Part shown: one piece after another, positions 1-39,085 of the stretch
Numbering within the stretch: the first letter of the stretch is position 1
Layout: each line of letters opens with the position of its first letter
Virus record (IMG/VR): IMGVR_UViG_3300032116_000060
Span: 1-39,085 of that record
Length of the DNA: 39,085 bases
Direction: 5' to 3' (one strand)
Source: a virus
Taxonomy: Duplodnaviria; Heunggongvirae; Uroviricota; Caudoviricetes
Program-made: the position numbers and the translations under genes
Notes under the pieces: generated by a model
Databases searched by the model: none
What the model was told of the DNA's origin: nothing
What the model saw: the letters and a program-made list of their open reading frames with translations, nothing else

Positions 1-791
1 TCATTTTTCATCATTTCGGTTAAAATCTCTTTTTGCTTACGCTTTTTATCGGTAATCAACCCATTAAATGCTATTATAAGTGCAACTGCCAACGGATCAA
101 ACACAAAAACTATGATAAAAATGAAAAATTTTACCACATTATTAAGGGAAACATCAAATGCTTCAGCTACAAATCGAAATCCACCAACTTCTCTCTCTAA
201 ATCGATGTTTTTGTTCTTAATGTTGTTGATTGAATCTAATGCAACGTTGTTCTGAATGGTTAATTCATCTATTCTTTTCGATATTTTAGTAATTTCTGAA
301 TCCGCATTACGAACCATTTGGGAAAGACGTGATGTTGAACCATTTCTTTCCACTACTTTAGAAATGTTCGCCTCCTGGGAGTTACGAATGTTTTGCTGAT
401 TGGTTAATTGAGTTGTGTATCTTTCAATCTCTTTATCATTTTTATTGATTTGAGTTTGAAATACTGCAACATCTCTTTCAATTTTTTGTAATTCTAAATT
501 TTGTTGTTGGAAGGCATTGGAAAGGTATCCAAAAATACCAGCAGATGTAATTAACATAAGAATACCTACTGATAAAGTAAGATACCATTTATTAAATCCA
601 TGTATTGAATCCCACATTTGCTTTAAGTAGGTTGCAGCAACCAATTTGGCAAATTCTAATGAACCTGCCATCACCATTACTGATAATGATGCTCCAGCAA
701 ATAATACCCCTAAACCTGTAACTGAAAAATATGCAGCACAACCTGCTACCAAAATTGCTGAAAAACCTACTAAGATTTTTAACCAATTCAT
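1..791 (-). CDS. Multi-pass membrane protein with central coiled coil, partial (runs off the left edge; absent from the ORF track)
   Basis: Manual translation from ATG at 791: MNWLKILVGFSAILVAGCAAYFSVTGLGVLFAG...SAGIFGYLSNAF...FIIVFVFDPLAVALIIAF. No stop before position 1. Three to four hydrophobic segments flank a polar heptad-rich region. Confidence 0.85.
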   Translation of the reverse strand, partial: MNWLKILVGFSAILVAGCAAYFSVTGLGVLFAGASLSVMVMAGSLEFAKLVAATYLKQMWDSIHGFNKWYLTLSVGILMLITSAGIFGYLSNAFQQQNLELQKIERDVAVFQTQINKNDKEIERYTTQLTNQQNIRNSQEANISKVVERNGSTSRLSQMVRNADSEITKISKRIDELTIQNNVALDSINNIKNKNIDLEREVGGFRFVAEAFDVSLNNVVKFFIFIIVFVFDPLAVALIIAFNGLITDKKRKQKEILTEMMKN

Positions 792-792
792 T

Positions 793-969
793 TTATCCTA
801 AGTCTAATAAATCGTTGTTACCTTCAACTAAATTTTTAACTTCTTCTAATAATCTAATTGCTTCCGTATTGTTAGCCGGTCTCGCTCCCTTCATCATATC
901 CAAAACAATTCTTAATCTTTGATTGATTGCTTCATTGTTGTCTTGAATTCTTTGTTTAAATTTTGCCAT
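793..969 (-). CDS. Hypothetical helical protein, 58 aa (below ORF-track cutoff)
   Basis: MAKFKQRIQDNNEAINQRLRIVLDMMKG...NNDLLDLG*. The stop abuts the next start at 791, and a TATATTTATA motif lies upstream. Confidence 0.75.
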   Translation of the reverse strand: MAKFKQRIQDNNEAINQRLRIVLDMMKGARPANNTEAIRLLEEVKNLVEGNNDLLDLG

Positions 970-985
970 AAAATTGATTTGTTTA

Positions 986-995
986 TATAAATATA
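986..995 (-). promoter_or_regulatory. TATATTTATA motif, candidate late/phage-specific promoter
   Basis: The same 10-mer occurs upstream of minus-strand starts at 7237-7246, 14792-14801 and 31651-31660. Confidence 0.5.
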
Positions 996-1002
996 TATTA
1001 AT

Positions 1003-1030
1003 AAAAAAGGGAAGATATAAATCCTCCCTT
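1003..1030 (-). terminator. Intrinsic terminator downstream of Hsp20
   Basis: Minus strand reads AAGGGAGGA-tttata-TCTTCCCTT followed by TTTT. The one non-Watson-Crick pair is G-U on the minus strand. Confidence 0.7.
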
Positions 1031-1055
1031 ACTAAATATAGAAATAAAAATCTAA

Positions 1056-1448
1056 TTATCCAACTTTTAGCGAAAGTTTTTTAGGTTTAGATTCTTCTTT
1101 TCTTTCAACAATGAATGTCAAGATACCATTCTTAACTTCTGCTTTAGCACTTCTACCATCTAAATCTTTACCCAAAGTAATTCTTTCATCGATGTTAGCA
1201 ACTAATTCAGTAAATGGTGTTTTATCTTCACCTTTTTTTGCTTTTACTTCTATTTTGTCTTCATAACAATTAATCTCAATGTTTTTCGGGTCATGCCCTA
1301 AAACTGATAATGCAATAAATGCTTTATCATCTTTTACCTCAACCGCAAATTTTGAGGGAACATAGGTATGAGAATAAGTTTCCCATAGCGGGGTTTTGTC
1401 TGCAACCATTAATTTGTCAACGAATCTGTCGAAATCTGAATAGAACAT
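1056..1448 (-). CDS. Small heat-shock protein (Hsp20/alpha-crystallin)
   Basis: Alpha-crystallin features: LSVLGHDPKNIEI, AKAEVKNGILTFIV, and a C-terminal IxI-like KKLSL segment. Confidence 0.9.
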   Translation of the reverse strand: MFYSDFDRFVDKLMVADKTPLWETYSHTYVPSKFAVEVKDDKAFIALSVLGHDPKNIEINCYEDKIEVKAKKGEDKTPFTELVANIDERITLGKDLDGRSAKAEVKNGILTFIVERKEESKPKKLSLKVG

Positions 1449-1478
1449 AGTTTTAAGTTTTTAAGTTTACTTATAGTA

Positions 1479-1494
1479 TTCAATTCTTATACCA
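1479..1494 (-). promoter_or_regulatory. Sigma54-like -24/-12 element upstream of Hsp20
   Basis: TGGTATAAGAATTGAA aligns with TGGCACGNNNNTTGCW at the correct GG-to-TTG spacing. Confidence 0.3.
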
Positions 1495-1561
1495 CCACCC
1501 CTTTTGTTACAAAATACTGACAAAATTACATTCACAATATAACAAAAAAGAAAAAGTGTCA

Positions 1562-2215
1562 TTAAAATACTCTCAACCCTTGTTGTCTTTCAATAACAGT
1601 ACTCATATGGTCTGCCCAATGTAGAATATACTGAATGGTATAACGAAGGTATTTTGAAGTATCATAAACTTTGTAATACTTTTCATTATCTTCATCATAA
1701 ACTCCGTCTGTTAATTTAATACCAAACCATTCTTTATCAGAATAGGTAATACCATATTGAGAAAGAGTAAAAAATCCTCTATCAGTAATACTCATAAATG
1801 GAATTGCTTCGTTTCTTTTAAAGTATTCACCCTTATTCTTAATATGCCAATCAGAATCGTTGGCTATATAATGTAATTCACCCTTAATACCCAACTTACC
1901 TAAATCGTGATGCAATGCTGCAAAAATTAATTCTTCATCTGTAAAATCAACTGTTCCACCACATTCAGTAAAAAGATTTTTCATTTTTAAAGAATGCTTA
2001 CAAACATTAAATATGTGGTCAATGTAACCACCTTCATACGCATAATGGAAATTCTTATTACCACTCGCTGGTGATAACATTAGGTTAGGTCCCAATTCTT
2101 CCATCGAATACATTTTGAGAAGTTTTTCTTTCCTTTCTCCTGTGATGTATTTATCGATTATTCCTAGGAACTTTCGATAGTTACTTTCTAACTCTTCATT
2201 TGTGTGTCTATTCAT
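1562..2215 (-). CDS. HD-domain metal-dependent phosphohydrolase
   Basis: GGYIDHIFNV, ALHHDLGK and LHWADHMS motifs. Confidence 0.85.
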   Translation of the reverse strand: MNRHTNEELESNYRKFLGIIDKYITGERKEKLLKMYSMEELGPNLMLSPASGNKNFHYAYEGGYIDHIFNVCKHSLKMKNLFTECGGTVDFTDEELIFAALHHDLGKLGIKGELHYIANDSDWHIKNKGEYFKRNEAIPFMSITDRGFFTLSQYGITYSDKEWFGIKLTDGVYDEDNEKYYKVYDTSKYLRYTIQYILHWADHMSTVIERQQGLRVF

Positions 2216-2273
2216 AACCTTTATTTTTATTATTCTTTTTCTGTTGTCTAGTCTATACTAAAATAAGATACCC

Positions 2274-2304
2274 CAAATATACGAAAATTTTTCCAATTTT
2301 CCAA
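2274..2304 (-). promoter_or_regulatory. Bacteroidota-type promoter TTGGA-N18-TATATTTG
   Basis: Matches the TAnnTTTG -7 element; the same 18-nt spacer occurs in nine copies in the window. Confidence 0.7.
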
Positions 2305-2328
2305 CTAAAACCAAATATTTTTTTTCAA

Positions 2329-2637
2329 CTATTTTAAATTTTCTTTTGTAAGAACAAAATACAGCATATCTAATTCCTCTACAAAGGTACATAAACCCAA
2401 TCCTCCACTATCAAATAGTTCAACGATATACTCACCCTCGTTAAGGCCTATATCCACAGATTCAACATTATATGAGGAAATAAGATACATACAATTCGGG
2501 TCAGTATTACTTTTTGGTAATTTGAGCATAAATGCGTATGAACCCTCATCCTGCTCATCATTGATTCTCTCAAATCCTAAATCGATTAGATGTTCCTCTG
2601 TAATAGGGGTTAATTCAATTTGTATTTTCGGTTTCAT
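2329..2637 (-). CDS. Hypothetical protein
   Basis: 102-aa ORF coupled (TAATG) to the upstream gene. Confidence 0.75.
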   Translation of the reverse strand: MKPKIQIELTPITEEHLIDLGFERINDEQDEGSYAFMLKLPKSNTDPNCMYLISSYNVESVDIGLNEGEYIVELFDSGGLGLCTFVEELDMLYFVLTKENLK

Positions 2638-3188
2638 TAATCTAAAACTATTTTTGTGTAAAGAATCTTATTAGATTCGTAATTAAATGCCTTTACAATC
2701 ATAGTATCACCTCTCATCCTACTAATCGGTGAAATGATGGTGTTTATTTCTCCTTTTGTCCCACTATATGATGCTTTGTTTACAGTAGGAACTAATTCAT
2801 CCTTTGAGGCAATAAGTGGTGGTAAATTAGCAATTGTAAATTGACCGGTATAATAATTAAGGTATGATTTTGTGATGGTTGCAATTGTATCATTTCTTTT
2901 TAGCATCCAATATAAGTTACTTTCCCACTCAATTTTTTGTGGAGGAAAAGGCTCTTTACCATTCACTAAAATTCTACCAGTAACCCTATGAGATTGTTGA
3001 TTAAGAGTTGTATCAATTTTAAGGTGATAAAACCCATTACCATCTTTTAGTAAAGACCTACTACCATCTCTCATTAAAACTGAATCAATTGTAAAGGTAT
3101 ATTCTTTAATTGGTTGAACACTTTCCACATCTTTCTCGCACGCAGAAAAAAGAAAAAACGCCGAAATACCTATTAAGGTTTTTTTCAT
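2637..3188 (-). CDS. Putative lipoprotein (start revised to MKKTL at 3188)
   Basis: Signal peptide MKKTLIGISAFFLFSA|C with a lipobox followed by EKD. ATGA overlap with the upstream stop. Confidence 0.7.
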   Translation of the reverse strand: MKKTLIGISAFFLFSACEKDVESVQPIKEYTFTIDSVLMRDGSRSLLKDGNGFYHLKIDTTLNQQSHRVTGRILVNGKEPFPPQKIEWESNLYWMLKRNDTIATITKSYLNYYTGQFTIANLPPLIASKDELVPTVNKASYSGTKGEINTIISPISRMRGDTMIVKAFNYESNKILYTKIVLD

Positions 3189-3640
3189 AGTAAATGTTTT
3201 AATACTGATTCCCAATCCGGAAATTTATTAGTTCCAAAATGAATATGCTCTCCTCCGAAATTTTCTACACCATTTGCTTTTCTATCATCAATAATGTAAT
3301 CACCAATTAACATTCCTTTCAAATGTGTTATGGCCATCTTCTTATAGAATAGTTCACCAAAGTACTCTTCAATCCAAAACCTCTTATCCATAGCGGCCAT
3401 TGGATTACCCCACGGCGCTGCGGTTGCAATATACATTTCATACTTACCACTCTCTTCCAATTTCTTAATCGCCTCAATAGCCCCTTTTATCGGCGGAGGG
3501 TTTCGGAAAATACCAGGTATATGGTCGTAATCACCTTCGTATGATGTTTTTAACAATTCGTTTTTAGAGATGGTTTCCTCAACATGTCCATTGAAATCAA
3601 CTAACACACCATCCATATCAATCCACAATACTTTTTTCAT
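3185..3640 (-). CDS. 5'(3')-deoxyribonucleotidase, HAD superfamily (NT5C-like)
   Basis: IDMDGVLVDF, KRFWIEEYF, GDYIIDD and FPDW motifs. Confidence 0.9.
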   Translation of the reverse strand: MKKVLWIDMDGVLVDFNGHVEETISKNELLKTSYEGDYDHIPGIFRNPPPIKGAIEAIKKLEESGKYEMYIATAAPWGNPMAAMDKRFWIEEYFGELFYKKMAITHLKGMLIGDYIIDDRKANGVENFGGEHIHFGTNKFPDWESVLKHLL

Positions 3641-3643
3641 AAT

Positions 3644-3862
3644 CTATTTTAAATGATAACTATATAACCAACCACAATCATCATCATATATATCTTGCTC
3701 AACAACATTTTTACCTATGATTTCTTGCAGTTTATTTAAATTAACTCTACTCCAATAACCGAATCGAAAATAAACTGAATTAGAACCCATTGATTGGTCT
3801 ATATCAAAATCACCAAAAACTTCTTCTACCTTCTTCAATTGTGAAATGTCTATCCTATTCAT
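3644..3862 (-). CDS. Hypothetical protein
   Basis: 72-aa ORF in operon context. Confidence 0.7.
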   Translation of the reverse strand: MNRIDISQLKKVEEVFGDFDIDQSMGSNSVYFRFGYWSRVNLNKLQEIIGKNVVEQDIYDDDCGWLYSYHLK

Positions 3863-3883
3863 ATTTTTAAGTTTTATATTTTA

Positions 3884-4231
3884 TTAAAGGTATTCAGGCC
3901 CATAAACTCCATACTTAGCAGTTCCATCGATGATGTTACCCCTAGCATGCTTTGCCGGAGCTTTCCAAGTTGCTGCTTTCAACAAATCACCTTTCTTAAT
4001 TGGTGAACCTTTCAAGTCTCCATCAACTCTACTGATGAATCCCCAACAGGTAGTTCCATCCCATAAACGAATGAATTTATTTCCAATTTCAACGGTCAAT
4101 TCTTTCCATTGATTGGGTATATTCGCTTTCACATAGTAATCTTTTCTTTGAATGTTTACGGTGTTGATAAAATTACCTACAATTGGATTAGAATTTAGAT
4201 AATCTAACGCTTTTTGATTTGTGGTTCTCAT
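3884..4231 (-). CDS. Conserved phage hypothetical protein
   Basis: KGDLLKAATWKAPAKHARGNI motif recognised from uncharacterised phage proteins. First gene after the 4255-4285 promoter. Confidence 0.75.
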   Translation of the reverse strand: MRTTNQKALDYLNSNPIVGNFINTVNIQRKDYYVKANIPNQWKELTVEIGNKFIRLWDGTTCWGFISRVDGDLKGSPIKKGDLLKAATWKAPAKHARGNIIDGTAKYGVYGPEYL

Positions 4232-4254
4232 ATTTCTTATCTTTTATTACATAG

Positions 4255-4285
4255 TAAAGATATGACAAATAATTGAATTTTCCAA
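4255..4285 (-). promoter_or_regulatory. Promoter TTGGA-N18-TATCTTTA with downstream CTATGTAAT extension
   Basis: The 17-mer TATCTTTACTATGTAAT (4246-4262) is identical at 30027-30043 and 38814-38830. Confidence 0.7.
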
Positions 4286-4300
4286 GCATTATGAGGATTA

Positions 4301-4337
4301 TTTTAAAAAAATAACCCATTGAAAATCAACGGGTTAT
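4301..4337 (-). terminator. Hairpin ATAACCCGTTGA-TTT-TCAATGGGTTAT plus T-tract
   Basis: 27-nt inverted repeat at 4311-4337 followed by TTTTTT on the minus strand. Near-identical copy at 30092-30118. Confidence 0.7.
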
Positions 4338-5092
4338 AAAAAATTAATCGATTTTTCAAAAAAATCATACTCAAAAGTAATCGGTGGGTTAAGGGCTTCA
4401 TACCTTAAATTACAAGTACACCCATTAAAGGCAAATCCTCCCCAAAATGTTTCCTTATATCCATACCCTTCGTGAATATGCCCACTAAAATGTAAAGGAG
4501 TTTTTAATTCATTCAATCGGTGGTATAAATCAGCACATCCTACATTTTCATAGGTATTAGATGTTCTATCACAATAGCCGTATATTGGGCCGTGTGTAAT
4601 TACTATATCAGTATCATCGGGGATTTTATTCCAAATTTGTGCTGAATCGTAACCCCTATCAACATTAAATCCCCAACCATATCCAAAAGTAGCGGAATAA
4701 GGTGAACCCCATATTTTCAGTTGGTCTATTTCTACAAATGAATTTTCCAAATAAAAAACATTAGGATTAAGACCTGTTGCTAATAAATCCTCCAACCAAT
4801 CAGGCTTTCCTTTTACAGGTGGCTCAAAATACTGCCTTCTATCAAAGTGAACGGATTTATCTCTAAACAATTCTTCGGAATCAAATGTTAGGTCGTGATT
4901 ACCTGCTATAAACACTTTGTTAGTGTAATTATCGATTCCATTAAACCATTTGATAAACTCTTCAACTTCGTGCTTCCTACCAATAGATGAAACATCACCA
5001 CTATGAATAAGTAAATCACCACCTGGTAATTTACCATTTAGCTGTTTGTGTTTGTTATGAGTATCACTAATATGTGTGATTATTCTTTTCAT
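4334..5092 (-). CDS. Calcineurin-like metallophosphoesterase (start revised to ATG 5092)
   Basis: ISDTH, HSGD, AGNHD, ITHGP and GHIH motifs. The track's TTG start overlaps the promoter -7 box. Confidence 0.9.
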   Translation of the reverse strand: MKRIITHISDTHNKHKQLNGKLPGGDLLIHSGDVSSIGRKHEVEEFIKWFNGIDNYTNKVFIAGNHDLTFDSEELFRDKSVHFDRRQYFEPPVKGKPDWLEDLLATGLNPNVFYLENSFVEIDQLKIWGSPYSATFGYGWGFNVDRGYDSAQIWNKIPDDTDIVITHGPIYGYCDRTSNTYENVGCADLYHRLNELKTPLHFSGHIHEGYGYKETFWGGFAFNGCTCNLRYEALNPPITFEYDFFEKSINFL

Positions 5093-5095
5093 TCC

Positions 5096-5126
5096 CAAAT
5101 ATAAGAAAAATTATTCGTTATTCCAA
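5096..5126 (-). promoter_or_regulatory. Bacteroidota-type promoter TTGGA-N18-TATATTTG
   Basis: The -7 box ends 3 nt before ATG 5092. Confidence 0.65.
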
Positions 5127-5821
5127 ATTATTTTTTCAGCATTCATATAAGTTATATTAAATAAAAGTGCTATTCGGTTTACATCACATTTTAGTAAAGA
5201 AACTGAATGCTCCGGATCACTATCACCTCTAAAATTTAAAAATACCAATTTACCATAATCTGGTGGCAATTCTTTTCCATTTACAACAAAACAACCGCCA
5301 CATCTCTTTTTATAATCTTTATTAAGGTATAGTAAGATGTTTGCTAATTTAGTAAAATCTTTTGGAATAGCAGGTTTACCATCTTTATGAGGTGATAGCC
5401 TCCCGCTCTTTTTATACATAGTTAATAATCCCTCCGATAAAGTAAATTTTTTGATGCTAAATTTTGTATCATCTAATTTACGAACAATTATATCGTTTCC
5501 ATAAATTTCGAAAACTTTTGATACTATGTATTTGTAAATTAGGGGGTAATCTCTCCAATCAATAGTTTTACCATATAATGAAAATTGTCCTATGTTAAAA
5601 TCATTCTCGCTTATCCATTTTTCTATTTCATTATATTCATCGGAAAGGGTTGAAAACGAATCAAACTCTCTTATTGTATTATTAAATCCCTCTCTTTCTG
5701 GCCCTCTTAAAATCACTTTATTATAATTTGATGTATCACTGCAAAAGGAATGTAATGTTTCCAATTCATTTATTAAATCGGATTCTGATGCCAAATCGAA
5801 TTCATAGAAGGGTTTTTCCAT
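5111..5821 (-). CDS. 2OG-Fe(II) oxygenase family protein (start likely MEKPF at 5821)
   Basis: PHKD (HxD), GGCFVV, HSV...NRIALLF (distal His and Arg). The longer track start would overlap the divergent gene. Confidence 0.7.
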   Translation of the reverse strand: MEKPFYEFDLASESDLINELETLHSFCSDTSNYNKVILRGPEREGFNNTIREFDSFSTLSDEYNEIEKWISENDFNIGQFSLYGKTIDWRDYPLIYKYIVSKVFEIYGNDIIVRKLDDTKFSIKKFTLSEGLLTMYKKSGRLSPHKDGKPAIPKDFTKLANILLYLNKDYKKRCGGCFVVNGKELPPDYGKLVFLNFRGDSDPEHSVSLLKCDVNRIALLFNITYMNAEKIIWNNE

Positions 5822-5869
5822 AGAATTATATATATACTTATAGATATAAAAGGTTTTATTAATAGGGTT

Positions 5870-6835
5870 ATGAAAAAAGTATTTAAGATAGATTTCGGAC
5901 AATTTGATAATGATAAAAAATTAGTTTCCGAATACTCCTTATCATTTGAAGTTCAACAGCATCTTATTGCGGAATTGTGGTTTGATAAATTAAAAGATTT
6001 ATTATCCGATTCGACATGGAAATTAGAAACACGATGGGCCGCATTTAAACTACCTAGCCGTAATCCAAAAATTCTTGTTGAAAAATTAAAAAGATGCGTT
6101 GAAGCAATTAATAACTCCGATTGGTTCGATTATCATATTATAGAAAGTGATATGATTACTGAAGATTACCCTATGGAGGTTCATAACATTATACATCATC
6201 ATTTCGAAACCCTAATTGGACAAGTTTGGAAACCATCCGAATACTGGCAAAGAATAATTGAAAAGAAGGATTGGAAATTAGTAGATGCGGTTAGAGGATT
6301 AAATGACCTTTCGCATGAAATTGAAGAGTGGAATATGGGAGGAGATGCAACTATTTGCACTACATTTATGAACGGACTTGCTCCAATACAAAAAGTAGAA
6401 TTACCAAAAGAGGCTGATGAATGGTTTACATTAGATGGTGCATTTGGTAGAGGTTATTTACATTATGCACAATTAGGAAAAACGTGGCAAGAAGTTTGTA
6501 TCGATGATGATGACCATATAGATCCTACTAACATATCCGAACACCGATTATTAAGTGGTGAATTCGATTTACAATTTTCTTTGTATGATAGAACTCACGA
6601 AGGAATGGTTGAATCGTTTGGTATGAGAGAAAAACTTGCTAAATTCGATAGAACACCAGATGATAAAAGCCTTCGATTAGGATACTGCCCTATATTCGAT
6701 ATTAAATCTCAATCTATATTAACGAATGATGATAAACTAAACATTATTGATAATATAAGAAATCATCCTCAAATTATAAGGATGAATTTAGATGGAGTAG
6801 AGAGACCGTTTACTCCCTACTTTGATCCATATTAA
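5870..6835 (+). CDS. Hypothetical protein; the only credible plus-strand gene
   Basis: 321-aa ORF filling a gap with no minus-strand gene. His-rich segments IIHHHFE and LNDLSHEIE. Function unknown. Confidence 0.8.
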   Translation: MKKVFKIDFGQFDNDKKLVSEYSLSFEVQQHLIAELWFDKLKDLLSDSTWKLETRWAAFKLPSRNPKILVEKLKRCVEAINNSDWFDYHIIESDMITEDYPMEVHNIIHHHFETLIGQVWKPSEYWQRIIEKKDWKLVDAVRGLNDLSHEIEEWNMGGDATICTTFMNGLAPIQKVELPKEADEWFTLDGAFGRGYLHYAQLGKTWQEVCIDDDDHIDPTNISEHRLLSGEFDLQFSLYDRTHEGMVESFGMREKLAKFDRTPDDKSLRLGYCPIFDIKSQSILTNDDKLNIIDNIRNHPQIIRMNLDGVERPFTPYFDPY

Positions 6836-6837
6836 AT

Positions 6838-7219
6838 TGGTGGAGGTGGAGGGAGTCGAACCCTCGTCCAAATACGGATTTAATAAACATCGTTCACAAG
6901 CTTAGTTTGTTTTTCTTAACAAACAAAATATTCGGTTGGTTCTTCACCATCGGCAACCGATAAACAATGGGTGATTCGATTTTGGGTTCAATCACTTTTT
7001 CACCTTTATAACTACTTCTGTTACTAAGCGTATGTAGTCCGGCTCTATTGTTTGATTAGGCTGCTACAGCGTAATCAGCACCAACGAATGCCATAGCATC
7101 TTCGAAGGTCATTGTAGATAATTCTACGTCATTTATTGTTCGATAGGTATTTACGGATTTCCATCTAACCCGGCTTGCAATTCACCAACTCATCGTACCT
7201 GTCAAAACCAGGCACCCCC
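6838..7219 (-). ncRNA. ssrA: tmRNA (382 nt)
   Basis: 5' GGGGGTG pairs with 3' CACCTCC-A-CCA, giving the G3-U70 alanine determinant and an encoded CCA. T-arm GAGGG-TTCGACT-CCCTC, 5' CCTGGTTTTGACAGG, and an internal tag ORF ending YAVAA*. Confidence 0.97.
7056..7130 (-). other. tmRNA tag reading frame DVELSTMTFEDAMAFVGADYAVAA*
   Basis: Resume codon GAC inferred from the upstream AATAAAT context; 24 codons to TAA. The stop and C-terminus are certain, the resume position is inferred. Confidence 0.75.
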
Positions 7220-7221
7220 AA

Positions 7222-8781
7222 TTACTTCTTATAAAATATAAATATAGGTTCGTATTTGTAAAACTCACCATTTATCTTCATACTATTTTTTACATTTGAT
7301 AAATCAACACCTGTCATTGGAGACATCGTCATCTTTATCTTACCCTTATATTCCATACCTAATTCAGTAAGTATATCAATACTATCTTGCTCTAATGGAT
7401 AAAAACTTTTACCAATTTTAATGTCCGCAATGTTCCAAAGAATATATCTATCATTTCGTAAGTATTCGTATGCGGTTGTTAAGGTAGGTCGTAAAAATCC
7501 ATCTCTCCAACTTTCATAATTACTAAATTTCTTAAATGATTGGGTTTCATCATCGGAATACCTTTCTCTATCAAAATATGGAGGTGAAGTAAATATAAAA
7601 TCTAATTGCCCTTTCCATTTTTGAAATCCAACCTCATTACTAATAATCTCACTACCCGTTCTATAAATCTCATAGGTATTTTTATGCCCCCAAAATGGAT
7701 TAGCCGCACCAGGTATACGCGAATTAAAAAACTCAGCCAAATACTCATAACGAGTCTTACCTATTTCCTCAATATAATTTTCAGTATTCGGATCATTCCC
7801 AATATAGTGAAGGTTTCTATCATCTACACTCAATGCCCCTAAAATTCTACCACCCCAACCGGATGATGGGTCATAAATGTTAATTTGCTTTTGCTCTTTA
7901 ATATGGTTTGTAAATCTTTGATACAAATACTTCGCAGTAAGTGGAGGAAAGTTTACGGCTGCCTGTGTTCCCATTCCAATTCTAAATGCCGCAGTTGCCT
8001 CCGGAAATATAGTTTGACCTAATGGATACCACTTTAATTGAATAGGTTGTTTTTCTAAATCAACTAATGAATCTATATCTTCGCCCCAATTAGCAGTTTT
8101 AAGAGATGAAATATGTTTATACTGAATTATACCCGCTTTGTATAACTCTTTAACTTCTTCCGCAGTAATCGGTAAGGATTCAATTCGGCTATCGGTTTGA
8201 GCCAAACAAAAATCATGCCCTTCCCATACATCACCACTCATCCATTTTTCAATCCATTCTTTTGCAGTTGGTAAATGTGAATTATGGTGTTCTTTATTTC
8301 CTTTTGCAAGAGTTTTTGAGAAACGATACATTGCATCTTGTCGAGTCAATCTCCTCATTTGTTTTGCAAATTCAGCGAGATATTCATCATTACAAAAAAT
8401 ATCGTAAATAGATGGTTTCGGTTTATCGTAAGTTGAACCACCGATACCCGTTTTATACATCGCAGGAAAGAACTGATTTACTGGTGTAGCAAATTTATTG
8501 AAATTAAAGATTACCTCATCACCGTCATCATCCTTTTCTTCGAACTTATCTACCTTATAGGTTTGTAATTTTGAAAATTGTTCAATAATCTCGGCTTCCG
8601 AAGAACCAATACGAGGAGGTGCACCCGTTTCATTCCAAACTTCAACAACCGTTTTTCTGAACATTGTCACCCAATCTTCAAATTCTTTAAGTGTCATTTT
8701 AAGAACATCTTCATACTTTAAGTTAATATGAGGTTCATTAAAATAATCACACTTTTCGTAAAAATACTTCTTTTCTGACAT
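7222..8781 (-). CDS. Amino (N6A/N4C) DNA methyltransferase-like protein with long N-terminal region (start revised to MSEKK at 8781)
   Basis: SAM-binding YDPSSGWGGR and catalytic FTSPPYF motifs. Confidence 0.8.
   Translation of the reverse strand: MSEKKYFYEKCDYFNEPHINLKYEDVLKMTLKEFEDWVTMFRKTVVEVWNETGAPPRIGSSEAEIIEQFSKLQTYKVDKFEEKDDDGDEVIFNFNKFATPVNQFFPAMYKTGIGGSTYDKPKPSIYDIFCNDEYLAEFAKQMRRLTRQDAMYRFSKTLAKGNKEHHNSHLPTAKEWIEKWMSGDVWEGHDFCLAQTDSRIESLPITAEEVKELYKAGIIQYKHISSLKTANWGEDIDSLVDLEKQPIQLKWYPLGQTIFPEATAAFRIGMGTQAAVNFPPLTAKYLYQRFTNHIKEQKQINIYDPSSGWGGRILGALSVDDRNLHYIGNDPNTENYIEEIGKTRYEYLAEFFNSRIPGAANPFWGHKNTYEIYRTGSEIISNEVGFQKWKGQLDFIFTSPPYFDRERYSDDETQSFKKFSNYESWRDGFLRPTLTTAYEYLRNDRYILWNIADIKIGKSFYPLEQDSIDILTELGMEYKGKIKMTMSPMTGVDLSNVKNSMKINGEFYKYEPIFIFYKK
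7237..7246 (-). promoter_or_regulatory. TATATTTATA motif inside the MTase 3' end, upstream of the tmRNA
   Basis: Exact match to the motif at 986, 14792 and 31651; ends 17 nt before the mature tmRNA 5' end. Confidence 0.45.
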
Positions 8782-8799
8782 TATGATTTTATTAGTATT

Positions 8800-8830
8800 C
8801 AAAGATACTAAAAAATTGTGTGATTTCCAA
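8800..8830 (-). promoter_or_regulatory. Bacteroidota-type promoter (T)TTGGA-N18-TATCTTTG
   Basis: Equivalent to TTTG-N20-TAnnTTTG. Confidence 0.75.
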
Positions 8831-8835
8831 ATAAA

Positions 8836-9861
8836 TTATTCTCTAATTGTATCTAATGTTACACAATGAGGGCCTCCACTAAAAGTTCTAGCGTGTCTCA
8901 TTTTGACAGGTATAGAATCCACTCCCCACTTTTTTAATTCTCTCATAAGTGGAATTTGTCGTTCTTCTACAATCATAGTGTTTTCATCGTAAGAAAGGGT
9001 GTTCATTCCCAACCACGGCGATGCTTCCGCCCAATGTTCTAGGAAAGGAGTGTCAACCATCTCAGGAGAGTAGATTTTATCCCATTTGCGAAAGACTTCT
9101 GGCATATTGGTATCATTTACCCTTTTAGGATTAAGTAAGACCAGTCCCTCTCTAATCAACACGAAAGTGGTATCAATATGGATGAATGCATATACATCTT
9201 GAATAGGATGAACTTTGTACTTTTCTTTCATGTTTTCATCCAACCATTTTTGTAAATATTGTGCACCTGCTAAGTTACCGGTATTGGAAACCAAATAGAT
9301 TATATCGTTATTACACTTTAACAGGTTAGCAGCATCAAATACAGGTTCTTCGTTCCCTAATGTTGGGCCAGGTAACAATCCCCTATCATAAATAGAATCC
9401 AATAATTTAGGTTTAGGAAAATCTACCCAATGGTTTTCATCGAAAAGGTGTTTAAATGCCCTCGCTTCATTTTGTCTTTGACGGAGAGCCATAGGTGTAG
9501 CAATTACTTTATCTTCTATAACTAACATAGAATCTCGTGGGCAATATCCATAATACCCATCTACTTCCCAATTTTCAGTTACATATTTTTCACTCCAATC
9601 AATTAAAGCGGGTCTGAATACTTCTACCCCTAACCCCTCTAATGTTTTACTTAAATCATCCAAATCTTCAATTGTTTCTTCAATCATCCAATTAGGATAT
9701 CTTCCATATGGAATACGAAGAAATTGTTCATCGGTGTAATTAGCATAATCAATTGTGTGTAGGGATTTATCTCTAACGGTTGGTATTTGTGCAAATTCAG
9801 GTCTTCCTACAATTATTTGTTTAAGTTTTCCCCATTCGTTTTTAATGTAAGGTTTTATCAT
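8836..9861 (-). CDS. Amidinotransferase (glycine/inosamine-phosphate amidinotransferase family)
   Basis: NEWGKLKQIIVG, YCPRD, VFDAAN, HIDT and C-terminal GGPHCVTLD, i.e. the Asp-His-Cys catalytic set. Confidence 0.92.
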   Translation of the reverse strand: MIKPYIKNEWGKLKQIIVGRPEFAQIPTVRDKSLHTIDYANYTDEQFLRIPYGRYPNWMIEETIEDLDDLSKTLEGLGVEVFRPALIDWSEKYVTENWEVDGYYGYCPRDSMLVIEDKVIATPMALRQRQNEARAFKHLFDENHWVDFPKPKLLDSIYDRGLLPGPTLGNEEPVFDAANLLKCNNDIIYLVSNTGNLAGAQYLQKWLDENMKEKYKVHPIQDVYAFIHIDTTFVLIREGLVLLNPKRVNDTNMPEVFRKWDKIYSPEMVDTPFLEHWAEASPWLGMNTLSYDENTMIVEERQIPLMRELKKWGVDSIPVKMRHARTFSGGPHCVTLDTIRE

Positions 9862-10403
9862 CTATCTCTTTTTTGTAATATTGGATTATTTGTAGGCCAT
9901 TCCATTTGAAACTCTGGATCATTCCACTTAACTACATATTGTTCATCTGCATCCACATAACCATCTTTATAAAATAGGTTATAGTGAAACATACAATCGG
10001 TTAGTGCATAATGTCCATTTGCAAATCCCGGCGGAACTAATACCTGATTTCTCAATCTTTCGGTTATAATGTATGATTCCCAATCTCCATAAGTTGGTGA
10101 ACCTTCTCTCATATCTAAAACAACCAAATATATATCACCTACTACCGCTTGAACTAATTTCCAAGTCTTTTTATCCCAATGTAATCCTCTTAATACACCT
10201 TTGTAAGAACGTGAAAATCTTCCATGTATTGAAAGTTCACTTTTATCATAATGTATGTGATTCATTACCGGATGCTGTTCCGAATGATATGTTGTCCATA
10301 TTTCACCTCTATACTCTCTGAATACCGATGGTTGAAATACCGGAACATCAAATCCAAATTTTTTTGATGGAGAAACTTGAAACTCATCCCATTTATTGCT
10401 CAT
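9858..10403 (-). CDS. rmlC: dTDP-4-dehydrorhamnose 3,5-epimerase family
   Basis: SYKGVLRGLH, VLDMREGSPTYG, VPPGFANGH and VKWNDP motifs. Confidence 0.9.
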   Translation of the reverse strand: MSNKWDEFQVSPSKKFGFDVPVFQPSVFREYRGEIWTTYHSEQHPVMNHIHYDKSELSIHGRFSRSYKGVLRGLHWDKKTWKLVQAVVGDIYLVVLDMREGSPTYGDWESYIITERLRNQVLVPPGFANGHYALTDCMFHYNLFYKDGYVDADEQYVVKWNDPEFQMEWPTNNPILQKRDR

Positions 10404-10407
10404 AACT

Positions 10408-11259
10408 TTAAATTAACTTACTTTTAGTATAATTATCTTTCATATATTTTTTAATGTTCATTATTGGTTCATTCACATCTTTAAAAGTAGAATACAAATT
10501 ATCATCGTATAACTTTAAAAAATCTTGATATACCGAATGATGGTATTTTGTGGTATGATGTAATAAATCTCTTGCTAAAAGTGATTCATCGTCTCTACCA
10601 TGCCATCCTCTACTACCTTCAATTACATAATAATTTGCTCCAATTTCACTTGCCAACCCTCTTATCGCCGAAGTGTTTTTATGCCAATTTAATTCAACTT
10701 GCTCATTAGTTAAAAGAGACTCTTTCATTAGATTACCAAATTTAGATTCCCAATTTTTATTATAGTTCGCGATAATATACCAGTGAGGTCTTCCATTTTC
10801 AATAAATTCATATCGAGGATACAATGGCGCATAATGGAATATATTTTTTATTTTAAGTTCTTTATAAAAAGCAAATAATAATCTAAAATGGGTATCCGTT
10901 CCTGTACCCCCTATTCCCAAATTCCAAAATTTACGACCTAATATTTTACTTAATTTATAAGACCATACATTTTCTAAATGATGACCTATTCCAAATGTAT
11001 GAGAACACCCTAAATAAACATCACCTTCATCATATGAATTAAAATCATCCGGAGTTCTAAATCCAGCATTATTTAGTTTGTATTCTATTGGATTTAATTC
11101 GTAATATTGAATACTGGGTTTATCCAGTTCTGAAATAATATGCCTATCCCAAAATTCCTTTGAATCAGTTGGTATATATTCATAAGTTTCATTCGGTTTT
11201 AAATTTAAATCATCTAATTCACATCTGTATTTTAGAATTTTATTTGTTAAATATTCCAT
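10408..11259 (-). CDS. SGNH/GDSL-like protein; C-terminus KSKLI
   Basis: LGCSHTFG block I, NLGIGG, and late RDLLHH. Confidence 0.6.
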   Translation of the reverse strand: MEYLTNKILKYRCELDDLNLKPNETYEYIPTDSKEFWDRHIISELDKPSIQYYELNPIEYKLNNAGFRTPDDFNSYDEGDVYLGCSHTFGIGHHLENVWSYKLSKILGRKFWNLGIGGTGTDTHFRLLFAFYKELKIKNIFHYAPLYPRYEFIENGRPHWYIIANYNKNWESKFGNLMKESLLTNEQVELNWHKNTSAIRGLASEIGANYYVIEGSRGWHGRDDESLLARDLLHHTTKYHHSVYQDFLKLYDDNLYSTFKDVNEPIMNIKKYMKDNYTKSKLI

Positions 11260-11260
11260 A

Positions 11261-11947
11261 TTAAATCAATGATTTTTTGAGTTTTATATTAGCTTTTCCA
11301 AAGTGTTTAATTGATTCAAATAATGTTTTAAGCTCACTATCTACAATTTTTAAATCAATCATAGATTTTTTAACAGCAATCCATATTATAATACCCTCCA
11401 TAGCACCAGGTAAATCGTAAGCCAATTTTTGATAAGGTCTAGTTTGCCTATCAATCTTTTCCCACCATTGAATAAAACTACGTTTTTTATCATTATCTTT
11501 TATATGCAAAACAAATTTACCTTCATGTATCAATTCTAAAGCATCATCGGTTACGGTAGTAAGAATAGATAAATAATCTTTCATATATTCCAACGATCCA
11601 TATACATCTCTCAATTCATCCAATCCAACTATTTTCGATGCATGAAATCCTTCATCTATATGATTCAGTATAAAAAAATCCGCATCACTTTTGATAAATG
11701 TATCTGTATCTAAAAAAAATAGTGTATCAAATTCAGTCAAAGCCTCCCCAATAACAATTCTTTTTAAATTGTAATTAAATGATTCCGATAATTTTATAAC
11801 CCTATAAACACCTTCGATAATTTTTGAAGGAGAATCAGTTCCGACTATTATTTTAAAATCCTTATCTAAATCCAATATAGATTTTGCAACTATATTAAAT
11901 TCATTAATATGTTCATCGCCGTATGCAAGAAAGCAAAAACAAAACAT
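11261..11947 (-). CDS. GT-A-like glycosyltransferase; C-terminus KKSLI
   Basis: FFLDTDTF DxD motif after KRIVIGEAL, with an N-terminal Rossmann-like strand-helix pattern. Confidence 0.55.
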   Translation of the reverse strand: MFCFCFLAYGDEHINEFNIVAKSILDLDKDFKIIVGTDSPSKIIEGVYRVIKLSESFNYNLKRIVIGEALTEFDTLFFLDTDTFIKSDADFFILNHIDEGFHASKIVGLDELRDVYGSLEYMKDYLSILTTVTDDALELIHEGKFVLHIKDNDKKRSFIQWWEKIDRQTRPYQKLAYDLPGAMEGIIIWIAVKKSMIDLKIVDSELKTLFESIKHFGKANIKLKKSLI

Positions 11948-12606
11948 TATATAATCTTATTTAAAGTATTTTGTATTCTAACCTTTTTAGTTTCAGATAA
12001 TATAAATTCATTATAATATGAATCTATTAAGTTTATTTCCAAATAATTAAATATTTTTTCTATCTCACCCTTTTTATAGGATTCGAATATATCTTCATAA
12101 TAAAAAATGGGTTGTTCACATTTGATTGATATACTAGATAGTAATTTAGCGGATGCCGTATATCTATCTACCATATTTTGAATATATAAAGAATCTATTT
12201 CTGCTATATTGTATTTTTTTGGAGTATGCCAATCTATGCCGTATTTTCTAAACATAGTTTCATTAAAAGCAAAACTTTCAGATTGTGCTAATTTATCAAT
12301 TCTATCCAATAAAATTATTTTATCGAAAAATGATATACACCAATCGAAATATGAATTCGAACTATTAAAAGATTTTAAAGGATACTCATTATTTTCAACT
12401 AATAGTAATGTTTTTACTAATAGATTATTACAATTTTGCAATGGTATAATAGTTTGAAAATCGAATCCTTTGTTTTTATACAATTGATAAAAGTTTGGAT
12501 TAAATGGTTCTATAAAAAGGGAATAATCCGGATTTAAATGTGCATTTATTAATTTAGTTAAAGAGGTAGAACCACTTCTAGGAGTAGCCAAAACTAAAAT
12601 TTTCAT
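11947..12606 (-). CDS. PAPS-dependent sulfotransferase; C-terminus LNKII
   Basis: LATPRSGSTSL (5'-phosphosulfate loop), LDRIDKLAQSES (3'-phosphate site) and FYYEDI. Confidence 0.8.
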   Translation of the reverse strand: MKILVLATPRSGSTSLTKLINAHLNPDYSLFIEPFNPNFYQLYKNKGFDFQTIIPLQNCNNLLVKTLLLVENNEYPLKSFNSSNSYFDWCISFFDKIILLDRIDKLAQSESFAFNETMFRKYGIDWHTPKKYNIAEIDSLYIQNMVDRYTASAKLLSSISIKCEQPIFYYEDIFESYKKGEIEKIFNYLEINLIDSYYNEFILSETKKVRIQNTLNKII

Positions 12607-13121
12607 AAAATTGATTTTTCTTGCATTCTAAATTTATGCAAAAACATAGCAATCGCCCATCTTTCACCACTTGTTATGGGAGTAACTTGATGAGGTGTCT
12701 GTGATTGATATATGCATACATTACCAATTTTTTTATTTATATAAATAGGATTATCGTTTTCATCAAAAATGAGATAATCCCCTCCCATAAAATTTTCGTT
12801 AAGAACAATACCTACATTCCATTCTTTTAAAGGTGATCCAGTATCTATGTGCTTACCAAATTCATCACCTATGGTATAATGATGTAAATTTAATTTTGTA
12901 GGTCGGGTATGGATTTTTAATTTAGTTTCATTTTCAAAAAAATCACACATTCTATTTATAATCCAATTTATATCATCTATAAATTCTAGTGCATAAAATT
13001 TATATTTGAAATTATCGAATATATCCCATCTACCATTATCACCCAACAGAGGATACTTATATTTTAAGTCAATAATATATTCACATTCCTCTTGTGAAAA
13101 TAAGATTGATTGATATAACAT
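12603..13121 (-). CDS. 2OG-Fe(II) oxygenase; C-terminus EKSIL
   Basis: KHID, GGD and PHQVTPITSGERW motifs. Confidence 0.9.
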   Translation of the reverse strand: MLYQSILFSQEECEYIIDLKYKYPLLGDNGRWDIFDNFKYKFYALEFIDDINWIINRMCDFFENETKLKIHTRPTKLNLHHYTIGDEFGKHIDTGSPLKEWNVGIVLNENFMGGDYLIFDENDNPIYINKKIGNVCIYQSQTPHQVTPITSGERWAIAMFLHKFRMQEKSIL

Positions 13122-13123
13122 AT

Positions 13124-13261
13124 TTAACTTAGATGTCTATCTTTAATTTTATTAACTACCGTTTGAATAGCAGCATTTACTTTTACTTTAGTATCATTAG
13201 ATAAAGCTACAATACTTGGCTTAATCGTTTGAATCGGTCTATTAATTCTTATATCTGACAT
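13124..13261 (-). CDS. 45-aa small protein (not in ORF track)
   Basis: MSDIRINRPIQTIKPSIVALSNDTKVKVNAAIQTVVNKIKDRHLS* fills the gap between the Hint gene and the next oxygenase. Confidence 0.75.
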   Translation of the reverse strand: MSDIRINRPIQTIKPSIVALSNDTKVKVNAAIQTVVNKIKDRHLS

Positions 13262-13273
13262 AATTAAATTATT

Positions 13274-14767
13274 TTAAAGTTTAGGGGGTTGGCCGCCTCC
13301 GCCACAACCCGAACAGGTGTTGTCATAACAATAGTTTCCACAATATGACCACGGACAATAACAACTATTGTGCATTACTGAAAAAACATCATCTCCGATA
13401 TCAACCAAAAAAAGGTCGGATGGCTCGAAATCCAATCCGTAAACCATCATTTGAGCGTGTTCCATTTCTAAATTAGTTATTTCTAATGTCGATAATTGTT
13501 GTGTATTAGAATCGGTTACAACTAATTTATCACCAATATACATTTGGTTTAGTTTTTCAAATCTTGTTGATGTTGAGCCGGATTCTTCAATATAGTATGT
13601 ACACGATGGAGAATCTACCCAACTTTTACCATCAGCTGTCGTTACCCTTATATAAATTGTATCTATTGATGAAGAAATAATTCCTTGTAAAGATGATGAT
13701 GTTTGAAGTAAGGTTTCATTGGATTTTGATAAACTACCACTCCATCCAAATACATTTAATTTACCTTCTTCAAAATTAGCAGCGTGATTATCGTTATAAT
13801 CTACAAAATCTATTGAACGAATATAATCTCCGATCTGTAAATCACTTGCATTAATAATTGAACCCGTATAATTAATAATTTTAGAGTCCATATCGGTGTG
13901 ATAACTTTCAATTTTTTGATTCACACCAACTTCCTTTGTGATGTATTTCTGTCTACTCTTTTGAATTAATTTTCTATCAGCAGTAAATTCATTAGCTATA
14001 AAATCAATTGGTATTACAGTGGATTGCTTATATCCACCCATACTGATTACTTCCAAATTACTACCATATATAACATCAATGCTTCTTATTATAGAATATT
14101 TATTATCCACTAAATTATCAGTTGAATATAAAAATTCTTGTATAAGGTATTCCGAAGTATTCGATGATTTTAATGAATCTAATTGAGATTGTGATTCTAA
14201 TGAATATATTGATGGATATAATGCAGTATCATAGCTAGGAGCCTGTGCTTTTACTATAACATTTGGTGTTCCATTGGTTTGAAAACTAACATTATTTAAT
14301 GTATCCATACTAACTTCAGATGAACTAAAATAAGTTTTTGGTATATATTGGCTACCGCTCATCAGTTCACAGAATCCAAATTTATCAGCACAATACGAGT
14401 CATCAATCAATGCTGTCGTATCATACGATTGTCTTAATATAAATTTAGTAGGAGAATCTTCTATATATGGTACCGTAACAGAATTAAAAGGAACGATGTA
14501 TTCATTAAAAGAAATGTTATTTTCATTACATTTTTGAACTAATTTTTCCTTAAATCGATATCTTTCATTAGATGGTGAATGGGAATCTCTTTCAGTATAT
14601 ATAAAATGAAATTCTGATATGTTATTCTGAACTAACATATCAAATAACCCATCATATTCCAATAGTTCAGCTCCAGGATTATAAATGGTTGTATTTGTAT
14701 TTATCTCTAAAATTTTTACATCATTATTGTATTCCAATAAATCTGAACCCAATATTATTGCTTTCAT
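13274..14767 (-). CDS. Circularly permuted ATP-grasp + Hint domain + C-terminal Cys-rich 30-aa peptide
   Basis: aa 1-289: N-terminal GSD...KILEINTN, then DKF...IPKTY, IVK, YLIQEF. aa 290-467: Hint-like TGSIINASDLQIGDYIRS, YIGDKL, VYGLDFEP and VMHN. aa 468-497: SCYCPWSYCGNYCYDNTCSGCGGGGQPPKL. Confidence 0.8.
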   Translation of the reverse strand: MKAIILGSDLLEYNNDVKILEINTNTTIYNPGAELLEYDGLFDMLVQNNISEFHFIYTERDSHSPSNERYRFKEKLVQKCNENNISFNEYIVPFNSVTVPYIEDSPTKFILRQSYDTTALIDDSYCADKFGFCELMSGSQYIPKTYFSSSEVSMDTLNNVSFQTNGTPNVIVKAQAPSYDTALYPSIYSLESQSQLDSLKSSNTSEYLIQEFLYSTDNLVDNKYSIIRSIDVIYGSNLEVISMGGYKQSTVIPIDFIANEFTADRKLIQKSRQKYITKEVGVNQKIESYHTDMDSKIINYTGSIINASDLQIGDYIRSIDFVDYNDNHAANFEEGKLNVFGWSGSLSKSNETLLQTSSSLQGIISSSIDTIYIRVTTADGKSWVDSPSCTYYIEESGSTSTRFEKLNQMYIGDKLVVTDSNTQQLSTLEITNLEMEHAQMMVYGLDFEPSDLFLVDIGDDVFSVMHNSCYCPWSYCGNYCYDNTCSGCGGGGQPPKL

Positions 14768-14791
14768 TTGTTACAATTATCTTTTTTCAAC

Positions 14792-14801
14792 TATAAATAT
14801 A
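14792..14801 (-). promoter_or_regulatory. TATATTTATA motif upstream of the ATP-grasp-Hint gene
   Basis: Lies in the 41-nt gap, the longest intergenic gap between 10408 and 21707. Confidence 0.55.
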
Positions 14802-14808
14802 TATAAAC

Positions 14809-15114
14809 TTAAATTATTGATTTTTCACGCTTATCCTCTATCTTTTCAATAAACCCATTATCACACTCTTCCCATTTTAGGAGTGGACAGCTATTATAAA
14901 TTTTAGTAAATATTTTTTTATTAAGGGGGCAGCCACACCCTTTACAATATTCAGACCACTTTTGATTTTTTATGACGGATTTTTTTAATTCACATTTTGA
15001 ACAAATAGAATACCTTCTTTCTGCTAATTTTTTCTCATCATCAGATGGGTTTCTGGCAGTTATCCATGCATTAAAAATTTCTTTATAATCGTATTTAATA
15101 CCATTTATTTTCAT
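14809..15114 (-). CDS. Cys-rich putative Zn-binding protein (DUF6171-like); C-terminus EKSII
   Basis: RYSICSKC...CKGCGCPL...K...SCPLLKW pattern. Confidence 0.7.
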   Translation of the reverse strand: MKINGIKYDYKEIFNAWITARNPSDDEKKLAERRYSICSKCELKKSVIKNQKWSEYCKGCGCPLNKKIFTKIYNSCPLLKWEECDNGFIEKIEDKREKSII

Positions 15115-15123
15115 AATAATTAA

Positions 15124-15753
15124 CTATAATAAAGAATTTGTTTTTAGGGGTTTTGCAACAAAATTTAAATTAAGTATATATCTACTACCTTTAGTTGGAT
15201 AATTTGCGTGATGTGCATATCTCCCATCAAAAACTAAACATCTTCCCATTTTTGGAGAAATTTTAGTCAATAGTTCAAAAGAATCTAAATTTACATTATC
15301 AAAATTTTCCATATACGTCTCTGCGTTATCTCCAAATTTATTACGATAAATACACGTATCACCATCTATATCATTAATATAATATACTGCAGCAATATGT
15401 TCTGCTATTCTATCATAGTGTAATAAATCAATTGGGTTATACTCATAATTTAACGGAGATGTATGGTTAATTTTCCATCTGTAAGTGGTTACAAATTCTA
15501 ATCCTATTTTTTTGGATATAATACGTTGTATATTCTTAATTAGCTCATCTATTTGTTCGTTCTTACAGTCGATTTGAGGATGAACTTTTGCAGGAAATTT
15601 ATGTGTATTTTTTTTACCACCGTAATTTCCTGTTATATTCTCTGTTTCATTCCATTTAATCTCACTATTGTTCGCATAGTTATATAAGATTTTTTGCTCA
15701 TCTACTGATAGCAAATCGTCAAAAACTTCATATATTTTGTCGGAATAAAGCAT
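15124..15753 (-). CDS. 2OG-Fe(II) oxygenase-like; C-terminus TNSLL
   Basis: LHYD, VYYINDIDGDT and HHANYP...RYILNLNF motifs. Confidence 0.8.
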   Translation of the reverse strand: MLYSDKIYEVFDDLLSVDEQKILYNYANNSEIKWNETENITGNYGGKKNTHKFPAKVHPQIDCKNEQIDELIKNIQRIISKKIGLEFVTTYRWKINHTSPLNYEYNPIDLLHYDRIAEHIAAVYYINDIDGDTCIYRNKFGDNAETYMENFDNVNLDSFELLTKISPKMGRCLVFDGRYAHHANYPTKGSRYILNLNFVAKPLKTNSLL

Positions 15754-15754
15754 T

Positions 15755-16543
15755 TTATATTAAGGTTTTAGTTGTTTTATGTAAATCATAGTAATCATAA
15801 ATACTATTATATTTGACAACAAAATTGTCATCTAATGGTAGATTTGTTTTTATATTTTTACTAGAATTTACATATTGTATTTTAAATGGTTTTTTAGTTT
15901 TATCAGATACCCATTTATCTAAATCTTGCAGTTTATCAAATTCAAACCATATTATATTTGGGTTATGATTTGTCCAAAAAGAAATCGGAGTTAATAGGAT
16001 ATCAATTAGATTAACCAGATAACCATTCTTTTCTTTCCAATAATTTTCTTCGTTTTTTCTACTTGATAAAGTTACGTTAATATCGACCGGTTGGTTAATT
16101 AATTTTAATTCAATTAGATAATCTGAAATTTTATCCCATCTCGTCTTTTTGCTAATTAAATCATCTTTTGTGAAAAAAAATAATTCATTCAAAGTAAAAT
16201 GGGAAAACGTATCATAAAAATCTAAATAACCCAATCGTTTAAAATCGGATAACATATGTTTGTAGAATGAATAGAAACGCTCATGTCTTTCTCTATTAAC
16301 CGCTATCACAGGAACATCAATACCAAATTTAGATTGTAAATCTGAAATGGTTTCATGTCCATGAAATATATGATTCATTAAATCTTCTTTTTCAATTGAA
16401 TTAAAATCAATATGTTCATTTGATACTTCCCATTCACCATTATTAGTTTTTACGCCAATATTATTTATAATACAAGAATAGTGAAACGAAGTAGATGCAC
16501 ATCTCGGTAAACTTAAATATATAAACTTATTATCTACTAGCAT
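15755..16543 (-). CDS. Sulfotransferase (family 2-like); C-terminus TKTLI
   Basis: FIYLSLPRCASTSF, NRERHERFYSFY and VNSS motifs. Confidence 0.75.
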   Translation of the reverse strand: MLVDNKFIYLSLPRCASTSFHYSCIINNIGVKTNNGEWEVSNEHIDFNSIEKEDLMNHIFHGHETISDLQSKFGIDVPVIAVNRERHERFYSFYKHMLSDFKRLGYLDFYDTFSHFTLNELFFFTKDDLISKKTRWDKISDYLIELKLINQPVDINVTLSSRKNEENYWKEKNGYLVNLIDILLTPISFWTNHNPNIIWFEFDKLQDLDKWVSDKTKKPFKIQYVNSSKNIKTNLPLDDNFVVKYNSIYDYYDLHKTTKTLI

Positions 16544-17112
16544 TATAATAGTGATTTGGTAACATTTTTAGATGGCCAAACATTTAAGGAATACCTATTT
16601 CTATTTTCTATCTTTTTGACAGAGTGACTTATATTAGAATCAAATATAAAAACGCTACCTATTTTCTTATTAATCGTATAAATGTTATTATCTATATTAT
16701 ATTGTATTTCACCTCCATCATAATCATCATTTAGTTGAATTATAAATGTAATCGTAGCTCCATTTAGTATTTCATGACTGTCAGAATGCCAATCTAAAAA
16801 ATCTCCTACACCATATTTGTTAAAAGAGTATTTTTTAATATAGCTGTATTCTATTCCTTTAAATGGATTTAAATTATTTGATAAATTAATAATTTTATTT
16901 GTCAGGCTTTTTACAATAGGTAAATCAAGTTGTTCATTGAGAAAATAACACCCTAATCTTTTATTACCTGCATATTCCAGGTTTTCACCAACTAATTCTC
17001 CATTGACAAATTTTGAAGATTTCATTTGGATTAAATCAATTGAATTGCCCAAATTAATTAAAGAAATACATTCATCTTCGTTTAAAAAATTTTCAATATA
17101 GCTTGCAAACAT
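16543..17112 (-). CDS. 2OG-Fe(II) oxygenase; C-terminus TKSLL
   Basis: WHSD, YDGGE and SHSVKK...RYSLNVW motifs. Confidence 0.9.
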   Translation of the reverse strand: MFASYIENFLNEDECISLINLGNSIDLIQMKSSKFVNGELVGENLEYAGNKRLGCYFLNEQLDLPIVKSLTNKIINLSNNLNPFKGIEYSYIKKYSFNKYGVGDFLDWHSDSHEILNGATITFIIQLNDDYDGGEIQYNIDNNIYTINKKIGSVFIFDSNISHSVKKIENRNRYSLNVWPSKNVTKSLL

Positions 17113-17753
17113 TATATTATTGATTTTTCTTTTTTAATATATTCAAACCCAACATTCCCCGCTAATACTATTCTATCAATAGTTGAATTAGGAGCGTTGT
17201 TTGGAGAATGAGGCATATCTGCTTCCATTATGATTAAATCATCCTCTTCAGGTCTAATCCAATACTCTTGACCATCTTTACCTTTAAAATATAATACACC
17301 ATCTTCTCCATTCATTACATCTGGCATTTGAATATAATAAACATAGGTATAGGATGGTGGAAATGATTTTGTTTTTTTATTGATTTCAGTATGAATATGA
17401 AACTTTTGATTATCATCGTAAAAGTTTGGTTGAATTGGATCTATAGATCTAACTACATTTACCCAAGCATCAATATTAATTTTATTAAAAGGTAAGTTAT
17501 TTGTAGTGTAAAGTTCTTTACATAAATCTATGCCATTTTGAATAACTTCATCTAATTTACTTTTAATCTCAATTTTACCTATAAAATTTAAATTATTATT
17601 CCATTCCTTTTTATATCCAAATCCATCAGTTTTGACACCAGGTTGAGAGTCAATAACTGAATAGGCTTCTTTTAGAAATAATGATTTATCGGTTAATTTA
17701 TTTAGTTTTGTTTTCCAAATAAAAGTGGTATCATTAAAATATAACTTTTCCAT
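17112..17753 (-). CDS. 2OG-Fe(II) oxygenase-like; C-terminus EKSII
   Basis: FHIH, YVYYIQMP and PHSP...RIVLAGN motifs. Confidence 0.75.
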   Translation of the reverse strand: MEKLYFNDTTFIWKTKLNKLTDKSLFLKEAYSVIDSQPGVKTDGFGYKKEWNNNLNFIGKIEIKSKLDEVIQNGIDLCKELYTTNNLPFNKINIDAWVNVVRSIDPIQPNFYDDNQKFHIHTEINKKTKSFPPSYTYVYYIQMPDVMNGEDGVLYFKGKDGQEYWIRPEEDDLIIMEADMPHSPNNAPNSTIDRIVLAGNVGFEYIKKEKSII

Positions 17754-18994
17754 TAAATTAATTCTTTTTTTAATACTTTTTTATTTTTTCTAAAAATAGT
17801 TTGATAATTGTGTGTAAAGAATGTCAACATATTTTGTGGAGTTTCTACTAAATCAAAGGATTTCAATAAATCTCTATCGTTTTTGATAATAATGTTGTTA
17901 TCTTTATCTAGTATTTGTTTCAATTTTTTTGGAATTGGTTTATTATATGCATCAATCCAAAATTTGTTATCCAATCTTTCCGCTAAATAGTGGTATCTAA
18001 CAAACATCATATTTTGCTCATTAATTTCTTCACACCATTTATTGAACCCATCTTTATAATTTTCATCAAAGTTTTTATCAACCAATCTTTTAAGTTGCAT
18101 AATAGTCGACATCAACGATGTTGCTTCTAATGGTTCTATAAACCCATATGATAATCCTATTGATATAGAGTTACCAATCCAACTTCTTTTATATCTACCT
18201 GGATTATAACTAAACACTTTTTGAATTTCTATTTCATGCCCTAAATAGTCTTCAACTTCTTTTTTCGCATCTTCTACTGTTATATAATCTTTATTAAAAG
18301 AATAGCCACATCCCCATCTGTGTTGTAGTTCAATTTGCCACATCCACCCACAACTCATAGCAACCATATTTGTATATGTCTTATCTTTAATTGTAAGTTT
18401 TTTATTTTGAGGTAGGAAAAATGCAATGCTACTATTAATCATTAAATATTTTGAATAATCAACCCATTCCTCATTAAATAGATTTCCAACTAATCTATTA
18501 AATCCACTACAGTCAAAAACAAAATCAGAACTAATTATTCTATCATCTACTAATTTGAAACTTTTAATAAACTCACCTGTATTATTAATTGTTTCTATTT
18601 CCCCATCAATCCAATTAACACCCCTATCTATTGCTATTTGTTTAAAGTAATCTGCAACTTTTCTTGCATCAAAATGATAACCAAATGATTTTGTAAAAAC
18701 AGTTGGCTCTTCACCTGTAAATAAATGTTTTGCTGTGCTACCATCTCCAAGCCAATTTATTAAGTTTAGCCCACGCTTATTTGTAGCACCTGTTTTTTCA
18801 TAAAAATCTTTTTGATTTATACCTAATAATGATAAAATTCTACCGAAGTTTGGTGTGCTTCCTTCGCCCGCTCCTAGTATTCCTATTTTGGAACTTTCTA
18901 CCAATGTTACATTTGTATTTTCCCAAAATTTATTTACTATTAGAGCAGTAAGCCATCCAGCAGTCCCACCTCCGATTATGATTATTTTTTTCAT
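17753..18994 (-). CDS. Flavin-dependent (tryptophan-halogenase family) halogenase; C-terminus KKELI
   Basis: IIGGGTAGW, GAGEGS, GATNKRG (catalytic Lys position), DCSGF, GWMWQIEL (WxWxI) and FIEPLEATS. Confidence 0.9.
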   Translation of the reverse strand: MKKIIIIGGGTAGWLTALIVNKFWENTNVTLVESSKIGILGAGEGSTPNFGRILSLLGINQKDFYEKTGATNKRGLNLINWLGDGSTAKHLFTGEEPTVFTKSFGYHFDARKVADYFKQIAIDRGVNWIDGEIETINNTGEFIKSFKLVDDRIISSDFVFDCSGFNRLVGNLFNEEWVDYSKYLMINSSIAFFLPQNKKLTIKDKTYTNMVAMSCGWMWQIELQHRWGCGYSFNKDYITVEDAKKEVEDYLGHEIEIQKVFSYNPGRYKRSWIGNSISIGLSYGFIEPLEATSLMSTIMQLKRLVDKNFDENYKDGFNKWCEEINEQNMMFVRYHYLAERLDNKFWIDAYNKPIPKKLKQILDKDNNIIIKNDRDLLKSFDLVETPQNMLTFFTHNYQTIFRKNKKVLKKELI

Positions 18995-19551
18995 TATAAT
19001 AATGTTTTCTTATAATTTTTTTGTGTTTCTAATTCCAACCAATTAACAATTGAATACCTAACTCCATTTTTAATTTCTTTAATTCTATGTTTAGTTAAAG
19101 ATGAAAATGCAAATAAATTACCTATTCCTTTTTTTAACGAATATACCTTACCATCAATTTCTAACTCTAATTCACCTCCTTCATATTCATCGTTAAGTTG
19201 AATTACAATTGTTAAAATTCGTTGATTATATACATCATCTGAAGAATCGGTGTGCCAATTAAAATAATCTCCATTTTGGTATTTAGTAAATTGATAGTTT
19301 GAAATTTTGAAATTGTATCCTTTTATACCAAAGTATTCTTTTAGCTTTTTAATAATTCTATCATTAAGTTCTTCCAAATCGATTCCCGCAACTTTAGATT
19401 TTCTTTTACTAACATCAATAACATTATTCATTAATTTACTATCATACACTTCCGCTATTTTTAAAACCGATTCATTTACACACTTATTAAGTATCTGATT
19501 ACATTCTTCTTTAGAGAATACATTTTCGAAAACTTTAAATTTACCAATCAT
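18994..19551 (-). CDS. 2OG-Fe(II) oxygenase (start revised to MIGKF at 19551); C-terminus KKTLL
   Basis: WHTD, YEGGEL and HRIKEIKNGVRYSIVNW motifs. Confidence 0.9.
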   Translation of the reverse strand: MIGKFKVFENVFSKEECNQILNKCVNESVLKIAEVYDSKLMNNVIDVSKRKSKVAGIDLEELNDRIIKKLKEYFGIKGYNFKISNYQFTKYQNGDYFNWHTDSSDDVYNQRILTIVIQLNDEYEGGELELEIDGKVYSLKKGIGNLFAFSSLTKHRIKEIKNGVRYSIVNWLELETQKNYKKTLL

Positions 19552-20066
19552 ATTAAAGAAAATTTTGATTGTTTTTTTGAAAACCAAACAATTAATACCT
19601 CTCGATTTCCTTTTGTAATCGGCTTTACTTCATGAAAATCATTACCACCAAAGAAACTTACATATTCACCGTTTGTATTTAATTGTATCTTTTTATCATT
19701 TACATACATATCCCCTCCCTCAAATTCATCTGATAAAATTATACTTACCGTTTTATGTGTTGCATATCTATCTTTATGTTTTTTCGCAAAATCACCTACA
19801 CCATAGATGTGTTTATGTATCATATACAAATACTCAATGGGTTCTTCTAATTTCTCACATAAAAAGTTGTTAAGATTTTTGTTTTTTAATGAATATATTA
19901 TAGAATTTTCGGTAATAAGAGCCACATCATCCCCTTTTTCTCCAATATATGTGGAATAAAGTTGAGAATGTGCAGATTTTACGAACTTAATTTCATCATC
20001 ATTCATCAATGGAGTTATTTCCAATTGAGATTTTAAATACAAAAAATCATCTAACAATAATTTCAT
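19548..20066 (-). CDS. 2OG-Fe(II) oxygenase; C-terminus KFSLI
   Basis: KHKD, FEGGD and HEVKPITKGNREVLIVW motifs. Confidence 0.9.
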   Translation of the reverse strand: MKLLLDDFLYLKSQLEITPLMNDDEIKFVKSAHSQLYSTYIGEKGDDVALITENSIIYSLKNKNLNNFLCEKLEEPIEYLYMIHKHIYGVGDFAKKHKDRYATHKTVSIILSDEFEGGDMYVNDKKIQLNTNGEYVSFFGGNDFHEVKPITKGNREVLIVWFSKKQSKFSLI

Positions 20067-20686
20067 ATTATTTTATTTGTTTTAGATTGAAAGGCCACTA
20101 AATCATCTTTTATATCTAAAAAGGTATGCATTTTTTTATAAAATTCATAGCAACCTTTCCAACCAGGATGCCAATCCATAGGATCACCTCCTTCATCTGC
20201 AATCGAAGTAACCTGAATCAACTCAACAAAATCAGAAGTCATCTTATGAAAATCTTCATTCCAGGTCACAAATACCGGAGAAAAATCATTATACAACTCT
20301 TTAAGTTTTTTTAAAAATAGTATTTCATTATTTCTTTCACCATTTAACCAATGTGATGTTTCGGATAATCTAACTTCTAATAATTTTTTTGCAAATTGTT
20401 TATCTTTATACCATTCCCAATTAAAATATTTTATATGATGATGTGTTTCTCTTTCCCCAAAAAATCTTCTTGGAAATCTACCTGGTGCACTAAATACAAT
20501 CACTAATCTATCACCATATTCGTATTTTGGAATTAAACCTGTTTGATAAAGAATAGAATGATTATCCGCGCCAAATTTTCCTAACTTAATAACATTGTAG
20601 TGATTGGATAAATAATTAGTCCAATGAGTTTCAGGCATATCCCAATCTACAAAACTATCACCGCAAATGTAAATGCTAGGTTTCAT
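20063..20686 (-). CDS. SGNH/GDSL-like protein (start revised to MKPSIY at 20686); C-terminus TNKII
   Basis: ICGDSF, GADN and MDWHPG motifs. Confidence 0.65.
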   Translation of the reverse strand: MKPSIYICGDSFVDWDMPETHWTNYLSNHYNVIKLGKFGADNHSILYQTGLIPKYEYGDRLVIVFSAPGRFPRRFFGERETHHHIKYFNWEWYKDKQFAKKLLEVRLSETSHWLNGERNNEILFLKKLKELYNDFSPVFVTWNEDFHKMTSDFVELIQVTSIADEGGDPMDWHPGWKGCYEFYKKMHTFLDIKDDLVAFQSKTNKII

Positions 20687-20687
20687 A

Positions 20688-20903
20688 TTAATTATCCTTT
20701 TTAAGGCCAAACTTTATCCACTTATACCAAACTCTTTCGTGAAGATAATACTGAATAGGTTTATAGATTAATTCTGCTACACCAAATGCTGCACCAACTT
20801 TAATTGAGCCACTTACCCACCACATAATACCAAACCCTATTAGAGTTGAAACTATTCGATATGATATAGTTTTAGCTATGTGCCTCTTTCTCTCTACTAT
20901 CAT
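20688..20903 (-). CDS. DUF2061-like small membrane protein
   Basis: RHIAKTISYRIVST...YYLHERVW pattern. Confidence 0.85.
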   Translation of the reverse strand: MIVERKRHIAKTISYRIVSTLIGFGIMWWVSGSIKVGAAFGVAELIYKPIQYYLHERVWYKWIKFGLKKDN

Positions 20904-21279
20904 CGTTATCTATATTATAAACAATTACATCACCGTTAGAATCGATGTATTTTTTTCTAATCGCAGTTCCGCTTATGGCTTCGATTTCTTTCGGAGGAGT
21001 ATGATATATTACCTCATATCCAACTGCTCTACCATAGTTTACCGATTCGATATCTGGTATCACACTTATGTATATTTTCTTTGAGTTTTCTACAAAAAAA
21101 GGTTCTTTACACAAATCCATTAAAACCTGATGAGCAGACTTAGGATTGTTCTCATCTTTCGGAACATCTCTAATTGCTACCCAAACATCTTTCCCTTTAT
21201 CCAATTGTTGGCGGATTAACCATTCGTGTCCGGCGTGCCAAGTCTGCCACCTTCCAATAAACATTGCATATTTTTTCAT
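20872..21279 (-). CDS. HxGH nucleotidyltransferase (cytidylyltransferase-like)
   Basis: FIGRWQTWHAGH and the late ISGTAIR motif. Confidence 0.8.
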   Translation of the reverse strand: MKKYAMFIGRWQTWHAGHEWLIRQQLDKGKDVWVAIRDVPKDENNPKSAHQVLMDLCKEPFFVENSKKIYISVIPDIESVNYGRAVGYEVIYHTPPKEIEAISGTAIRKKYIDSNGDVIVYNIDNDDSREKEAHS

Positions 21280-21707
21280 ATTAGTGATTTTAATCTTTGA
21301 AATGTTGTAAACTCATCCTCATCTGTCGTATCTACATCTATAAAGTTTTTCAACGGCGGTTCGTAGTTAGAAACGTGAAACGATTCTCTACCCCTTATAT
21401 CGGTAGTATGAACATATAATTCTTTTATATTCTCACCCATTTCGGTTTTAAATGCTTCTCTTTGGTCTCTATAAGGAGAAACTAATGAGACAATTGCCAC
21501 ATTACCTTTGTGGTGAAAAAACTTAGCCATTCGTTGAGCAAGTTCTATGTTCTTTCTCCTTCCTGCTTCGGAGTAATCTTTATTATCAAATATGGCCCTT
21601 ATATCATCTCCATCGATTACCATACCCCTCTCCCTAAAATGAGCTTGAAACCAATTTGCTAATGTAGTTTTCCCCGCACCTGGCTGACCCGTAAACCAAT
21701 ATATCAT
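21276..21707 (-). CDS. cysC: Adenylyl-sulfate kinase; C-terminus LKSLI
   Basis: WFTGQPGAGKTT, DGDDIR, SLVSPYRDQR and YEPP motifs. Confidence 0.92.
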   Translation of the reverse strand: MIYWFTGQPGAGKTTLANWFQAHFRERGMVIDGDDIRAIFDNKDYSEAGRRKNIELAQRMAKFFHHKGNVAIVSLVSPYRDQREAFKTEMGENIKELYVHTTDIRGRESFHVSNYEPPLKNFIDVDTTDEDEFTTFQRLKSLI

Positions 21708-22825
21708 ATAAACATAAATTTTAAAAGCTGTTTATTATTATCTCTTATGAACGCATTCCACTTATCCATATTATTAAAATATTCATCTAAATGATTTTTC
21801 TGCACATTATGATACCAATATAAATCTTTTGATAATATTGAATTTAAATGGGCTATCAAATCATCTTTTTCCATTCCAAAGAAATAAATAGGTGATTCAA
21901 AAGTTAAACCTAATCCTTCCAGTATTGTTTTTAATTTTGGATTACCATAATAAACAAATGGCAATCCTGTTCGAAGTGGTTTATGAAGTTTTTCTGAAAT
22001 ATGAACACCCGGTAATAATAAGTGTGGCTGTGTTTCTGTAATAATTTCAAAAAAGGATTCTAAATAAATTCGATAATTGAAATCGGGTAAGGTAGTAACG
22101 TGATTGATACCCAAAACCTCGTCTCTATTTAAAACATTTTCATTTAATTGTGAAGTAGTTGGAAACGCATCATAATACTTTGGATACTCAATTCCAAAAT
22201 GTGAAACCTCTTTATGAAATTTATCTTTATCTATCTCAATCGAATCAAATTTTATTTCATTAAACGAAATGTTCCCTTCATTATTAAACCCGTTTTTATA
22301 TAAGAATTTAAGTATATCAAATCGTATATCGGAATAATGATTATTTAGAAACATAAATTTCTTTTTTATTGTTCCTAAATCTTTTGTTTTAAGGTATTTC
22401 CAAAATTCAAAAAAATCAGGTCTATCCAAATCACAATGAATCCAAGCAGGATTATTTAGGAATACAATCGAATCTTTTTTTATCTCTTCGATGTTGATAG
22501 TAACAACAATAGAATCCGCATTATTAATCATCCTTTTCAACGAACTTATCACCGTATCAGTTGTAATCGATTCTTGCCTTTCTAACGATAATACAAATTT
22601 ATATTTTATTAAATCATCACCTAATATATCTTTTATCTGTCGGTTAATATCGATTATTATATTATCCGAAAATGTAAAACGGTCTAATGATTTATCTATG
22701 CTAAGAAACCTTACATTTTTATGAAAGTTCGGAGGAATCGCCAAACCCTTTAACTCTACATAATTAATCCCAAAATCAATTAACTCAACTTTAAGATTTT
22801 GATTTATCATCAAACCTTTACGCAT
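21704..22825 (-). CDS. Hypothetical protein of phage modification islands
   Basis: 373-aa ORF with FFEIITET, ISEKLHKPL and PFVYYG segments. Activity unknown. Confidence 0.7.
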   Translation of the reverse strand: MRKGLMINQNLKVELIDFGINYVELKGLAIPPNFHKNVRFLSIDKSLDRFTFSDNIIIDINRQIKDILGDDLIKYKFVLSLERQESITTDTVISSLKRMINNADSIVVTINIEEIKKDSIVFLNNPAWIHCDLDRPDFFEFWKYLKTKDLGTIKKKFMFLNNHYSDIRFDILKFLYKNGFNNEGNISFNEIKFDSIEIDKDKFHKEVSHFGIEYPKYYDAFPTTSQLNENVLNRDEVLGINHVTTLPDFNYRIYLESFFEIITETQPHLLLPGVHISEKLHKPLRTGLPFVYYGNPKLKTILEGLGLTFESPIYFFGMEKDDLIAHLNSILSKDLYWYHNVQKNHLDEYFNNMDKWNAFIRDNNKQLLKFMFI

Positions 22826-23684
22826 TTTTAATTAGGTTTAGGATGTTTTCACCAAAGTATTCATGCCCTTCTAAGCTGTAATGAAGATTTTCTATACCTA
22901 AATCTTTAAGAGTAAATGTATTACTTTCTATTTCTTTTGTTTTTTCAAGTGGTAGAAGGTTGTGGATTATTTTATGGTATTTGAAATCCATAGAGTTTGT
23001 CATTCTATGAAAAATTGAATAGCTTTTAAAATTCATCGCATCCATTAATCCTTTGAAGGCAAGTAATAGATTTACATTTTCATAATGAGCAAGATATTCA
23101 GTATTCATTAAGTTATTATAGAATTGAAAAAATGTATAGAATTTTTCTTCATCTAATGGTATTTGGTATTCATCTATCCAATTTTTAAGAATGGAAAAAT
23201 CTGATAGACCTGGATTAACTATTTGTATTAAACTTCTATATCCTATCTCACCTCTATATGAACTACTCCATTGTGTAATACATAATGGATTCTTATATTT
23301 AAAGAAATCCATTTTATTATATCGTGTAAATCTTTTGTTAATCGGGTCTAAAAAAGTCCAATGTTCTTCACCGGTTTTATATTCAAAGATTTTTTCATCG
23401 TTTTTAGTAGGGCCAACATTAAAAAGATAATACCATCTTCGTAGGATTGATTTATTTGATGAGCCGCTTTTTGAAATGTTTAAAACGGGAACATTAAGAA
23501 GTTCGGCAACCTTCGTTCCCCACGAAAAAGAACGGTCTAAAAATACTTCGGTATCGGAGTATTTTTTTAAATCTAACCAAAAATCATAATTCTTACATTC
23601 ACTTTGTAAGGATTCGAATTGCTTACATAACCCATTACCTTCGGAAAATGAATCTCCATTAATTATAACTAAATCATATTTCAT
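22818..23684 (-). CDS. SGNH/GDSL-like protein
   Basis: INGDSFSEG, NISKSGSSN and NLHYSLEGH motifs. Confidence 0.65.
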   Translation of the reverse strand: MKYDLVIINGDSFSEGNGLCKQFESLQSECKNYDFWLDLKKYSDTEVFLDRSFSWGTKVAELLNVPVLNISKSGSSNKSILRRWYYLFNVGPTKNDEKIFEYKTGEEHWTFLDPINKRFTRYNKMDFFKYKNPLCITQWSSSYRGEIGYRSLIQIVNPGLSDFSILKNWIDEYQIPLDEEKFYTFFQFYNNLMNTEYLAHYENVNLLLAFKGLMDAMNFKSYSIFHRMTNSMDFKYHKIIHNLLPLEKTKEIESNTFTLKDLGIENLHYSLEGHEYFGENILNLIKNA

Positions 23685-23917
23685 TTTACTTTCTTCTTAA
23701 CGTAGATAGTATTACCAAAATCAGGAGATTCGTATATACCACCCATATCGTGCAATACTTCTTTTTCAATTATAGATTCTACTGAATCCACTGTCAAAGT
23801 ATCGTTTTCTTTAAGTTTAATAATGTGATTGATAACTTCTGTTATCGTGCAATTGGTATTAAGGGATAAGGTAACTACCTCATCCCCCATTTCCATTTTT
23901 ATTTTAACTTTTTTCAT
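23681..23917 (-). CDS. Hypothetical protein
   Basis: 78-aa coupled ORF. Confidence 0.65.
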   Translation of the reverse strand: MKKVKIKMEMGDEVVTLSLNTNCTITEVINHIIKLKENDTLTVDSVESIIEKEVLHDMGGIYESPDFGNTIYVKKKVK

Positions 23918-24769
23918 TTACATAGTTTCCTCTAATGTAAAGAATTCTTTTATATTTTCCAAATCTGGCTGAGAAAAACTTTCACCTAAAACGATTTGTT
24001 CTTCTAATTCATATCTTTCTAGTATTCGTTTCACTATTCCACTTCTTACACAATCCTCTTTTGAGAACTCTACTTGATAAATCCCCTCTACTCCACTCAA
24101 TCTTTTCCATATATCATAGAATCCACTTTTCTGATAAGCAGGTATCCCATTTGCTCTAAATTTATCACATTGGGATAGGTCTCCACATATTACCATCTTA
24201 CTATTATCAGCAATACGCGTTACGAGGGTTTTTAATTGGGCAGGAGAAGCGTTCTGTGCCTCGTCCATAAAAATGTATGTATTCGAAAAGTTCATCCCTC
24301 TAAGGAAGTTTAAAACCTTAAATTCCAACTTACCGATTTCAATCAATCTCGTTGTTTCCTTTTCCCCTACTATTTTATGAAGTATTCCTATTGAAGATTC
24401 GTTATGATATGCTATCTTTTCCATCAAATCACCCGGTAAGTGTCCGAGCTTATCTTCGTTACCAACATCGACCGTTGGGTTTATAATAACCATTTTATAA
24501 AAACCGCTATTTCTTTGATAAAGTAACTCTATTCCTTTTTGTATTCCCACAAATGTTTTTCCAGCTCCCGCTAATGCGTGTGCCATAACTATTTGATTTT
24601 TTTGGGATTCTATTGCCTTATAAAATCTCTTTTGATTTCTTGTCTTAAATTCTATTGGTGTAATTAGTTTCGGTATTCCTCCAATTTTGTTTTCTAGTAT
24701 TTCTTCAATTGTGTTGGTAACTTCTGAATCAACAGTTTTTCGTAATGCTTTGGTTCTTACTTTCGGCAT
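23918..24769 (-). CDS. phoH: PhoH-family ATPase
   Basis: AGAGKT, GHLPGD, FLRGMNF, DEAQN, GDLSQCD and DCVRSGIV motifs. Confidence 0.92.
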   Translation of the reverse strand: MPKVRTKALRKTVDSEVTNTIEEILENKIGGIPKLITPIEFKTRNQKRFYKAIESQKNQIVMAHALAGAGKTFVGIQKGIELLYQRNSGFYKMVIINPTVDVGNEDKLGHLPGDLMEKIAYHNESSIGILHKIVGEKETTRLIEIGKLEFKVLNFLRGMNFSNTYIFMDEAQNASPAQLKTLVTRIADNSKMVICGDLSQCDKFRANGIPAYQKSGFYDIWKRLSGVEGIYQVEFSKEDCVRSGIVKRILERYELEEQIVLGESFSQPDLENIKEFFTLEETM

Positions 24770-24786
24770 GAGACAATTTTAATTTA

Positions 24787-25158
24787 TTATTCATCCGTAA
24801 CTTGATTCAACCTAATTAGAATCAGTTTATTTGATTCAGTTGTAGGTTTTCTCTTTCTAAATTTTTTTATTTTAATTTTTTCCAAAGTATTTTTTATTTC
24901 TATGCATTGTTCATAGTTTTCTCTAATCTGAAAATACATTAAACATTCTTCTAATAGTTCTTTGTATTCTTCGATGGGAATTAGGATCATAGTTCGAGTG
25001 AATGTATCAGCCGCAATACACAATTCTTCTTTCCTTTTTGATAATGCTGATTTTACTTCTGAAAATAGTAGAGAATAAAGCTCATCTTTGCTTTCATTCT
25101 TTAAGTTCCCACTCTTTAAGTAATCTTTCCAATTTAGTCTGTAATATATTCTCTTCAT
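24787..25158 (-). CDS. Hypothetical protein with a UvrB/C-like helical motif
   Basis: ENYEQCIEIKNTL segment near the C-terminus. Confidence 0.6.
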   Translation of the reverse strand: MKRIYYRLNWKDYLKSGNLKNESKDELYSLLFSEVKSALSKRKEELCIAADTFTRTMILIPIEEYKELLEECLMYFQIRENYEQCIEIKNTLEKIKIKKFRKRKPTTESNKLILIRLNQVTDE

Positions 25159-25214
25159 TGAATGTGGGTTATTACTACCTATAATTATAAAGTTTTCATA
25201 GATTACTATAAATT

Positions 25215-26945
25215 TTAACCACCAAATGTTGTAGTATTTCCAAGATCTATTGTTCCACTTTTAACGCTTGGAGTTGGTGTTGGTAGGGTAGCTCTATTGG
25301 CTGCTATCTGTTGTTGTAAAGTTTTTAATGCATCCTGTCTCATATCAGCCAATTGATTATCGATTCTTTGTATGTTTGCTTGTTGTTGTGCCTGTTGAGC
25401 ATTTTTAGCATCGATTGATGGTTGTATAATGTCATTGGCTATACCACCAACACTTTTGGCAACTGAATCACCTAAACTAGAAGCCTGGTTTAAAATGTTC
25501 GCCGGCGCATTCAATAAACTTAATGGGTCTTTTAGATTTATATTACCTATTCCACTCACAATGCCTTTACCTTGTGCTAACAACCCACCTACATTTGGTA
25601 GTTTGCCTAATCCGGGTAATGTGTTTAAATTATTTAAATTTAATTTTTTAGGTAATTGAGGTATTGAAGGCAAGTTAGGTAATTTTGGTAATTCAGGTAA
25701 TTCAAAATTCTTTAAGGTGAATTTTGTTTTTAAATTTTTATCCTTTGCTTCCCTTTTTTGTTTTTTCCTTTGTAATCTCGCATCTCTTCTCGCATCTCTT
25801 TTTGCCAATAAGGTAAATTTGAAATCCATAAAAAGGTTTTTAATATTTTTAGGAGTTGGTAGTTTTGTTTTAATAAGATTTTTAACAGAACTTATCTTAC
25901 CATTAATCGCATCTTTTGATAAAGCGGCTTTTAGGTCTTTAAACTTATCACCTAATTTGGCTGCGGTATCAGATAGATTTTTAATCGAATCCTTCGTATT
26001 ACCATATATACTTTTTATACCTCCTAATGCAGCATTAGCGATAGCAAAAGTAGTTCCAACTTTTGTTACTGAATCTATAATCTTACCCAACTTATCCGCC
26101 CTTTTATTATCAAATGAAACTGATGCTAATGTTTTACCGGGTTGTGGTTCATCAACAGGATTCAAATCAGCAACCGTTTTAACTTTTGGAGGTATAACAA
26201 ATGAATAATCTAATAGGGTAGTAGGAGTTGGCCCATCTAACCATTGAAGTAAAAATACAGGTGAAATGGTAAAACCATATAAAATACCACCATCTTTTTT
26301 CAATTTATCTGCTTCAAAATTATTATACTTATCCACAAATGATTGCCAGTTCAAAGTAATATAGGGGTATTGTGTTAAATCTTTTTCTAATGTATGCAAT
26401 ACCTTACCCAAATTAGTACTCCACTCCACTTGTAACTTCTCATAAACAAATTGTGAAATATATCTTATTCCATTTGATGGTGGGTGATTTTCGAATTGAA
26501 CTATATATGGGAAAAAAGTTTGAGGAACGACAACTACATTATCTAAATCATTATCTACTGGTATAGTAATCTTATTGATTGTACTATAAAATCCATATAG
26601 AGTTACATCAGTTTTTTTAGGAGTTGTAATAGTTCTAACTTCTATTTGCTCATCTTTGGTAATAATCACTTCCGGTTGAACAACCTTTATCACTTCCGGT
26701 GTAATTGATTTACCAACCTCGCCCTCTTCTAATTTGGGTTTTCGGTCTTTACCAAATTTTCTCCTAAGTATAGAATTATTTTCATCGGGCTTTCCTTTTT
26801 TCTTTTTTCCACCCGCTAATACAGCCGGTAGAACTGCCAAAGAAGCGCCTGCGGTAAATGGAGCTGCTAAAACTGCACCAACGCCGGCTACTAATTTACC
26901 AACTTTAGATTTGAAAAAATTACCGATATTTTTAAATAATCCCAT
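25215..26945 (-). CDS. Low-complexity 576-aa protein, possibly virion-associated
   Basis: Amphipathic/hydrophobic N-terminus, basic RDARRDAR...KK block, (xLP)n run and Q-rich coiled tail. ATATTTAT motif 4 nt upstream. Confidence 0.7.
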   Translation of the reverse strand: MGLFKNIGNFFKSKVGKLVAGVGAVLAAPFTAGASLAVLPAVLAGGKKKKGKPDENNSILRRKFGKDRKPKLEEGEVGKSITPEVIKVVQPEVIITKDEQIEVRTITTPKKTDVTLYGFYSTINKITIPVDNDLDNVVVVPQTFFPYIVQFENHPPSNGIRYISQFVYEKLQVEWSTNLGKVLHTLEKDLTQYPYITLNWQSFVDKYNNFEADKLKKDGGILYGFTISPVFLLQWLDGPTPTTLLDYSFVIPPKVKTVADLNPVDEPQPGKTLASVSFDNKRADKLGKIIDSVTKVGTTFAIANAALGGIKSIYGNTKDSIKNLSDTAAKLGDKFKDLKAALSKDAINGKISSVKNLIKTKLPTPKNIKNLFMDFKFTLLAKRDARRDARLQRKKQKREAKDKNLKTKFTLKNFELPELPKLPNLPSIPQLPKKLNLNNLNTLPGLGKLPNVGGLLAQGKGIVSGIGNINLKDPLSLLNAPANILNQASSLGDSVAKSVGGIANDIIQPSIDAKNAQQAQQQANIQRIDNQLADMRQDALKTLQQQIAANRATLPTPTPSVKSGTIDLGNTTTFGG

Positions 26946-26968
26946 ACCAATAAATATGTTAATAGGAA

Positions 26969-27811
26969 TTATCTATGTTTTGATTCCAAATATGAAACCA
27001 ACTCTTTTGCATACCCTCTATGCCCCAATACACCAGGATGAACATCTTCAATAGAAACCTCATCCACTATTCTACCTCTATTTTTTTGGGCCCAAATGTA
27101 AGATGAACCAAATGGTAAAATATTATCGGAAAAAATACGTTCTTTTAACCCAACTAAATCGTAATTGAGTTCTTCGGTTATATAAAAAGTTACACCATTT
27201 AATTTTAGGAAAGAAAGAAAGGTAATAAGTTCTCTTGTCAATTTTTGAAATATTTGTTTTGGATTTAAACACTCCTCCACAAATGGTTTTAAAATTGGTC
27301 TTAAATGGTTATTATCATCTGAATAAACCCTTTTAGCATAATCCCTACAACTAAACCATTCATCTATTGTATTATTTTCAGAATGTATTGTATAATTAAA
27401 TAATGTATATTGATTGAATGTATTAGAATAAAATTCCAACCTACTAAAATCAGCCAATTCCAAAATAACTAAAATCTTATCTCTTATCTCCCAATTTTCG
27501 GATATGAAATCATAGGTAGTTCTTATTATTCTCTCTATACCCCCACCACTTTGAGCATCATTAATAGTTTGTATTTTTGATGTATCGGCAAATATCGATG
27601 GGTATGCAACATCTAATCGTGAATTCCAATAGGGAATACCATAAGTTTCGTTGTATATCTTTAAAACATCTCTCCTACCATCCTTTAAATCTTTTTCAAC
27701 ACCATTCTCATCTCTCTCATTCCAATCAACATCGTTAATGGTTTCTAATCCACCTCCTTGCGTAAAAGAACATCCGTTAAAATACGCAAGATTAAACTTT
27801 TGGTTTAACAT
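26969..27811 (-). CDS. SGNH/GDSL-like protein
   Basis: FNGCSFTQG, NDAQSGG and EDVHPGVLGH motifs. Confidence 0.65.
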   Translation of the reverse strand: MLNQKFNLAYFNGCSFTQGGGLETINDVDWNERDENGVEKDLKDGRRDVLKIYNETYGIPYWNSRLDVAYPSIFADTSKIQTINDAQSGGGIERIIRTTYDFISENWEIRDKILVILELADFSRLEFYSNTFNQYTLFNYTIHSENNTIDEWFSCRDYAKRVYSDDNNHLRPILKPFVEECLNPKQIFQKLTRELITFLSFLKLNGVTFYITEELNYDLVGLKERIFSDNILPFGSSYIWAQKNRGRIVDEVSIEDVHPGVLGHRGYAKELVSYLESKHR

Positions 27812-27812
27812 A

Positions 27813-28187
27813 TTATTTTTTTATTGTAAATGTTTCTAATAGAAATTTTTGTCTCTTATTAAGAAACTCTATTGATTTGCTTGTATCGGATAGGGCATAA
27901 ACTAATTCTCCCTCTTTATTAACTGCCATTCTCAAATAACCCTTATGGTTAAGTTCATATAACGTGGATGATAACCCATCCCTATTTAGATTGTGTATCA
28001 ATAACCCCAATTCTTTAGTATCTAAATCCACCACACCTTCACTCTTATATTTTTTATACATCGAAGCCTGGAGTGTCAATTTTAATTTTACAGGTAGGAT
28101 AAAGGGGTATTCTTCAAAAAATGAACCCTTCTTTAAAAGCCTTACAATATGCTCAGCTTTATCATTAATTTCTTCTTCTATATCCAT
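27813..28187 (-). CDS. Hypothetical protein
   Basis: 124-aa ORF; upstream ATATTTAT motif at about 28202-28211. Confidence 0.7.
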   Translation of the reverse strand: MDIEEEINDKAEHIVRLLKKGSFFEEYPFILPVKLKLTLQASMYKKYKSEGVVDLDTKELGLLIHNLNRDGLSSTLYELNHKGYLRMAVNKEGELVYALSDTSKSIEFLNKRQKFLLETFTIKK

Positions 28188-28261
28188 ATAACATCATTTT
28201 AAATAAATATAAAAAAAATGGTGATAGAAACTACCACCATCGATAAACACTATGTAATAAA

Positions 28262-28480
28262 TTATTTTTTTCTCTTTTGAAAAAATTCTTTAATAGTAAG
28301 AAAATACCACATTGGTAGTGTTACTATACAATTCAAAAATAGAAAGAAATTGGATAGGAATCCATTCATTACAATGTTTTGTTTCTTTAACTCATTAGTA
28401 ACCCCAATAATCATAGGGAACATAAGAATCATATATACACATAAAAAAATGTTCATATTAAAAAATTTGAAATCCCCCAC
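28262..28480 (-). CDS. Small hydrophobic hypothetical protein
   Basis: Two hydrophobic segments and a basic C-terminus. Confidence 0.6.
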   Translation of the reverse strand: MGDFKFFNMNIFLCVYMILMFPMIIGVTNELKKQNIVMNGFLSNFFLFLNCIVTLPMWYFLTIKEFFQKRKK

Positions 28481-28937
28481 AATTGCGGAGGAATATGATA
28501 AAATCTTTTATTCTACCAACCGATGTAGAGTGAGCCGATTCAACTGCTAATCCTTCTGATGTTACTACCGATGAATACATAATTTCTCCATAGGGGTATT
28601 GTTCGTTTAATGAAACTTCTTTTTCAGTTCCGATGAATCGACCTGTTCCAAATTCACACCATGCTCCTAAACAAAGATATATCCTATCATCATCACCTTT
28701 TAAGTTGAAATCGTTTCCCAAAAGTTTCTCCAATGCATCTGCTAACTTATCACACTGCTTTTGTGTACGAAGGCCTTTACCATCGTTTGAACCCCAATGA
28801 GAAAAATCAATCTTTAATTTTGATTGTTCAGCCGCCAATTGGCAAATGTAATTAATAGGTCTCCATCCCCACCAATTACTCGCAAAATAATCACCCACTT
28901 CTGTTTTTGGGTTTCTACCTGAAATATCTACTCCCAT
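28458..28937 (-). CDS. Hypothetical phage protein
   Basis: 159-aa ORF with FASNWWGWRP and FLRNCGGFQI segments. Confidence 0.75.
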   Translation of the reverse strand: MGVDISGRNPKTEVGDYFASNWWGWRPINYICQLAAEQSKLKIDFSHWGSNDGKGLRTQKQCDKLADALEKLLGNDFNLKGDDDRIYLCLGAWCEFGTGRFIGTEKEVSLNEQYPYGEIMYSSVVTSEGLAVESAHSTSVGRIKDFIIFLRNCGGFQIF

Positions 28938-28958
28938 AATTTTATATTTTAAATTTTA

Positions 28959-29189
28959 TTAATAACTCATTTCGATTTCCTCTACGAATTTACCATCTTC
29001 AAACCAATACATTCTACCTAACTCAATAACTTCAACTACACATCTACCTTCGTTATAATCCAAAAGGTTTTCACATTCATCCCAAATCCACGGAATATCT
29101 TTTTTATCTAACATTATGCAAAACTCAGTTGCGGAAAGAGAATGGGCTTCATACTCTAAAAATTCTAATAACTCTTTTACTTTACTCAT
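28959..29189 (-). CDS. Hypothetical protein
   Basis: 76-aa acidic ORF in the tandem array. Confidence 0.65.
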   Translation of the reverse strand: MSKVKELLEFLEYEAHSLSATEFCIMLDKKDIPWIWDECENLLDYNEGRCVVEVIELGRMYWFEDGKFVEEIEMSY

Positions 29190-29193
29190 AATT

Positions 29194-29529
29194 TTATATT
29201 TTAACTTTTAATGATTTAATATGCTTACAATCTCTACCTCTACTCCAACCAAATGCGGGACAACTACAACTCCATTTTCCTTCATCATTTAAGACCTTAT
29301 ATATGTTTCCTTTACTACCTTCTACATTATAATTAGCTTTAATACGTTTAGGAGATTCTTTCTTTAGAGTAGTATATGTAATTCTATTCCACATTTTACT
29401 TAACTCATCCCAATCATATCGTCTATCCACTTTAACCCATCCTAATTTAGAATCAGTAGTTGCTATATACCATTGTCCATCTACAACTGATTGAATACAT
29501 ACCGGTGGTAATAATGAATTTATAACCAT
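29194..29529 (-). CDS. SWIM zinc-finger protein
   Basis: VEGSKG..Y.V...WSCSCPAF...CKHI (CxC...CxH). Confidence 0.8.
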   Translation of the reverse strand: MVINSLLPPVCIQSVVDGQWYIATTDSKLGWVKVDRRYDWDELSKMWNRITYTTLKKESPKRIKANYNVEGSKGNIYKVLNDEGKWSCSCPAFGWSRGRDCKHIKSLKVKI

Positions 29530-29532
29530 CTT

Positions 29533-29745
29533 TTATCTATATAAGGTTACGAAACTACCAAAATGTTCATCGAACACATTTATTGCGTTCTCATAATCAC
29601 CACTCATCATTTTAGCTTGAATTTCTTTGCCATCTAATCCTAATTGTTTGGCTAAGTTTTTAGCTGTTCCAATTAAGAAAAACACATTACCTTGTGGGCC
29701 CGTTAAATCGATTTCGATACCTTTGTTTTGTTTACTCTTTATCAT
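29533..29745 (-). CDS. Conserved small hypothetical protein
   Basis: IDLTGPQGNVFFLIG motif. Confidence 0.7.
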   Translation of the reverse strand: MIKSKQNKGIEIDLTGPQGNVFFLIGTAKNLAKQLGLDGKEIQAKMMSGDYENAINVFDEHFGSFVTLYR

Positions 29746-29749
29746 AATC

Positions 29750-30013
29750 TTATTTTTTATTCTCTTTGATGAAATTAATTGTGATTGCTATTCTATCAGT
29801 AATGTGAGTCGGTAAACCCAATTGTTTTGCTGATTCTAACATCTCTGTGTAAAGGTATCCATCCCATACACCACACAACATATTGTAAACCTCATTGAAC
29901 CAACTTTGTTCTTTAAGGATATAAAACATCTCCATTTGGTTTAGTGTTTCTCTATGATACGCCATCCATGTGGAGTTGAATAATTCGTGGCGGTTAAATC
30001 GTATAATGTTCAT
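29750..30013 (-). CDS. Hypothetical protein
   Basis: First ORF after the 30036-30066 promoter. Confidence 0.7.
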   Translation of the reverse strand: MNIIRFNRHELFNSTWMAYHRETLNQMEMFYILKEQSWFNEVYNMLCGVWDGYLYTEMLESAKQLGLPTHITDRIAITINFIKENKK

Positions 30014-30035
30014 ATCTTATCTTTTTATTACATAG

Positions 30036-30066
30036 TAAAGATAGGAATAAATTTTGGATTTTCCAA
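30036..30066 (-). promoter_or_regulatory. Promoter TTGGA-N18-TATCTTTA(CTATGTAAT)
   Basis: Copy of the 4255-4285 element. Confidence 0.7.
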
Positions 30067-30081
30067 GTAATAAGGGAATTA

Positions 30082-30118
30082 TTTTAAAAAAATAACCCAT
30101 TGAAAATCAATGGGTTAT
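30082..30118 (-). terminator. Hairpin ATAACCCATTGA-TTT-TCAATGGGTTAT plus T-tract
   Basis: Perfect 12-bp inverted repeat at 30092-30118, downstream of the 30148 stop. Confidence 0.7.
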
Positions 30119-30147
30119 GATAAAAAAAATATATAAATTTATATTGG

Positions 30148-31647
30148 TTAATTCTTAATAAAAGTTAATTCACTCGCATCATAGGTTTTTGTTGAACCAT
30201 TTGGGAATTTAAGGTGGAATTTTCTACCATAAGTTTTGATAATAAGGCCGGTTTTGTTTATTGCCTTAACATTAGCCACATCCCCCACTTCTACATCTTG
30301 CCATTTTAGTTCGGTTGCCTCATTTACACTCTCATTAAATCTTCTTCTACTTTCCATAGATTTCCAATTTACACCTTTAATAAGGTCGTCTAATGATTTA
30401 AACGCGGGTGAAGAAATTATTTTACCAACTAATACATAGTTACCACCCATATTTTTTTGAATCTTACCTGTTCCAATTACTTGCCAAAAGTTTCTATCTA
30501 CTCCTTTGGGAACAATAAAATCAATTATATTACCAACACCCTTAATTATTTTTAATTTTTGGTCTTTGGTTATATCTTCTAATGATTTATTTGATGGGAT
30601 ACCCTCTAATCCTTTAAATTGTTTTTCGGAAAGGATCGATTCTACTTCCAATTCAGCATCTGCATTTAATTTTTGGATATACTCTTCTTCCATATCTCTT
30701 AACTGAATCAAATTCTTTTCGTATCCTTTGATTTGATTTGTTAATTTGATAAGGATTTGTTTTAAGGTCTCCTTTTTCTTAGGATCAGTTTCGTTATTAT
30801 AAGGAACTACTGCCCTTTTTCTATCGGCCATTAATTCTTTAATCTTCTTTTCAACTGCCGCAGTTTTTACAAAAATTTTAGGAACATTCGAACTGATTTC
30901 GTTTACCGATTCTCTTACAAATTTACCATCTTTATCTGCTACATAATAAGCAATCATATTATATGAACCACCTCTTTGCTTTTCAAGCTTTTCTACTTCT
31001 TTTTTAGCATCTTTGTATGATGAATAAGAATCTTTGAATACACCTGTTCCTTGCCCTCTACCTTTATTATATCCTACATGGTATAAACCTTCACCCAATT
31101 GATTACTCGTATCGGTTTTAAAGAAAGGGCCTCTTCTAATAGTTTTAAAATCCAAACTCATTTCGTTTCCGAAAATCTCTTTTGGAGCTAGGATTCTTAA
31201 TCGAATAGTTCCATTACTATTATCTACTCCTAATGTTTCAAAATCAATTTGATTATATGATTTACCTTTAAATTTTAAGTTCTTACCGGTAATTAATTTA
31301 TGAACTTTACCACCACTAACCGCTTGATTCTCTTTAAGACTTCTTTTTTGAAGAACTAATTTATTTATATCGGAAAACAAATCTGCTATATCTTTATCTA
31401 ATTTTTTTTCATCTGCCGTCATAGGTGTTTCAATATCTACATCGGAATATAATTTCTTCTTCTTTGCTATCAAAGTATCTACTTTTTTAAGTAAATCGTT
31501 TTTAGCTTTATCCAAATCCTTAATGATGTCATCTTTTGTAGATTCGGTGACAGGAACACAATTAGGAACTTGCTTTCCACCCTTATTTTTCATACCAACC
31601 TGCTTATATCCGGTCCAGCATTCAGTAAGTATCGGTTTTAATTTCAT
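30148..31647 (-). CDS. Modular protein, probable internal head protein
   Basis: N-terminal CWTGYKQVGMK.KGGKQVPNCV module. Segments are bounded by [LV]-x-E sites (LTE, VTE, LKE, LGE, ESVNE, LSE, ESVNE). Confidence 0.65.
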   Translation of the reverse strand: MKLKPILTECWTGYKQVGMKNKGGKQVPNCVPVTESTKDDIIKDLDKAKNDLLKKVDTLIAKKKKLYSDVDIETPMTADEKKLDKDIADLFSDINKLVLQKRSLKENQAVSGGKVHKLITGKNLKFKGKSYNQIDFETLGVDNSNGTIRLRILAPKEIFGNEMSLDFKTIRRGPFFKTDTSNQLGEGLYHVGYNKGRGQGTGVFKDSYSSYKDAKKEVEKLEKQRGGSYNMIAYYVADKDGKFVRESVNEISSNVPKIFVKTAAVEKKIKELMADRKRAVVPYNNETDPKKKETLKQILIKLTNQIKGYEKNLIQLRDMEEEYIQKLNADAELEVESILSEKQFKGLEGIPSNKSLEDITKDQKLKIIKGVGNIIDFIVPKGVDRNFWQVIGTGKIQKNMGGNYVLVGKIISSPAFKSLDDLIKGVNWKSMESRRRFNESVNEATELKWQDVEVGDVANVKAINKTGLIIKTYGRKFHLKFPNGSTKTYDASELTFIKN

Positions 31648-31650
31648 ACA

Positions 31651-31660
31651 TATAAATATA
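31651..31660 (-). promoter_or_regulatory. TATATTTATA motif 3 nt upstream of ATG 31647
   Basis: Exact motif copy. Confidence 0.55.
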
Positions 31661-31677
31661 ATTTTATTCCAAAAAGA

Positions 31678-32181
31678 TTATATGTTTTTTAATCTCTCCT
31701 CTAATTCCTTCTTTAAATCCCCATTCACCTTAATCCCATCTATTAATTCACTCATCATTTTACCATAATCAATAGTAGTTCCACTATTTTGAACCATATT
31801 AATAATACCACTACTTGCACCCCCACCATTTATTCGATGTGATATAGTAGAAACAAGTTTTTCCTCCATCATTAGGATTTCATCCACTAATCCTTCAAAG
31901 ACCATTCTAAAATCGGAAAGTTTTAGCATCATTGCTCGTGAAACAATTGTTTGTGTGGACATTCGGTTTTCCCCTTCGATGGAAACAAAAAAATCAGTTG
32001 AACCCATTCGGAATTTATGATTATTAGTCAATACTTTTAATTTCCAAATAGGTTTATCAGGTCTATTAAAATTAATTATTTGAGTTGTATATTTAGTTTC
32101 TTCAGCATTGTGAATTGGATTTACAATTGTTAATCCTTTATACGTTATACCACTTAACTTCTCCCAACCTTTTATTTTCAT
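31678..32181 (-). CDS. Hypothetical protein
   Basis: 167-aa ORF. Confidence 0.7.
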   Translation of the reverse strand: MKIKGWEKLSGITYKGLTIVNPIHNAEETKYTTQIINFNRPDKPIWKLKVLTNNHKFRMGSTDFFVSIEGENRMSTQTIVSRAMMLKLSDFRMVFEGLVDEILMMEEKLVSTISHRINGGGASSGIINMVQNSGTTIDYGKMMSELIDGIKVNGDLKKELEERLKNI

Positions 32182-32183
32182 AA

Positions 32184-33515
32184 TTAATAAAGATAGATGT
32201 AATCGTTATAAGAATCGGATACCAATTTTTGTCTTATTCTTTCATCGGATACATCAAAATGTTGCGCCGCATCTTTGATAGAATAAAAATCAATTCCTTC
32301 ACATTGAATAGTATGCAACTGTTCCCTTACCACTACACCTTCTAAACTTTTTTCATGCTCTTCATATGAAATGTTAGTAGTAGGTTCTTCTAATTGAATC
32401 CAATGGCGGTAAAGAGGATTGGATGAATAGATGCGGTTTCTAATTTCACCAACACTCATATCAATGTATTGTGAAGCCTGCACCGGTGATTCAAACAAGT
32501 ACCCATCTAAACTTATTTTTAATACGGGTTTAGTTTCTTCCCCAATCACCTGCCAATCTTTGTATTTAATTTTTGGAGAAAGGCATCTTCTTTCTACTTC
32601 GGAGGCAACTAATATATCAGCATCTATTGAAATAGCGGCCTCTCTAAATGATTTATACTTTTTTCCTTCTACTATACATTTGTATTCACCATCCCATTCT
32701 AATTCTTCTGTGGCAAGGTCGGGATTACCTTTTACAAAAGTAAGTACATTTTGGTGAACGGATGGAACTTTTCGGTTTCTTTCAAAGTAAGTATCTCCTA
32801 CTCTTGATGCCGCATGTTGCGAATTGATTAAAATCATATCATTGTAAAATTTGTAACCTGCTTCCTCACATATTTTTATTGTATCCGGAACTAATCCTTT
32901 GTAACTACCGATTTTGTAACTACCTGTCTTTGTAAGTTCTCTAATTTCTGATACCACAATTGTAAAAAAGCGGTTTGGTTTTAATTTGTTAAACGTTTGT
33001 TTTAGTATTGATTTATATTTGTTTAAAAATGTTTGATAATCCATATTAGATAAATCATCAGGTGAATCCGAATAGATTTCTAAATCATGATAAGGAGGGC
33101 AAGTAAATATGTAATCATAGCCCTCATCATCTAATAGGGTAAGTTCTTTATCACTGTCACCGAAAATCCAATTTGGTTTATGGGATTGTAATCGGTTCGC
33201 TTCTATTTGTGTTTCGGATAAATCTATACCATCGTATCTTAATCCCATTTCGGTTGCAATGATTCCTCTCACACTCCCACCTGCAAATGGGTCTAATACC
33301 TTACCACCTTTAAGTGCAAACCATTCATACATCTTTTCACATAAGGTTGCATCAAAGATAGAAACGGTGTTCTCTTCGGTATCCCAAAAGCGAGATTTGG
33401 ATATGGTTGCCTCTCTACCTAATTCTGATTTGATTCCATAGGTATTTATCCACCATCTTTTACGGTCTTGCCATTCTTTGGTTCGAGAATCTAAAATGGA
33501 AAATGGTTTTATCAT
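32184..33515 (-). CDS. Amino DNA methyltransferase fused to three NUMOD1-like HTH repeats
   Basis: VLDPFAGGSVRG and IFTCPPY motifs, then three repeats of the form (G..Y/F.S..AA....R....S....W/Y). Confidence 0.8.
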   Translation of the reverse strand: MIKPFSILDSRTKEWQDRKRWWINTYGIKSELGREATISKSRFWDTEENTVSIFDATLCEKMYEWFALKGGKVLDPFAGGSVRGIIATEMGLRYDGIDLSETQIEANRLQSHKPNWIFGDSDKELTLLDDEGYDYIFTCPPYHDLEIYSDSPDDLSNMDYQTFLNKYKSILKQTFNKLKPNRFFTIVVSEIRELTKTGSYKIGSYKGLVPDTIKICEEAGYKFYNDMILINSQHAASRVGDTYFERNRKVPSVHQNVLTFVKGNPDLATEELEWDGEYKCIVEGKKYKSFREAAISIDADILVASEVERRCLSPKIKYKDWQVIGEETKPVLKISLDGYLFESPVQASQYIDMSVGEIRNRIYSSNPLYRHWIQLEEPTTNISYEEHEKSLEGVVVREQLHTIQCEGIDFYSIKDAAQHFDVSDERIRQKLVSDSYNDYIYLY

Positions 33516-33634
33516 CCGTTAATTAAAAATAGGATAAAAAGAATTACCATTCGGAACGCGTGGAAAAGAATAAAGAATCCCAATCCAACACCGATGATTT
33601 TTAATGCAAGTTCAATCCAGTTTTTGTTTTTCAT
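33512..33634 (-). CDS. 40-aa membrane peptide (not in track)
   Basis: MKNKNWIELALKIIGVGLGFFILFHAFRMVILFILFLING*, with ATGA overlaps at both ends. Confidence 0.7.
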   Translation of the reverse strand: MKNKNWIELALKIIGVGLGFFILFHAFRMVILFILFLING

Positions 33635-33993
33635 TTTTTAGTTTTATTAACTCTCATACCATAATCATTGTATTCGAAATCATTTTTAGGTAGATTATTA
33701 TCATAATCAGCCGGTAGGTTAGCAAGGTAATCATTCATCGCCTTTGTTTCTTCCTCATTGAATGAAATAGTTTCTCTATCCTCCTCATTATATTCATCTG
33801 CCTTTTCCAATACCCAATGTTTAAGGGAATCGTTACTATATCCCATACCGATGATTAAAGTTTGGAACGCCTCCATTACTTCATTTAAATCCAAATCAGA
33901 ATGGTCAATCTCAACGGTAGTTTTTGTTCCGTAAGTTTGTGCCGTAAATATGGCAGGTTTGTTGAATCCGGTTGTAAAATTTTCGTAACCCAT
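33631..33993 (-). CDS. Hypothetical acidic protein
   Basis: 120-aa ORF. Confidence 0.7.
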   Translation of the reverse strand: MGYENFTTGFNKPAIFTAQTYGTKTTVEIDHSDLDLNEVMEAFQTLIIGMGYSNDSLKHWVLEKADEYNEEDRETISFNEEETKAMNDYLANLPADYDNNLPKNDFEYNDYGMRVNKTKK

Positions 33994-34001
33994 TTGTTTT
34001 T

Positions 34002-34211
34002 TTATTTAAGTGGAAAATATTTGCCAATTGCTTCTAACCTATCATCCGCATCTATTAACATCTTTAATGCATCTTCTGCATTCTTATAGAAATCATCGGT
34101 TGAATGGTCTCCAATACCAACTCCTCTATTTTCTAATAGGTCTAAAGTAAGGAGGGCCTTTGCTCTATCCGCTTCCGCAGTTGCTCTTAACATTTTTACT
34201 AATTTGCTCAT
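34002..34211 (-). CDS. Small helical phage protein
   Basis: GVGIGDHSTDDF motif; 69 aa. Confidence 0.7.
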   Translation of the reverse strand: MSKLVKMLRATAEADRAKALLTLDLLENRGVGIGDHSTDDFYKNAEDALKMLIDADDRLEAIGKYFPLK

Positions 34212-34226
34212 ATATTTTTTTTTGTT

Positions 34227-34412
34227 TTAATTTTCAATTTCTACATTCGGTATGTGCCTACAAAAAAGTAGAACCCCATTATGTTTAAGTGTAATATCAC
34301 ATTGCCAAAATTCTTTTACCATTTCGATGTTTTTCACCGAACCTTCTTTTACTTTTCGATAAACCCAATATAGTTCATCTTTATATGTTATTAATTCTTT
34401 TCCTAAACTCAT
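34227..34412 (-). CDS. Hypothetical protein
   Basis: 61-aa ORF. Confidence 0.6.
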   Translation of the reverse strand: MSLGKELITYKDELYWVYRKVKEGSVKNIEMVKEFWQCDITLKHNGVLLFCRHIPNVEIEN

Positions 34413-34413
34413 A

Positions 34414-34758
34414 TTATTTCCAAAATATACTTACTAAAAGGATAAGAAGAGCAAGAATAATCTGAACTAATACTTTGAGCGAAAAATTCTGATTATAATG
34501 AAGTGGGTATAATATAATACCAACAAATACACCGGTGATAAAAAATAAAAAACGATTACTCCACATACTTCCTCCAAAACCCGCTACTCCATATTCACTC
34601 GCCTTTATCCATAACCAAGTGCAAACAATTGCTATTAGGTAAGGATATGGTGACTTAATCCAATTCGGCATTTTAAATTGCCAATACATAATATACCAAT
34701 GACCGAAACCACCCAACATAAAAAGTGTGAATGATTGTAATATTTTAATTATATTCAT
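34414..34758 (-). CDS. Four-helix small membrane protein
   Basis: Four hydrophobic segments in 114 aa. Confidence 0.7.
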   Translation of the reverse strand: MNIIKILQSFTLFMLGGFGHWYIMYWQFKMPNWIKSPYPYLIAIVCTWLWIKASEYGVAGFGGSMWSNRFLFFITGVFVGIILYPLHYNQNFSLKVLVQIILALLILLVSIFWK

Positions 34759-34761
34759 AAC

Positions 34762-34887
34762 TTATTTAATTCGTTTACCATTTTTATATACCCACAATTC
34801 ATCCACACCCTCTTTGTTTGTGACAATAAAGGTAAAAATCTCATCCTTCTTAAATAAGGATTTAATCCAATGCATAACCTTTTTCAT
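34762..34887 (-). CDS. 41-aa hypothetical protein (not in track)
   Basis: MKKVMHWIKSLFKKDEIFTFIVTNKEGVDELWVYKNGKRIK* fills the gap. Confidence 0.55.
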   Translation of the reverse strand: MKKVMHWIKSLFKKDEIFTFIVTNKEGVDELWVYKNGKRIK

Positions 34888-34892
34888 AAAAT

Positions 34893-35135
34893 TTAATTTA
34901 GGCAGATTGGTCCAAACTTTTCTTCGAAAGTAGGAGGGGCTAGAAATTTATCTATTTGTTTTTGAACAACACCCATTGCTTTATTCGTATCTTCCCACTC
35001 ATAATCTTCAATTCTTGCGGTGATGTATGTGTGAACACACCTCATGACTTCCTTCAAAGGTAGCGATAATTCCAAAAGATATGGAATCAATTGTTCGTTT
35101 ACTTCTTCGTTTAATTGTTCGTGAGAAACTTTCAT
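34893..35135 (-). CDS. Hypothetical protein (start revised to MKVSHEQ)
   Basis: The track start overlaps the upstream 59-aa ORF. Confidence 0.6.
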   Translation of the reverse strand: MKVSHEQLNEEVNEQLIPYLLELSLPLKEVMRCVHTYITARIEDYEWEDTNKAMGVVQKQIDKFLAPPTFEEKFGPICLN

Positions 35136-35146
35136 ACTAATAAATA

Positions 35147-35326
35147 TTAAATGGTCGTACAATCTTCAAAAGCGAAATGATATGCATCGGTAGGATGAAT
35201 ACCACCATCGATATAATTTTGAGCCTTCTCTTCTACTTCGGTTCTACAACCCCACGCGGAGGCCTCAACCAATACCAATTCAATGTCTTGCAAATCGCCA
35301 ATTGTTAAATCATACTTTGTGTTCAT
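35147..35326 (-). CDS. 59-aa hypothetical protein (not in track)
   Basis: MNTKYDLTIGDLQDIELVLVEASAWG...FAFEDCTTI*. Confidence 0.65.
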   Translation of the reverse strand: MNTKYDLTIGDLQDIELVLVEASAWGCRTEVEEKAQNYIDGGIHPTDAYHFAFEDCTTI

Positions 35327-35336
35327 AGTTTATATT

Positions 35337-35795
35337 TTAAAAAGGTAATTGTTCTAAATTGTTATAAATGAAATAGGAAATTTTATATATGATGGTATCG
35401 ATGGTAACCTCACTCCTTTCTATTGAATATGTTTGGTGAATGTTACCGCTTCTAAAATCCATATTATAATCACCCCCTTCGACATTTTTAGTTCGGCTTA
35501 TCACCGCATTAATCCTTCTACCATTCCAATCAATTAACATTTCATAATCTTTATAATCCTCTTCAATCGAAATCACATCAAAAGAGAAATCGTTTATATT
35601 ATTAAGTTGTGTATCATAATGACCGATGATTTTGCGGAAATTTTGGATAGTAAGGGTAATCTCTTTGGACTTCTCTACAATCTCATACACATCAGCAAGA
35701 AAATCTTTCCAATCCTTTTTATGACCGTATTTGGAATAGAGTTGTTGAACATCCATCCCAATCGTTTTTAATAATACATCATCTATTTCTTTCAT
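35337..35795 (-). CDS. Hypothetical protein
   Basis: 152-aa ORF. Confidence 0.7.
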   Translation of the reverse strand: MKEIDDVLLKTIGMDVQQLYSKYGHKKDWKDFLADVYEIVEKSKEITLTIQNFRKIIGHYDTQLNNINDFSFDVISIEEDYKDYEMLIDWNGRRINAVISRTKNVEGGDYNMDFRSGNIHQTYSIERSEVTIDTIIYKISYFIYNNLEQLPF

Positions 35796-35983
35796 TCTCT
35801 TAAACCATTTTCCGGTCCTAAAATCCGTCCATTCGATTTAGAATAAGCCTTTTGATAGTTTATCCACCATACGGCTTCCCAATCTGCTCTCCTCTCCTGC
35901 CACTCCCTAATCCGCTTATCGTTGTAATCACATAAGGTAGCCACTCCCAACTCCTTACACCATTCGTTGTATTCCATAAACAT
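35792..35983 (-). CDS. Hypothetical protein (start revised to ATG 35983)
   Basis: MEYNEWCKELGV resembles LEFNQWARELGV in 37796..38014. Confidence 0.6.
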   Translation of the reverse strand: MFMEYNEWCKELGVATLCDYNDKRIREWQERRADWEAVWWINYQKAYSKSNGRILGPENGLRE

Positions 35984-35986
35984 AAC

Positions 35987-36017
35987 CAAATATACAAAAA
36001 ATAATTGAGTATTCCAA
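35987..36017 (-). promoter_or_regulatory. Bacteroidota-type promoter TTGGA-N18-TATATTTG
   Basis: The -7 box ends 3 nt before ATG 35983. Confidence 0.65.
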
Positions 36018-36019
36018 AT

Positions 36020-36295
36020 CTAATCTCCACCTATTAAGACGGAAACATAAAAAGAAAATAATTCCCTATCTTCAATCGCCGCCTTCGTAATATCGATATG
36101 ATTAGAACCGTATCGGAGACGGTAACAATCATCCCTTACCAAATGGCGATGAAGGCGGACATCCTTTCGTTGATTACCATCAGTATCGTTTATATAGAAG
36201 TAGTAATCCCATCGGTGTAAAACCACTTTACCAAATACCCAATCATCGGAAATGCGGTGACCGGTAATCCTATCGGTATTCTGAATGATTAACAT
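36020..36295 (-). CDS. Hypothetical protein
   Basis: 91-aa ORF. Confidence 0.65.
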   Translation of the reverse strand: MLIIQNTDRITGHRISDDWVFGKVVLHRWDYYFYINDTDGNQRKDVRLHRHLVRDDCYRLRYGSNHIDITKAAIEDRELFSFYVSVLIGGD

Positions 36296-36325
36296 ATAGT
36301 AGAGATTTACCGCAAACCATTTTCA

Positions 36326-36769
36326 TTATATAGTATTCATACAAATTATAATCTTTTCAATAGTATCTATCTCATCACTACCCAGCCATAAGGTTTTAGA
36401 ATCATACTCCATAATGTAATGACCCGAATCGGTTTGTCTTCGATGTAAAAGGATTTGATACCCACCGGTTTTAGCCGTATTATCTAAATTAAATTGGTAG
36501 TACTTATCCTCCTCTACCACACCTACGATGTTTAGGCGGTCATCATAGGGCATCCCCACTATGGATTGAATGTTTTGAATCTTTAACTTTACACTCTTCG
36601 ATTCAAATAGGTCTTTATGCCCCTTCATCCATTCATCTATTACCATACGGGCCTTTTGTTCGGCAACATCCCGAATTTGTTGAGCAACATTTGAATTCGG
36701 TTGGGATATATTCACCGATACTCCTTTTGGTGGTGGAGCCGTCATCGGTGGTATTGGTATTCTACTCAT
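36326..36769 (-). CDS. Hypothetical protein with a Pro-rich N-terminus
   Basis: 147-aa ORF. Confidence 0.65.
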   Translation of the reverse strand: MSRIPIPPMTAPPPKGVSVNISQPNSNVAQQIRDVAEQKARMVIDEWMKGHKDLFESKSVKLKIQNIQSIVGMPYDDRLNIVGVVEEDKYYQFNLDNTAKTGGYQILLHRRQTDSGHYIMEYDSKTLWLGSDEIDTIEKIIICMNTI

Positions 36770-36771
36770 TC

Positions 36772-37041
36772 TTATTTAATTTTTAGATAACTAATCCCTC
36801 CCCCCTTCCTCTCCTTCTTTTCCCTAATTACCTCTACCGCCCAATCATAGGTATAAGAACCGGTAGGTGATACATCCACCCAATCACCCAATCCCCTTCT
36901 TTGTTGTGGAAAGTGGTAACTACTACCATCCGAATGAGTAACCCTTTTAATTCGATACTCTACGCAAGAAGATAACACTCCCATTATCATTCCTACTACA
37001 ACTATTTTTTTAATCATCATATTCCTAAACCATTTAACCAT
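36772..37041 (-). CDS. Putative small lipoprotein
   Basis: KKIVVVGMIMGVLSS|C lipobox. Confidence 0.55.
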   Translation of the reverse strand: MVKWFRNMMIKKIVVVGMIMGVLSSCVEYRIKRVTHSDGSSYHFPQQRRGLGDWVDVSPTGSYTYDWAVEVIREKKERKGGGISYLKIK

Positions 37042-37346
37042 TCTAAAAGTATATACGAAATCTTATACCCTACAAACGCCCCAAAAGCAGATGAATAGGG
37101 AAATACAATCAACTTACCCAAATCGGTAACATACTTTGGACGGTTCACAATCTTACCCATAAAAGTGTAATATGTTATATACCCAATCAATACCGCTAAA
37201 TCCGTCCGAGTGGCAATAAATACGACTAAGGTTGCACCCAAAAATCCAAAAATGAAATTATCCCTAAACCCTTCCCACACTTCGGTAGGGGATGCATCCT
37301 TCCACTCTTTGATTATCTTATATATTTTTGCTTTGCTTCTTCTCAT
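37017..37346 (-). CDS. Small membrane protein
   Basis: Three hydrophobic segments. Confidence 0.7.
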   Translation of the reverse strand: MRRSKAKIYKIIKEWKDASPTEVWEGFRDNFIFGFLGATLVVFIATRTDLAVLIGYITYYTFMGKIVNRPKYVTDLGKLIVFPYSSAFGAFVGYKISYILLEWLNGLGI

Positions 37347-37647
37347 CGTTATATTTATCGATTAACTTTCCTATACACCCTAACAATATACCTATATTCT
37401 TTAAATCTGGTATCCTTAAATCGAATTGAATAGGAGAATAGTAAGCAATTCTTAATGAATACTCATTGTTTCCATATTCATCTTCAAACCCTTCTTTATG
37501 TAATACCACTTTTATCTTCTCATTCACATCTGAAAGGATACTTCTTAACTCAAAGATGTAAATATGATCATTCTCATCAACTTCATGAAAATACATATCC
37601 CTAACTATCTCTTCCTTTATCTTATGTATATTTTCTATCTTTAACAT
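37318..37647 (-). CDS. Hypothetical protein
   Basis: 109-aa ORF. Confidence 0.65.
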   Translation of the reverse strand: MLKIENIHKIKEEIVRDMYFHEVDENDHIYIFELRSILSDVNEKIKVVLHKEGFEDEYGNNEYSLRIAYYSPIQFDLRIPDLKNIGILLGCIGKLIDKYNDEKKQSKNI

Positions 37648-37795
37648 TACTTATCAACTTTCCATATAGGTAAAATTTTTTCTCCGAAATTTTTACCTTC
37701 GGAGGTATAATATATATTTTTCCACACGTAGTAAAAGCCAACACAAACATTCGAGGATACCCCAGCCCCCCTCTAACTCATTGACTTTCTTACGG

Positions 37796-38014
37796 TTACA
37801 TAAAACCTAACACATCTACGCCCTTCACGCCCCACTCCCTTATCATCTCCATTGGGCGGTTACCTTCGACTACGGGTGTGTATGAGCTACTCACTCCCAA
37901 CTCTCTCGCCCATTGGTTGAACTCTAACTGCTCTTTTGGGTATATACTCCTTTGTACTACGGCACCGTTTGGTAAGACCCTCCTACCTTCTAATTCGATA
38001 TACTCGTTATTCAT
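37796..38014 (-). CDS. Hypothetical protein
   Basis: 72-aa ORF. Confidence 0.6.
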   Translation of the reverse strand: MNNEYIELEGRRVLPNGAVVQRSIYPKEQLEFNQWARELGVSSSYTPVVEGNRPMEMIREWGVKGVDVLGFM

Positions 38015-38015
38015 A

Positions 38016-38309
38016 TTAACTTAGGTTACTTAGTATTACTCCTCTCCATCCTCCTAATCTCGCTTCTTCTGCTCCCTCCCATTCGAAGAACTCCTCATTC
38101 GGTTTCTCATATAGGTATAGTTGGAAATTATCACAAAATTGCTTTAGATACTTACTCTCTTCTTCCCAACTCATATCCCATCTCTGTCCATTTGGTCTGA
38201 ATGTACTATATATCCAATCCATTACATCACATATATTCAGTATATGGAATTCTTCCTTCTCTAATTGTTCTATTACTCTTACTCTTCCTTCGTTATACAT
38301 AGTGGTCAT
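38016..38309 (-). CDS. Hypothetical acidic protein
   Basis: 97-aa ORF. Confidence 0.65.
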   Translation of the reverse strand: MTTMYNEGRVRVIEQLEKEEFHILNICDVMDWIYSTFRPNGQRWDMSWEEESKYLKQFCDNFQLYLYEKPNEEFFEWEGAEEARLGGWRGVILSNLS

Positions 38310-38343
38310 ATTTTACTAAATTATTTTTTGTTTCCGACAACCA

Positions 38344-38550
38344 TTAGGATTCGTACTCCATATCTATCTGGCGTTGAAACAACTCGGCCTTTGCCAGGTC
38401 GTACTTCACCATACTAATCAAATCTCTCTCCCAAAACTCAATATTCAACTCCATAGGGCTAACTCCCAAATGGAGAGCTCTACTCTCTACGAAGTTACAA
38501 TACTCATTAACACTCATACCACGCACATCAATCAGTTCCATATCTCTCAT
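38344..38550 (-). CDS. Hypothetical protein
   Basis: First ORF after the 38563-38593 promoter. Confidence 0.65.
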   Translation of the reverse strand: MRDMELIDVRGMSVNEYCNFVESRALHLGVSPMELNIEFWERDLISMVKYDLAKAELFQRQIDMEYES

Positions 38551-38562
38551 CTTATTACATAG

Positions 38563-38593
38563 TAAATGTAGTAAAAAAGATTGAATTATCCAA
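38563..38593 (-). promoter_or_regulatory. Promoter TTGGA-N18-TACATTTA(CTATGTAAT)
   Basis: Variant of the 4255 and 30036 element. Confidence 0.65.
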
Positions 38594-38601
38594 GCATTTA
38601 G

Positions 38602-38694
38602 TTAAAAACTTTTGAAAAAACCAAAAATAATTTCCAATAGGGTGGGTTGGACCGGATTGATGGCCTCCACATAGTACTTAATTGCTCTACTCAT
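38602..38694 (-). CDS. 30-aa peptide (not in track)
   Basis: MSRAIKYYVEAINPVQPTLLEIIFGFFKSF*, coupled to the upstream peptide. Confidence 0.45.
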   Translation of the reverse strand: MSRAIKYYVEAINPVQPTLLEIIFGFFKSF

Positions 38695-38695
38695 C

Positions 38696-38800
38696 TTACT
38701 TAGTTTTAGAATGTTCGATTACTGTCTTTACGAATACATACCCTACAATACACACACCGGTGAAAAGGGTTACTAAAATGGTTTCTCCGATTGTTATCAT
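38696..38800 (-). CDS. 34-aa single-TM peptide (not in track)
   Basis: MITIGETILVTLFTGVCIVGYVFVKTVIEHSKTK*, directly after the 38823 promoter. Confidence 0.55.
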   Translation of the reverse strand: MITIGETILVTLFTGVCIVGYVFVKTVIEHSKTK

Positions 38801-38822
38801 ATTATCTCTTTTGATTACATAG

Positions 38823-38853
38823 TAAAGATAGGGGATACCGCCATATAATCCAA
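38823..38853 (-). promoter_or_regulatory. Promoter TTGGA-N18-TATCTTTA(CTATGTAAT)
   Basis: The 17-mer is identical to the 4246-4262 copy. Confidence 0.65.
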
Positions 38854-38969
38854 ATATGGGAGAGACTTTCTTTAAAAAACTTGCTTGATAATCAACGGGT
38901 TATAATCGGTTGAGTATGAGGGGGTTACGACCGGCAGCTATGGGAGGCTGCTCCCGCCCTACCGCCCTA

Positions 38970-39000
38970 TAAAGGTAAGAAAAAAGTATGAGAATTCCAA
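38970..39000 (-). promoter_or_regulatory. Promoter TTGGA-N18-TACCTTTA
   Basis: Same spacing as the other copies; no protein ORF follows. Confidence 0.55.
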
Positions 39001-39085
39001 GTAAAATCCCAAATATTTTTTATCGGTTTACTTTTGATTTAATGGCCTTCCAACAAGGTGAGGTATATAAGGCCTCCGCTTCATA

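Follow-up and report, generated by a model that had tools for sequence, protein, structure and literature searches.

The window analysed here is a stretch of 39,085 nt (positions 1-39,085 of the 103-kb virus record IMGVR_UViG_3300032116_000060), and its minus strand carries a chain of genes, the peptide-modifying island of a large uncultured phage, in which nearly every enzyme shares one short C-terminal tail. The anchor gene of the island (13274..14767, minus strand) is without this tag, its product ending PPKL, and encodes a precursor protein composed of a GspS/YgiC-like ATP-grasp domain (aa 1-280), a Hint domain (aa 287-467, ending HN) and then a 30-aa peptide with six cysteines. With VIA-align, the AF2 model of the anchor (pLDDT 81.9) matches a BIL2/intein structure (Z 16.1) and YgiC (Z 10.0); the structural neighbors of the N-terminal domain are YgiC, at that same score, GspS (9.1) and glutathione synthetases (7-9), with weaker similarity to TTLL11, RimK and LysX. 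Relatives of the anchor occur at about 59 metagenomic loci, and none were found in cellular genomes. The ATP-grasp E-x-N motif does not vary among 34 sequences, and it is also invariant in a clade that possesses a second Hint domain after the peptide, so that the peptide there would have no free end until this second Hint domain cuts. An untagged 45-aa partner protein is encoded at 13124..13261 (minus strand) and ends RHLS; it is present in 37 loci and has a conserved tail, K-x-K-H-L-S, with Lys at -6, Lys or Arg at -4, and His-Leu invariant in 34/34. The precursor's own end is K-[LIV] in 25 of 33 sequences, and the tails of both proteins share the Lys-plus-aliphatic register of the tag.

The tagged genes, all on the minus strand and given here in order of coordinates with their translated C-termini, start with a 283-aa protein of no assigned family (10408..11259, KSKLI) and a 228-aa GT-A-like nucleotide-sugar transferase (11261..11947, KKSLI; matched to nucleotide-diphospho-sugar transferases by Atlas features, score 0.96, and by structure, TM 0.80). 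They are followed by a 219-aa Sulfotransfer_1-like sulfotransferase-like protein (11947..12606, LNKII; PF00685 E = 9.8e-5), from a family with 100% of its 35 members tagged, and a 172-aa 2OG-Fe(II) oxygenase (12603..13121, EKSIL; PF13640 E = 5.9e-10). Beyond the partner and anchor genes, and a 41-nt gap, lies a Cys-rich zinc-ribbon-like protein of 101 aa (14809..15114, EKSII); in the alignment of its family (A3) the Lys at -7 is invariant and the strict tag is found in 30/31 members. A 209-aa 2OG-Fe(II) oxygenase-like protein (15124..15753, TNSLL; PF13640 E = 2.4e-4) precedes a 262-aa Sulfotransfer_2-like protein (15755..16543, TKTLI; Atlas score 0.97 with 186 shared features), whose family is again 100% tagged (30 members). 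Next come a 189-aa 2OG-Fe(II) oxygenase (16543..17112, TKSLL; PF13640 E = 1.8e-12), a 213-aa 2OG-oxygenase-like protein (17112..17753, EKSII; PF13640 E = 9.9e-5) with 41/41 family members tagged, and a 413-aa flavin-dependent, Trp-type halogenase (17753..18994, KKELI; PF04820 E = 2.7e-84), whose closest 120 homologues are all tagged, 87 of them ending KELI. Two further 2OG-Fe(II) oxygenases are encoded at 18994..19587 (KKTLL; PF13640 E = 3.2e-14), where the start is likely the ATG at 19551, overlapping the upstream stop by 4 nt, and at 19548..20066 (172 aa, KFSLI; PF13640 E = 8.2e-6). The protein encoded at 20063..20710 (TNKII) has no Pfam match of its own and is read as SGNH-like since SGNH hydrolases typically have the GDS motif seen at its N-terminus; its start is likely the ATG at 20686, which would give an N-terminal ICGDSF motif. 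A separate SGNH family is also tagged in related islands.

The chain continues with two untagged genes, a DUF2061 small membrane protein (20688..20903; PF09834 E = 1e-15; 0/20 family members tagged) and a nucleotidyltransferase-like protein (20872..21279; phrog_10255 E = 3e-10, with weak CTP_transf_like matches; 0/15 tagged) that probably belongs to sulfate activation. The last gene encodes an APS-kinase-like protein, CysC (21276..21707, LKSLI; PF01583 E = 7e-19), and here the tagged copy is the exception in its family, with the strict tag in 1/13 members.

The original prediction of 14 such termini was borne out exactly when the minus-strand chain was retranslated: all 14 end in two Leu/Ile residues, 10 have Ser/Thr third-last and 9 have Lys fourth-last, the anchor and partner genes are the only untagged genes between 10408 and 20710, and the sole [LI][LI] end in the window outside the island belongs to 3185-3640 (KHLL). 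Across the 103-kb record, with ORFs of at least 60 aa compared, such ends occur in 14/18 island ORFs versus 9/136 other ORFs (Fisher p = 7e-11). The description of the 14 proteins as unrelated was overstated; at least seven folds are present, but six of the proteins are paralogues matching PF13640 (2OG-FeII_Oxy_3), and four of those six form one BLAST cluster.

Across about 40 diverged metagenomic islands, in which anchor identity is 27-74%, more than 10 families are tagged at 94-100%; at least 10 of these are BLAST families with 20-37 loci each. The logo, K-k-x-[KN]-[TS]-[LI]-[ILF]-COOH, occupies seven residues at the extreme C-terminus, with an information content of 0.5-2.5 bits at -7 to -1 versus 0.2-0.4 bits at -12 to -8. 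The second-last residue is Leu or Ile in 94%, Lys is conserved at -4 and -7, and there are clade flavors, with freshwater loci ending -SLI and marine loci -TLF. The tag is limited to genes flanking the anchor: the strict form is found in 273/474 same-strand genes within 6 kb of it versus 14/151 elsewhere (p = 4e-28). It is never found on the precursor (0/42) or the 45-aa partner (0/37), the carbamoyltransferase family (0/11) and a GT4-FkbM protein are without the strict form, and neither the sulfate-activation genes nor the adjacent sugar enzymes bear the tag. As had been proposed, only island copies carry it: halogenase and 2OG-oxygenase homologues in the cyanophage P-SSM2 and the pelagiphage HTVC008M are untagged, as are 129/136 long-form halogenase representatives. 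Two distant tagged halogenases (P0267, P0128) adjoin an anchor, or a Hint end and partner gene, and one tagged halogenase (L072) has no anchor inside its 7-kb contig. A distant variant (L076) retains the ATP-grasp/Hint protein, and the tags of its neighbors are at best degenerate. Tagged families in related islands also include radical SAM and methyltransferase proteins.

The tag is a peptide feature kept by selection on the protein and is not a DNA signal. It is highly improbable that the A/T-rich stop-start junctions of coupled Bacteroidota-phage genes encode K-S-L-I by chance, even though the junction consensus in the window (AAA TCA TTA ATA TAA TG) is A-rich and the last codon is ATA rather than ATT in 72%, versus 49% in gene bodies, ATA being required by ATGA/TAATG overlaps. 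This explanation is already contradicted by codon use, by register and by tight untagged junctions. All six Ser codons are used at the tag Ser position (AGY 45%, TCN 55%), orthologues swap TCA for AGT or AGC, the six Ser and six Leu codons occur at frequencies like those of gene bodies, the use of Thr and Ile codons likewise equals that of gene bodies, and Phe (TTT) is rare at -2 (3%) though equally A/T-rich. The junction spacings in the island vary, as was claimed for protein-level selection, with overlaps of 4 nt at four junctions and of 1 nt at five, the others being gaps of 1, 1, 4, 9 and 41 nt. Among 277 distinct tagged junctions the next start is at -4 in 76, at -1 in 64 and at 0 to +5 in 58; it is 9-75 nt away in about 53, and 26 showed no next start. 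The tag keeps step with the stop codon and not with the next start, however far away the latter is. At junctions with no more than 4 nt to the next start, [LI][LI] ends are found at 12/14 island junctions versus 3/51 outside (p = 9e-9), leaving 48 tight junctions elsewhere in the genome without the tag, and the untagged island genes have tight junctions too.

The tag looks like a previously undescribed address or docking tag, and our literature search found no published description of it. An address or recruitment role fits because the tag is on the enzymes that should come into contact with the peptide and not on the sulfate-activation genes or adjacent sugar enzymes; that much of the original shared-address proposal stands, but no scaffold, reader or compartment emerged. 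Class I PDZ ligands ([ST]-x-hydrophobic-COOH) likewise have Ser/Thr third-last and end in an aliphatic residue with its carboxylate free; however, the tag is also constrained at its second-last residue and at both conserved Lys positions, and no PDZ domain was found in the 103-kb record. ATP-grasp ligases such as LysX acting on LysW, RimK on S6, tubulin tyrosine ligase and YgiC/YjfC recognize a specific exposed C-terminal tail, and relatives of the anchor's ATP-grasp domain hold a peptide or protein tail by its free C-terminal carboxylate. The N-terminal domain of the anchor shares this fold, with YgiC as its nearest solved neighbor, although those systems handle the acidic tail of one protein, whereas the tag is basic-aliphatic, is present on at least 10 enzymes, and any catalysis on it is putative. 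We tentatively prefer, as a possibility that falls short of being probable, that the tag is a docking handle for a module-encoded reader, most likely the precursor's ligase domain, with which the 45-aa partner may act; by fold analogy and co-occurrence, the GspS/YgiC-like domain is the likeliest candidate reader. In the model of the 16543-17112 oxygenase (AF2, pLDDT 90.5) the final strand comprises residues 181-184 and the last five residues are an exposed coil past it. Against docking on the ligase domain, its known relatives act on acidic or small C-termini, its invariant catalytic motif suggests chemistry beyond docking alone, the L076 variant retains the ATP-grasp/Hint protein beside at best degenerate tags, the L072 halogenase is tagged in a contig without an anchor, and the reader may be encoded by the host or outside the 103-kb record, which is about 40% of the phage genome.

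It is unlikely that the tag is a degron or unfoldase handle by which a host AAA+ machine would turn over or remodel the tailoring enzymes on schedule. The Lys-rich run and aliphatic C-terminus ending in Ile resemble the phage-encoded RRKKAI-COOH of the Mu transposase MuA, listed as a ClpX signal (PMC8138137) and the model for C-motif-2 (PMC12723719), which a hexameric AAA+ machine reads via the free end, and the clade flavors could track different hosts. Yet the MuA signal has no S/T-L core, the tag being far more constrained at -3 and -2, and such signals are known on single proteins rather than on a whole enzyme set. It is not evident why peptide-tailoring enzymes, alone among the proteins of the island or the phage, would need to be unstable. 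The 103-kb record yielded no ClpP gene, and its one AAA_2 match is a MoxR/CbbQ-type ATPase. Less plausible is a protein C-terminal conjugation system, in which the ATP-grasp domain would activate the tag alpha-carboxylate and ligate it to an amine, such as a polyamine, an amino acid or the N-terminus exposed when Hint releases the peptide. The structural neighbors of the ligase (GspS, glutathione synthetase, RimK, TTL, LysX/LysW and YgiC/YjfC, the last cited in PMC12568646 as peptide-spermidine ligases) all acylate amines with the C-terminal carboxylate of a peptide or protein, E-x-N is invariant even in the clade where the peptide end is not free until cut, and apart from the tags no conserved carboxylate was found that recurs on many proteins in every clade. 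But conjugation of at least 10 different enzymes offers no obvious gain, no release enzyme was found, and other substrates, such as a small molecule or the K-[LIV] end of the precursor itself, would do equally well. A role of the tag in cargo loading or sorting, with a capsid or protein shell as the possible destination, is very improbable, even though its Lys-rich part could contact nucleic acid and both PTS1 and encapsulin loading peptides act as short C-terminal signals on unrelated enzymes. PTS1, the S-K-L-COOH family recognized by Pex5 through its TPR domain, is likewise a three-to-four-residue extreme C-terminal motif that requires a free carboxylate, is aided by upstream basic residues and is borne by unrelated enzymes of shared pathways; its order, however, is [SAC]-[KRH]-[LM] rather than K-[ST]-L-I, and it is eukaryotic and organelle-based, whereas neither a compartment nor a reader like Pex5 is known here. 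Encapsulin and microcompartment peptides are also short terminal peptides on unrelated enzymes read by one partner, but they are longer, need not be at the very end, and have as their reader a shell protein from a nearby gene. The tag islands have no conserved shell gene beside them, and their flanks differ among loci. Nor is any structural protein tagged in the 103-kb record, 2OG oxygenases and the flavin halogenase need cytoplasmic cofactors, and it is the precursor gene to which the tag is tightly linked.

If the tag is a docking handle, it would have been appended to otherwise unrelated enzymes on their recruitment into a virus-only peptide-tailoring module. The tailoring enzymes (2OG oxygenases, halogenase, sulfotransferases, GT-A and SGNH proteins and, in relatives, radical SAM and methyltransferase proteins) would dock non-covalently, through the exposed tail and free carboxylate, onto one module-encoded reader. 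If this reader is the precursor's ligase domain, each docked enzyme would be kept beside the Cys/Trp/Tyr-rich peptide hanging from that same precursor protein until the Hint domain cuts the peptide off. RiPP leader/RRE pairs and PKS/NRPS docking domains are similar in being short elements that gather the enzymes of a cluster at one substrate or partner, but PKS/NRPS docking domains are folded pairs of 20-40 residues specific to a single junction rather than one common heptapeptide. In RiPPs the substrate has the leader and the enzymes have the reader domain; here, if docking is true, this polarity would be reversed and the leader/RRE logic inverted, with the short tag on the enzymes and the reader on the substrate protein.

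Fourteen proteins encoded by the minus-strand peptide-modification island (10408-21707) of this 103-kb phage record end in variants of a common C-terminal tail, K-k-x-[KN]-[TS]-[LI]-[ILF]-COOH, here called the tag. Translation of the gene chain returns exactly the termini listed in the original prediction: all 14 end in [LI][LI], 10 of 14 have Ser or Thr at the third-last position and 9 of 14 have Lys at the fourth-last. Only two genes between 10408 and 20710 lack the tag: one for a 497-aa protein at 13274-14767, which we call the anchor, and the adjoining one for a 45-aa partner at 13124-13261. Among ORFs of at least 60 aa in the whole 103-kb record, an [LI][LI] ending is present in 14/18 island ORFs and 9/136 others (p = 7e-11). 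At tight junctions, where the next start is at most 4 nt away, the corresponding numbers for the whole record are 12/14 in the island and 3/51 elsewhere (p = 9e-9). This phage has a second enzyme island, at roughly 79-88 kb, whose gene termini are ordinary. The record, of which the window is the first 39 kb, is linear, has 32% G+C and is about 40% complete, and nearly all genes of the window are on the minus strand. The island is densely packed and A+T-richer (25-31% G+C versus 30-39% further along the window); the low G+C over 10001-21000 is consistent with a swappable cassette. Directly downstream of the island, at 7222-10403, are three untagged genes, encoding a dTDP-4-dehydrorhamnose 3,5-epimerase-like protein, an arginine-deiminase-fold protein and a 526-aa protein whose C-terminus is DNA-methylase-like.

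The proposal that the tagged proteins are unrelated needs qualification. The set is still diverse in fold, but six of the 14 match PF13640 (2OG-FeII_Oxy_3), and four of those six fall into one BLAST cluster. Also tagged are a flavin halogenase (PF04820, 2.7e-84), two sulfotransferase-like proteins (one Sulfotransfer_1-like, the other Sulfotransfer_2-like with Atlas 0.97), a GT-A transferase (0.96 by Atlas features, TM 0.80 by structure), the window copy of an APS kinase, a zinc-ribbon-like protein rich in Cys, a protein whose N-terminus carries a GDS motif and one protein with no family match. Neither Pfam nor PHROGs assigned 10408-11259, 20063-20686, 21704-22825 or 22818-23684 to a family. 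In the structural model of a 2OG oxygenase (pLDDT 90.5) the last strand stops at residue 184 and the chain ends in five residues of coil, so the tag would fit an exposed handle.

A logo built from 291 distinct proteins of the tagged families has an information content of 0.2-0.4 bits at positions -12 to -8, rising thereafter. Lys makes up 52% of residues at -7 and 36% at -6; Lys, Asn or Glu is found at -5, Lys or Asn at -4 (74%, Lys alone 56%) and Thr, Ser or Lys at -3 (81%, with Thr or Ser in 64%). Position -2 is Leu or Ile in 94%, and the last residue is Ile, Leu or Phe in 95%, or one of Ile, Leu, Phe and Met in 98%, with Ile alone reaching 66%. There are family and clade flavours within this pattern. 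Lys at -7 is invariant in the zinc-ribbon family. All 120 of the nearest homologues of the window halogenase (17753-18994; homologues P0003-P0122) are tagged, and 87/120 end in K-E-L-I, a flavour with Glu at the third-last position where other families have Ser or Thr. A marine clade ends in -T-L-F; since the -TLF loci are one clade, any clade-specific substitution in the anchor would correlate with this flavour, and covariation of anchor residues with -SLI versus -TLF was therefore set aside as evidence.

The tag is a peptide feature and not a nucleotide signal. The diverse codon use anticipated by the original prediction is present: all six Ser codons are used (AGT 37%, TCA 22%, TCT 18%, TCG 10%, AGC 8%, TCC 5%), and the use of Thr, Leu, Ile and Lys codons in the tag is that of the gene bodies. 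The Ser codon differs between orthologues, TCA in some and AGT or AGC in others, and TCA and AGT/AGC cannot interconvert synonymously. The register of the motif is fixed to the stop codon, with the next start at -4 (76 cases), -1 (64), 0 to +5 (58) or 9-75 nt (about 53). The sole nucleotide effect seen is in the last codon, where ATA is enriched over ATT, as the ATGA and TAATG overlaps require; Phe, which is A/T-rich to the same degree, is rare at -2. It is scarcely credible that the tag is a by-product of stop-start junctions.

Searches with the halogenase and the anchor retrieved 11 IMG/VR contigs and 59 metagenome loci of freshwater and marine origin, across which anchor identity runs from 74% down to 27% and the same-strand genes flanking the anchor carry the same type of C-terminal tail. 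Clustering of all ORFs of 42 loci plus this genome, with Pfam used to name the families, produced a clean division into tagged and untagged families. The tagged families are a 2OG-oxygenase cluster (67/67), a 213-aa family (41/41), sulfotransferase-like (35/35), zinc-ribbon (97% of 33), Sulfotransfer_2-like (30/30), halogenase (28/28), SGNH/GDSL (96% of 27), radical-SAM (14/14), 2OG-FeII_Oxy_5 (9/9) and methyltransferase (4/4) families. No tag was found on the anchor (0/42), the 45-aa partner (0/37), DUF2061 (0/20), a nucleotidyltransferase-like protein (0/15) or a carbamoyltransferase (0/11), and neighbouring GT4-FkbM proteins are also untagged. By a narrower, strict pattern, the tag is carried by 273/474 same-strand genes at most 6 kb from the anchor versus 14/151 elsewhere (p = 4e-28). 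The strict pattern recognizes 1/13 members of the CysC family, which is the window copy. This APS kinase (21276-21707) ends in LKSLI and the other 12 of 13 family members lack the tag (FIDL, FIEL, IFL and similar ends), so that the tag of the window copy is either a recent gain or chance. An anchor profile run against 185,579 species genomes found no cellular relative, which supports a distribution restricted to viruses; among GenBank phages the island had no megablast match.

The tag had been expected only on enzyme copies within such islands, and this is borne out by the halogenase and 2OG-oxygenase homologues of Prochlorococcus phage P-SSM2 and Pelagibacter phage HTVC008M, which end ordinarily. 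In a survey of 150 halogenase representatives (50% clustering; 14 short-form, 136 long-form), 11/14 short-form enzymes are tagged, as far as 35% identity, and just 7/136 long-form enzymes have two hydrophobic residues at the end. One of these seven, P0128, ends in NNTLI and is encoded directly after the end of a Hint-type protein and a 37-aa partner-like ORF, and the tagged halogenase P0267 directly precedes an anchor homologue. From these two contexts, the tag seems to be acquired when an enzyme is recruited into the module. Untagged short-form halogenases occupy other contexts, at metagenome loci L074 and L076. The tagged halogenase of L072 has no anchor within its short, 7-kb contig. L076 encodes a distant variant (L076:13059-15284), a 741-aa protein that lacks a Cys-rich peptide and has an ATP-grasp-like N-terminal domain ahead of nested or tandem Hint domains; the neighbouring enzymes have degenerate tags at most (KNILI, GKKLT).

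The anchor model (pLDDT 81.9) has two recognizable domains. Residues 1-280 adopt an ATP-grasp fold, with a VIA-align Z of 10.0 to YgiC (204 residues aligned) and 9.1 to GspS, Z of 7-9 to glutathione-synthetase-type ligases, and a weaker likeness to TTLL11, RimK and LysX. There is no sequence-level match to this domain in PDB or Pfam; E21 and N23 of its Mg-binding E-x-N motif do not vary among 34 sequences. YgiC and YjfC are cited in PMC12568646 as peptide-spermidine ligases. Residues 287-467 adopt a Hint fold (Z 15-16 to BIL2, the NpuDnaB intein and the hedgehog Hint domain) with a profile match to the KlbA intein (E = 3e-4). This domain ends in His-Asn, with N467 invariant and H466 present in 90% or more of the 34 sequences. 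It is followed by a variable residue, and the Hint domain therefore probably cleaves rather than splices. Beyond the His-Asn is a hypervariable six-Cys, Trp/Tyr-rich peptide, flanked by the halogenase, 2OG oxygenases and sulfotransferases, and in relatives also by radical SAM and methyltransferase enzymes. As judged from sequence, this is the composition of a RiPP-type cluster, a predicted ribosomal precursor with a variable core peptide beside several tailoring enzymes.

The precursor and its partner have conserved C-termini of their own. Single-Hint precursors end in K-[LIV] in 25/33 cases (window 13274-13279), despite the hypervariable peptide just before, and this appears to be a second conserved C-terminus of the module that echoes the register of the tag. 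In the 45-aa partner (13124-13261 and 34 relatives) the tail K-x-K-H-L-S-COOH is invariant; Lys at -6 and -4 and Leu at -2 share the register of the enzyme tag, and the last residue is Ser. The partner may compete for, or plug, the same putative reader site. A marine clade (L047:1488-3365, L053:7041-8981, L061:10001-11953 and L062:2530-4536) has a second Hint domain after the Cys-rich peptide in the same protein. This domain is canonical and mini-intein-like, starting C-F-[IV]-[SA]-G-T and ending NGILVHN followed by KK, so that the peptide sits between a C-cleaving Hint and a thioester-forming Hint. The layout is like that of engineered split-intein peptide cyclisation and, by that analogy, hints at head-to-tail cyclisation or thioester activation of the peptide. 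At locus L054 a separate ORF encodes the second Hint, which lacks Cys1.

The tag is conserved at the peptide level, is strictly linked to the anchor and has an apparently exposed free end; it is present on every fold expected to act on the peptide and absent from supply and sugar enzymes. Together these features point to a recognition handle specific to the pathway. We tentatively favour a model in which the tag would dock non-covalently to a module-encoded reader, for which the precursor's ligase domain is the likeliest candidate. Complex prediction with the full anchor (alignment A2) and the tagged zinc-ribbon protein (alignment A3) gave 0.02 against a mark of 0.32, a result that counts neither way. 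It is unlikely that the tag is instead a degron resembling ClpX C-motif 2. Its basic run and Ile end are similar to the MuA signal RRKKAI, given among ClpX signals in PMC8138137 and taken as the C-motif-2 model in PMC12723719, but the conserved S/T-L core of the tag has no counterpart there. A CLP_protease search of the phage DNA (103 kb, record about 40% complete) found no ClpP gene.

The structural neighbours of the anchor N-terminal domain are enzymes that hold a peptide or protein tail by its free C-terminal carboxylate. A distinctly unlikely alternative to docking is that the precursor's own ATP-grasp domain uses the tag as its carboxylate substrate, in a phage system for C-terminal conjugation of proteins. 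The tail of ten or more enzymes would be converted to an acyl-phosphate and joined either to the amine that Hint cleavage frees or to a polyamine, and enzymes and Cys-rich peptide would be tethered covalently. The logic would be like that of the LysW and ubiquitin systems, here with an ATP-grasp domain and an intein-like one as the components. Cargo loading is very unlikely. In encapsulin systems an HK97-fold shell gene is linked to the cargo genes; in the locus flanks and ORF clusters, no large untagged conserved protein flanks the islands except the ligase-Hint anchor. The PTS1 pattern, [SAC]-[KRH]-[LM]-COOH, differs from the [TS]-[LI]-[ILF] of the 291 proteins, in which Lys is at -4 and not at -2; PTS1 is recognized by the TPR domain of Pex5 for organelle import, and the phage studied here has a bacterial host. 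The tag does conform to the class I PDZ ligand pattern [ST]-x-hydrophobic-COOH; PF13180 (PDZ_2) and PF17820 (PDZ_6) are without a match in the 103-kb record, which is about 40% complete.

Outside the window, the single AAA_2 match in the record, at 93434-94675, was considered as a ClpX candidate and rejected, as it is a MoxR/CbbQ-type ATPase. This AAA+ protein (AAA_5 plus CbbQ_C) adjoins a 691-aa protein (G000:C1:93434-96862 in the phage record), and the two may be a pair of the CobS/CobT kind. Such pairs occur in other large phages.

Short C-terminal address tags common to unrelated enzymes are known from peroxisomes, encapsulins and proteolysis. Our literature search found no paper describing such a tag for a viral or bacterial peptide-tailoring pathway, or describing the anchor. 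Iyer et al. (2021) reported a cyanophage cluster whose mix of enzymes is similar, with no mention of a tag. The tag is abundant, with thousands of close metagenomic relatives for the halogenase family alone, and it ranges over large phages of freshwater and marine environments in strict linkage to a so far undescribed ligase-Hint-peptide precursor. Should the tag serve for docking, it would invert the leader/RRE logic customary in RiPP biosynthesis, and a portable seven-residue tag would serve to assemble enzymes on one substrate protein. The tag is a practical marker for genome mining, as the ending shows which genes of a phage island belong to the pathway, including those of families without a Pfam model.

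Follow-up and report, generated by a model that had tools for sequence, protein, structure and literature searches.

Several described systems resemble the phage locus analyzed here, each in part. RiPP pathways, such as those of graspetides/microviridins and of halogenated lanthipeptides (MibH), place a gene-encoded peptide beside several tailoring enzymes, join a conserved recognition part to a hypervariable core, include an ATP-grasp enzyme in the cluster, and release the product by proteolysis; the locus shares these properties, release being a step that we infer for it. The Hint fold of BIL, pretoxin-HINT and Hedgehog Hint domains and of mini-inteins recurs in its central protein (Z 16-17.5), together with the terminal His-Asn and a block-F/G-like sequence. 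Another part of this protein has its best structural matches in GspS and Escherichia coli YgiC/YjfC and carries the N-terminal E-x-N motif expected in a permuted ATP-grasp domain. In GspS, an amine is coupled to glutathione through the C-terminal carboxylate of the latter. Pup/PafA and LysW/LysX likewise have a small partner protein encoded next to an ATP-dependent amide ligase, and the joining point, putatively also in our locus, may be a lysine or a C-terminal carboxylate. Unrelated proteins with a common short C-terminal signal, whose reader is encoded alongside, are also found in the LPXTG/sortase, PEP-CTERM/exosortase, and encapsulin systems, the last of which use short C-terminal cargo-loading peptides. 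Several 2OG oxygenases and a PrnA-like halogenase are present in cyanomyoviruses (Syn9, P-SSM2, S-PM2) and pelagiphage HTVC008M as well, and tandem 2OG-dioxygenase/Trp-halogenase phage arrays were predicted to modify peptides (Iyer et al. 2010, PMC2938197).

Results

A conserved viral gene block surrounds a hub protein

The window, a stretch of 39,085 nucleotides from the 103-kb genome of an uncultured large phage, contains an island with about a dozen modifying enzymes that are unrelated to one another but share a short C-terminal tag. Tentatively, we read this island as one copy of a virus-specific hub-and-tag module that would make a modified peptide. Its features, with the evidence for each, are as follows.

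10408..11259, minus strand: SGNH/AlgX-like protein, 283 aa, tag SKLI (Atlas structure)
11261..11947, minus strand: GT-A (GT8-like) nucleotide-sugar transferase fold, 228 aa, tag KSLI (Atlas structure)
11947..12606, minus strand: sulfotransferase-like P-loop protein, 219 aa, tag NKII (weak Pfam, PRSGSTS loop)
12603..13121, minus strand: 2OG-Fe(II) oxygenase, 172 aa, tag KSIL (PF13640 E 6e-10)
13124..13261, minus strand: micro-ORF, 45 aa, third core component (synteny, HMM)
13274-14767, minus strand: hub protein, 497 aa, in the order ATP-grasp domain, Hint domain, disordered 30-aa six-Cys tail
13277..13366, minus strand: hub aa 468-497, disordered six-Cys tail with a single Lys, K496 (translation, model)
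13367..13900, minus strand: hub aa 290-467, Hint domain, C-terminal cutting only (VIA-align)
13901..14767, minus strand: hub aa 1-289, permuted ATP-grasp amidoligase domain, GspS/YgiC-like (Foldseek, invariant residues)
14809..15114, minus strand: Cys-rich core protein, 101 aa, CxxC...CxxCxC...C, tag KSII (synteny)
15124..15753, minus strand: 2OG-Fe(II) oxygenase, 209 aa, tag NSLL (PF13640 E 2e-4, below cut-off)
15755..16543, minus strand: Sulfotransfer_2-like sulfotransferase, 262 aa, tag KTLI (Atlas features)
16543..17112, minus strand: 2OG-Fe(II) oxygenase, 189 aa, tag KSLL (PF13640 E 2e-12)
17112..17753, minus strand: 2OG-type oxygenase, 213 aa, tag KSII (PF13640 E 1e-4, below cut-off)
17753..18994, minus strand: flavin-dependent halogenase, short form, 413 aa, tag KELI (PF04820 E 2.7e-84)
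18994..19587, minus strand: 2OG-Fe(II) oxygenase, 197 aa, tag KTLL (PF13640 E 3e-14)
19548..20066, minus strand: 2OG-Fe(II) oxygenase, 172 aa, tag FSLI (PF13640 27.1 bits, cut-off 27)
20063..20710, minus strand: SGNH-like protein, 215 aa, tag NKII (GDS motif alone, in translation)
20688..20903, minus strand: DUF2061 small membrane protein, untagged (Pfam PF09834 E 1e-15)
20872..21279, minus strand: HxGH nucleotidyltransferase, 135 aa, untagged (phrog_10255, weak CTP_transf_like match)
21276..21707, minus strand: APS kinase (CysC-like), 143 aa, ending KSLI (Pfam PF01583 E 7e-19)

In the close clade of IMG/VR (80 loci), the gene block is conserved around the hub, with the Cys-rich protein as a neighbor in 74 loci, the halogenase in 62, the two sulfotransferases in 75 and 59 (the latter being the 219-aa protein), and the 2OG families in 78 (the 197-aa family), 67, 65, and 53, while the outer flanks vary. 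A second clade retains the hub, micro-ORF, Cys-rich protein, and tagged enzymes (80 loci). The block occurs on approximately 160 viral contigs in total and is essentially absent from cellular genomes. These observations support the view that the enzymes and the tail-bearing protein form a single conserved, virus-specific module. We found no paper describing such a hub-and-tag system, and tblastn matched the hub to none of 50,697 GenBank phage records. The preliminary description had offered the released peptide as a substrate for the oxygenase/halogenase arrays of aquatic phages in general; this explanation fails, as the hub is unmatched in those records and the corresponding enzymes of HTVC008M and P-SSM2, which have no hub, are all untagged.

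The Cys-rich protein adjoins the hub in distant clades as well and is tagged in 53 of 53 cases; C38, C41, C57, C60, C62, and C76 are invariant, and its model (pLDDT 82, the last decade floppy) matched no fold in the PDB. The micro-ORF lies directly 3' of the hub gene in every locus with downstream DNA, and its HMM has matches in 79 loci and once in the 103-kb genome; in other clades, shorter counterparts of 25 to 41 aa ending in ANS or AHS follow the hub. Neither had been made use of in the preliminary description. Hub, Cys-rich protein, and micro-protein are the three parts of the module's core, and the surrounding set of tailoring enzymes would be swappable.

The C-terminal tag is selected at the amino acid level

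Endings of the form [STKNEQ][LIVM][LIVM] were found in 14 of 17 island ORFs and in 5 of 166 in the remainder of the genome (Fisher p 2e-14). The tag, [S/T/K/N]-[L/I]-[I/L]-COOH behind a floppy basic linker, always occupies the extreme C-terminus (925 unique ORFs). It is present on 48 of 49 halogenase homologues, on all 65 of the 262-aa sulfotransferase, and on approximately 100% of the 2OG families, while across loci the hub and the PAPS-supply genes are without it, APS kinase homologues being tagged in only 1 of 23 cases. Since both TCN and AGY codons are used for Ser at position -3, selection acts at the protein level.

The hub combines an ATP-grasp domain, a Hint domain, and a hypervariable tail

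Foldseek matched hub residues 1 to 289 to YgiC (7uk8, E 3e-5) and also to YjfC and GspS, and E21, N23, R112, D122, and R228 are invariant among 89 homologues with identity down to ~22%. The most likely chemistry of this domain, still putative, is the formation of one amide bond involving the single lysine of the tail. We found no paper describing an ATP-grasp domain fused ahead of a Hint domain.

The Hint domain was recognized by neither Pfam nor PHROGs. In the AlphaFold model of the hub (pLDDT 89.6), residues 290 to 467 align with BIL2, the C. thermocellum BIL, mini-inteins, and Hedgehog at Z 16-17.5 and an rmsd of ~2 Å (VIA-align), with His290 at the Cys1 position and Asn467 at that of the terminal Asn. 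The N-terminal nucleophile is thus missing and the terminal His-Asn kept, H466 and N467 being at least 90% conserved. Because position 1 is not Cys, Ser, or Thr, an N-terminal acyl shift is impossible, and splicing was ruled out by the variable +1 residue of the family (A, S, G, P, D, Q, or T), leaving C-terminal cutting alone as possible. Sequence and model support the retention of the residues that cutting at Asn467 would require. In some relatives, the tail is flanked by a further module capable of self-cutting, which is an S74 domain in some cases and a complete Hint domain in others.

The tail contains 1 Trp, 4 Tyr, 3 Pro, 1 Asp, 2 Asn, 3 Ser (2 internal), 1 Thr, 6 Cys, 6 Gly, and 1 Lys, and residues 472 to 497 have pLDDT below 50. 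Tails are hypervariable between clades, with the rest of the hub conserved; the Cys pattern is conserved within the clade of this hub, and 168 of 170 Cys-containing tails have an even number of Cys (6, 8, 10, or 12). Many tails lack Asp or Glu for cross-linking. One relative carries a tagged SET-domain protein alongside a Lys-rich tail.

The tag is predicted to dock on the ATP-grasp domain

Complex prediction with the 213-aa oxygenase, using our own alignments, gave ipSAE values of 0.69, 0.69, and 0.68 in three runs, the best of 3 controls scoring 0.00; among 80 solved complexes, 58 attain that mark, compared with 2 among 110 mismatched pairs. Partner pLDDT was at least 83, and at least 73% of contacts were in common between runs. 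Enzyme residues 204 to 213 are placed against hub residues 2-4, 93-102, 112, 116-121, 233, 235, and 238, in the groove where conservation of the ATP-grasp domain is highest. Docking as predicted would link the enzymes physically to the tail-bearing hub.

The tagged genes encode tailoring enzymes

Translation, Pfam, and Atlas comparisons bear out the tail composition and the neighboring enzyme set given in the preliminary description. Six oxygenases belong to PF13640, which we take to be a prolyl-4-hydroxylase-type family, three above and three below the Pfam cut-off, and HxD/E...H...R is present in all six translations. In the 213-aa oxygenase, H119, H121, H182, and R194 are invariant and the end IKKEKSLI is conserved (25 homologues). 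Only residues 103 to 348 of the halogenase align with PrnA, RebH, and VirX1, over their residues 157 to 409 (chains of 510-550 aa), and the C-terminal module of free-Trp halogenases is missing. The 262-aa sulfotransferase, with no Pfam match, has an Atlas feature score of 0.97 to Sulfotransfer_2 clusters, and its family profile matches heparan-sulfate 2-O-sulfotransferase (E 0.002); the 219-aa protein has weak matches to Sulfotransfer_1 (22.3 bits versus 22) and Sulfotransfer_3. By Atlas structure, the 228-aa protein resembles nucleotide-diphospho-sugar transferases (TM 0.80) and the 283-aa protein the GDSL/AlgX families and DUF6473 (TM ~0.6), both without a Pfam match; the former is restricted to the source genome and its 99% twin. 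The 215-aa SGNH-like protein matched neither Pfam nor PHROGs and has a relative in 3 loci.

Among 80 loci, 28 have an APS kinase homologue heading the module, 42 have the DUF2061 protein in synteny, and 39 have the 135-aa nucleotidyltransferase, tagged in none. The last matches the C-terminal half (134-227 of 230) of phrog_10255 ("kinase", E 3e-10), a family that would be a kinase-nucleotidyltransferase fusion; the 135-aa protein is a candidate ATP-sulfurylase-like partner of the APS kinase.

Tail residues do not track enzyme content

The preliminary description had matched each enzyme class to residues of the tail. Using independent pairs on a tree of 70 hub proteins, we detected no such co-variation. 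Tails with at least two Trp arise or are lost 5 times and the halogenase 4 times, with agreement at the clade level only; the two move together in ~0.4 of 3 and 0.7 of 4 independent pairs, and nine Trp-rich tails of the other clade are without halogenase. Mean Tyr content is 2.94 both with and without the sulfotransferase, and in 7 pairs scored for at least three Tyr, 0.3 changed in the same direction, 1.2 in the opposite direction, and 5.5 showed no difference. One relative whose seven-residue tail contains neither Tyr nor Trp still has APS kinase, sulfotransferases, and 2OG oxygenases, each with the tag, and relatives with tails of 5 to 7 residues retain tagged 2OG, sulfotransferase, SGNH, and halogenase genes. 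Enzymes and tail are linked, yet tail residues do not track enzyme content. The proposal that the enzyme set is a peptide-modifying pathway thus gains a conserved module, a predicted tag docking, and a conserved His-Asn, and loses its residue-by-residue match.

Discussion

We hypothesize that the tag of each enzyme docks in the conserved ATP-grasp groove of the hub, which would bring the enzyme beside the hub's own disordered Cys- and aromatic-rich tail. Docked enzymes would hydroxylate, halogenate, and sulfate the tail, PAPS being supplied by the APS kinase and the small nucleotidyltransferase, and the Hint domain would cut after Asn467 via asparagine cyclization, freeing a product of ~30 residues. 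We hold this reading as a whole with less than even confidence; release of the tail, its role as substrate, and the choice of residues to be modified are steps that we infer. Counted in its favor were the P4H-type oxygenases, a halogenase without the free-Trp C-terminal module, the SET-domain/Lys-rich-tail pairing, hypervariable tails on a conserved body, the extra self-cutting modules, and the untagged flanking sugar enzymes. Counted against it were the lack of residue/enzyme co-variation, the tagged enzymes of short-tailed relatives, the absence of a role for the invariant ATP-grasp Mg-binding/catalytic residues or the universal single lysine, and the fact that sugars are the usual substrates of the Sulfotransfer_2, GT-A, and SGNH families and that sugar genes flank the module in relatives.

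The lysine keeps alive a rather less probable explanation, a sorting-like ligation of protein to peptide, in which the ATP-grasp domain would activate the tag carboxylate as an acyl-phosphate and join it to the tail lysine; after the Hint cut, the enzyme would carry a branched Cys-rich peptide, or a short stub in tail-less relatives, and act on some other substrate. At least one Lys occurs in all 174 unique tails and exactly one in 152, and Lys is kept in tail-less forms, after the second Hint (KK, AKKF, RLNKL), exactly at the S74 cleavage site, and in two relatives without His-Asn. The amidoligase likeness and invariant residues of the hub, the strictly terminal tag, and the predicted placement of the last four enzyme residues (210-213) against the most conserved hub residues, R112 included, also fit ligation. 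Tag position -4 is Lys in only 54%, so that the mechanism cannot in general run with the reverse polarity; if the carboxylate is what reacts, this is irrelevant. Ligation, however, leaves unexplained the fast-evolving, even-numbered Cys pattern and why the tagged set are tailoring enzymes, would consume one hub molecule per enzyme molecule, and has no evident benefit to the phage. We consider it unlikely, and more so, that the scaffolded enzymes tailor a non-peptide product (a sugar, polysaccharide, or small molecule that would be sulfated, hydroxylated, or halogenated), the tail not being a substrate and the hub merely gathering enzymes or having a separate job. The Sulfotransfer_2, GT-A/GT8, and SGNH/AlgX-like folds typify enzymes that tailor glycans, RmlC adjoins the island within the window, relatives have carbamoyltransferase, GT4+FkbM methyltransferase, and GT9 genes on the flanks of the module, the presence of a dedicated PAPS supply suggests sulfation in bulk, and enzyme content is independent of tail composition; a cyanophage halogenase/2OG/carbamoyltransferase cluster has likewise been read as making a sugar- and amino-acid-derived metabolite (Iyer et al. 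2021, PMC7824862). But none of the flanking sugar enzymes carries the tag, which means that the tagged enzymes are handled differently; their sole universal partners across clades are the hub, micro-ORF, and Cys-rich protein, and six of six oxygenases are P4H-type.

That the tag is instead a turnover, localization, or packaging signal that a different component reads, for example a host tail-specific PDZ-domain protease or a capsid component, its proximity to the hub reflecting operon organization, appears improbable. The tag does fit the class-I PDZ ligand form (S/T-x-hydrophobic-COOH), and encapsulin cargo peptides offer a precedent, but the predicted docking on the hub far exceeds the controls, the tag is confined to hub-adjoining genes in ~160 loci and rare elsewhere in the source genome, and no tagged enzymes were seen in the hub-less HTVC008M and P-SSM2.

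The hub-and-tag reading, if true, would reverse RiPP logic, in that the enzymes bear the recognition tag and the substrate protein bears the receptor. The "leader" would be a 467-aa two-domain protein, release would use Hint rather than a protease, and the ATP-grasp domain is GspS-type, not MdnB/C-type, with Asp and Glu lacking from many tails. Unlike BILs and inteins, the hub Hint has His290 at position 1, a variable +1 residue, and an ATP-grasp domain in front. Identity to GspS, YgiC, and YjfC is ~11-12% with a partial TM (0.29 by query), and the predicted ligand is a protein C-terminal tail, not the glutathione of GspS, in a domain that continues into a Hint domain and a peptide. The arrays of the cultured cyanomyoviruses and HTVC008M have neither hub nor tag, and their halogenases are longer (464-485 aa). 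Compared with the sorting systems, the signal is only ~4-8 residues with a free hydrophobic end, and its predicted reader is an ATP-grasp domain in the phage-infected cytoplasm, with no membrane anchor, transpeptidase, or shell. In contrast to Pup/PafA and LysW/LysX, a single polypeptide holds the putative ligase, its presumed amine substrate, and a self-cutting domain, and the polarity would run from the target C-terminus to the peptide Lys.

Island enzymes share a C-terminal tag that is predicted to bind the hub

The window covers the first 39 kb of a contig of 103 kb and 32% G+C, and nearly all of its genes lie on the minus strand. The island consists of 17 ORFs of at least 60 aa, tightly packed from 21707 down to 10408. 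Fourteen of these 17 ORFs end in [STKNEQ][LIVM][LIVM], as against 5 of 166 elsewhere in the genome (p 2e-14). The features on which the analysis centers are:

21276-21707 (-), APS kinase
17112-17753 (-), 213-aa 2OG-Fe(II) oxygenase
14809-15114 (-), Cys-rich 101-aa protein
13274-14767 (-), 497-aa hub protein, with an ATP-grasp domain (residues 1-289), a Hint domain (290-467) and a tail (468-497)
13124-13261 (-), 45-aa micro-ORF

Across the loci compared, this ending, which we call the tag, was present on the halogenase in 48 of 49 cases, on all 65 of the 262-aa sulfotransferases, on all 53 Cys-rich proteins and on essentially all 2OG oxygenases. It was missing from all nucleotidyltransferases, DUF2061 proteins and hubs, and 1 of 23 APS kinases had it. 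In the window, and likewise in a 99% twin, the APS kinase ends in KSLI; the kinase is untagged in 22 of 23 other loci. The profile of 925 unique tagged ORFs is a Lys-rich linker followed by T/S/K/N, L/I and I/L. For Ser at -3, the TCN and AGY codon boxes are used about equally and Leu/Ile codon use is as in gene bodies, so selection acts on the tag as protein rather than as a signal at gene junctions. An origin of the tag as a by-product of gene junctions or of translational coupling was rejected on the same codon use and on the persistence of the tag when the next gene is 9-41 nt away.

We modeled the complex of the hub with the 213-aa oxygenase, each with its own alignment. Three runs gave ipSAE values of 0.69, 0.69, and 0.68, while the best of three controls gave 0.00; the benchmark mark for this score was reached by 58 of 80 solved complexes and by 2 of 110 mismatched pairs. 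The partner pLDDT was at least 83, and at least 73% of the contacts were common to the runs. The confident contacts place enzyme residues 204-213 against hub residues 2-4, 93-102, 112, 116-121, 233, 235, and 238. These hub positions, the invariant R112 among them, belong to the most conserved of the family. The predicted complex supports binding of the tag to the ATP-grasp domain of the hub.

The hub joins an ATP-grasp domain to a Hint domain

The hub has no match in Pfam (up to E 10) or PHROGs. Its AlphaFold model, built with an alignment of 89 homologues, has a pLDDT of 89.6 and a pTM of 0.85, with residues 472-497 below 50. In Foldseek, residues 1-289 match 7uk8 (E 3e-5), 7uk6 (4e-5), and 2io7 (8e-5) over about 310-320 columns. 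The proteins matched are YgiC, YjfC, and glutathionylspermidine synthetase, which we take to be permuted ATP-grasp amidoligases; the TM scores are modest and place the domain at the level of the superfamily only. Even in homologues of only about 22% identity, E21, N23, R112, D122, and R228 do not vary, a pattern that argues for an active enzyme and against a relic; K173 is nearly invariant. Mg/ATP-binding and carboxylate-binding roles were assigned to these residues tentatively, by analogy.

In the model, residues 290-467 form a Hint fold, which aligns over 135-146 residues with mini-inteins (Z 16-17.5, rmsd about 2 Å). It is matched best by Tetrahymena BIL2, Hedgehog, the BIL of Clostridium thermocellum, and mini-inteins including NpuDnaB. 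Where the RecA, Prp8, and RadA inteins have residue 1 and Hedgehog has Cys258, the hub has His290, so that there is no Cys/Ser/Thr nucleophile at this position; Asn467 aligns with the terminal Asn of inteins. H466 and N467 are at least 90% conserved among 89 diverse homologues. The +1 residue after Asn467 is Ser468 in the window and A, S, G, P, D, Q, or T in close homologues. Because position 1 is His290 and the residue after the Asn is variable, the hub Hint domain is neither an intein nor of the BIL-A/Hedgehog type. As judged from the alignment and the model, the sole autoprocessing chemistry left to it would be asparagine cyclisation at its C-terminal end.

The 41-nt gap before the hub gene does not contain the Bacteroidota -7 promoter motif TAnnTTTG, which is no more frequent in the window than chance would give (66 occurrences, 62 expected).

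The tail is variable but keeps a single lysine

The preliminary description gave the Trp, Tyr, Pro, Asp, Asn, Ser, Thr, and Cys content of the tail correctly; the tail further holds six Gly and one Lys (K496). In the close clade, the tail is conserved as x-C-W-C-P-W-x-x-C-G-x-x-C-x4-C-x2-C, a few variable residues, and then K-[LIV]. From clade to clade, tails are hypervariable in length and sequence. Among 174 unique tails, an even number of Cys (6, 8, 10, or 12) was found in 168 of the 170 that contain Cys. All 174 contain Lys, and in 152 of them there is a single one. The Lys is kept even where the tail is as short as 5-7 residues. It is also kept when a second, complete Hint domain is inserted in the tail, this domain being followed by KK, AKKF, or RLNKL. 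In relatives whose tail continues into a weak S74-like autocleaving domain, the Lys immediately precedes the conserved Ser of the S74 motif.

The second Hint domain of some relatives prompted us to consider head-to-tail cyclisation of the tail, as in cyclotides. We dropped it as a general model, given the short Lys-containing end that follows the second Hint domain and the unconserved C-termini of the second-clade tails.

A conserved gene block in uncultured phages

The close clade of the hub comprises 567 clusters at 90% identity, nearly all of 492-499 aa and about 60% identical over their full length; the wider family has 263 clusters at 50% identity. A scan of IMG/VR yielded 80 close-clade loci on contigs of up to 333 kb, many of them truncated. 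In these 80 loci, the Cys-rich 101-aa protein adjoins the hub in 74, the two sulfotransferases are beside it in 75 and 59, four 2OG families in 78, 67, 65, and 53, and the halogenase in 62. DUF2061 is present in 42, the nucleotidyltransferase in 39, and the APS kinase in 28. The outer flanks of the module vary among the close-clade loci. A second clade, in which the Hint domain ends in IEHN, was reached with a 13-member clade alignment as the query and adds 80 further loci, in which the PAPS genes come first and are followed by the hub, the micro-ORF, the Cys-rich protein, and then the tagged enzymes. When two distant hubs were each used alone to scan viral contigs, there were no matches. Many loci of both clades have sugar enzymes without the tag on the flanks of the module (a carbamoyltransferase, a GT4+FkbM methyltransferase fusion, a methyltransferase, and GT9).

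The hub family is confined to viral contigs: among 185,579 cellular species genomes scanned, there was one weak, partial match, on a 5-kb MAG contig. The hub and another window protein had no tblastn match in GenBank phages, and our literature search found no description of an ATP-grasp/Hint fusion or of the tag.

Three unusual loci were noted. The 211-kb IMG/VR contig UViG_3300042892_005961 (loci L095 and L104) has two hub genes separated by about 38 kb; their tails differ, and each gene is accompanied by a Cys-rich protein and tagged enzymes of its own. In the related locus L081 (70-7559 (-) and 12159-12536 (+)), the hub has a 7-residue Lys/Pro tail and shares its strand with a Biotin_lipoyl protein and a tagged SET-domain protein; five radical-SAM/SPASM-like genes and a PhyH gene lie on the other strand. 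L072 (IMGVR_UViG_GVMAG-M-3300009164-63) comes from a bin labeled as a giant-virus MAG, and since its gene packing and tagged enzymes resemble those of the phage loci, it is probably mis-binned.

The preliminary description proposed that the island builds a decorated peptide and left two core parts of it unused, the micro-ORF and the Cys-rich 101-aa protein. The 45-aa micro-ORF lies directly 3' of the hub gene in every locus with downstream DNA and is well conserved, with an end of the form ...IKxKHL(S); it is too short to pass the usual ORF cut-off. In other clades, the same place is taken by a micro-ORF of 25-41 aa that ends in ANS or AHS. The HMM of the 45-aa micro-ORF does not reach these shorter ones, and they are candidate relatives by position, size, and a similar C-terminal end only. 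The micro-ORF product could be a partner, a substrate, or a regulator of the ligase. The Cys-rich 101-aa protein, the other universal neighbor of the hub, is itself tagged and has an invariant CxxC...CxxCxC...C pattern. Its model had no PDB match at E <= 0.001, and its secondary structure makes an RRE/PqqD domain seem unlikely.

Identities of the island enzymes

Family searches confirmed most of the gene calls made at the outset. The APS kinase (E 7e-19) and DUF2061 were matched in Pfam. The halogenase matches Trp_halogenase PF04820 with E 2.7e-84, and both the GxGxxG and the WxWxI motif are present in its translation. The alignment of this 413-aa protein with PrnA (538 aa) and similar chains is confined to their residues 157-409; by this alignment, it is without the C-terminal substrate-binding module of free-Trp halogenases. 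Six proteins match the P4H-like 2OG-Fe(II) oxygenase family PF13640, three above and three below the Pfam cut-off, and the HxD/E...H iron triad with the distal Arg is visible in all six translations. The 213-aa oxygenase falls below the Pfam cut-off; its family shares an invariant H-x-H-T-[D/E], and this stretch could represent either a three-His or an HxD/E metal site.

For the 219-aa protein, the match to Sulfotransfer_1/3 is borderline (Sulfotransfer_1 at 22.3 bits, cut-off 22). Pfam has no match for the 262-aa protein; it is Sulfotransfer_2-like by Atlas features (score 0.97), and its family profile matches heparan-sulfate 2-O-sulfotransferase (E 0.002). The predicted folds of the 228-aa and 283-aa proteins are GT-A/GT8-like and SGNH/AlgX-like, respectively. 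The 135-aa protein beside the APS kinase is an HxGH nucleotidyltransferase that matches the C-terminal half of a 230-position phage family annotated "kinase." That family is presumably a kinase-nucleotidyltransferase fusion, and we infer that the APS kinase and the 135-aa protein form a pair for PAPS supply.

Several genes outside the island were also noted:

5870-6835 (+), the region's only plus-strand gene
6838-7219 (-), complete tmRNA (ARAGORN) with a 24-residue tag peptide ending in YAVAA, just outside the island and adjoining the plus-strand gene
7222-8802 (-), DNA-methyltransferase-like protein (phrog_12517/phrog_498)
8836-9861, amidinotransferase/ADI-like gene
9858-10403, RmlC epimerase
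32184-33515 (-), paralog of the methyltransferase-like protein at 7222-8802 (phrog_12517/phrog_498)

The RmlC and amidinotransferase/ADI-like genes precede the methyltransferase-like gene at 7222-8802, and this trio is syntenic in several related loci.

No co-variation of enzyme content with tail residues was observed

It had been proposed that the enzymes match the residues of the tail, the halogenase acting on Trp and the sulfotransferases on Tyr. The comparison covered 65 dereplicated loci in which 5 kb or more is present to either side of the hub. The halogenase is present in 23 of the 24 close-clade loci, all with at least two Trp in the tail, and in none of the 41 other loci, though nine of those tails have 2-4 Trp. 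Complete close-clade clusters without the halogenase retain the Trp. On a tree of 70 hub bodies, the halogenase changes four times and the state of at least two Trp five times, and about 0.4 of 3 and 0.7 of 4 independent pairs go in the same direction. For sulfotransferases, detected only by similarity to the two of the window, and at least three Tyr, the seven independent pairs divide into 0.3 in the same direction, 1.2 in the opposite direction, and 5.5 without difference. The mean number of Tyr is 2.94 with a sulfotransferase and 2.94 without.

Two small contrasts speak for the proposal: a 5-residue tail ending in Trp lies beside a halogenase, and the 7-residue Lys/Pro tail lies beside the tagged SET-domain protein with no halogenase. 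The latter locus keeps the APS kinase and sulfotransferases, and its tail has no Tyr. Thus, by the measure set in the preliminary description, the residue match is not supported: co-variation, looked for in three ways, was observed for neither residue, in a test whose power is low, with 3-7 independent pairs.

Cultured cyanophage and pelagiphage arrays are without hub and tag

Reports of oxygenase, halogenase, and sulfotransferase arrays in aquatic phages go back to at least 2010, with no substrate assigned (PMC2938197), and the island had been suggested to supply one for them. Among cultured phages, pelagiphage HTVC008M and cyanomyoviruses have the nearest relatives of the halogenase. Neither the halogenase nor the neighboring 2OG/PhyH proteins of HTVC008M and P-SSM2 are tagged, and a search of GenBank phages found no hub in either genome. 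The hub system therefore cannot be the general substrate of the arrays of Iyer et al. (PMC2938197; PMC7824862). The suggestion fails for the classical cyanophage arrays, which have neither hub nor tag.

Interpretation and comparison with known systems

Because the synteny is conserved and the tag is predicted to contact the hub, we consider the enzymes of this uncultured large-phage lineage to be tied to one protein with a putatively cleavable, fast-evolving Cys-rich peptide. The reading that we place first, while granting it somewhat less than an even chance, is RiPP-like: the tagged enzymes are recruited to the hub and modify its tail. This reading explains the swappable tailoring enzymes, the docking, the P4H-type oxygenases, a halogenase without the free-Trp module, and the presence of a disordered core that evolves fast on a body that is conserved. 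It leaves unaccounted for the active-looking ATP-grasp domain and the universal single Lys. Exactly these are explained if the ATP-grasp domain joins the tagged proteins to the tail Lys, which would also explain the need for a free C-terminus; such a ligation accounts neither for the Cys-rich variable peptide nor for the substrate of the enzymes, and we regard it as rather unlikely.

A fuller version of ligation, which we hold to be unlikely, is a viral system of protein tagging or sorting. Here, the ATP-grasp domain would read the four-residue C-terminal tag and join its terminal carboxylate to the Lys of the hub's own cysteine-knot tail, and a cleavage-only Hint domain would free the conjugate. 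If so, the whole set of a dozen unrelated enzymes would gain a fast-evolving peptide handle. It is improbable that the enzymes form a scaffolded set acting on a glycan or a small molecule, and very improbable that the tag is read by something other than the hub. Two principles suggested by the system may be useful: recruitment through a tag on the enzyme instead of the substrate, and release of a peptide by a Hint domain able to cut at its C-terminal end only.

The system resembles several known ones in part. With inteins, the hub has in common the Hint fold and the penultimate His and terminal Asn, but it is missing the position-1 nucleophile and the conserved Cys/Ser/Thr at +1. The Hint domains of A-type BILs and Hedgehog have a thioester-forming N-terminal Cys where the hub has His290. 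In graspetides, a core rich in Thr/Ser/Lys and Asp/Glu is cross-linked by an MdnB/C-type ATP-grasp enzyme. The hub system differs on both counts, and we rejected this class because many tails are without Asp or Glu and the ATP-grasp domain matches GspS/YgiC, not the MdnB/C-type microviridin ligases. In RiPP clusters, the precursor is specifically recognized by its enzymes, a feature that the hub system shares by prediction only, and the enzyme content tracks the modifiable residues of the core, which it does not in the hub system according to the low-power test on the 70-protein tree.

Follow-up and report, generated by a model that had tools for sequence, protein, structure and literature searches.

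The question raised by this locus is what a phage would do with a single protein that looks like an amide ligase, a self-cleaving domain and a Cys-rich peptide joined end to end, encoded within a block of tailoring enzymes. The gene and its product, here denoted P0001, come from an uncultured jumbo phage; the whole stretch of DNA that was analyzed, 39,085 nt in length, is referred to as the window. A sequence-only reading had described P0001 as a self-processing precursor, in which an ATP-grasp ligase is followed by a Hint domain that releases a six-Cys peptide with a free N-terminal Ser. The open reading frame, its coordinates and all motifs quoted in that reading were located in the sequence, and the gene comprises the following features:

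13274..14767, minus strand: gene for P0001 (ATP-grasp, Hint and Cys-rich tail), 497 aa, from the open reading frame and its translation
13910..14767, minus strand: circularly permuted ATP-grasp ligase domain of the GspS/YgiC branch, residues 1–286, from the structure model and fold matches
14696..14743, minus strand: D9 ... E21-I-N23-T24, predicted Mg2+/ATP ligand motif at the extreme N-terminus, conserved in 171/171 aligned sequences
13367..13900, minus strand: Hint domain without N-terminal nucleophile, residues 290–467, from fold matches (Z = 15–17) and the KlbA intein (E = 3.8e-8)
13367..13372, minus strand: His466-Asn467, block G pair for Asn cyclization, with the predicted scissile bond after Asn467, from conservation
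13277..13366, minus strand: six-Cys tail, residues 468–497, C-x-C-P-W-x2-C-G-x2-C-x4-C-x2-C ... K-L, from the near-clade alignment
13280..13282, minus strand: Lys496, the sole Lys of the P0001 tail, 99% conserved in the near clade
14792-14801, minus strand: TATATTTATA motif, 25–34 nt 5' of the P0001 start codon, one of 4 copies found across the window, each on the coding strand

The last of these had been described as the gene's own motif. It is indeed present, and its copy number in the window is suggestive only, since 4 of 100 shuffles also reach four copies. A scan for sigma-70 promoters and terminators around the gene did no better than shuffles.

No match was obtained by tblastn of the P0001 protein against 50,697 phage records, by megablast of 22 kb of the window, or by Pfam and PHROGs searches with the protein, and in a pattern scan the family did not turn up among the genomes of 185,579 prokaryote species. 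(Capsid models for gp23 and NCLDV had no match in the 103-kb record, but the positive controls were silent too.) The relatives that were found, 567 close homologues and 263 clusters at 50% identity, originate from viruses only, and the family is confined to tailed phages. Residue conservation was counted over 174 unique homologues, leaving out gapped sequences where "aligned" is stated. Our main reading, to which we assign a probability of roughly 45%, is that P0001 is a phage-specific, single-turnover protein that carries both a ligase and its substrate.

Neither of the two domains proposed from the letters was detected in P0001 by Pfam models. Both were found by fold comparison, the ATP-grasp by Foldseek and with Z = 9–10 and the Hint with Z = 15–17, and we regard both assignments as close to certain. 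The model of the N-terminal domain had a pLDDT of 95.4, and Foldseek placed it with YgiC/YjfC (E ≈ 9e-6), the top 27 matches all belonging to the GspS/YgiC branch. Residues 1–275 of the model align with residues 94–371 of the YgiC chain (7uka; Z = 10.0, 199 aligned); the match to GspS (2io7) had Z = 9.2, and eukaryotic glutathione synthetases also match. ATP-grasps of canonical order (RimK, LysX/ArgX, TTLL) could only be aligned from about residue 50, with Z = 5.5–6.3, and the D9...E21-x-N23-T segment falls on the Mg-ligand motif EF..IEMNTR of biotin carboxylases, their residues 274–299, in a weak match (E ≈ 1). Both observations support the permuted order, which had originally been proposed from the D...ExN motif at the N-terminus.

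The residues that define the ligase are the most conserved part of P0001. Besides D9, E21 and N23, T24, R112 and D122 are found in every aligned sequence, and K173 and R228 in 174/174 unique homologues. By the alignment offset, D9, E21 and N23 would correspond to the metal triad of GspS, residues 318, 330 and 332; a literature search for these residue numbers found nothing. The Pfam models GSP_synth, CP_ATPgrasp and ATP-grasp_x had no match in P0001 or in 89 relatives at E up to 0.05, and the Atlas feature search gave no more than a weak lead to ATP-grasp families (score 0.75–0.76). At the level of fold and residues, the N-terminal part is an intact permuted ATP-grasp amide ligase of predicted activity.

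The AF2 model of the complete protein (pLDDT 88.6, pTM 0.83) showed the pseudo-twofold symmetric Hint fold in residues 290–467. The closest match was the BIL2 domain 6y75 (Z = 16.9, RMSD = 1.8 Å, 140 aligned), followed by the NpuDnaB intein 4o1r and the BIL domain 2lwy (both Z = 16.0) and Hedgehog 1at0 (Z = 15.5). Overall, these matches had an RMSD of about 2 Å over 135–146 residues. The family profile also reached the KlbA intein 2jmz by sequence, with the E value listed above. Structural alignment placed intein residue 1 at His290 and the terminal Asn at Asn467, while the TxxH of block B corresponds to S386-P-S-C389 in the 2jmz alignment.

The N-terminal chemistry of this Hint domain had been read as disabled and the C-terminal His-Asn as intact, and conservation bears out both parts. 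Among the 174 homologues, position 1 is H in 88, K in 60, I in 10, S in 6 and T in 5, whereas Cys does not occur there at all; in place of the block-B His, S (81), C (39) or A (31) is found. With neither a Cys at position 1 nor the block-B His, a C-terminal cut alone would be possible. His466 is kept in 172/174 and Asn467 in 174/174 unique proteins; block F has E448 in 144/174 and, at position 451, either D (111) or H (47), together 158/174. In a wider set of loci, the terminal Asn was present in 249/249 and the His in 246. Apart from this pair, identity among the Hint domains of the family is just ≈25%, and blocks A and B have drifted freely. An invariant Asn in a drifting domain is the pattern expected from selection on Asn cyclization and is hard to explain structurally. 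C-terminal self-cleavage by the P0001 Hint is probable.

Close relatives keep the tail that such a cut would release. In the near clade (116 homologues of 59–99% identity), five of the six Cys are conserved in 100% and the sixth, Cys488, in 99%. Position 470 is aromatic (Trp in 96%, Tyr in P0001), P472 and W473 are found in 96–99% and G477 in 100%, while the loops vary. The tail is rich in Cys (18.8%), Pro (8.7%), Tyr (8.2%) and Trp (4.7%), compared to 0.5–5% for these residues in the body. In the AF2 model, it had a pLDDT below 50 and was not docked on the ligase. The variable Cys-rich tail predicted to follow a conserved His-Asn was thus found, and it is clade-specific, each clade having its own framework of 6–12 Cys. 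Within close relatives, the non-Cys positions of the tail had an entropy of 1.68 bits, versus 1.01 for the ligase and 0.83 for the Hint. The notion that the tail is uniquely hypervariable among them was only partly true, since the ligase lid (residues 178–207, a 30-residue window) reaches 1.86 bits; by sequence comparison, tail diversity lies between clades.

The product envisaged in the sequence-only reading fared less well in two respects. A conserved free Ser amine is not supported, since the residue after Asn467 varies (S 52, G 27, A 18, T 14 and P 12 in 174 homologues). The six-Cys peptide stood as a clade-specific, Cys-rich tail, but not as an indispensable one: some family members have tails of just 5–8 residues and others have a canonical Hint straight after the His-Asn, with the enzyme whole in both cases. 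Release of a six-Cys peptide therefore cannot be the core function of the family.

The constant feature of the tail across the family is one Lys. At least one Lys was present in 159/159 tails, where 18% would be expected to lack it, and exactly one in 80%, where 30% would be expected, the tails being counted singly with no correction for relatedness. This single conserved Lys provides a second candidate amine for the ligase. (Many proteins encoded outside the islands of these AT-rich phages also end in Lys, and a C-terminal tail Lys may partly reflect this habit.)

Some relatives carry a further module beyond the tail that is predicted to be self-cleaving, either a second, canonical Hint or a putative chaperone module of the peptidase S74 type. 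With 49 bits for PT-HINT and 57.9 bits for Intein_splicing, the second Hint passed the Pfam cut-offs; its terminal HN precedes K, KK or KKF. The possibility that it is a splicing intein was ruled out, as Cys, Ser or Thr never follows and no +1 nucleophile is available. In these forms, the Cys-rich core lacks Lys, which is located after the second Hint, a poor fit to a simple model in which the peptide Lys is the acceptor. The S74-like module was found in extended homologues only and is not part of P0001. It consists of a C-terminal domain of ≈80 residues, and in 12 such extensions S14, D15, K19 and N21 of an SD...K.NI Ser-Lys motif are invariant. Its Pfam matches (E = 0.007–0.08) did not reach the cut-off, and the best PDB match, 3gud, was weak (E = 0.15) and aligned from the first residues, SD; PF13884 is carried by 13% of one Atlas cluster.

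These modules bear on the possibility that no cleavage occurs at all, in which case the Hint would be a degenerate structural or adaptor domain, the tail an attached metal-binding or redox module, and the ATP-grasp a source of a small amide, of the peptide–polyamine type, for the island pathway. Such an arrangement would agree with the strong conservation of the ligase residues and with the optional tail, and the spacing C-x3-C-x4-C-x2-C appears metal-motif-like; AF2, run without ligand, cannot model such a tail. However, it leaves the invariance of the His-Asn pair in an otherwise drifting Hint without a reason, and independent modules, predicted to be self-cleaving, were recruited to the other flank of the tail. 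We consider it improbable.

The neighborhood of the gene suggests partners for such a protein:

14809..15114, minus strand: Zn-ribbon-like partner, 101 aa, CxxC...CxxCGCP...C, ending in EKSII, from alignment and the locus survey
13124..13261, minus strand: 45-aa open reading frame directly 3' of P0001, ending in ...VVNKIK.RHLS, from the locus survey and alignment
10408..21707, minus strand: island of enzymes ending in [STK][LI][LIF]-COOH, from Pfam matches and the motif count

The Zn-ribbon gene was present in 117/120 loci, at a median of 380 nt from the P0001-family gene. Prediction of its complex with P0001 gave an ipSAE of 0.54 (best control, 0.00), with runs that agreed in at least 24% of contacts and a partner pLDDT of at least 62. 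In calibration, this mark was reached by 58/80 solved complexes and by 2/110 mismatched pairs; scores of 0.60 or below included just 7/80 solved complexes, yet both of the mismatches that passed, and our prediction used custom alignments and ATP, unlike the calibration set. The model thus lends weak support to a complex. A small open reading frame occupied the downstream position in 115/171 loci, 88 of which were recognized by an HMM; one unannotated copy was found in locus L010.

The island includes six PF13640 2OG oxygenases, a Trp halogenase, a sulfotransferase, an APS kinase and other enzymes identified by Pfam, and the islands of the family also have sugar-nucleotide enzymes, RmlC and glycosyltransferases. 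Besides the Zn-ribbon protein, the tagged neighbors of P0001 include an oxygenase of 172 aa (12603-13121). On the 103-kb record, 13/18 island genes encode the C-terminal tag, versus 0/148 genes elsewhere. Around P0001-family genes, the tag is found in 55% of genes within 2 kb and in 6% at 8–10 kb, and 134/155 loci have at least three tagged neighbors. The P0001 gene is the hub of this tagged enzyme island. The tag is kept with differing codons, ahead of spacers of 40–117 nt and in islands of diverged DNA, which rules out a by-product of translational coupling or a DNA signal before the next start. Instead of supplying a carboxylate to P0001, it might just as well serve another protein as a docking site, degron or localization signal.

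The enzymes themselves raise the prospect of a RiPP-like precursor. The 467-residue body would then be a protein-sized leader, the island enzymes would dock through their shared motif and tailor the Cys/Trp/Tyr/Pro-rich tail, the Hint would replace a leader protease, and the ATP-grasp would cap the product or cyclize it head to tail. The tail is enriched in the appropriate residues, and islands of distant homologues contain radical-SAM/SPASM, B12-radical-SAM, SET, Asp/Arg-hydroxylase and P4H-type enzymes. There is precedent in the borosins (PMC8429565), RiPP precursors in which the enzyme bears its core peptide at the C-terminus, and in protein-like RiPP leaders (PMC12537861). Cyanophage dioxygenase/halogenase arrays were proposed by Iyer et al. 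(2010) to tailor peptides or secondary metabolites (PMC2938197). In the raw table, a halogenase occurred only beside Trp-containing tails (28/59 versus 0/32 others). This co-occurrence was rejected as proof of a tail substrate: it amounts to two changes on the tree and two independent pairs (sign test, p = 1), and two evolutionary events are no evidence that the tail is a halogenase substrate. Moreover, complete tagged islands are found even around members whose tails have just 5 residues (e.g., L010, tail RCAYK), where there is no core to tailor, and the sugar-nucleotide enzymes, RmlC and glycosyltransferases fit glycan chemistry equally. The residue exposed by cleavage is variable and not Cys, so cyclization of the native-chemical-ligation type is inapplicable. 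On balance, a RiPP-like precursor is rather unlikely.

A tag that is associated with the gene independently of tail type would also suit a zymogen whose tail serves as a propeptide for autoinhibition or targeting. Removal of this propeptide by the Hint would activate the ligase or expose a C-terminal Asn carboxylate, and the substrates of the ligase would lie elsewhere, for instance in an external amine and the tagged C-termini. This scheme accounts for very short tails behind a conserved His-Asn and for the free swapping of tail sequences between clades. Nevertheless, one would not expect a propeptide to keep C-W-C-P-W, a lone Lys and all six Cys throughout the 116 near-clade homologues, nor to gain another cleavage module beyond it, and we consider a zymogen very improbable.

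According to our main reading, the ATP-grasp would activate a carboxylate with ATP and attach it to an amine in the tail that the same chain carries. The acceptor would be either the polyamine-like side chain of the single tail Lys or the α-amine freed by cleavage. Cyclization of Asn467 to a succinimide would cut the Asn467–Ser468 bond, freeing the tail, modified or not; calculated from residue masses, the products would be a body of ≈53 kDa and a peptide of ≈3.2 kDa. The likeliest donors would be the x-[ST]-[LI]-[LI]-COOH ends of the surrounding enzymes, and P0001 may be the center of a small system for conjugation or recruitment, together with the Zn-ribbon protein and the ≈45-aa protein. 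Both the cleavage and the ligase activity we infer from sequence and models. We propose tentatively, at somewhat less than even odds, that the ligase takes its own tail as the amine substrate, and it is rather unlikely that the tagged C-termini are the carboxylate donors. In its most elaborate form, the scheme becomes ubiquitin conjugation in reverse, with the [ST]-[LI]-[LI]-COOH ends of at least 10 island enzymes joined to the tail Lys or new N-terminus and the conjugate freed by the Hint; this we find decidedly unlikely.

GspS, YgiC and YjfC form an amide between a peptide's C-terminal carboxylate and a primary amine of a polyamine. YgiC and YjfC are peptide–spermidine ligases, as summarized in PMC12568646, which cites Pederick 2023. 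P0001 shares with the GspS family (2io7, 7uka, 7uk6 and eukaryotic glutathione synthetase) the permuted topology, in which the phosphate-binding Lys and the QE[FY] hinge follow the D...ExN motif; the match (Z = 9–10, about 200 aligned) would imply the same chemistry of peptide carboxylate and primary amine. Unlike that family, the P0001 ligase has only 286 residues, lacks the equivalent of the first ≈93 residues of YgiC, shares 11–17% identity, has no GSP_synth or CP_ATPgrasp match, is fused to a Hint and occurs only in phages.

The BIL/PT-HINT domains of polymorphic toxins resemble P0001 in the Hint fold, the terminal His-Asn and a conserved N-terminal part followed by hypervariable cargo that is presumably released by the Hint. 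P0001 differs from them in the missing position-1 nucleophile and block-B His, in its ligase partner domain, and in its cargo, which in this family is a Cys-rich peptide of 20–100 residues rather than a toxin domain. The P0001 loci also have no immunity gene; the small downstream open reading frame is conserved and not polymorphic. Inteins, including class 2 (KlbA, 2jmz) and class 3, gave the best match at the sequence level, with recognizable blocks F and G; in contrast to these, the P0001 Hint is followed by a variable +1 residue and lacks both a position-1 nucleophile and the block-F Cys of class 3. With no nucleophile and no interrupted host protein (the tail alone follows), it cannot splice. 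The carrier of the LysW/LysX system is a small Cys4 zinc protein that an ATP-grasp ligase loads with a substrate and that offers this substrate to successive enzymes. ArgX/LysX are among the weaker fold matches to P0001 (Z = 5.8–5.9), but the predicted polarity is reversed (carrier amine versus carrier carboxylate), the carrier is fused and would be releasable, and there is no sequence relationship.

Borosins likewise combine a modifying enzyme and a possible C-terminal peptide substrate on one polypeptide and are single-turnover, but they use a methyltransferase and a separate protease, where P0001 is predicted to use an ATP-grasp and a built-in Hint. The Syn9 gp41–gp54 arrays (PMC2938197) resemble the island in having several unrelated 2OG-Fe(II) oxygenases and Trp halogenases in large marine phages. 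Unlike the phage with the island, Syn9 and HTVC008M have no ATP-grasp–Hint gene of the P0001 family, and none of the genes in their arrays (0/20 and 0/12, respectively) encodes the tag.

The literature searched held no description of a ligase–Hint fusion with a Cys-rich tail and a block of motif-sharing enzymes, and the ATP-grasp ligase–Hint–peptide fusion is a layout described in none of the papers found. If the Hint cuts as predicted, P0001 would be a natural one-gene combination of an amide ligase with a self-releasing, fast-diversifying peptide of disulfide or metal type, a design that to our knowledge is absent from RiPP and intein/Hedgehog biology. It could then be of use in peptide and protein engineering, for tag-directed ligation and traceless, protease-free release. 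Were the reversed-ubiquitin reading true, one small cysteine knot would be attached to the whole set of tailoring enzymes and would serve in assembly, targeting or metal binding. The family is abundant, with hundreds of clusters, and occurs on jumbo-phage contigs of up to 335 kb. Its gene marks, and is central to, a subset of arrays in which a C-terminal address label is common to the enzymes, and thereby offers a handle on the substrate of the dioxygenase/halogenase arrays of marine and freshwater phages, which has been a question since 2010.

The target gene encodes a protein of 497 residues (minus strand, 13274–14767) in a compact, co-directional array with a G+C content of 25–31%. The protein had no match in Pfam or PHROGs. 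An AlphaFold2 model built from an alignment of 89 sequences had a pLDDT of 88.6 and a pTM of 0.83, with disorder confined to residues 474–497. Residues 290–467 superposed on BIL2 (6y75; Z = 16.9, RMSD 1.8 Å over 140 residues) and Hedgehog (1at0; Z = 15.5), as well as on the NpuDnaB intein, a clostridial BIL domain and the Mtu RecA mini-intein. In this superposition, intein residue 1 corresponds to His290, and the last intein Asn to Asn467. The KlbA intein was also reached from the family profile by sequence only (E = 3.8e-8), and in its alignment block B falls on S386-P-S-C389 and block F on VYGLDFEPSDLFLV, where the sequence-only reading had located these blocks.

Residues were compared across 249 loci, which gave 174 unique proteins. 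The first Hint position holds His, Lys or Ile and in no protein Cys, and the block-B His position is occupied by Ser, Cys or Ala. His466 is kept in 172/174 and Asn467 in 174/174. In block F, E448 is found in 144/174 and Asp or His at position 451 in 158/174. Such a pattern is that expected if selection acts on Asn cyclisation, i.e., C-terminal cleavage, alone, and we consider cleavage after Asn467 probable, at roughly two chances in three. The Ser after Asn467, previously taken to be significant, is not a conserved feature, as the residue following Asn varies among the 174 proteins. That the target is a simple zymogen is a live alternative.

Residues 1–286, modelled alone (pLDDT 95.4), matched YgiC (Z = 10.0) and GspS (Z = 9.2), followed by eukaryotic glutathione synthetases, Mfla_0391 and trypanothione synthetase. 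ATP-grasps of canonical order (RimK, LysX/ArgX, TTLLs and Ddl) aligned only from about residue 50, with Z of 4–6. Sequence-level PDB matches to this domain were weak (E about 1) and consisted of biotin carboxylases only, the match being exactly the metal-ligand motif (their residues 274–299 against target residues 9–34). Thus, the ExN segment has been shifted from the end of the domain to its start, in agreement with the permuted ATP-grasp order proposed earlier. Every aligned sequence of the 174 has D9, E21, N23, T24, R112 and D122, and K173 and R228 occur in 174/174. Both YgiC and YjfC act as peptide-spermidine ligases (Pederick 2023, as cited in PMC12568646).

The source IMG/VR virus record is 103 kb long, with completeness judged at 40%. 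Contigs with related genes reach 288–335 kb; the carriers are therefore jumbo tailed phages. Metagenomes are rich in the family, with 567 close homologues of ~495 residues each, and an exhaustive search gave 263 clusters at 50% identity. The Atlas clusters are all viral (Uroviricota), and the same two-domain fold occurs in one uncharacterised UniProt entry. No cultured phage yielded a relative in a tblastn search of 50,697 phage records, and a pattern scan found no close relative in 185,579 prokaryote species genomes. Outside the window, the source contig has genes (loci L006 and L008) for a GroEL-type chaperonin (51696–53330; E = 2e-180), an RNA ligase (57499–58638) and a radical-SAM protein (84435–85673).

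In 116 close homologues, the six tail Cys are 99–100% conserved (five at 100%, Cys488 at 99%), with C-W-C-P-W, G477 and K496 at 96–100%, while the loops vary. The Cys framework differs by clade, with 6, 8, 10 or 12 Cys over 20–100 residues. A variable, Cys-rich tail behind a conserved His-Asn is what the sequence-only reading had anticipated. The RiPP-like version of that reading is still a live rival. So is the view that the tail stays uncleaved and binds metal. Certain members have just 5–8 residues past His-Asn, and certain others have a canonical Hint directly after it. Lys is the one constant of the tails: it is absent from 0/159, where 18% would be expected to lack it, and exactly one Lys is found in 80% (30% expected), a statistic that ignores relatedness.

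Relatives carry two further kinds of predicted self-cleaving module beyond the tail. The first kind, a Hint with Cys1, scores above Pfam cut-offs and ends in HN; K, KK or KKF comes next, which rules out a splicing intein. In these forms, the Lys is placed after the second Hint. One homologue (P0250, 754 aa) has two tandem canonical Hint domains past His-Asn (Pfam: 477–624 and 627–717). The second kind is a putative S74-type module that opens with SD..K.NI. Its best PDB match, a weak one, is 3gud, the chaperone domain released from the GA-1 neck appendage; this domain starts at the same SD.

Two small genes accompany the target:
14809–15114, minus strand: Zn-ribbon-like protein of 101 residues, found in 117/120 loci, with a median distance of 380 nt to the target
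Directly downstream of the target: ORF of ~45 residues, in 115/171 loci (ATG-start calling)

The Zn-ribbon protein was scored as partner in a predicted complex that also included the target, the product of the small ORF and ATP. It reached an ipSAE of 0.54 (best control, 0.00), with contact agreement of at least 24% and partner pLDDT of at least 62. In calibration, the ipSAE mark was reached by 58/80 solved complexes and 2/110 mismatched pairs; among those reaching it, values ≤0.60 came from only 7 of the 80 solved complexes and from both mismatches that passed; the present run used other conditions (its own alignments, with ATP included). The prediction weakly suggests that the target pairs with the Zn-ribbon protein. 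The Zn-ribbon fold also occurs inside a 397-aa phage protein family (Atlas structure search, TM 0.72 by query), and the same search gave a weak RING/DUF6171 likeness.

The island enzymes here include six P4H-type 2OG oxygenases, a Trp halogenase, a sulfotransferase and an APS kinase. Islands of distant relatives add radical-SAM/SPASM and B12-radical-SAM enzymes, SET and other methyltransferases, a carbamoyltransferase, an AMP-binding enzyme and glycosyltransferases. A trio of APS kinase, DUF2061-type small protein and ~120–135-aa protein (20872–21707, minus strand) recurs beside the target in distant relatives, which suggests a conserved PAPS-supply module for island sulfotransferases. The halogenase is found only near tails with Trp (28/59, versus 0/32 for tails without Trp). 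On the protein tree, two changes suffice for this pattern, and an independent-pairs test is powerless; we therefore rejected it as evidence that island enzymes tailor the tail. The sole near-clade subgroup to have lost its neighbouring halogenase (L207, L216, L219 and L222; targets at ~10001–11480) has the invariant C-W-C-P-W changed to C-W-C-[SG]-x-W, the Pro being gone, in a single event.

Unrelated island enzymes share a C-terminal [STK][LI][LIF]-COOH tag, present in 13/18 island genes of the 103-kb record versus 0/148 genes elsewhere. Over 174 unique loci, its frequency falls with distance from the target, from 0.55 (<2 kb) through 0.34, 0.17 and 0.09 to 0.06 (8–10 kb), and in 134/155 loci three or more neighbours bear the tag. 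Tagged ends were recorded at 10408–21707 (minus strand) in the window and at L002, L004, L005, L009, L010 and L011. Genes outside the island in tag-bearing phages mostly end in Lys. The tag is encoded by differing codons, is retained where a long spacer follows and turns up again in islands that have diverged; it is therefore a feature of the protein. Dioxygenase/halogenase arrays, called unexplained in Iyer et al. (2010, PMC2938197), are also present in Syn9 and HTVC008M. Both phages lack the target gene, and the tag is absent from them (0/20 and 0/12 genes, respectively).

The phage also has a complete one-piece tmRNA gene (6838–7219, minus strand; 110.8 bits across the full-length Rfam RF00023 model), for which ARAGORN predicted a 24-residue tag ending in YAVAA. 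A copy of TATATTTATA lies 18–27 nt upstream of it. The copies, always on the coding strand, are:
986–995, minus strand: TATATTTATA
7237–7246, minus strand: TATATTTATA
14792–14801, minus strand: TATATTTATA
31651–31660, minus strand: TATATTTATA

Three of the four closely precede a gene or the tmRNA. The motif may be a phage promoter element, but four copies were reached in 4/100 shuffles.

We propose that the target would be a single-turnover ligase bearing its own releasable amine substrate. Ligation to its own tail is a tentative step, with odds somewhat below even, and a role of the tag as carboxylate donor is unlikely, though conceivable. On this proposal, the tagged island would have the target as its hub.

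Follow-up and report, generated by a model that had tools for sequence, protein, structure and literature searches.

The locus described here raises the question of why phage enzymes of different predicted activities should end in the same few residues, and whether this ending is connected to a ligase that appears to be fused to its own candidate substrate. In a large uncultured phage, a two-gene core, made up of a ligase-Hint-peptide precursor and a small Cys6 protein, is flanked by predicted halogenating, hydroxylating and sulfating enzymes that carry the same four-residue C-terminal tail. The window analyzed is a stretch of 39,085 nucleotides, and the contig of the virus spans 103 kb.

Relatives of the locus

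The precursor belongs to a large and hitherto unannotated family that occurs almost only in viral sequence. It comprises 263 cluster representatives at 50% identity, relatives were confirmed on >390 viral contig stretches, and the viral contigs that carry it reach up to 335 kb. A scan of 185,579 cellular genomes (one per prokaryote species) gave a single weak match, on a 5-kb MAG contig, although its reliance on two sequence patterns makes it weak evidence of absence. In the INPHARED phage collection no relative was found, either by blastn with the whole of 13274-15114 or by tblastn with the precursor, and our literature search found no description of a ligase-Hint fusion, of the tail or of a Hint-based RiPP. 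A related-locus search reached distant precursor clades; across the five clades, precursors are only 25-50% identical and the peptides are unrelated. Below, residue conservation was computed over 268 non-redundant precursors, the tail was surveyed in 212 related viral loci, and the Cys6 protein was scored in 208 loci.

A predicted ligase, Hint domain and Cys-rich peptide in one precursor

13274-14767, minus strand: ligase-Hint-peptide precursor, 497 aa (AlphaFold fold and family profile)
13928..14767, minus strand: predicted ATP-grasp amide-ligase domain, aa 1-280 (VIA fold matches, D9/E21/N23 motif)
13367..13912, minus strand: Hint domain, aa 286-467 (fold Z 15-16, KlbA intein profile match)
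13277-13366, minus strand: putative releasable peptide, 30 aa, six Cys, Trp/Tyr/Pro-rich, one Lys at -2 (sequence)

The precursor has no match in Pfam, PHROG or NCBIfam, but its AlphaFold model is confident (pLDDT 88, pTM 0.84), except over the peptide, where pLDDT falls below 50. In this model, residues 1-280 fold as an ATP-grasp ligase of the glutathionylspermidine-synthetase (GspS/YgiC) type. The VIA comparison gives Z 10.0 to YgiC with ADP (202 residues aligned, rmsd 4.2), 9.3 to GspS and 7.1-8.8 to glutathione synthetases, and Foldseek matches YjfC with E 3.6e-6. LysX, RimK and TTLL are weaker fold matches (Z 6.0-6.7, LysX at 6.0). The spacing of D9-x11-E21-x-N23 equals that of D318/E330/N332 in GspS, which we take to be the Mg-binding residues of that enzyme. 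An hhalign comparison of the precursor family with E. coli GspS detected nothing (probability 0.1%), so the ligase assignment rests on the fold and on the motif spacing.

D9, E21, N23, R112, D122 and R228 are invariant in all 268 relatives and K173 is found in 267/268; we treat these as candidate residues, as their Mg and ATP roles are assigned by analogy and not by residue-level structural superposition. The original prediction had named a catalytically dead ATP-grasp site as grounds for giving it up, and this invariance removes that objection. The ligases GspS, YgiC/YjfC and Cp1B join a peptide or acid carboxylate to an amine (PMC12568646). By its fold, the phage domain belongs with these enzymes, which activate the C-terminal carboxylate of a peptide before coupling it to an amine.

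Residues 286-469 adopt the Hint fold, with Z 15.8 to the C. thermocellum BIL domain (2lwy; rmsd 1.9, 136/138 aligned), 15.6 to Tetrahymena BIL2 and 15.0 to hedgehog (1at0). The family profile matches the KlbA intein with E = 2.7e-6. No Pfam Hint model matched the Hint domain of the window itself; in long-form relatives, a second Hint domain matches PF07591. The His-Asn pair for Asn cyclization is present in about 95% of relatives (H466 in 253/268, N467 in 258/268). Position 290, which aligns with the first residue of several inteins and with hedgehog Cys258, is His in the window and H/S/T/I/G/L/D in the family, never Cys, and the residue after the Asn (+1) varies as well (S, Y, G, A, P, V, T, F and others), being Pro in 12/151 cores. 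We rejected a splicing intein, since the nucleophiles at positions 1 and +1 are absent. Lacking an N-terminal nucleophile, the Hint domain is predicted to be able to cut only C-terminally, after its last Asn. A Ser directly follows His466-Asn467 and opens the 30-residue peptide with its six Cys, which agrees with the earlier proposal that the ligase's own polypeptide carries a releasable peptide.

A lysine is retained throughout these otherwise divergent peptides. Among 128 non-redundant peptides none is without Lys, where 39 would be expected from composition, and 107 (84%) have exactly one, where 45 would be expected. The Lys is kept even in variants with a C-flank of 5-9 residues. The peptides contain few charged residues of any kind, Lys being no exception, and many from clade A have no Asp or Glu, so that an internal lactam is impossible there; we therefore consider a graspetide-type lactam through the Lys unlikely in clade A. 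The tryptophan-halogenase homologue described below co-occurs with the clade of Trp-rich CWCPW peptides, a link that is seen in one clade only and is confounded by phylogeny.

The Cys6 protein and its neighbors

14809..15114, minus strand: Cys6 protein, 101 aa, flexible tail ending K-S-I-I (phrog_13558 match)
13124..13261, minus strand: untailed micro-ORF, 45 aa, directly 3' of the precursor (tblastn)

The Cys6 protein is present in 197/208 loci, in 168 of them at position -1 or +1 to the precursor, and is the only universal tail-bearer. Among its homologues the tail, K-[ST]-[LI]-[LI], predominates at the C-terminus, and in minimal, marine-type loci it is the only consistent tail-bearer. Its AF2 model has a pLDDT of 85 overall and of 57-61 in the tail. 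Comparison of this model with the PDB gave no fold match (nothing by Foldseek; best VIA Z 3.1), which leaves a LysW-like fold unsupported, although a missing match is no proof against it. In rare natural fusions, the Cys6 domain is joined to a 2OG oxygenase or follows an unassigned domain, and these proteins have no tail; they fit an adaptor role better than the role of a ligated carrier. The micro-ORF was found by tblastn at the same position in 78/80 clade-A loci.

A shared C-terminal tail on the island enzymes

10408..11947, minus strand: pair of tailed proteins at the island edge (283 and 228 aa)
11947..12606, minus strand: sulfotransferase-like protein, tail N-K-I-I (PF00685, 9.8e-5)
12603..13121, minus strand: 2OG-Fe(II) oxygenase, tail K-S-I-L (PF13640, 5.9e-10)
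15124..15753, minus strand: 2OG-Fe(II) oxygenase-like protein, tail N-S-L-L (PF13640, 2.4e-4, below the curated cut-off)
15755..16543, minus strand: putative sulfotransferase, P-loop-like motif only and no Pfam match, tail K-T-L-I
16543..17112, minus strand: 2OG-Fe(II) oxygenase, tail K-S-L-L (PF13640, 1.8e-12)
17112..17753, minus strand: 2OG-Fe(II) oxygenase-like protein, tail K-S-I-I (PF13640, 9.9e-5)
17753..18994, minus strand: tryptophan-halogenase homologue, tail K-E-L-I (PF04820, 2.7e-84)
18994..19587, minus strand: 2OG-Fe(II) oxygenase, tail K-T-L-L (PF13640, 3.2e-14)
19548..20066, minus strand: 2OG-Fe(II) oxygenase, tail F-S-L-I (PF13640, 8.2e-6)
20063..20710, minus strand: protein of no assigned family, tail N-K-I-I (SGNH-like GDSF motif recognized by eye)
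20688..21707, minus strand: cofactor supply, namely a 71-aa ORF, a nucleotidyltransferase-like protein and APS kinase

Fourteen minus-strand genes within 10408-21707 end in K/x-[STK]-[LI]-[LI]-COOH. The shared free C-terminus first noted on these island proteins is confirmed, with Leu or Ile at the last two positions, in most cases after Ser, Thr or Lys and, one residue earlier, Lys. On the 103-kb contig, the tail is carried by 14/22 island genes and by 5/152 other ORFs (Fisher p = 1.9e-11). One of the fourteen, that of APS kinase (21276-21707; APS_kinase match 7.1e-19; ending L-K-S-L-I), is probably coincidental, because 27/28 orthologues in other loci are untailed.

The tail recurs on orthologues of the enzymes across related loci. 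All 62 halogenase orthologues in 62 loci carry it, as do all 82 orthologues, in 75 loci, of the putative sulfotransferase at 15755..16543, 59/60 of the sulfotransferase-like protein at 11947..12606, 39/39 of the oxygenase at 12603..13121 and 91/98 homologues of the oxygenase at 16543..17112. The oxygenase-like protein at 17112..17753 is strictly tailed in 54/67 orthologues, the remainder having near-tails. The 283-aa and 228-aa proteins at the island edge have no family match, and their orthologues were found in one other locus only. The tail marks the macromolecule-modifying enzymes (halogenase, oxygenases and sulfotransferase-like proteins), and the PAPS-supply genes in their operon lack it (tailed orthologues: 71-aa ORF 0/37, nucleotidyltransferase-like protein 0/38, APS kinase 1/28), the APS kinase of the window being the one exception.

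Across the 212 related loci, 85-100% of genes at offsets of -5 to +4 from the precursor are tailed, and the frequency drops below 10% beyond +/-8 genes. In every case the tail forms the very C-terminus, and its occurrence is closely tied to that of the ligase-Hint gene in five diverged clades, which come from different environments and share an identical tail logo. In cultured T4-like cyanophages and pelagiphages, halogenase/oxygenase arrays without the precursor have no tailed genes (0/27). These control phages infect other host phyla, and host specificity is therefore a confounder. Besides the precursor, the conserved untailed partners that we found are the PAPS-supply genes and the 45-aa micro-ORF, both restricted to clade A; no conserved untailed partner spanning all clades was found among the loci.

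The Ser at -3 is encoded by both codon families (AGY 80, TCN 142), and the distance from a tailed gene to the next gene ranges from overlap to >60 nt, with 249/731 at 6 to >60 nt. Because of these mixed codons and variable distances, we read the tail as a feature of the peptide and not of the DNA. The tmRNA tag of the phage itself ends in the usual Ala-Ala degron and not in the tail.

A proposed dock, tailor, ligate and release model

Our best reading of these data, which we put forward tentatively, is a module that docks enzymes, tailors a peptide, ligates it and releases the product. The precursor would be an enzyme-substrate fusion of an active GspS-type ligase, a C-cutting Hint domain and a Cys-rich peptide with one lysine. 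We infer that the tail, K-x-x-K-[STK]-[LI]-[IL]-COOH, serves as a free-carboxylate handle read by the ligase domain of the precursor, and that three steps follow. First, the tailed halogenase, 2OG oxygenases and sulfotransferase-like proteins, the last supplied by the co-encoded PAPS synthesis, would dock in turn on the tethered peptide and modify it. Second, the ligase would link a tail carboxylate to a peptide amine through a single amide bond. The prime candidate for the carboxylate is the Cys6 protein, as the only universal tail-bearer; for the amine it is the single lysine of the peptide, with the new alpha-amine as an alternative. Third, Asn cyclization in the Hint domain would free the product.

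The single lysine is the better amine candidate compared to the N-terminus made by the Hint domain, because a linear join would merely copy a gene fusion. A product joined through the lysine would be branched and could not be encoded by a gene fusion. A lysine-directed bond of this kind has a precedent in Tetrahymena BUBL BIL2, which forms an isopeptide between a Lys(epsilon) and a C-terminus of its flanks (PMC8616854). Judging from the sequences and models, all parts that tail-to-peptide ligation would require appear to be present, and the conjugation would be chemically coherent. As a counterpoint to ligation, a ligase that accepted any tail would ligate the enzymes too.

The original prediction, that the tail and the Hint-released peptide form a conjugation system, gains from the ligase type, the invariant site, the strict C-terminal position of the tail, its co-occurrence with the precursor and its absence from arrays without one. 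A broader reading, namely a new ATP-driven conjugation system of phages that joins the carboxylate of tailed proteins to the peptide lysine or to the new N-terminus before the conjugate is released, is possible but doubtful. Such a conjugation would be an E1/E2/E3-free analogue of the ubiquitin type, in which the targets and not the modifier give the carboxylate.

If the model is true, a tail of four residues placed on precisely those enzymes that act on one substrate would represent a new principle of recruitment or conjugation, and the tail could find use in engineering as a portable handle. Should the tails be joined to the peptide lysine, the system would also offer a new route to branched protein-peptide conjugates. 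It is small enough for reconstitution in E. coli.

Alternative explanations

We consider it rather unlikely that the tail acts purely in docking, recruiting the Cys6 protein and tailoring enzymes to the precursor while the ATP-grasp domain adds an amine or amino acid to the peptide or acylates the lysine with a small carboxylate. Docking would suit tailoring in several steps, the preference of the tail for peptide-acting enzymes over cofactor-supply genes, and the tail-less Cys6-oxygenase fusions, which suggest an adaptor. However, it leaves the free carboxylate, the lysine and the carboxylate-amine ligase, all of them universal, unconnected, and in many clade-A peptides the ligase could not be making an internal lactam instead. 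Minimal loci have no enzymes that could be recruited, but they retain the tailed Cys6 protein.

It is less probable again that the tail serves in sorting, packaging or degradation and is read not by the precursor but by a chaperone or protease of the host, a receptor on a capsid or compartment (of the PTS1 or encapsulin-cargo kind) or some further phage protein. A C-terminal tripeptide common to many unrelated enzymes is the hallmark of PTS1-type signals, some relatives have an S74 tail-fibre chaperone domain C-terminal to the peptide that hints at a link to the virion, and the tail-less control phages carry the host confounder noted above. Within loci, however, the tail is restricted to the block around the precursor, its logo is the same in clades from different environments, and it is unlike the Ala-Ala ending of the tmRNA tag. 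Nor did we find, beyond the conserved untailed partners restricted to clade A, one that spans all clades.

In its narrower form, the original prediction had the ligase join the tail carboxylate of each of the fourteen proteins to the alpha-amine freed by the Hint domain, giving linear conjugates about 3 kDa heavier. The ligase looks active and of GspS type, the tail is strictly C-terminal and co-occurs with the precursor, and this version would readily explain why a ligase is fused to a Hint domain that makes a new N-terminus. In addition, BIL domains that lack a +1 nucleophile are reported to join their flanks via aminolysis by the freed amine (Dassa et al. 2004). We nevertheless regard this version as improbable. 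The +1 residue is not conserved and can be Pro, the conserved amine is the Lys within the peptide, each precursor offers one peptide, enough for a single enzyme but not for up to 14 that are expected to act in series, and the product would equal a gene fusion, making the machinery superfluous.

Finally, many tailed genes run into or directly up to the next start codon and Ile/Leu codons are the commonest in 30% G+C DNA, but we reject as highly improbable a DNA-level artefact of translational coupling or cassette junctions at stop/start overlaps in an A+T-rich genome, given the codon switching and gene spacing, the untailed PAPS-supply genes of the same overlapping operon and the [IL][IL] endings on only 5/152 ORFs outside the island.

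Comparison with known systems

The best structural matches of the Hint domain, BIL domains and BUBL BIL2 (2lwy, 6tmm/6y75), serve in autoprocessing rather than homing, as is predicted here. BIL2 makes its lysine isopeptide through a Cys1 thioester and without ATP (PMC8616854), whereas in the phage precursor the Cys1 position is His or variable, an ATP-grasp domain lies in the N-flank, and the flanks are not ubiquitin-like. In the PT-HINT proteins of polymorphic toxins, a Hint domain likewise lies directly before a variable C-terminal module that is thought to be released. That module is a toxin domain with an immunity gene, in contrast to the 30-aa Cys-rich peptide with dedicated tailoring enzymes.

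Among ligases, GspS, YgiC, YjfC, eukaryotic glutathione synthetase and Cp1B (the E-64 ligase) have the fold (Z 7.8-10.0) and the early D...E-x-N motif in common with the phage domain, which differs in having no detected profile relationship to them and in being fused to a Hint domain and its presumed substrate. LysW/LysX, RimK and TTL/TTLL offer cases in which an ATP-grasp ligase works on a C-terminal protein tail; LysW, moreover, is a small zinc-binding protein, and downstream enzymes act on the substrate tethered to it. The tails of LysW and of RimK and TTLL substrates are acidic, and a Glu carboxylate is ligated, whereas the tail here is basic-hydrophobic.

As in RiPPs, and graspetides especially, gene content predicts a ribosomal precursor with a core peptide adjoining clustered tailoring enzymes, and a non-core part that is removed. 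Compared to RiPPs, the "leader" would be a self-removing 467-aa enzyme-Hint fusion, and recognition would use a tail on the enzymes, where RiPPs have an RRE that reads the leader. Nor is the ligase of the RimK-like type of graspetides. In the ubiquitin, Pup and BUBL systems, a dedicated small modifier is attached to a lysine of the target through its activated C-terminal carboxylate. We saw no beta-grasp or Pup-like modifier in the locus; the carboxylate tails are on the enzymes and the Cys6 protein, and the single Lys is in the peptide. Any resemblance to ubiquitin-like conjugation would lie in a possible working only.

PTS1 (-SKL), HbYX, EEVD and PDZ ligands are free-carboxylate motifs of 3-5 residues on many unrelated proteins, and HbYX on proteasome activators, EEVD on TPR co-chaperones and the PDZ ligands may serve as models for a docking tail. 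The phage tail is a different motif and is confined to one phage gene block.

Phage 2OG oxygenases occur with Trp-halogenase homologues and sulfotransferases, as here, in the arrays of cyanophages (Syn9 and others) and with VirX1-type halogenases. Cyanophage dioxygenase/halogenase arrays have been known since 2010 without a known substrate (Iyer et al. 2010, PMC2938197). Unlike the present island, the cyanophage arrays have neither a ligase-Hint precursor nor the tail; here, a candidate substrate lies in mid-array, fused to a predicted ligase and a self-cutting domain.

Domain organization of the precursor

Two minus-strand genes are the subject of this analysis.

13274-14767, minus strand: precursor, 497 aa
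14809-15114, minus strand: Cys6 protein, 101 aa, with six conserved Cys and the C-terminus K-S-I-I

The precursor has no match in Pfam, PHROGs or NCBIfam, and its relatives form 263 cluster representatives at 50% identity. In an AlphaFold model built from 59 relatives (pLDDT 88, pTM 0.84; the last 27 residues are not confident), two separate structure searches agreed on a two-domain architecture. The Hint domain spans residues 286-469 and matches a C. thermocellum BIL (Z 15.8, rmsd 1.9, 136 aligned), Tetrahymena BIL2 (Z 15.6), inteins (Z 12-15.6) and hedgehog (Z 15.0); at the sequence level, the family profile matches the KlbA intein (E = 2.7e-6). Residues 1-280 form a glutathionylspermidine-synthetase-type ATP-grasp ligase, matching YgiC with ADP (Z 10.0), GspS (9.3), glutathione synthetases (7-9), Cp1B (7.8), TTLL11 (6.7), and LysX and RimK (6.0). 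The relationship was not detected by hhalign of the family against E. coli GspS.

All 268 aligned sequences share ligase residues D9, E21, N23, R112, D122 and R228, and all but one also have K173 (267 of 268). The D9...E21-x-N23 motif sits at the start of the fold alignment (GspS 311 onward), and its 12+2 spacing matches that of D318...E330-x-N332, the residues that hold the Mg ions in E. coli GspS. A dead ATP-grasp site would have counted against the original prediction; instead, candidate catalytic residues are conserved across the 268 relatives, and the domain looks catalytically alive.

The Hint domain ends in His466-Asn467, followed by Ser and a 30-residue six-Cys peptide (window positions 13277-13366, minus strand). 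Structural alignments place intein position 1 at model residue 290, which is His in the window's precursor and H, S, T, I, G, L or D, never Cys, across 268 non-redundant relatives. The residue after Asn (+1) is not conserved either, with S, Y, G, A, P, V, T and F among those seen. The domain is thus predicted to be one that can cleave at its C-terminal end only. Because the His-Asn pair is retained in ~95% of precursor sequences, and because Asn cyclization in inteins can cut the C-terminal junction without preceding splicing steps, the proposal that the peptide is releasable is well founded as a predicted cleavage.

Long-form precursors (P0004, P0008, P0129, P0041, P0058) have extra domains C-terminal to the peptide. 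Some carry one or two additional canonical Hints (Cys1 present; PT-HINT and Intein_splicing matches) followed by only a few residues, with Lys-Lys at their start or within, and this Hint-peptide-Hint layout resembles BUBL and SICLOPPS. Others carry an S74 tail-fibre/endosialidase chaperone domain (PF13884). With a second Hint or an S74 domain in the long forms, there are three predicted natural routes to a free peptide C-terminus. A link of the system to the virion is possible.

A C-terminal tail linked to the precursor

Fourteen minus-strand island genes in the window end in two Leu/Ile, mostly after Ser/Thr/Lys and Lys. On the 103-kb contig, this tail is found on 14 of 22 island genes versus 5 of 152 others (p = 1.9e-11). 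Our comparison set comprised 212 viral loci related to this one and drawn from five clades, with precursors 25-99% identical to the window's. Among the 63 loci analyzed from the window's clade, the tail is carried by 85-100% of genes lying between offsets -5 and +4 relative to the precursor, compared to <10% beyond +/-8, and gene listings of the other clades likewise show clustering around the precursor. One tail logo (K at -7, K at -4, T/S/K at -3, L/I at -2, I/L at -1) is common to all clades, even though each clade's released peptides are unrelated to those of the others.

An artifact at the DNA level is extremely improbable: Ser at -3 is encoded by codons of both families (80 AGY, 142 TCN), and the following gene may overlap or lie >60 nt away, which excludes translational coupling or a cassette junction as the origin. 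The tail is a real, peptide-level feature linked to the precursor and Cys6 gene pair. As a negative control, it is present on 0 of 27 neighboring genes in Pelagibacter phage HTVC008M and cyanophage S-RIM44 (cultured, T4-like), which have halogenase/oxygenase arrays, a comparison confounded by the other host phyla that these phages infect; no precursor homologue was found in either.

Tailed orthologues of island proteins
Trp halogenase: 62 of 62
Sulfotransferase-like, 15755-16543: 82 of 82
Sulfotransferase-like, 11947-12606: 59 of 60
2OG oxygenases: nearly all
71-aa ORF, PAPS-supply block: 0 of 37
Nucleotidyltransferase-like, PAPS-supply block: 0 of 38
APS kinase, PAPS-supply block: 1 of 28

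Tailed tailoring families thus contrast with untailed PAPS-supply families: the tail labels proteins expected to work on a macromolecular substrate. Fourteen genes do end as originally described, but the ending of the window's APS kinase, L-K-S-L-I, is probably chance. The halogenase is almost confined to loci of the Trp-rich clade, which fits the peptide as substrate but is an association within one clade only. Cyanophage dioxygenase/halogenase arrays have been described, with the substrate left open (Iyer et al., 2010; PMC2938197). The ligase-Hint fusion is not mentioned in a 2021 jumbo-phage survey, our literature search turned up no description of either the fusion or the tail, and proteins of the system are labelled "hypothetical" in their sources.

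The PAPS-supply trio lies inside the island (20688-21707, minus strand) and is kept, untailed, in 28-38 loci. Its small nucleotidyltransferase-like protein has weak NMNAT/cytidylyltransferase matches and is possibly a minimal ATP sulfurylase.

The Cys6 protein is the key partner of the precursor in these loci. Its homologues occur in 197 of 208 loci and adjoin the precursor (-1 or +1) in 168; the tail predominates at their C-terminal ends. The Cys6 model has pLDDT 85 overall with a flexible tail (57-61); against solved folds, Foldseek gave no match and VIA reached a Z of 3.1 at best. Its Atlas look-alikes are all viral "hypothetical proteins." Rare tail-less fusions (P0151, P0152 and an Atlas cluster of about 397 aa) join Cys6 to a 2OG oxygenase or have it as the C-terminal domain in a ~400-aa protein of unknown type. 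Because the Cys6 protein is the sole consistent tail-bearer in minimal marine-type loci (L166-L176), where tailoring enzymes are absent nearby, the minimal system is the precursor plus a tailed Cys6 protein, exactly the span 13274-15114.

A single lysine in the released peptide

Beyond the original prediction, the released peptides follow a one-lysine rule. In a set of 128 non-redundant peptides no longer than 75 residues, the number without Lys is zero (39 expected from their own composition) and 107 have exactly one (45 expected), with a Lys share of 3.3% versus 8.1% in the loci's proteins. Where this core lysine lies depends on the clade: K-[LIVA]-COOH in that of the window, mid-peptide Cys-[Pro/Gly]-Lys in a second clade and Gly-Lys-[Glu/Ala]-COOH in the marine clade. 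Some precursors (P0046, P0049, P0061, P0100) have no Cys-rich peptide, and the 5-9 residues after His-Asn still include Lys. Asp/Glu are absent from many peptides of the window's clade, so ligation at the core lysine would require an external carboxylate.

Possible roles of the tail

The three universal features, a carboxylate-amine ligase, a conserved C-terminal tail with a free end and one conserved amine, fit together chemically, and by structural analogy the ligase appears to be of a type known to activate peptide C-termini. The broad idea of the tail as carboxylate substrate is therefore coherent, if somewhat doubtful. Our best model, held tentatively, is one of docking, tailoring, ligation and release, in which tailed enzymes would dock transiently through the tail and tailor the peptide, the Cys6 tail would then be joined to the core lysine, and product release would close the sequence. 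Such a lysine isopeptide would be a branched product, beyond what genes can encode. Tetrahymena BIL2, which joins its N-flank C-terminus to a C-flank lysine (PMC8616854), is a precedent among Hint proteins, although it acts without ATP.

Transient docking by way of this handle is the more parsimonious role for the many tailed enzymes; that the tail serves recruitment and nothing else is rather unlikely. We consider it improbable that the tail is a signal for a receptor other than the precursor. Harder still to sustain is the original pairing of the tail carboxylate with the Hint-made alpha-amine: its product would be the same as a gene fusion, position +1 shows no conservation and in some peptides is Pro, and a single peptide is insufficient for 14 enzymes.

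Other features near the island

13124-13261, minus strand: unlisted 45-aa ORF directly after the precursor, in the same place in 78 of 80 loci of the window's clade; untailed (K-H-L-S end), lysine-rich and Cys-free
25215-26945, minus strand: 576-aa low-complexity protein with Lys-Leu-Pro-type repeats and a Gly/Ala-rich N-terminus, no family match
7222-10403 and 32184-33515, minus strand: island flanks with two DNA-methyltransferase-like genes (phrog_498/12517), an amidinotransferase/arginine-deiminase-fold gene and an RmlC-like epimerase
23918-24769: PhoH
6838-7219, minus strand: phage tmRNA (ARAGORN) with a 24-residue tag ending Y-A-V-A-A, the usual degron
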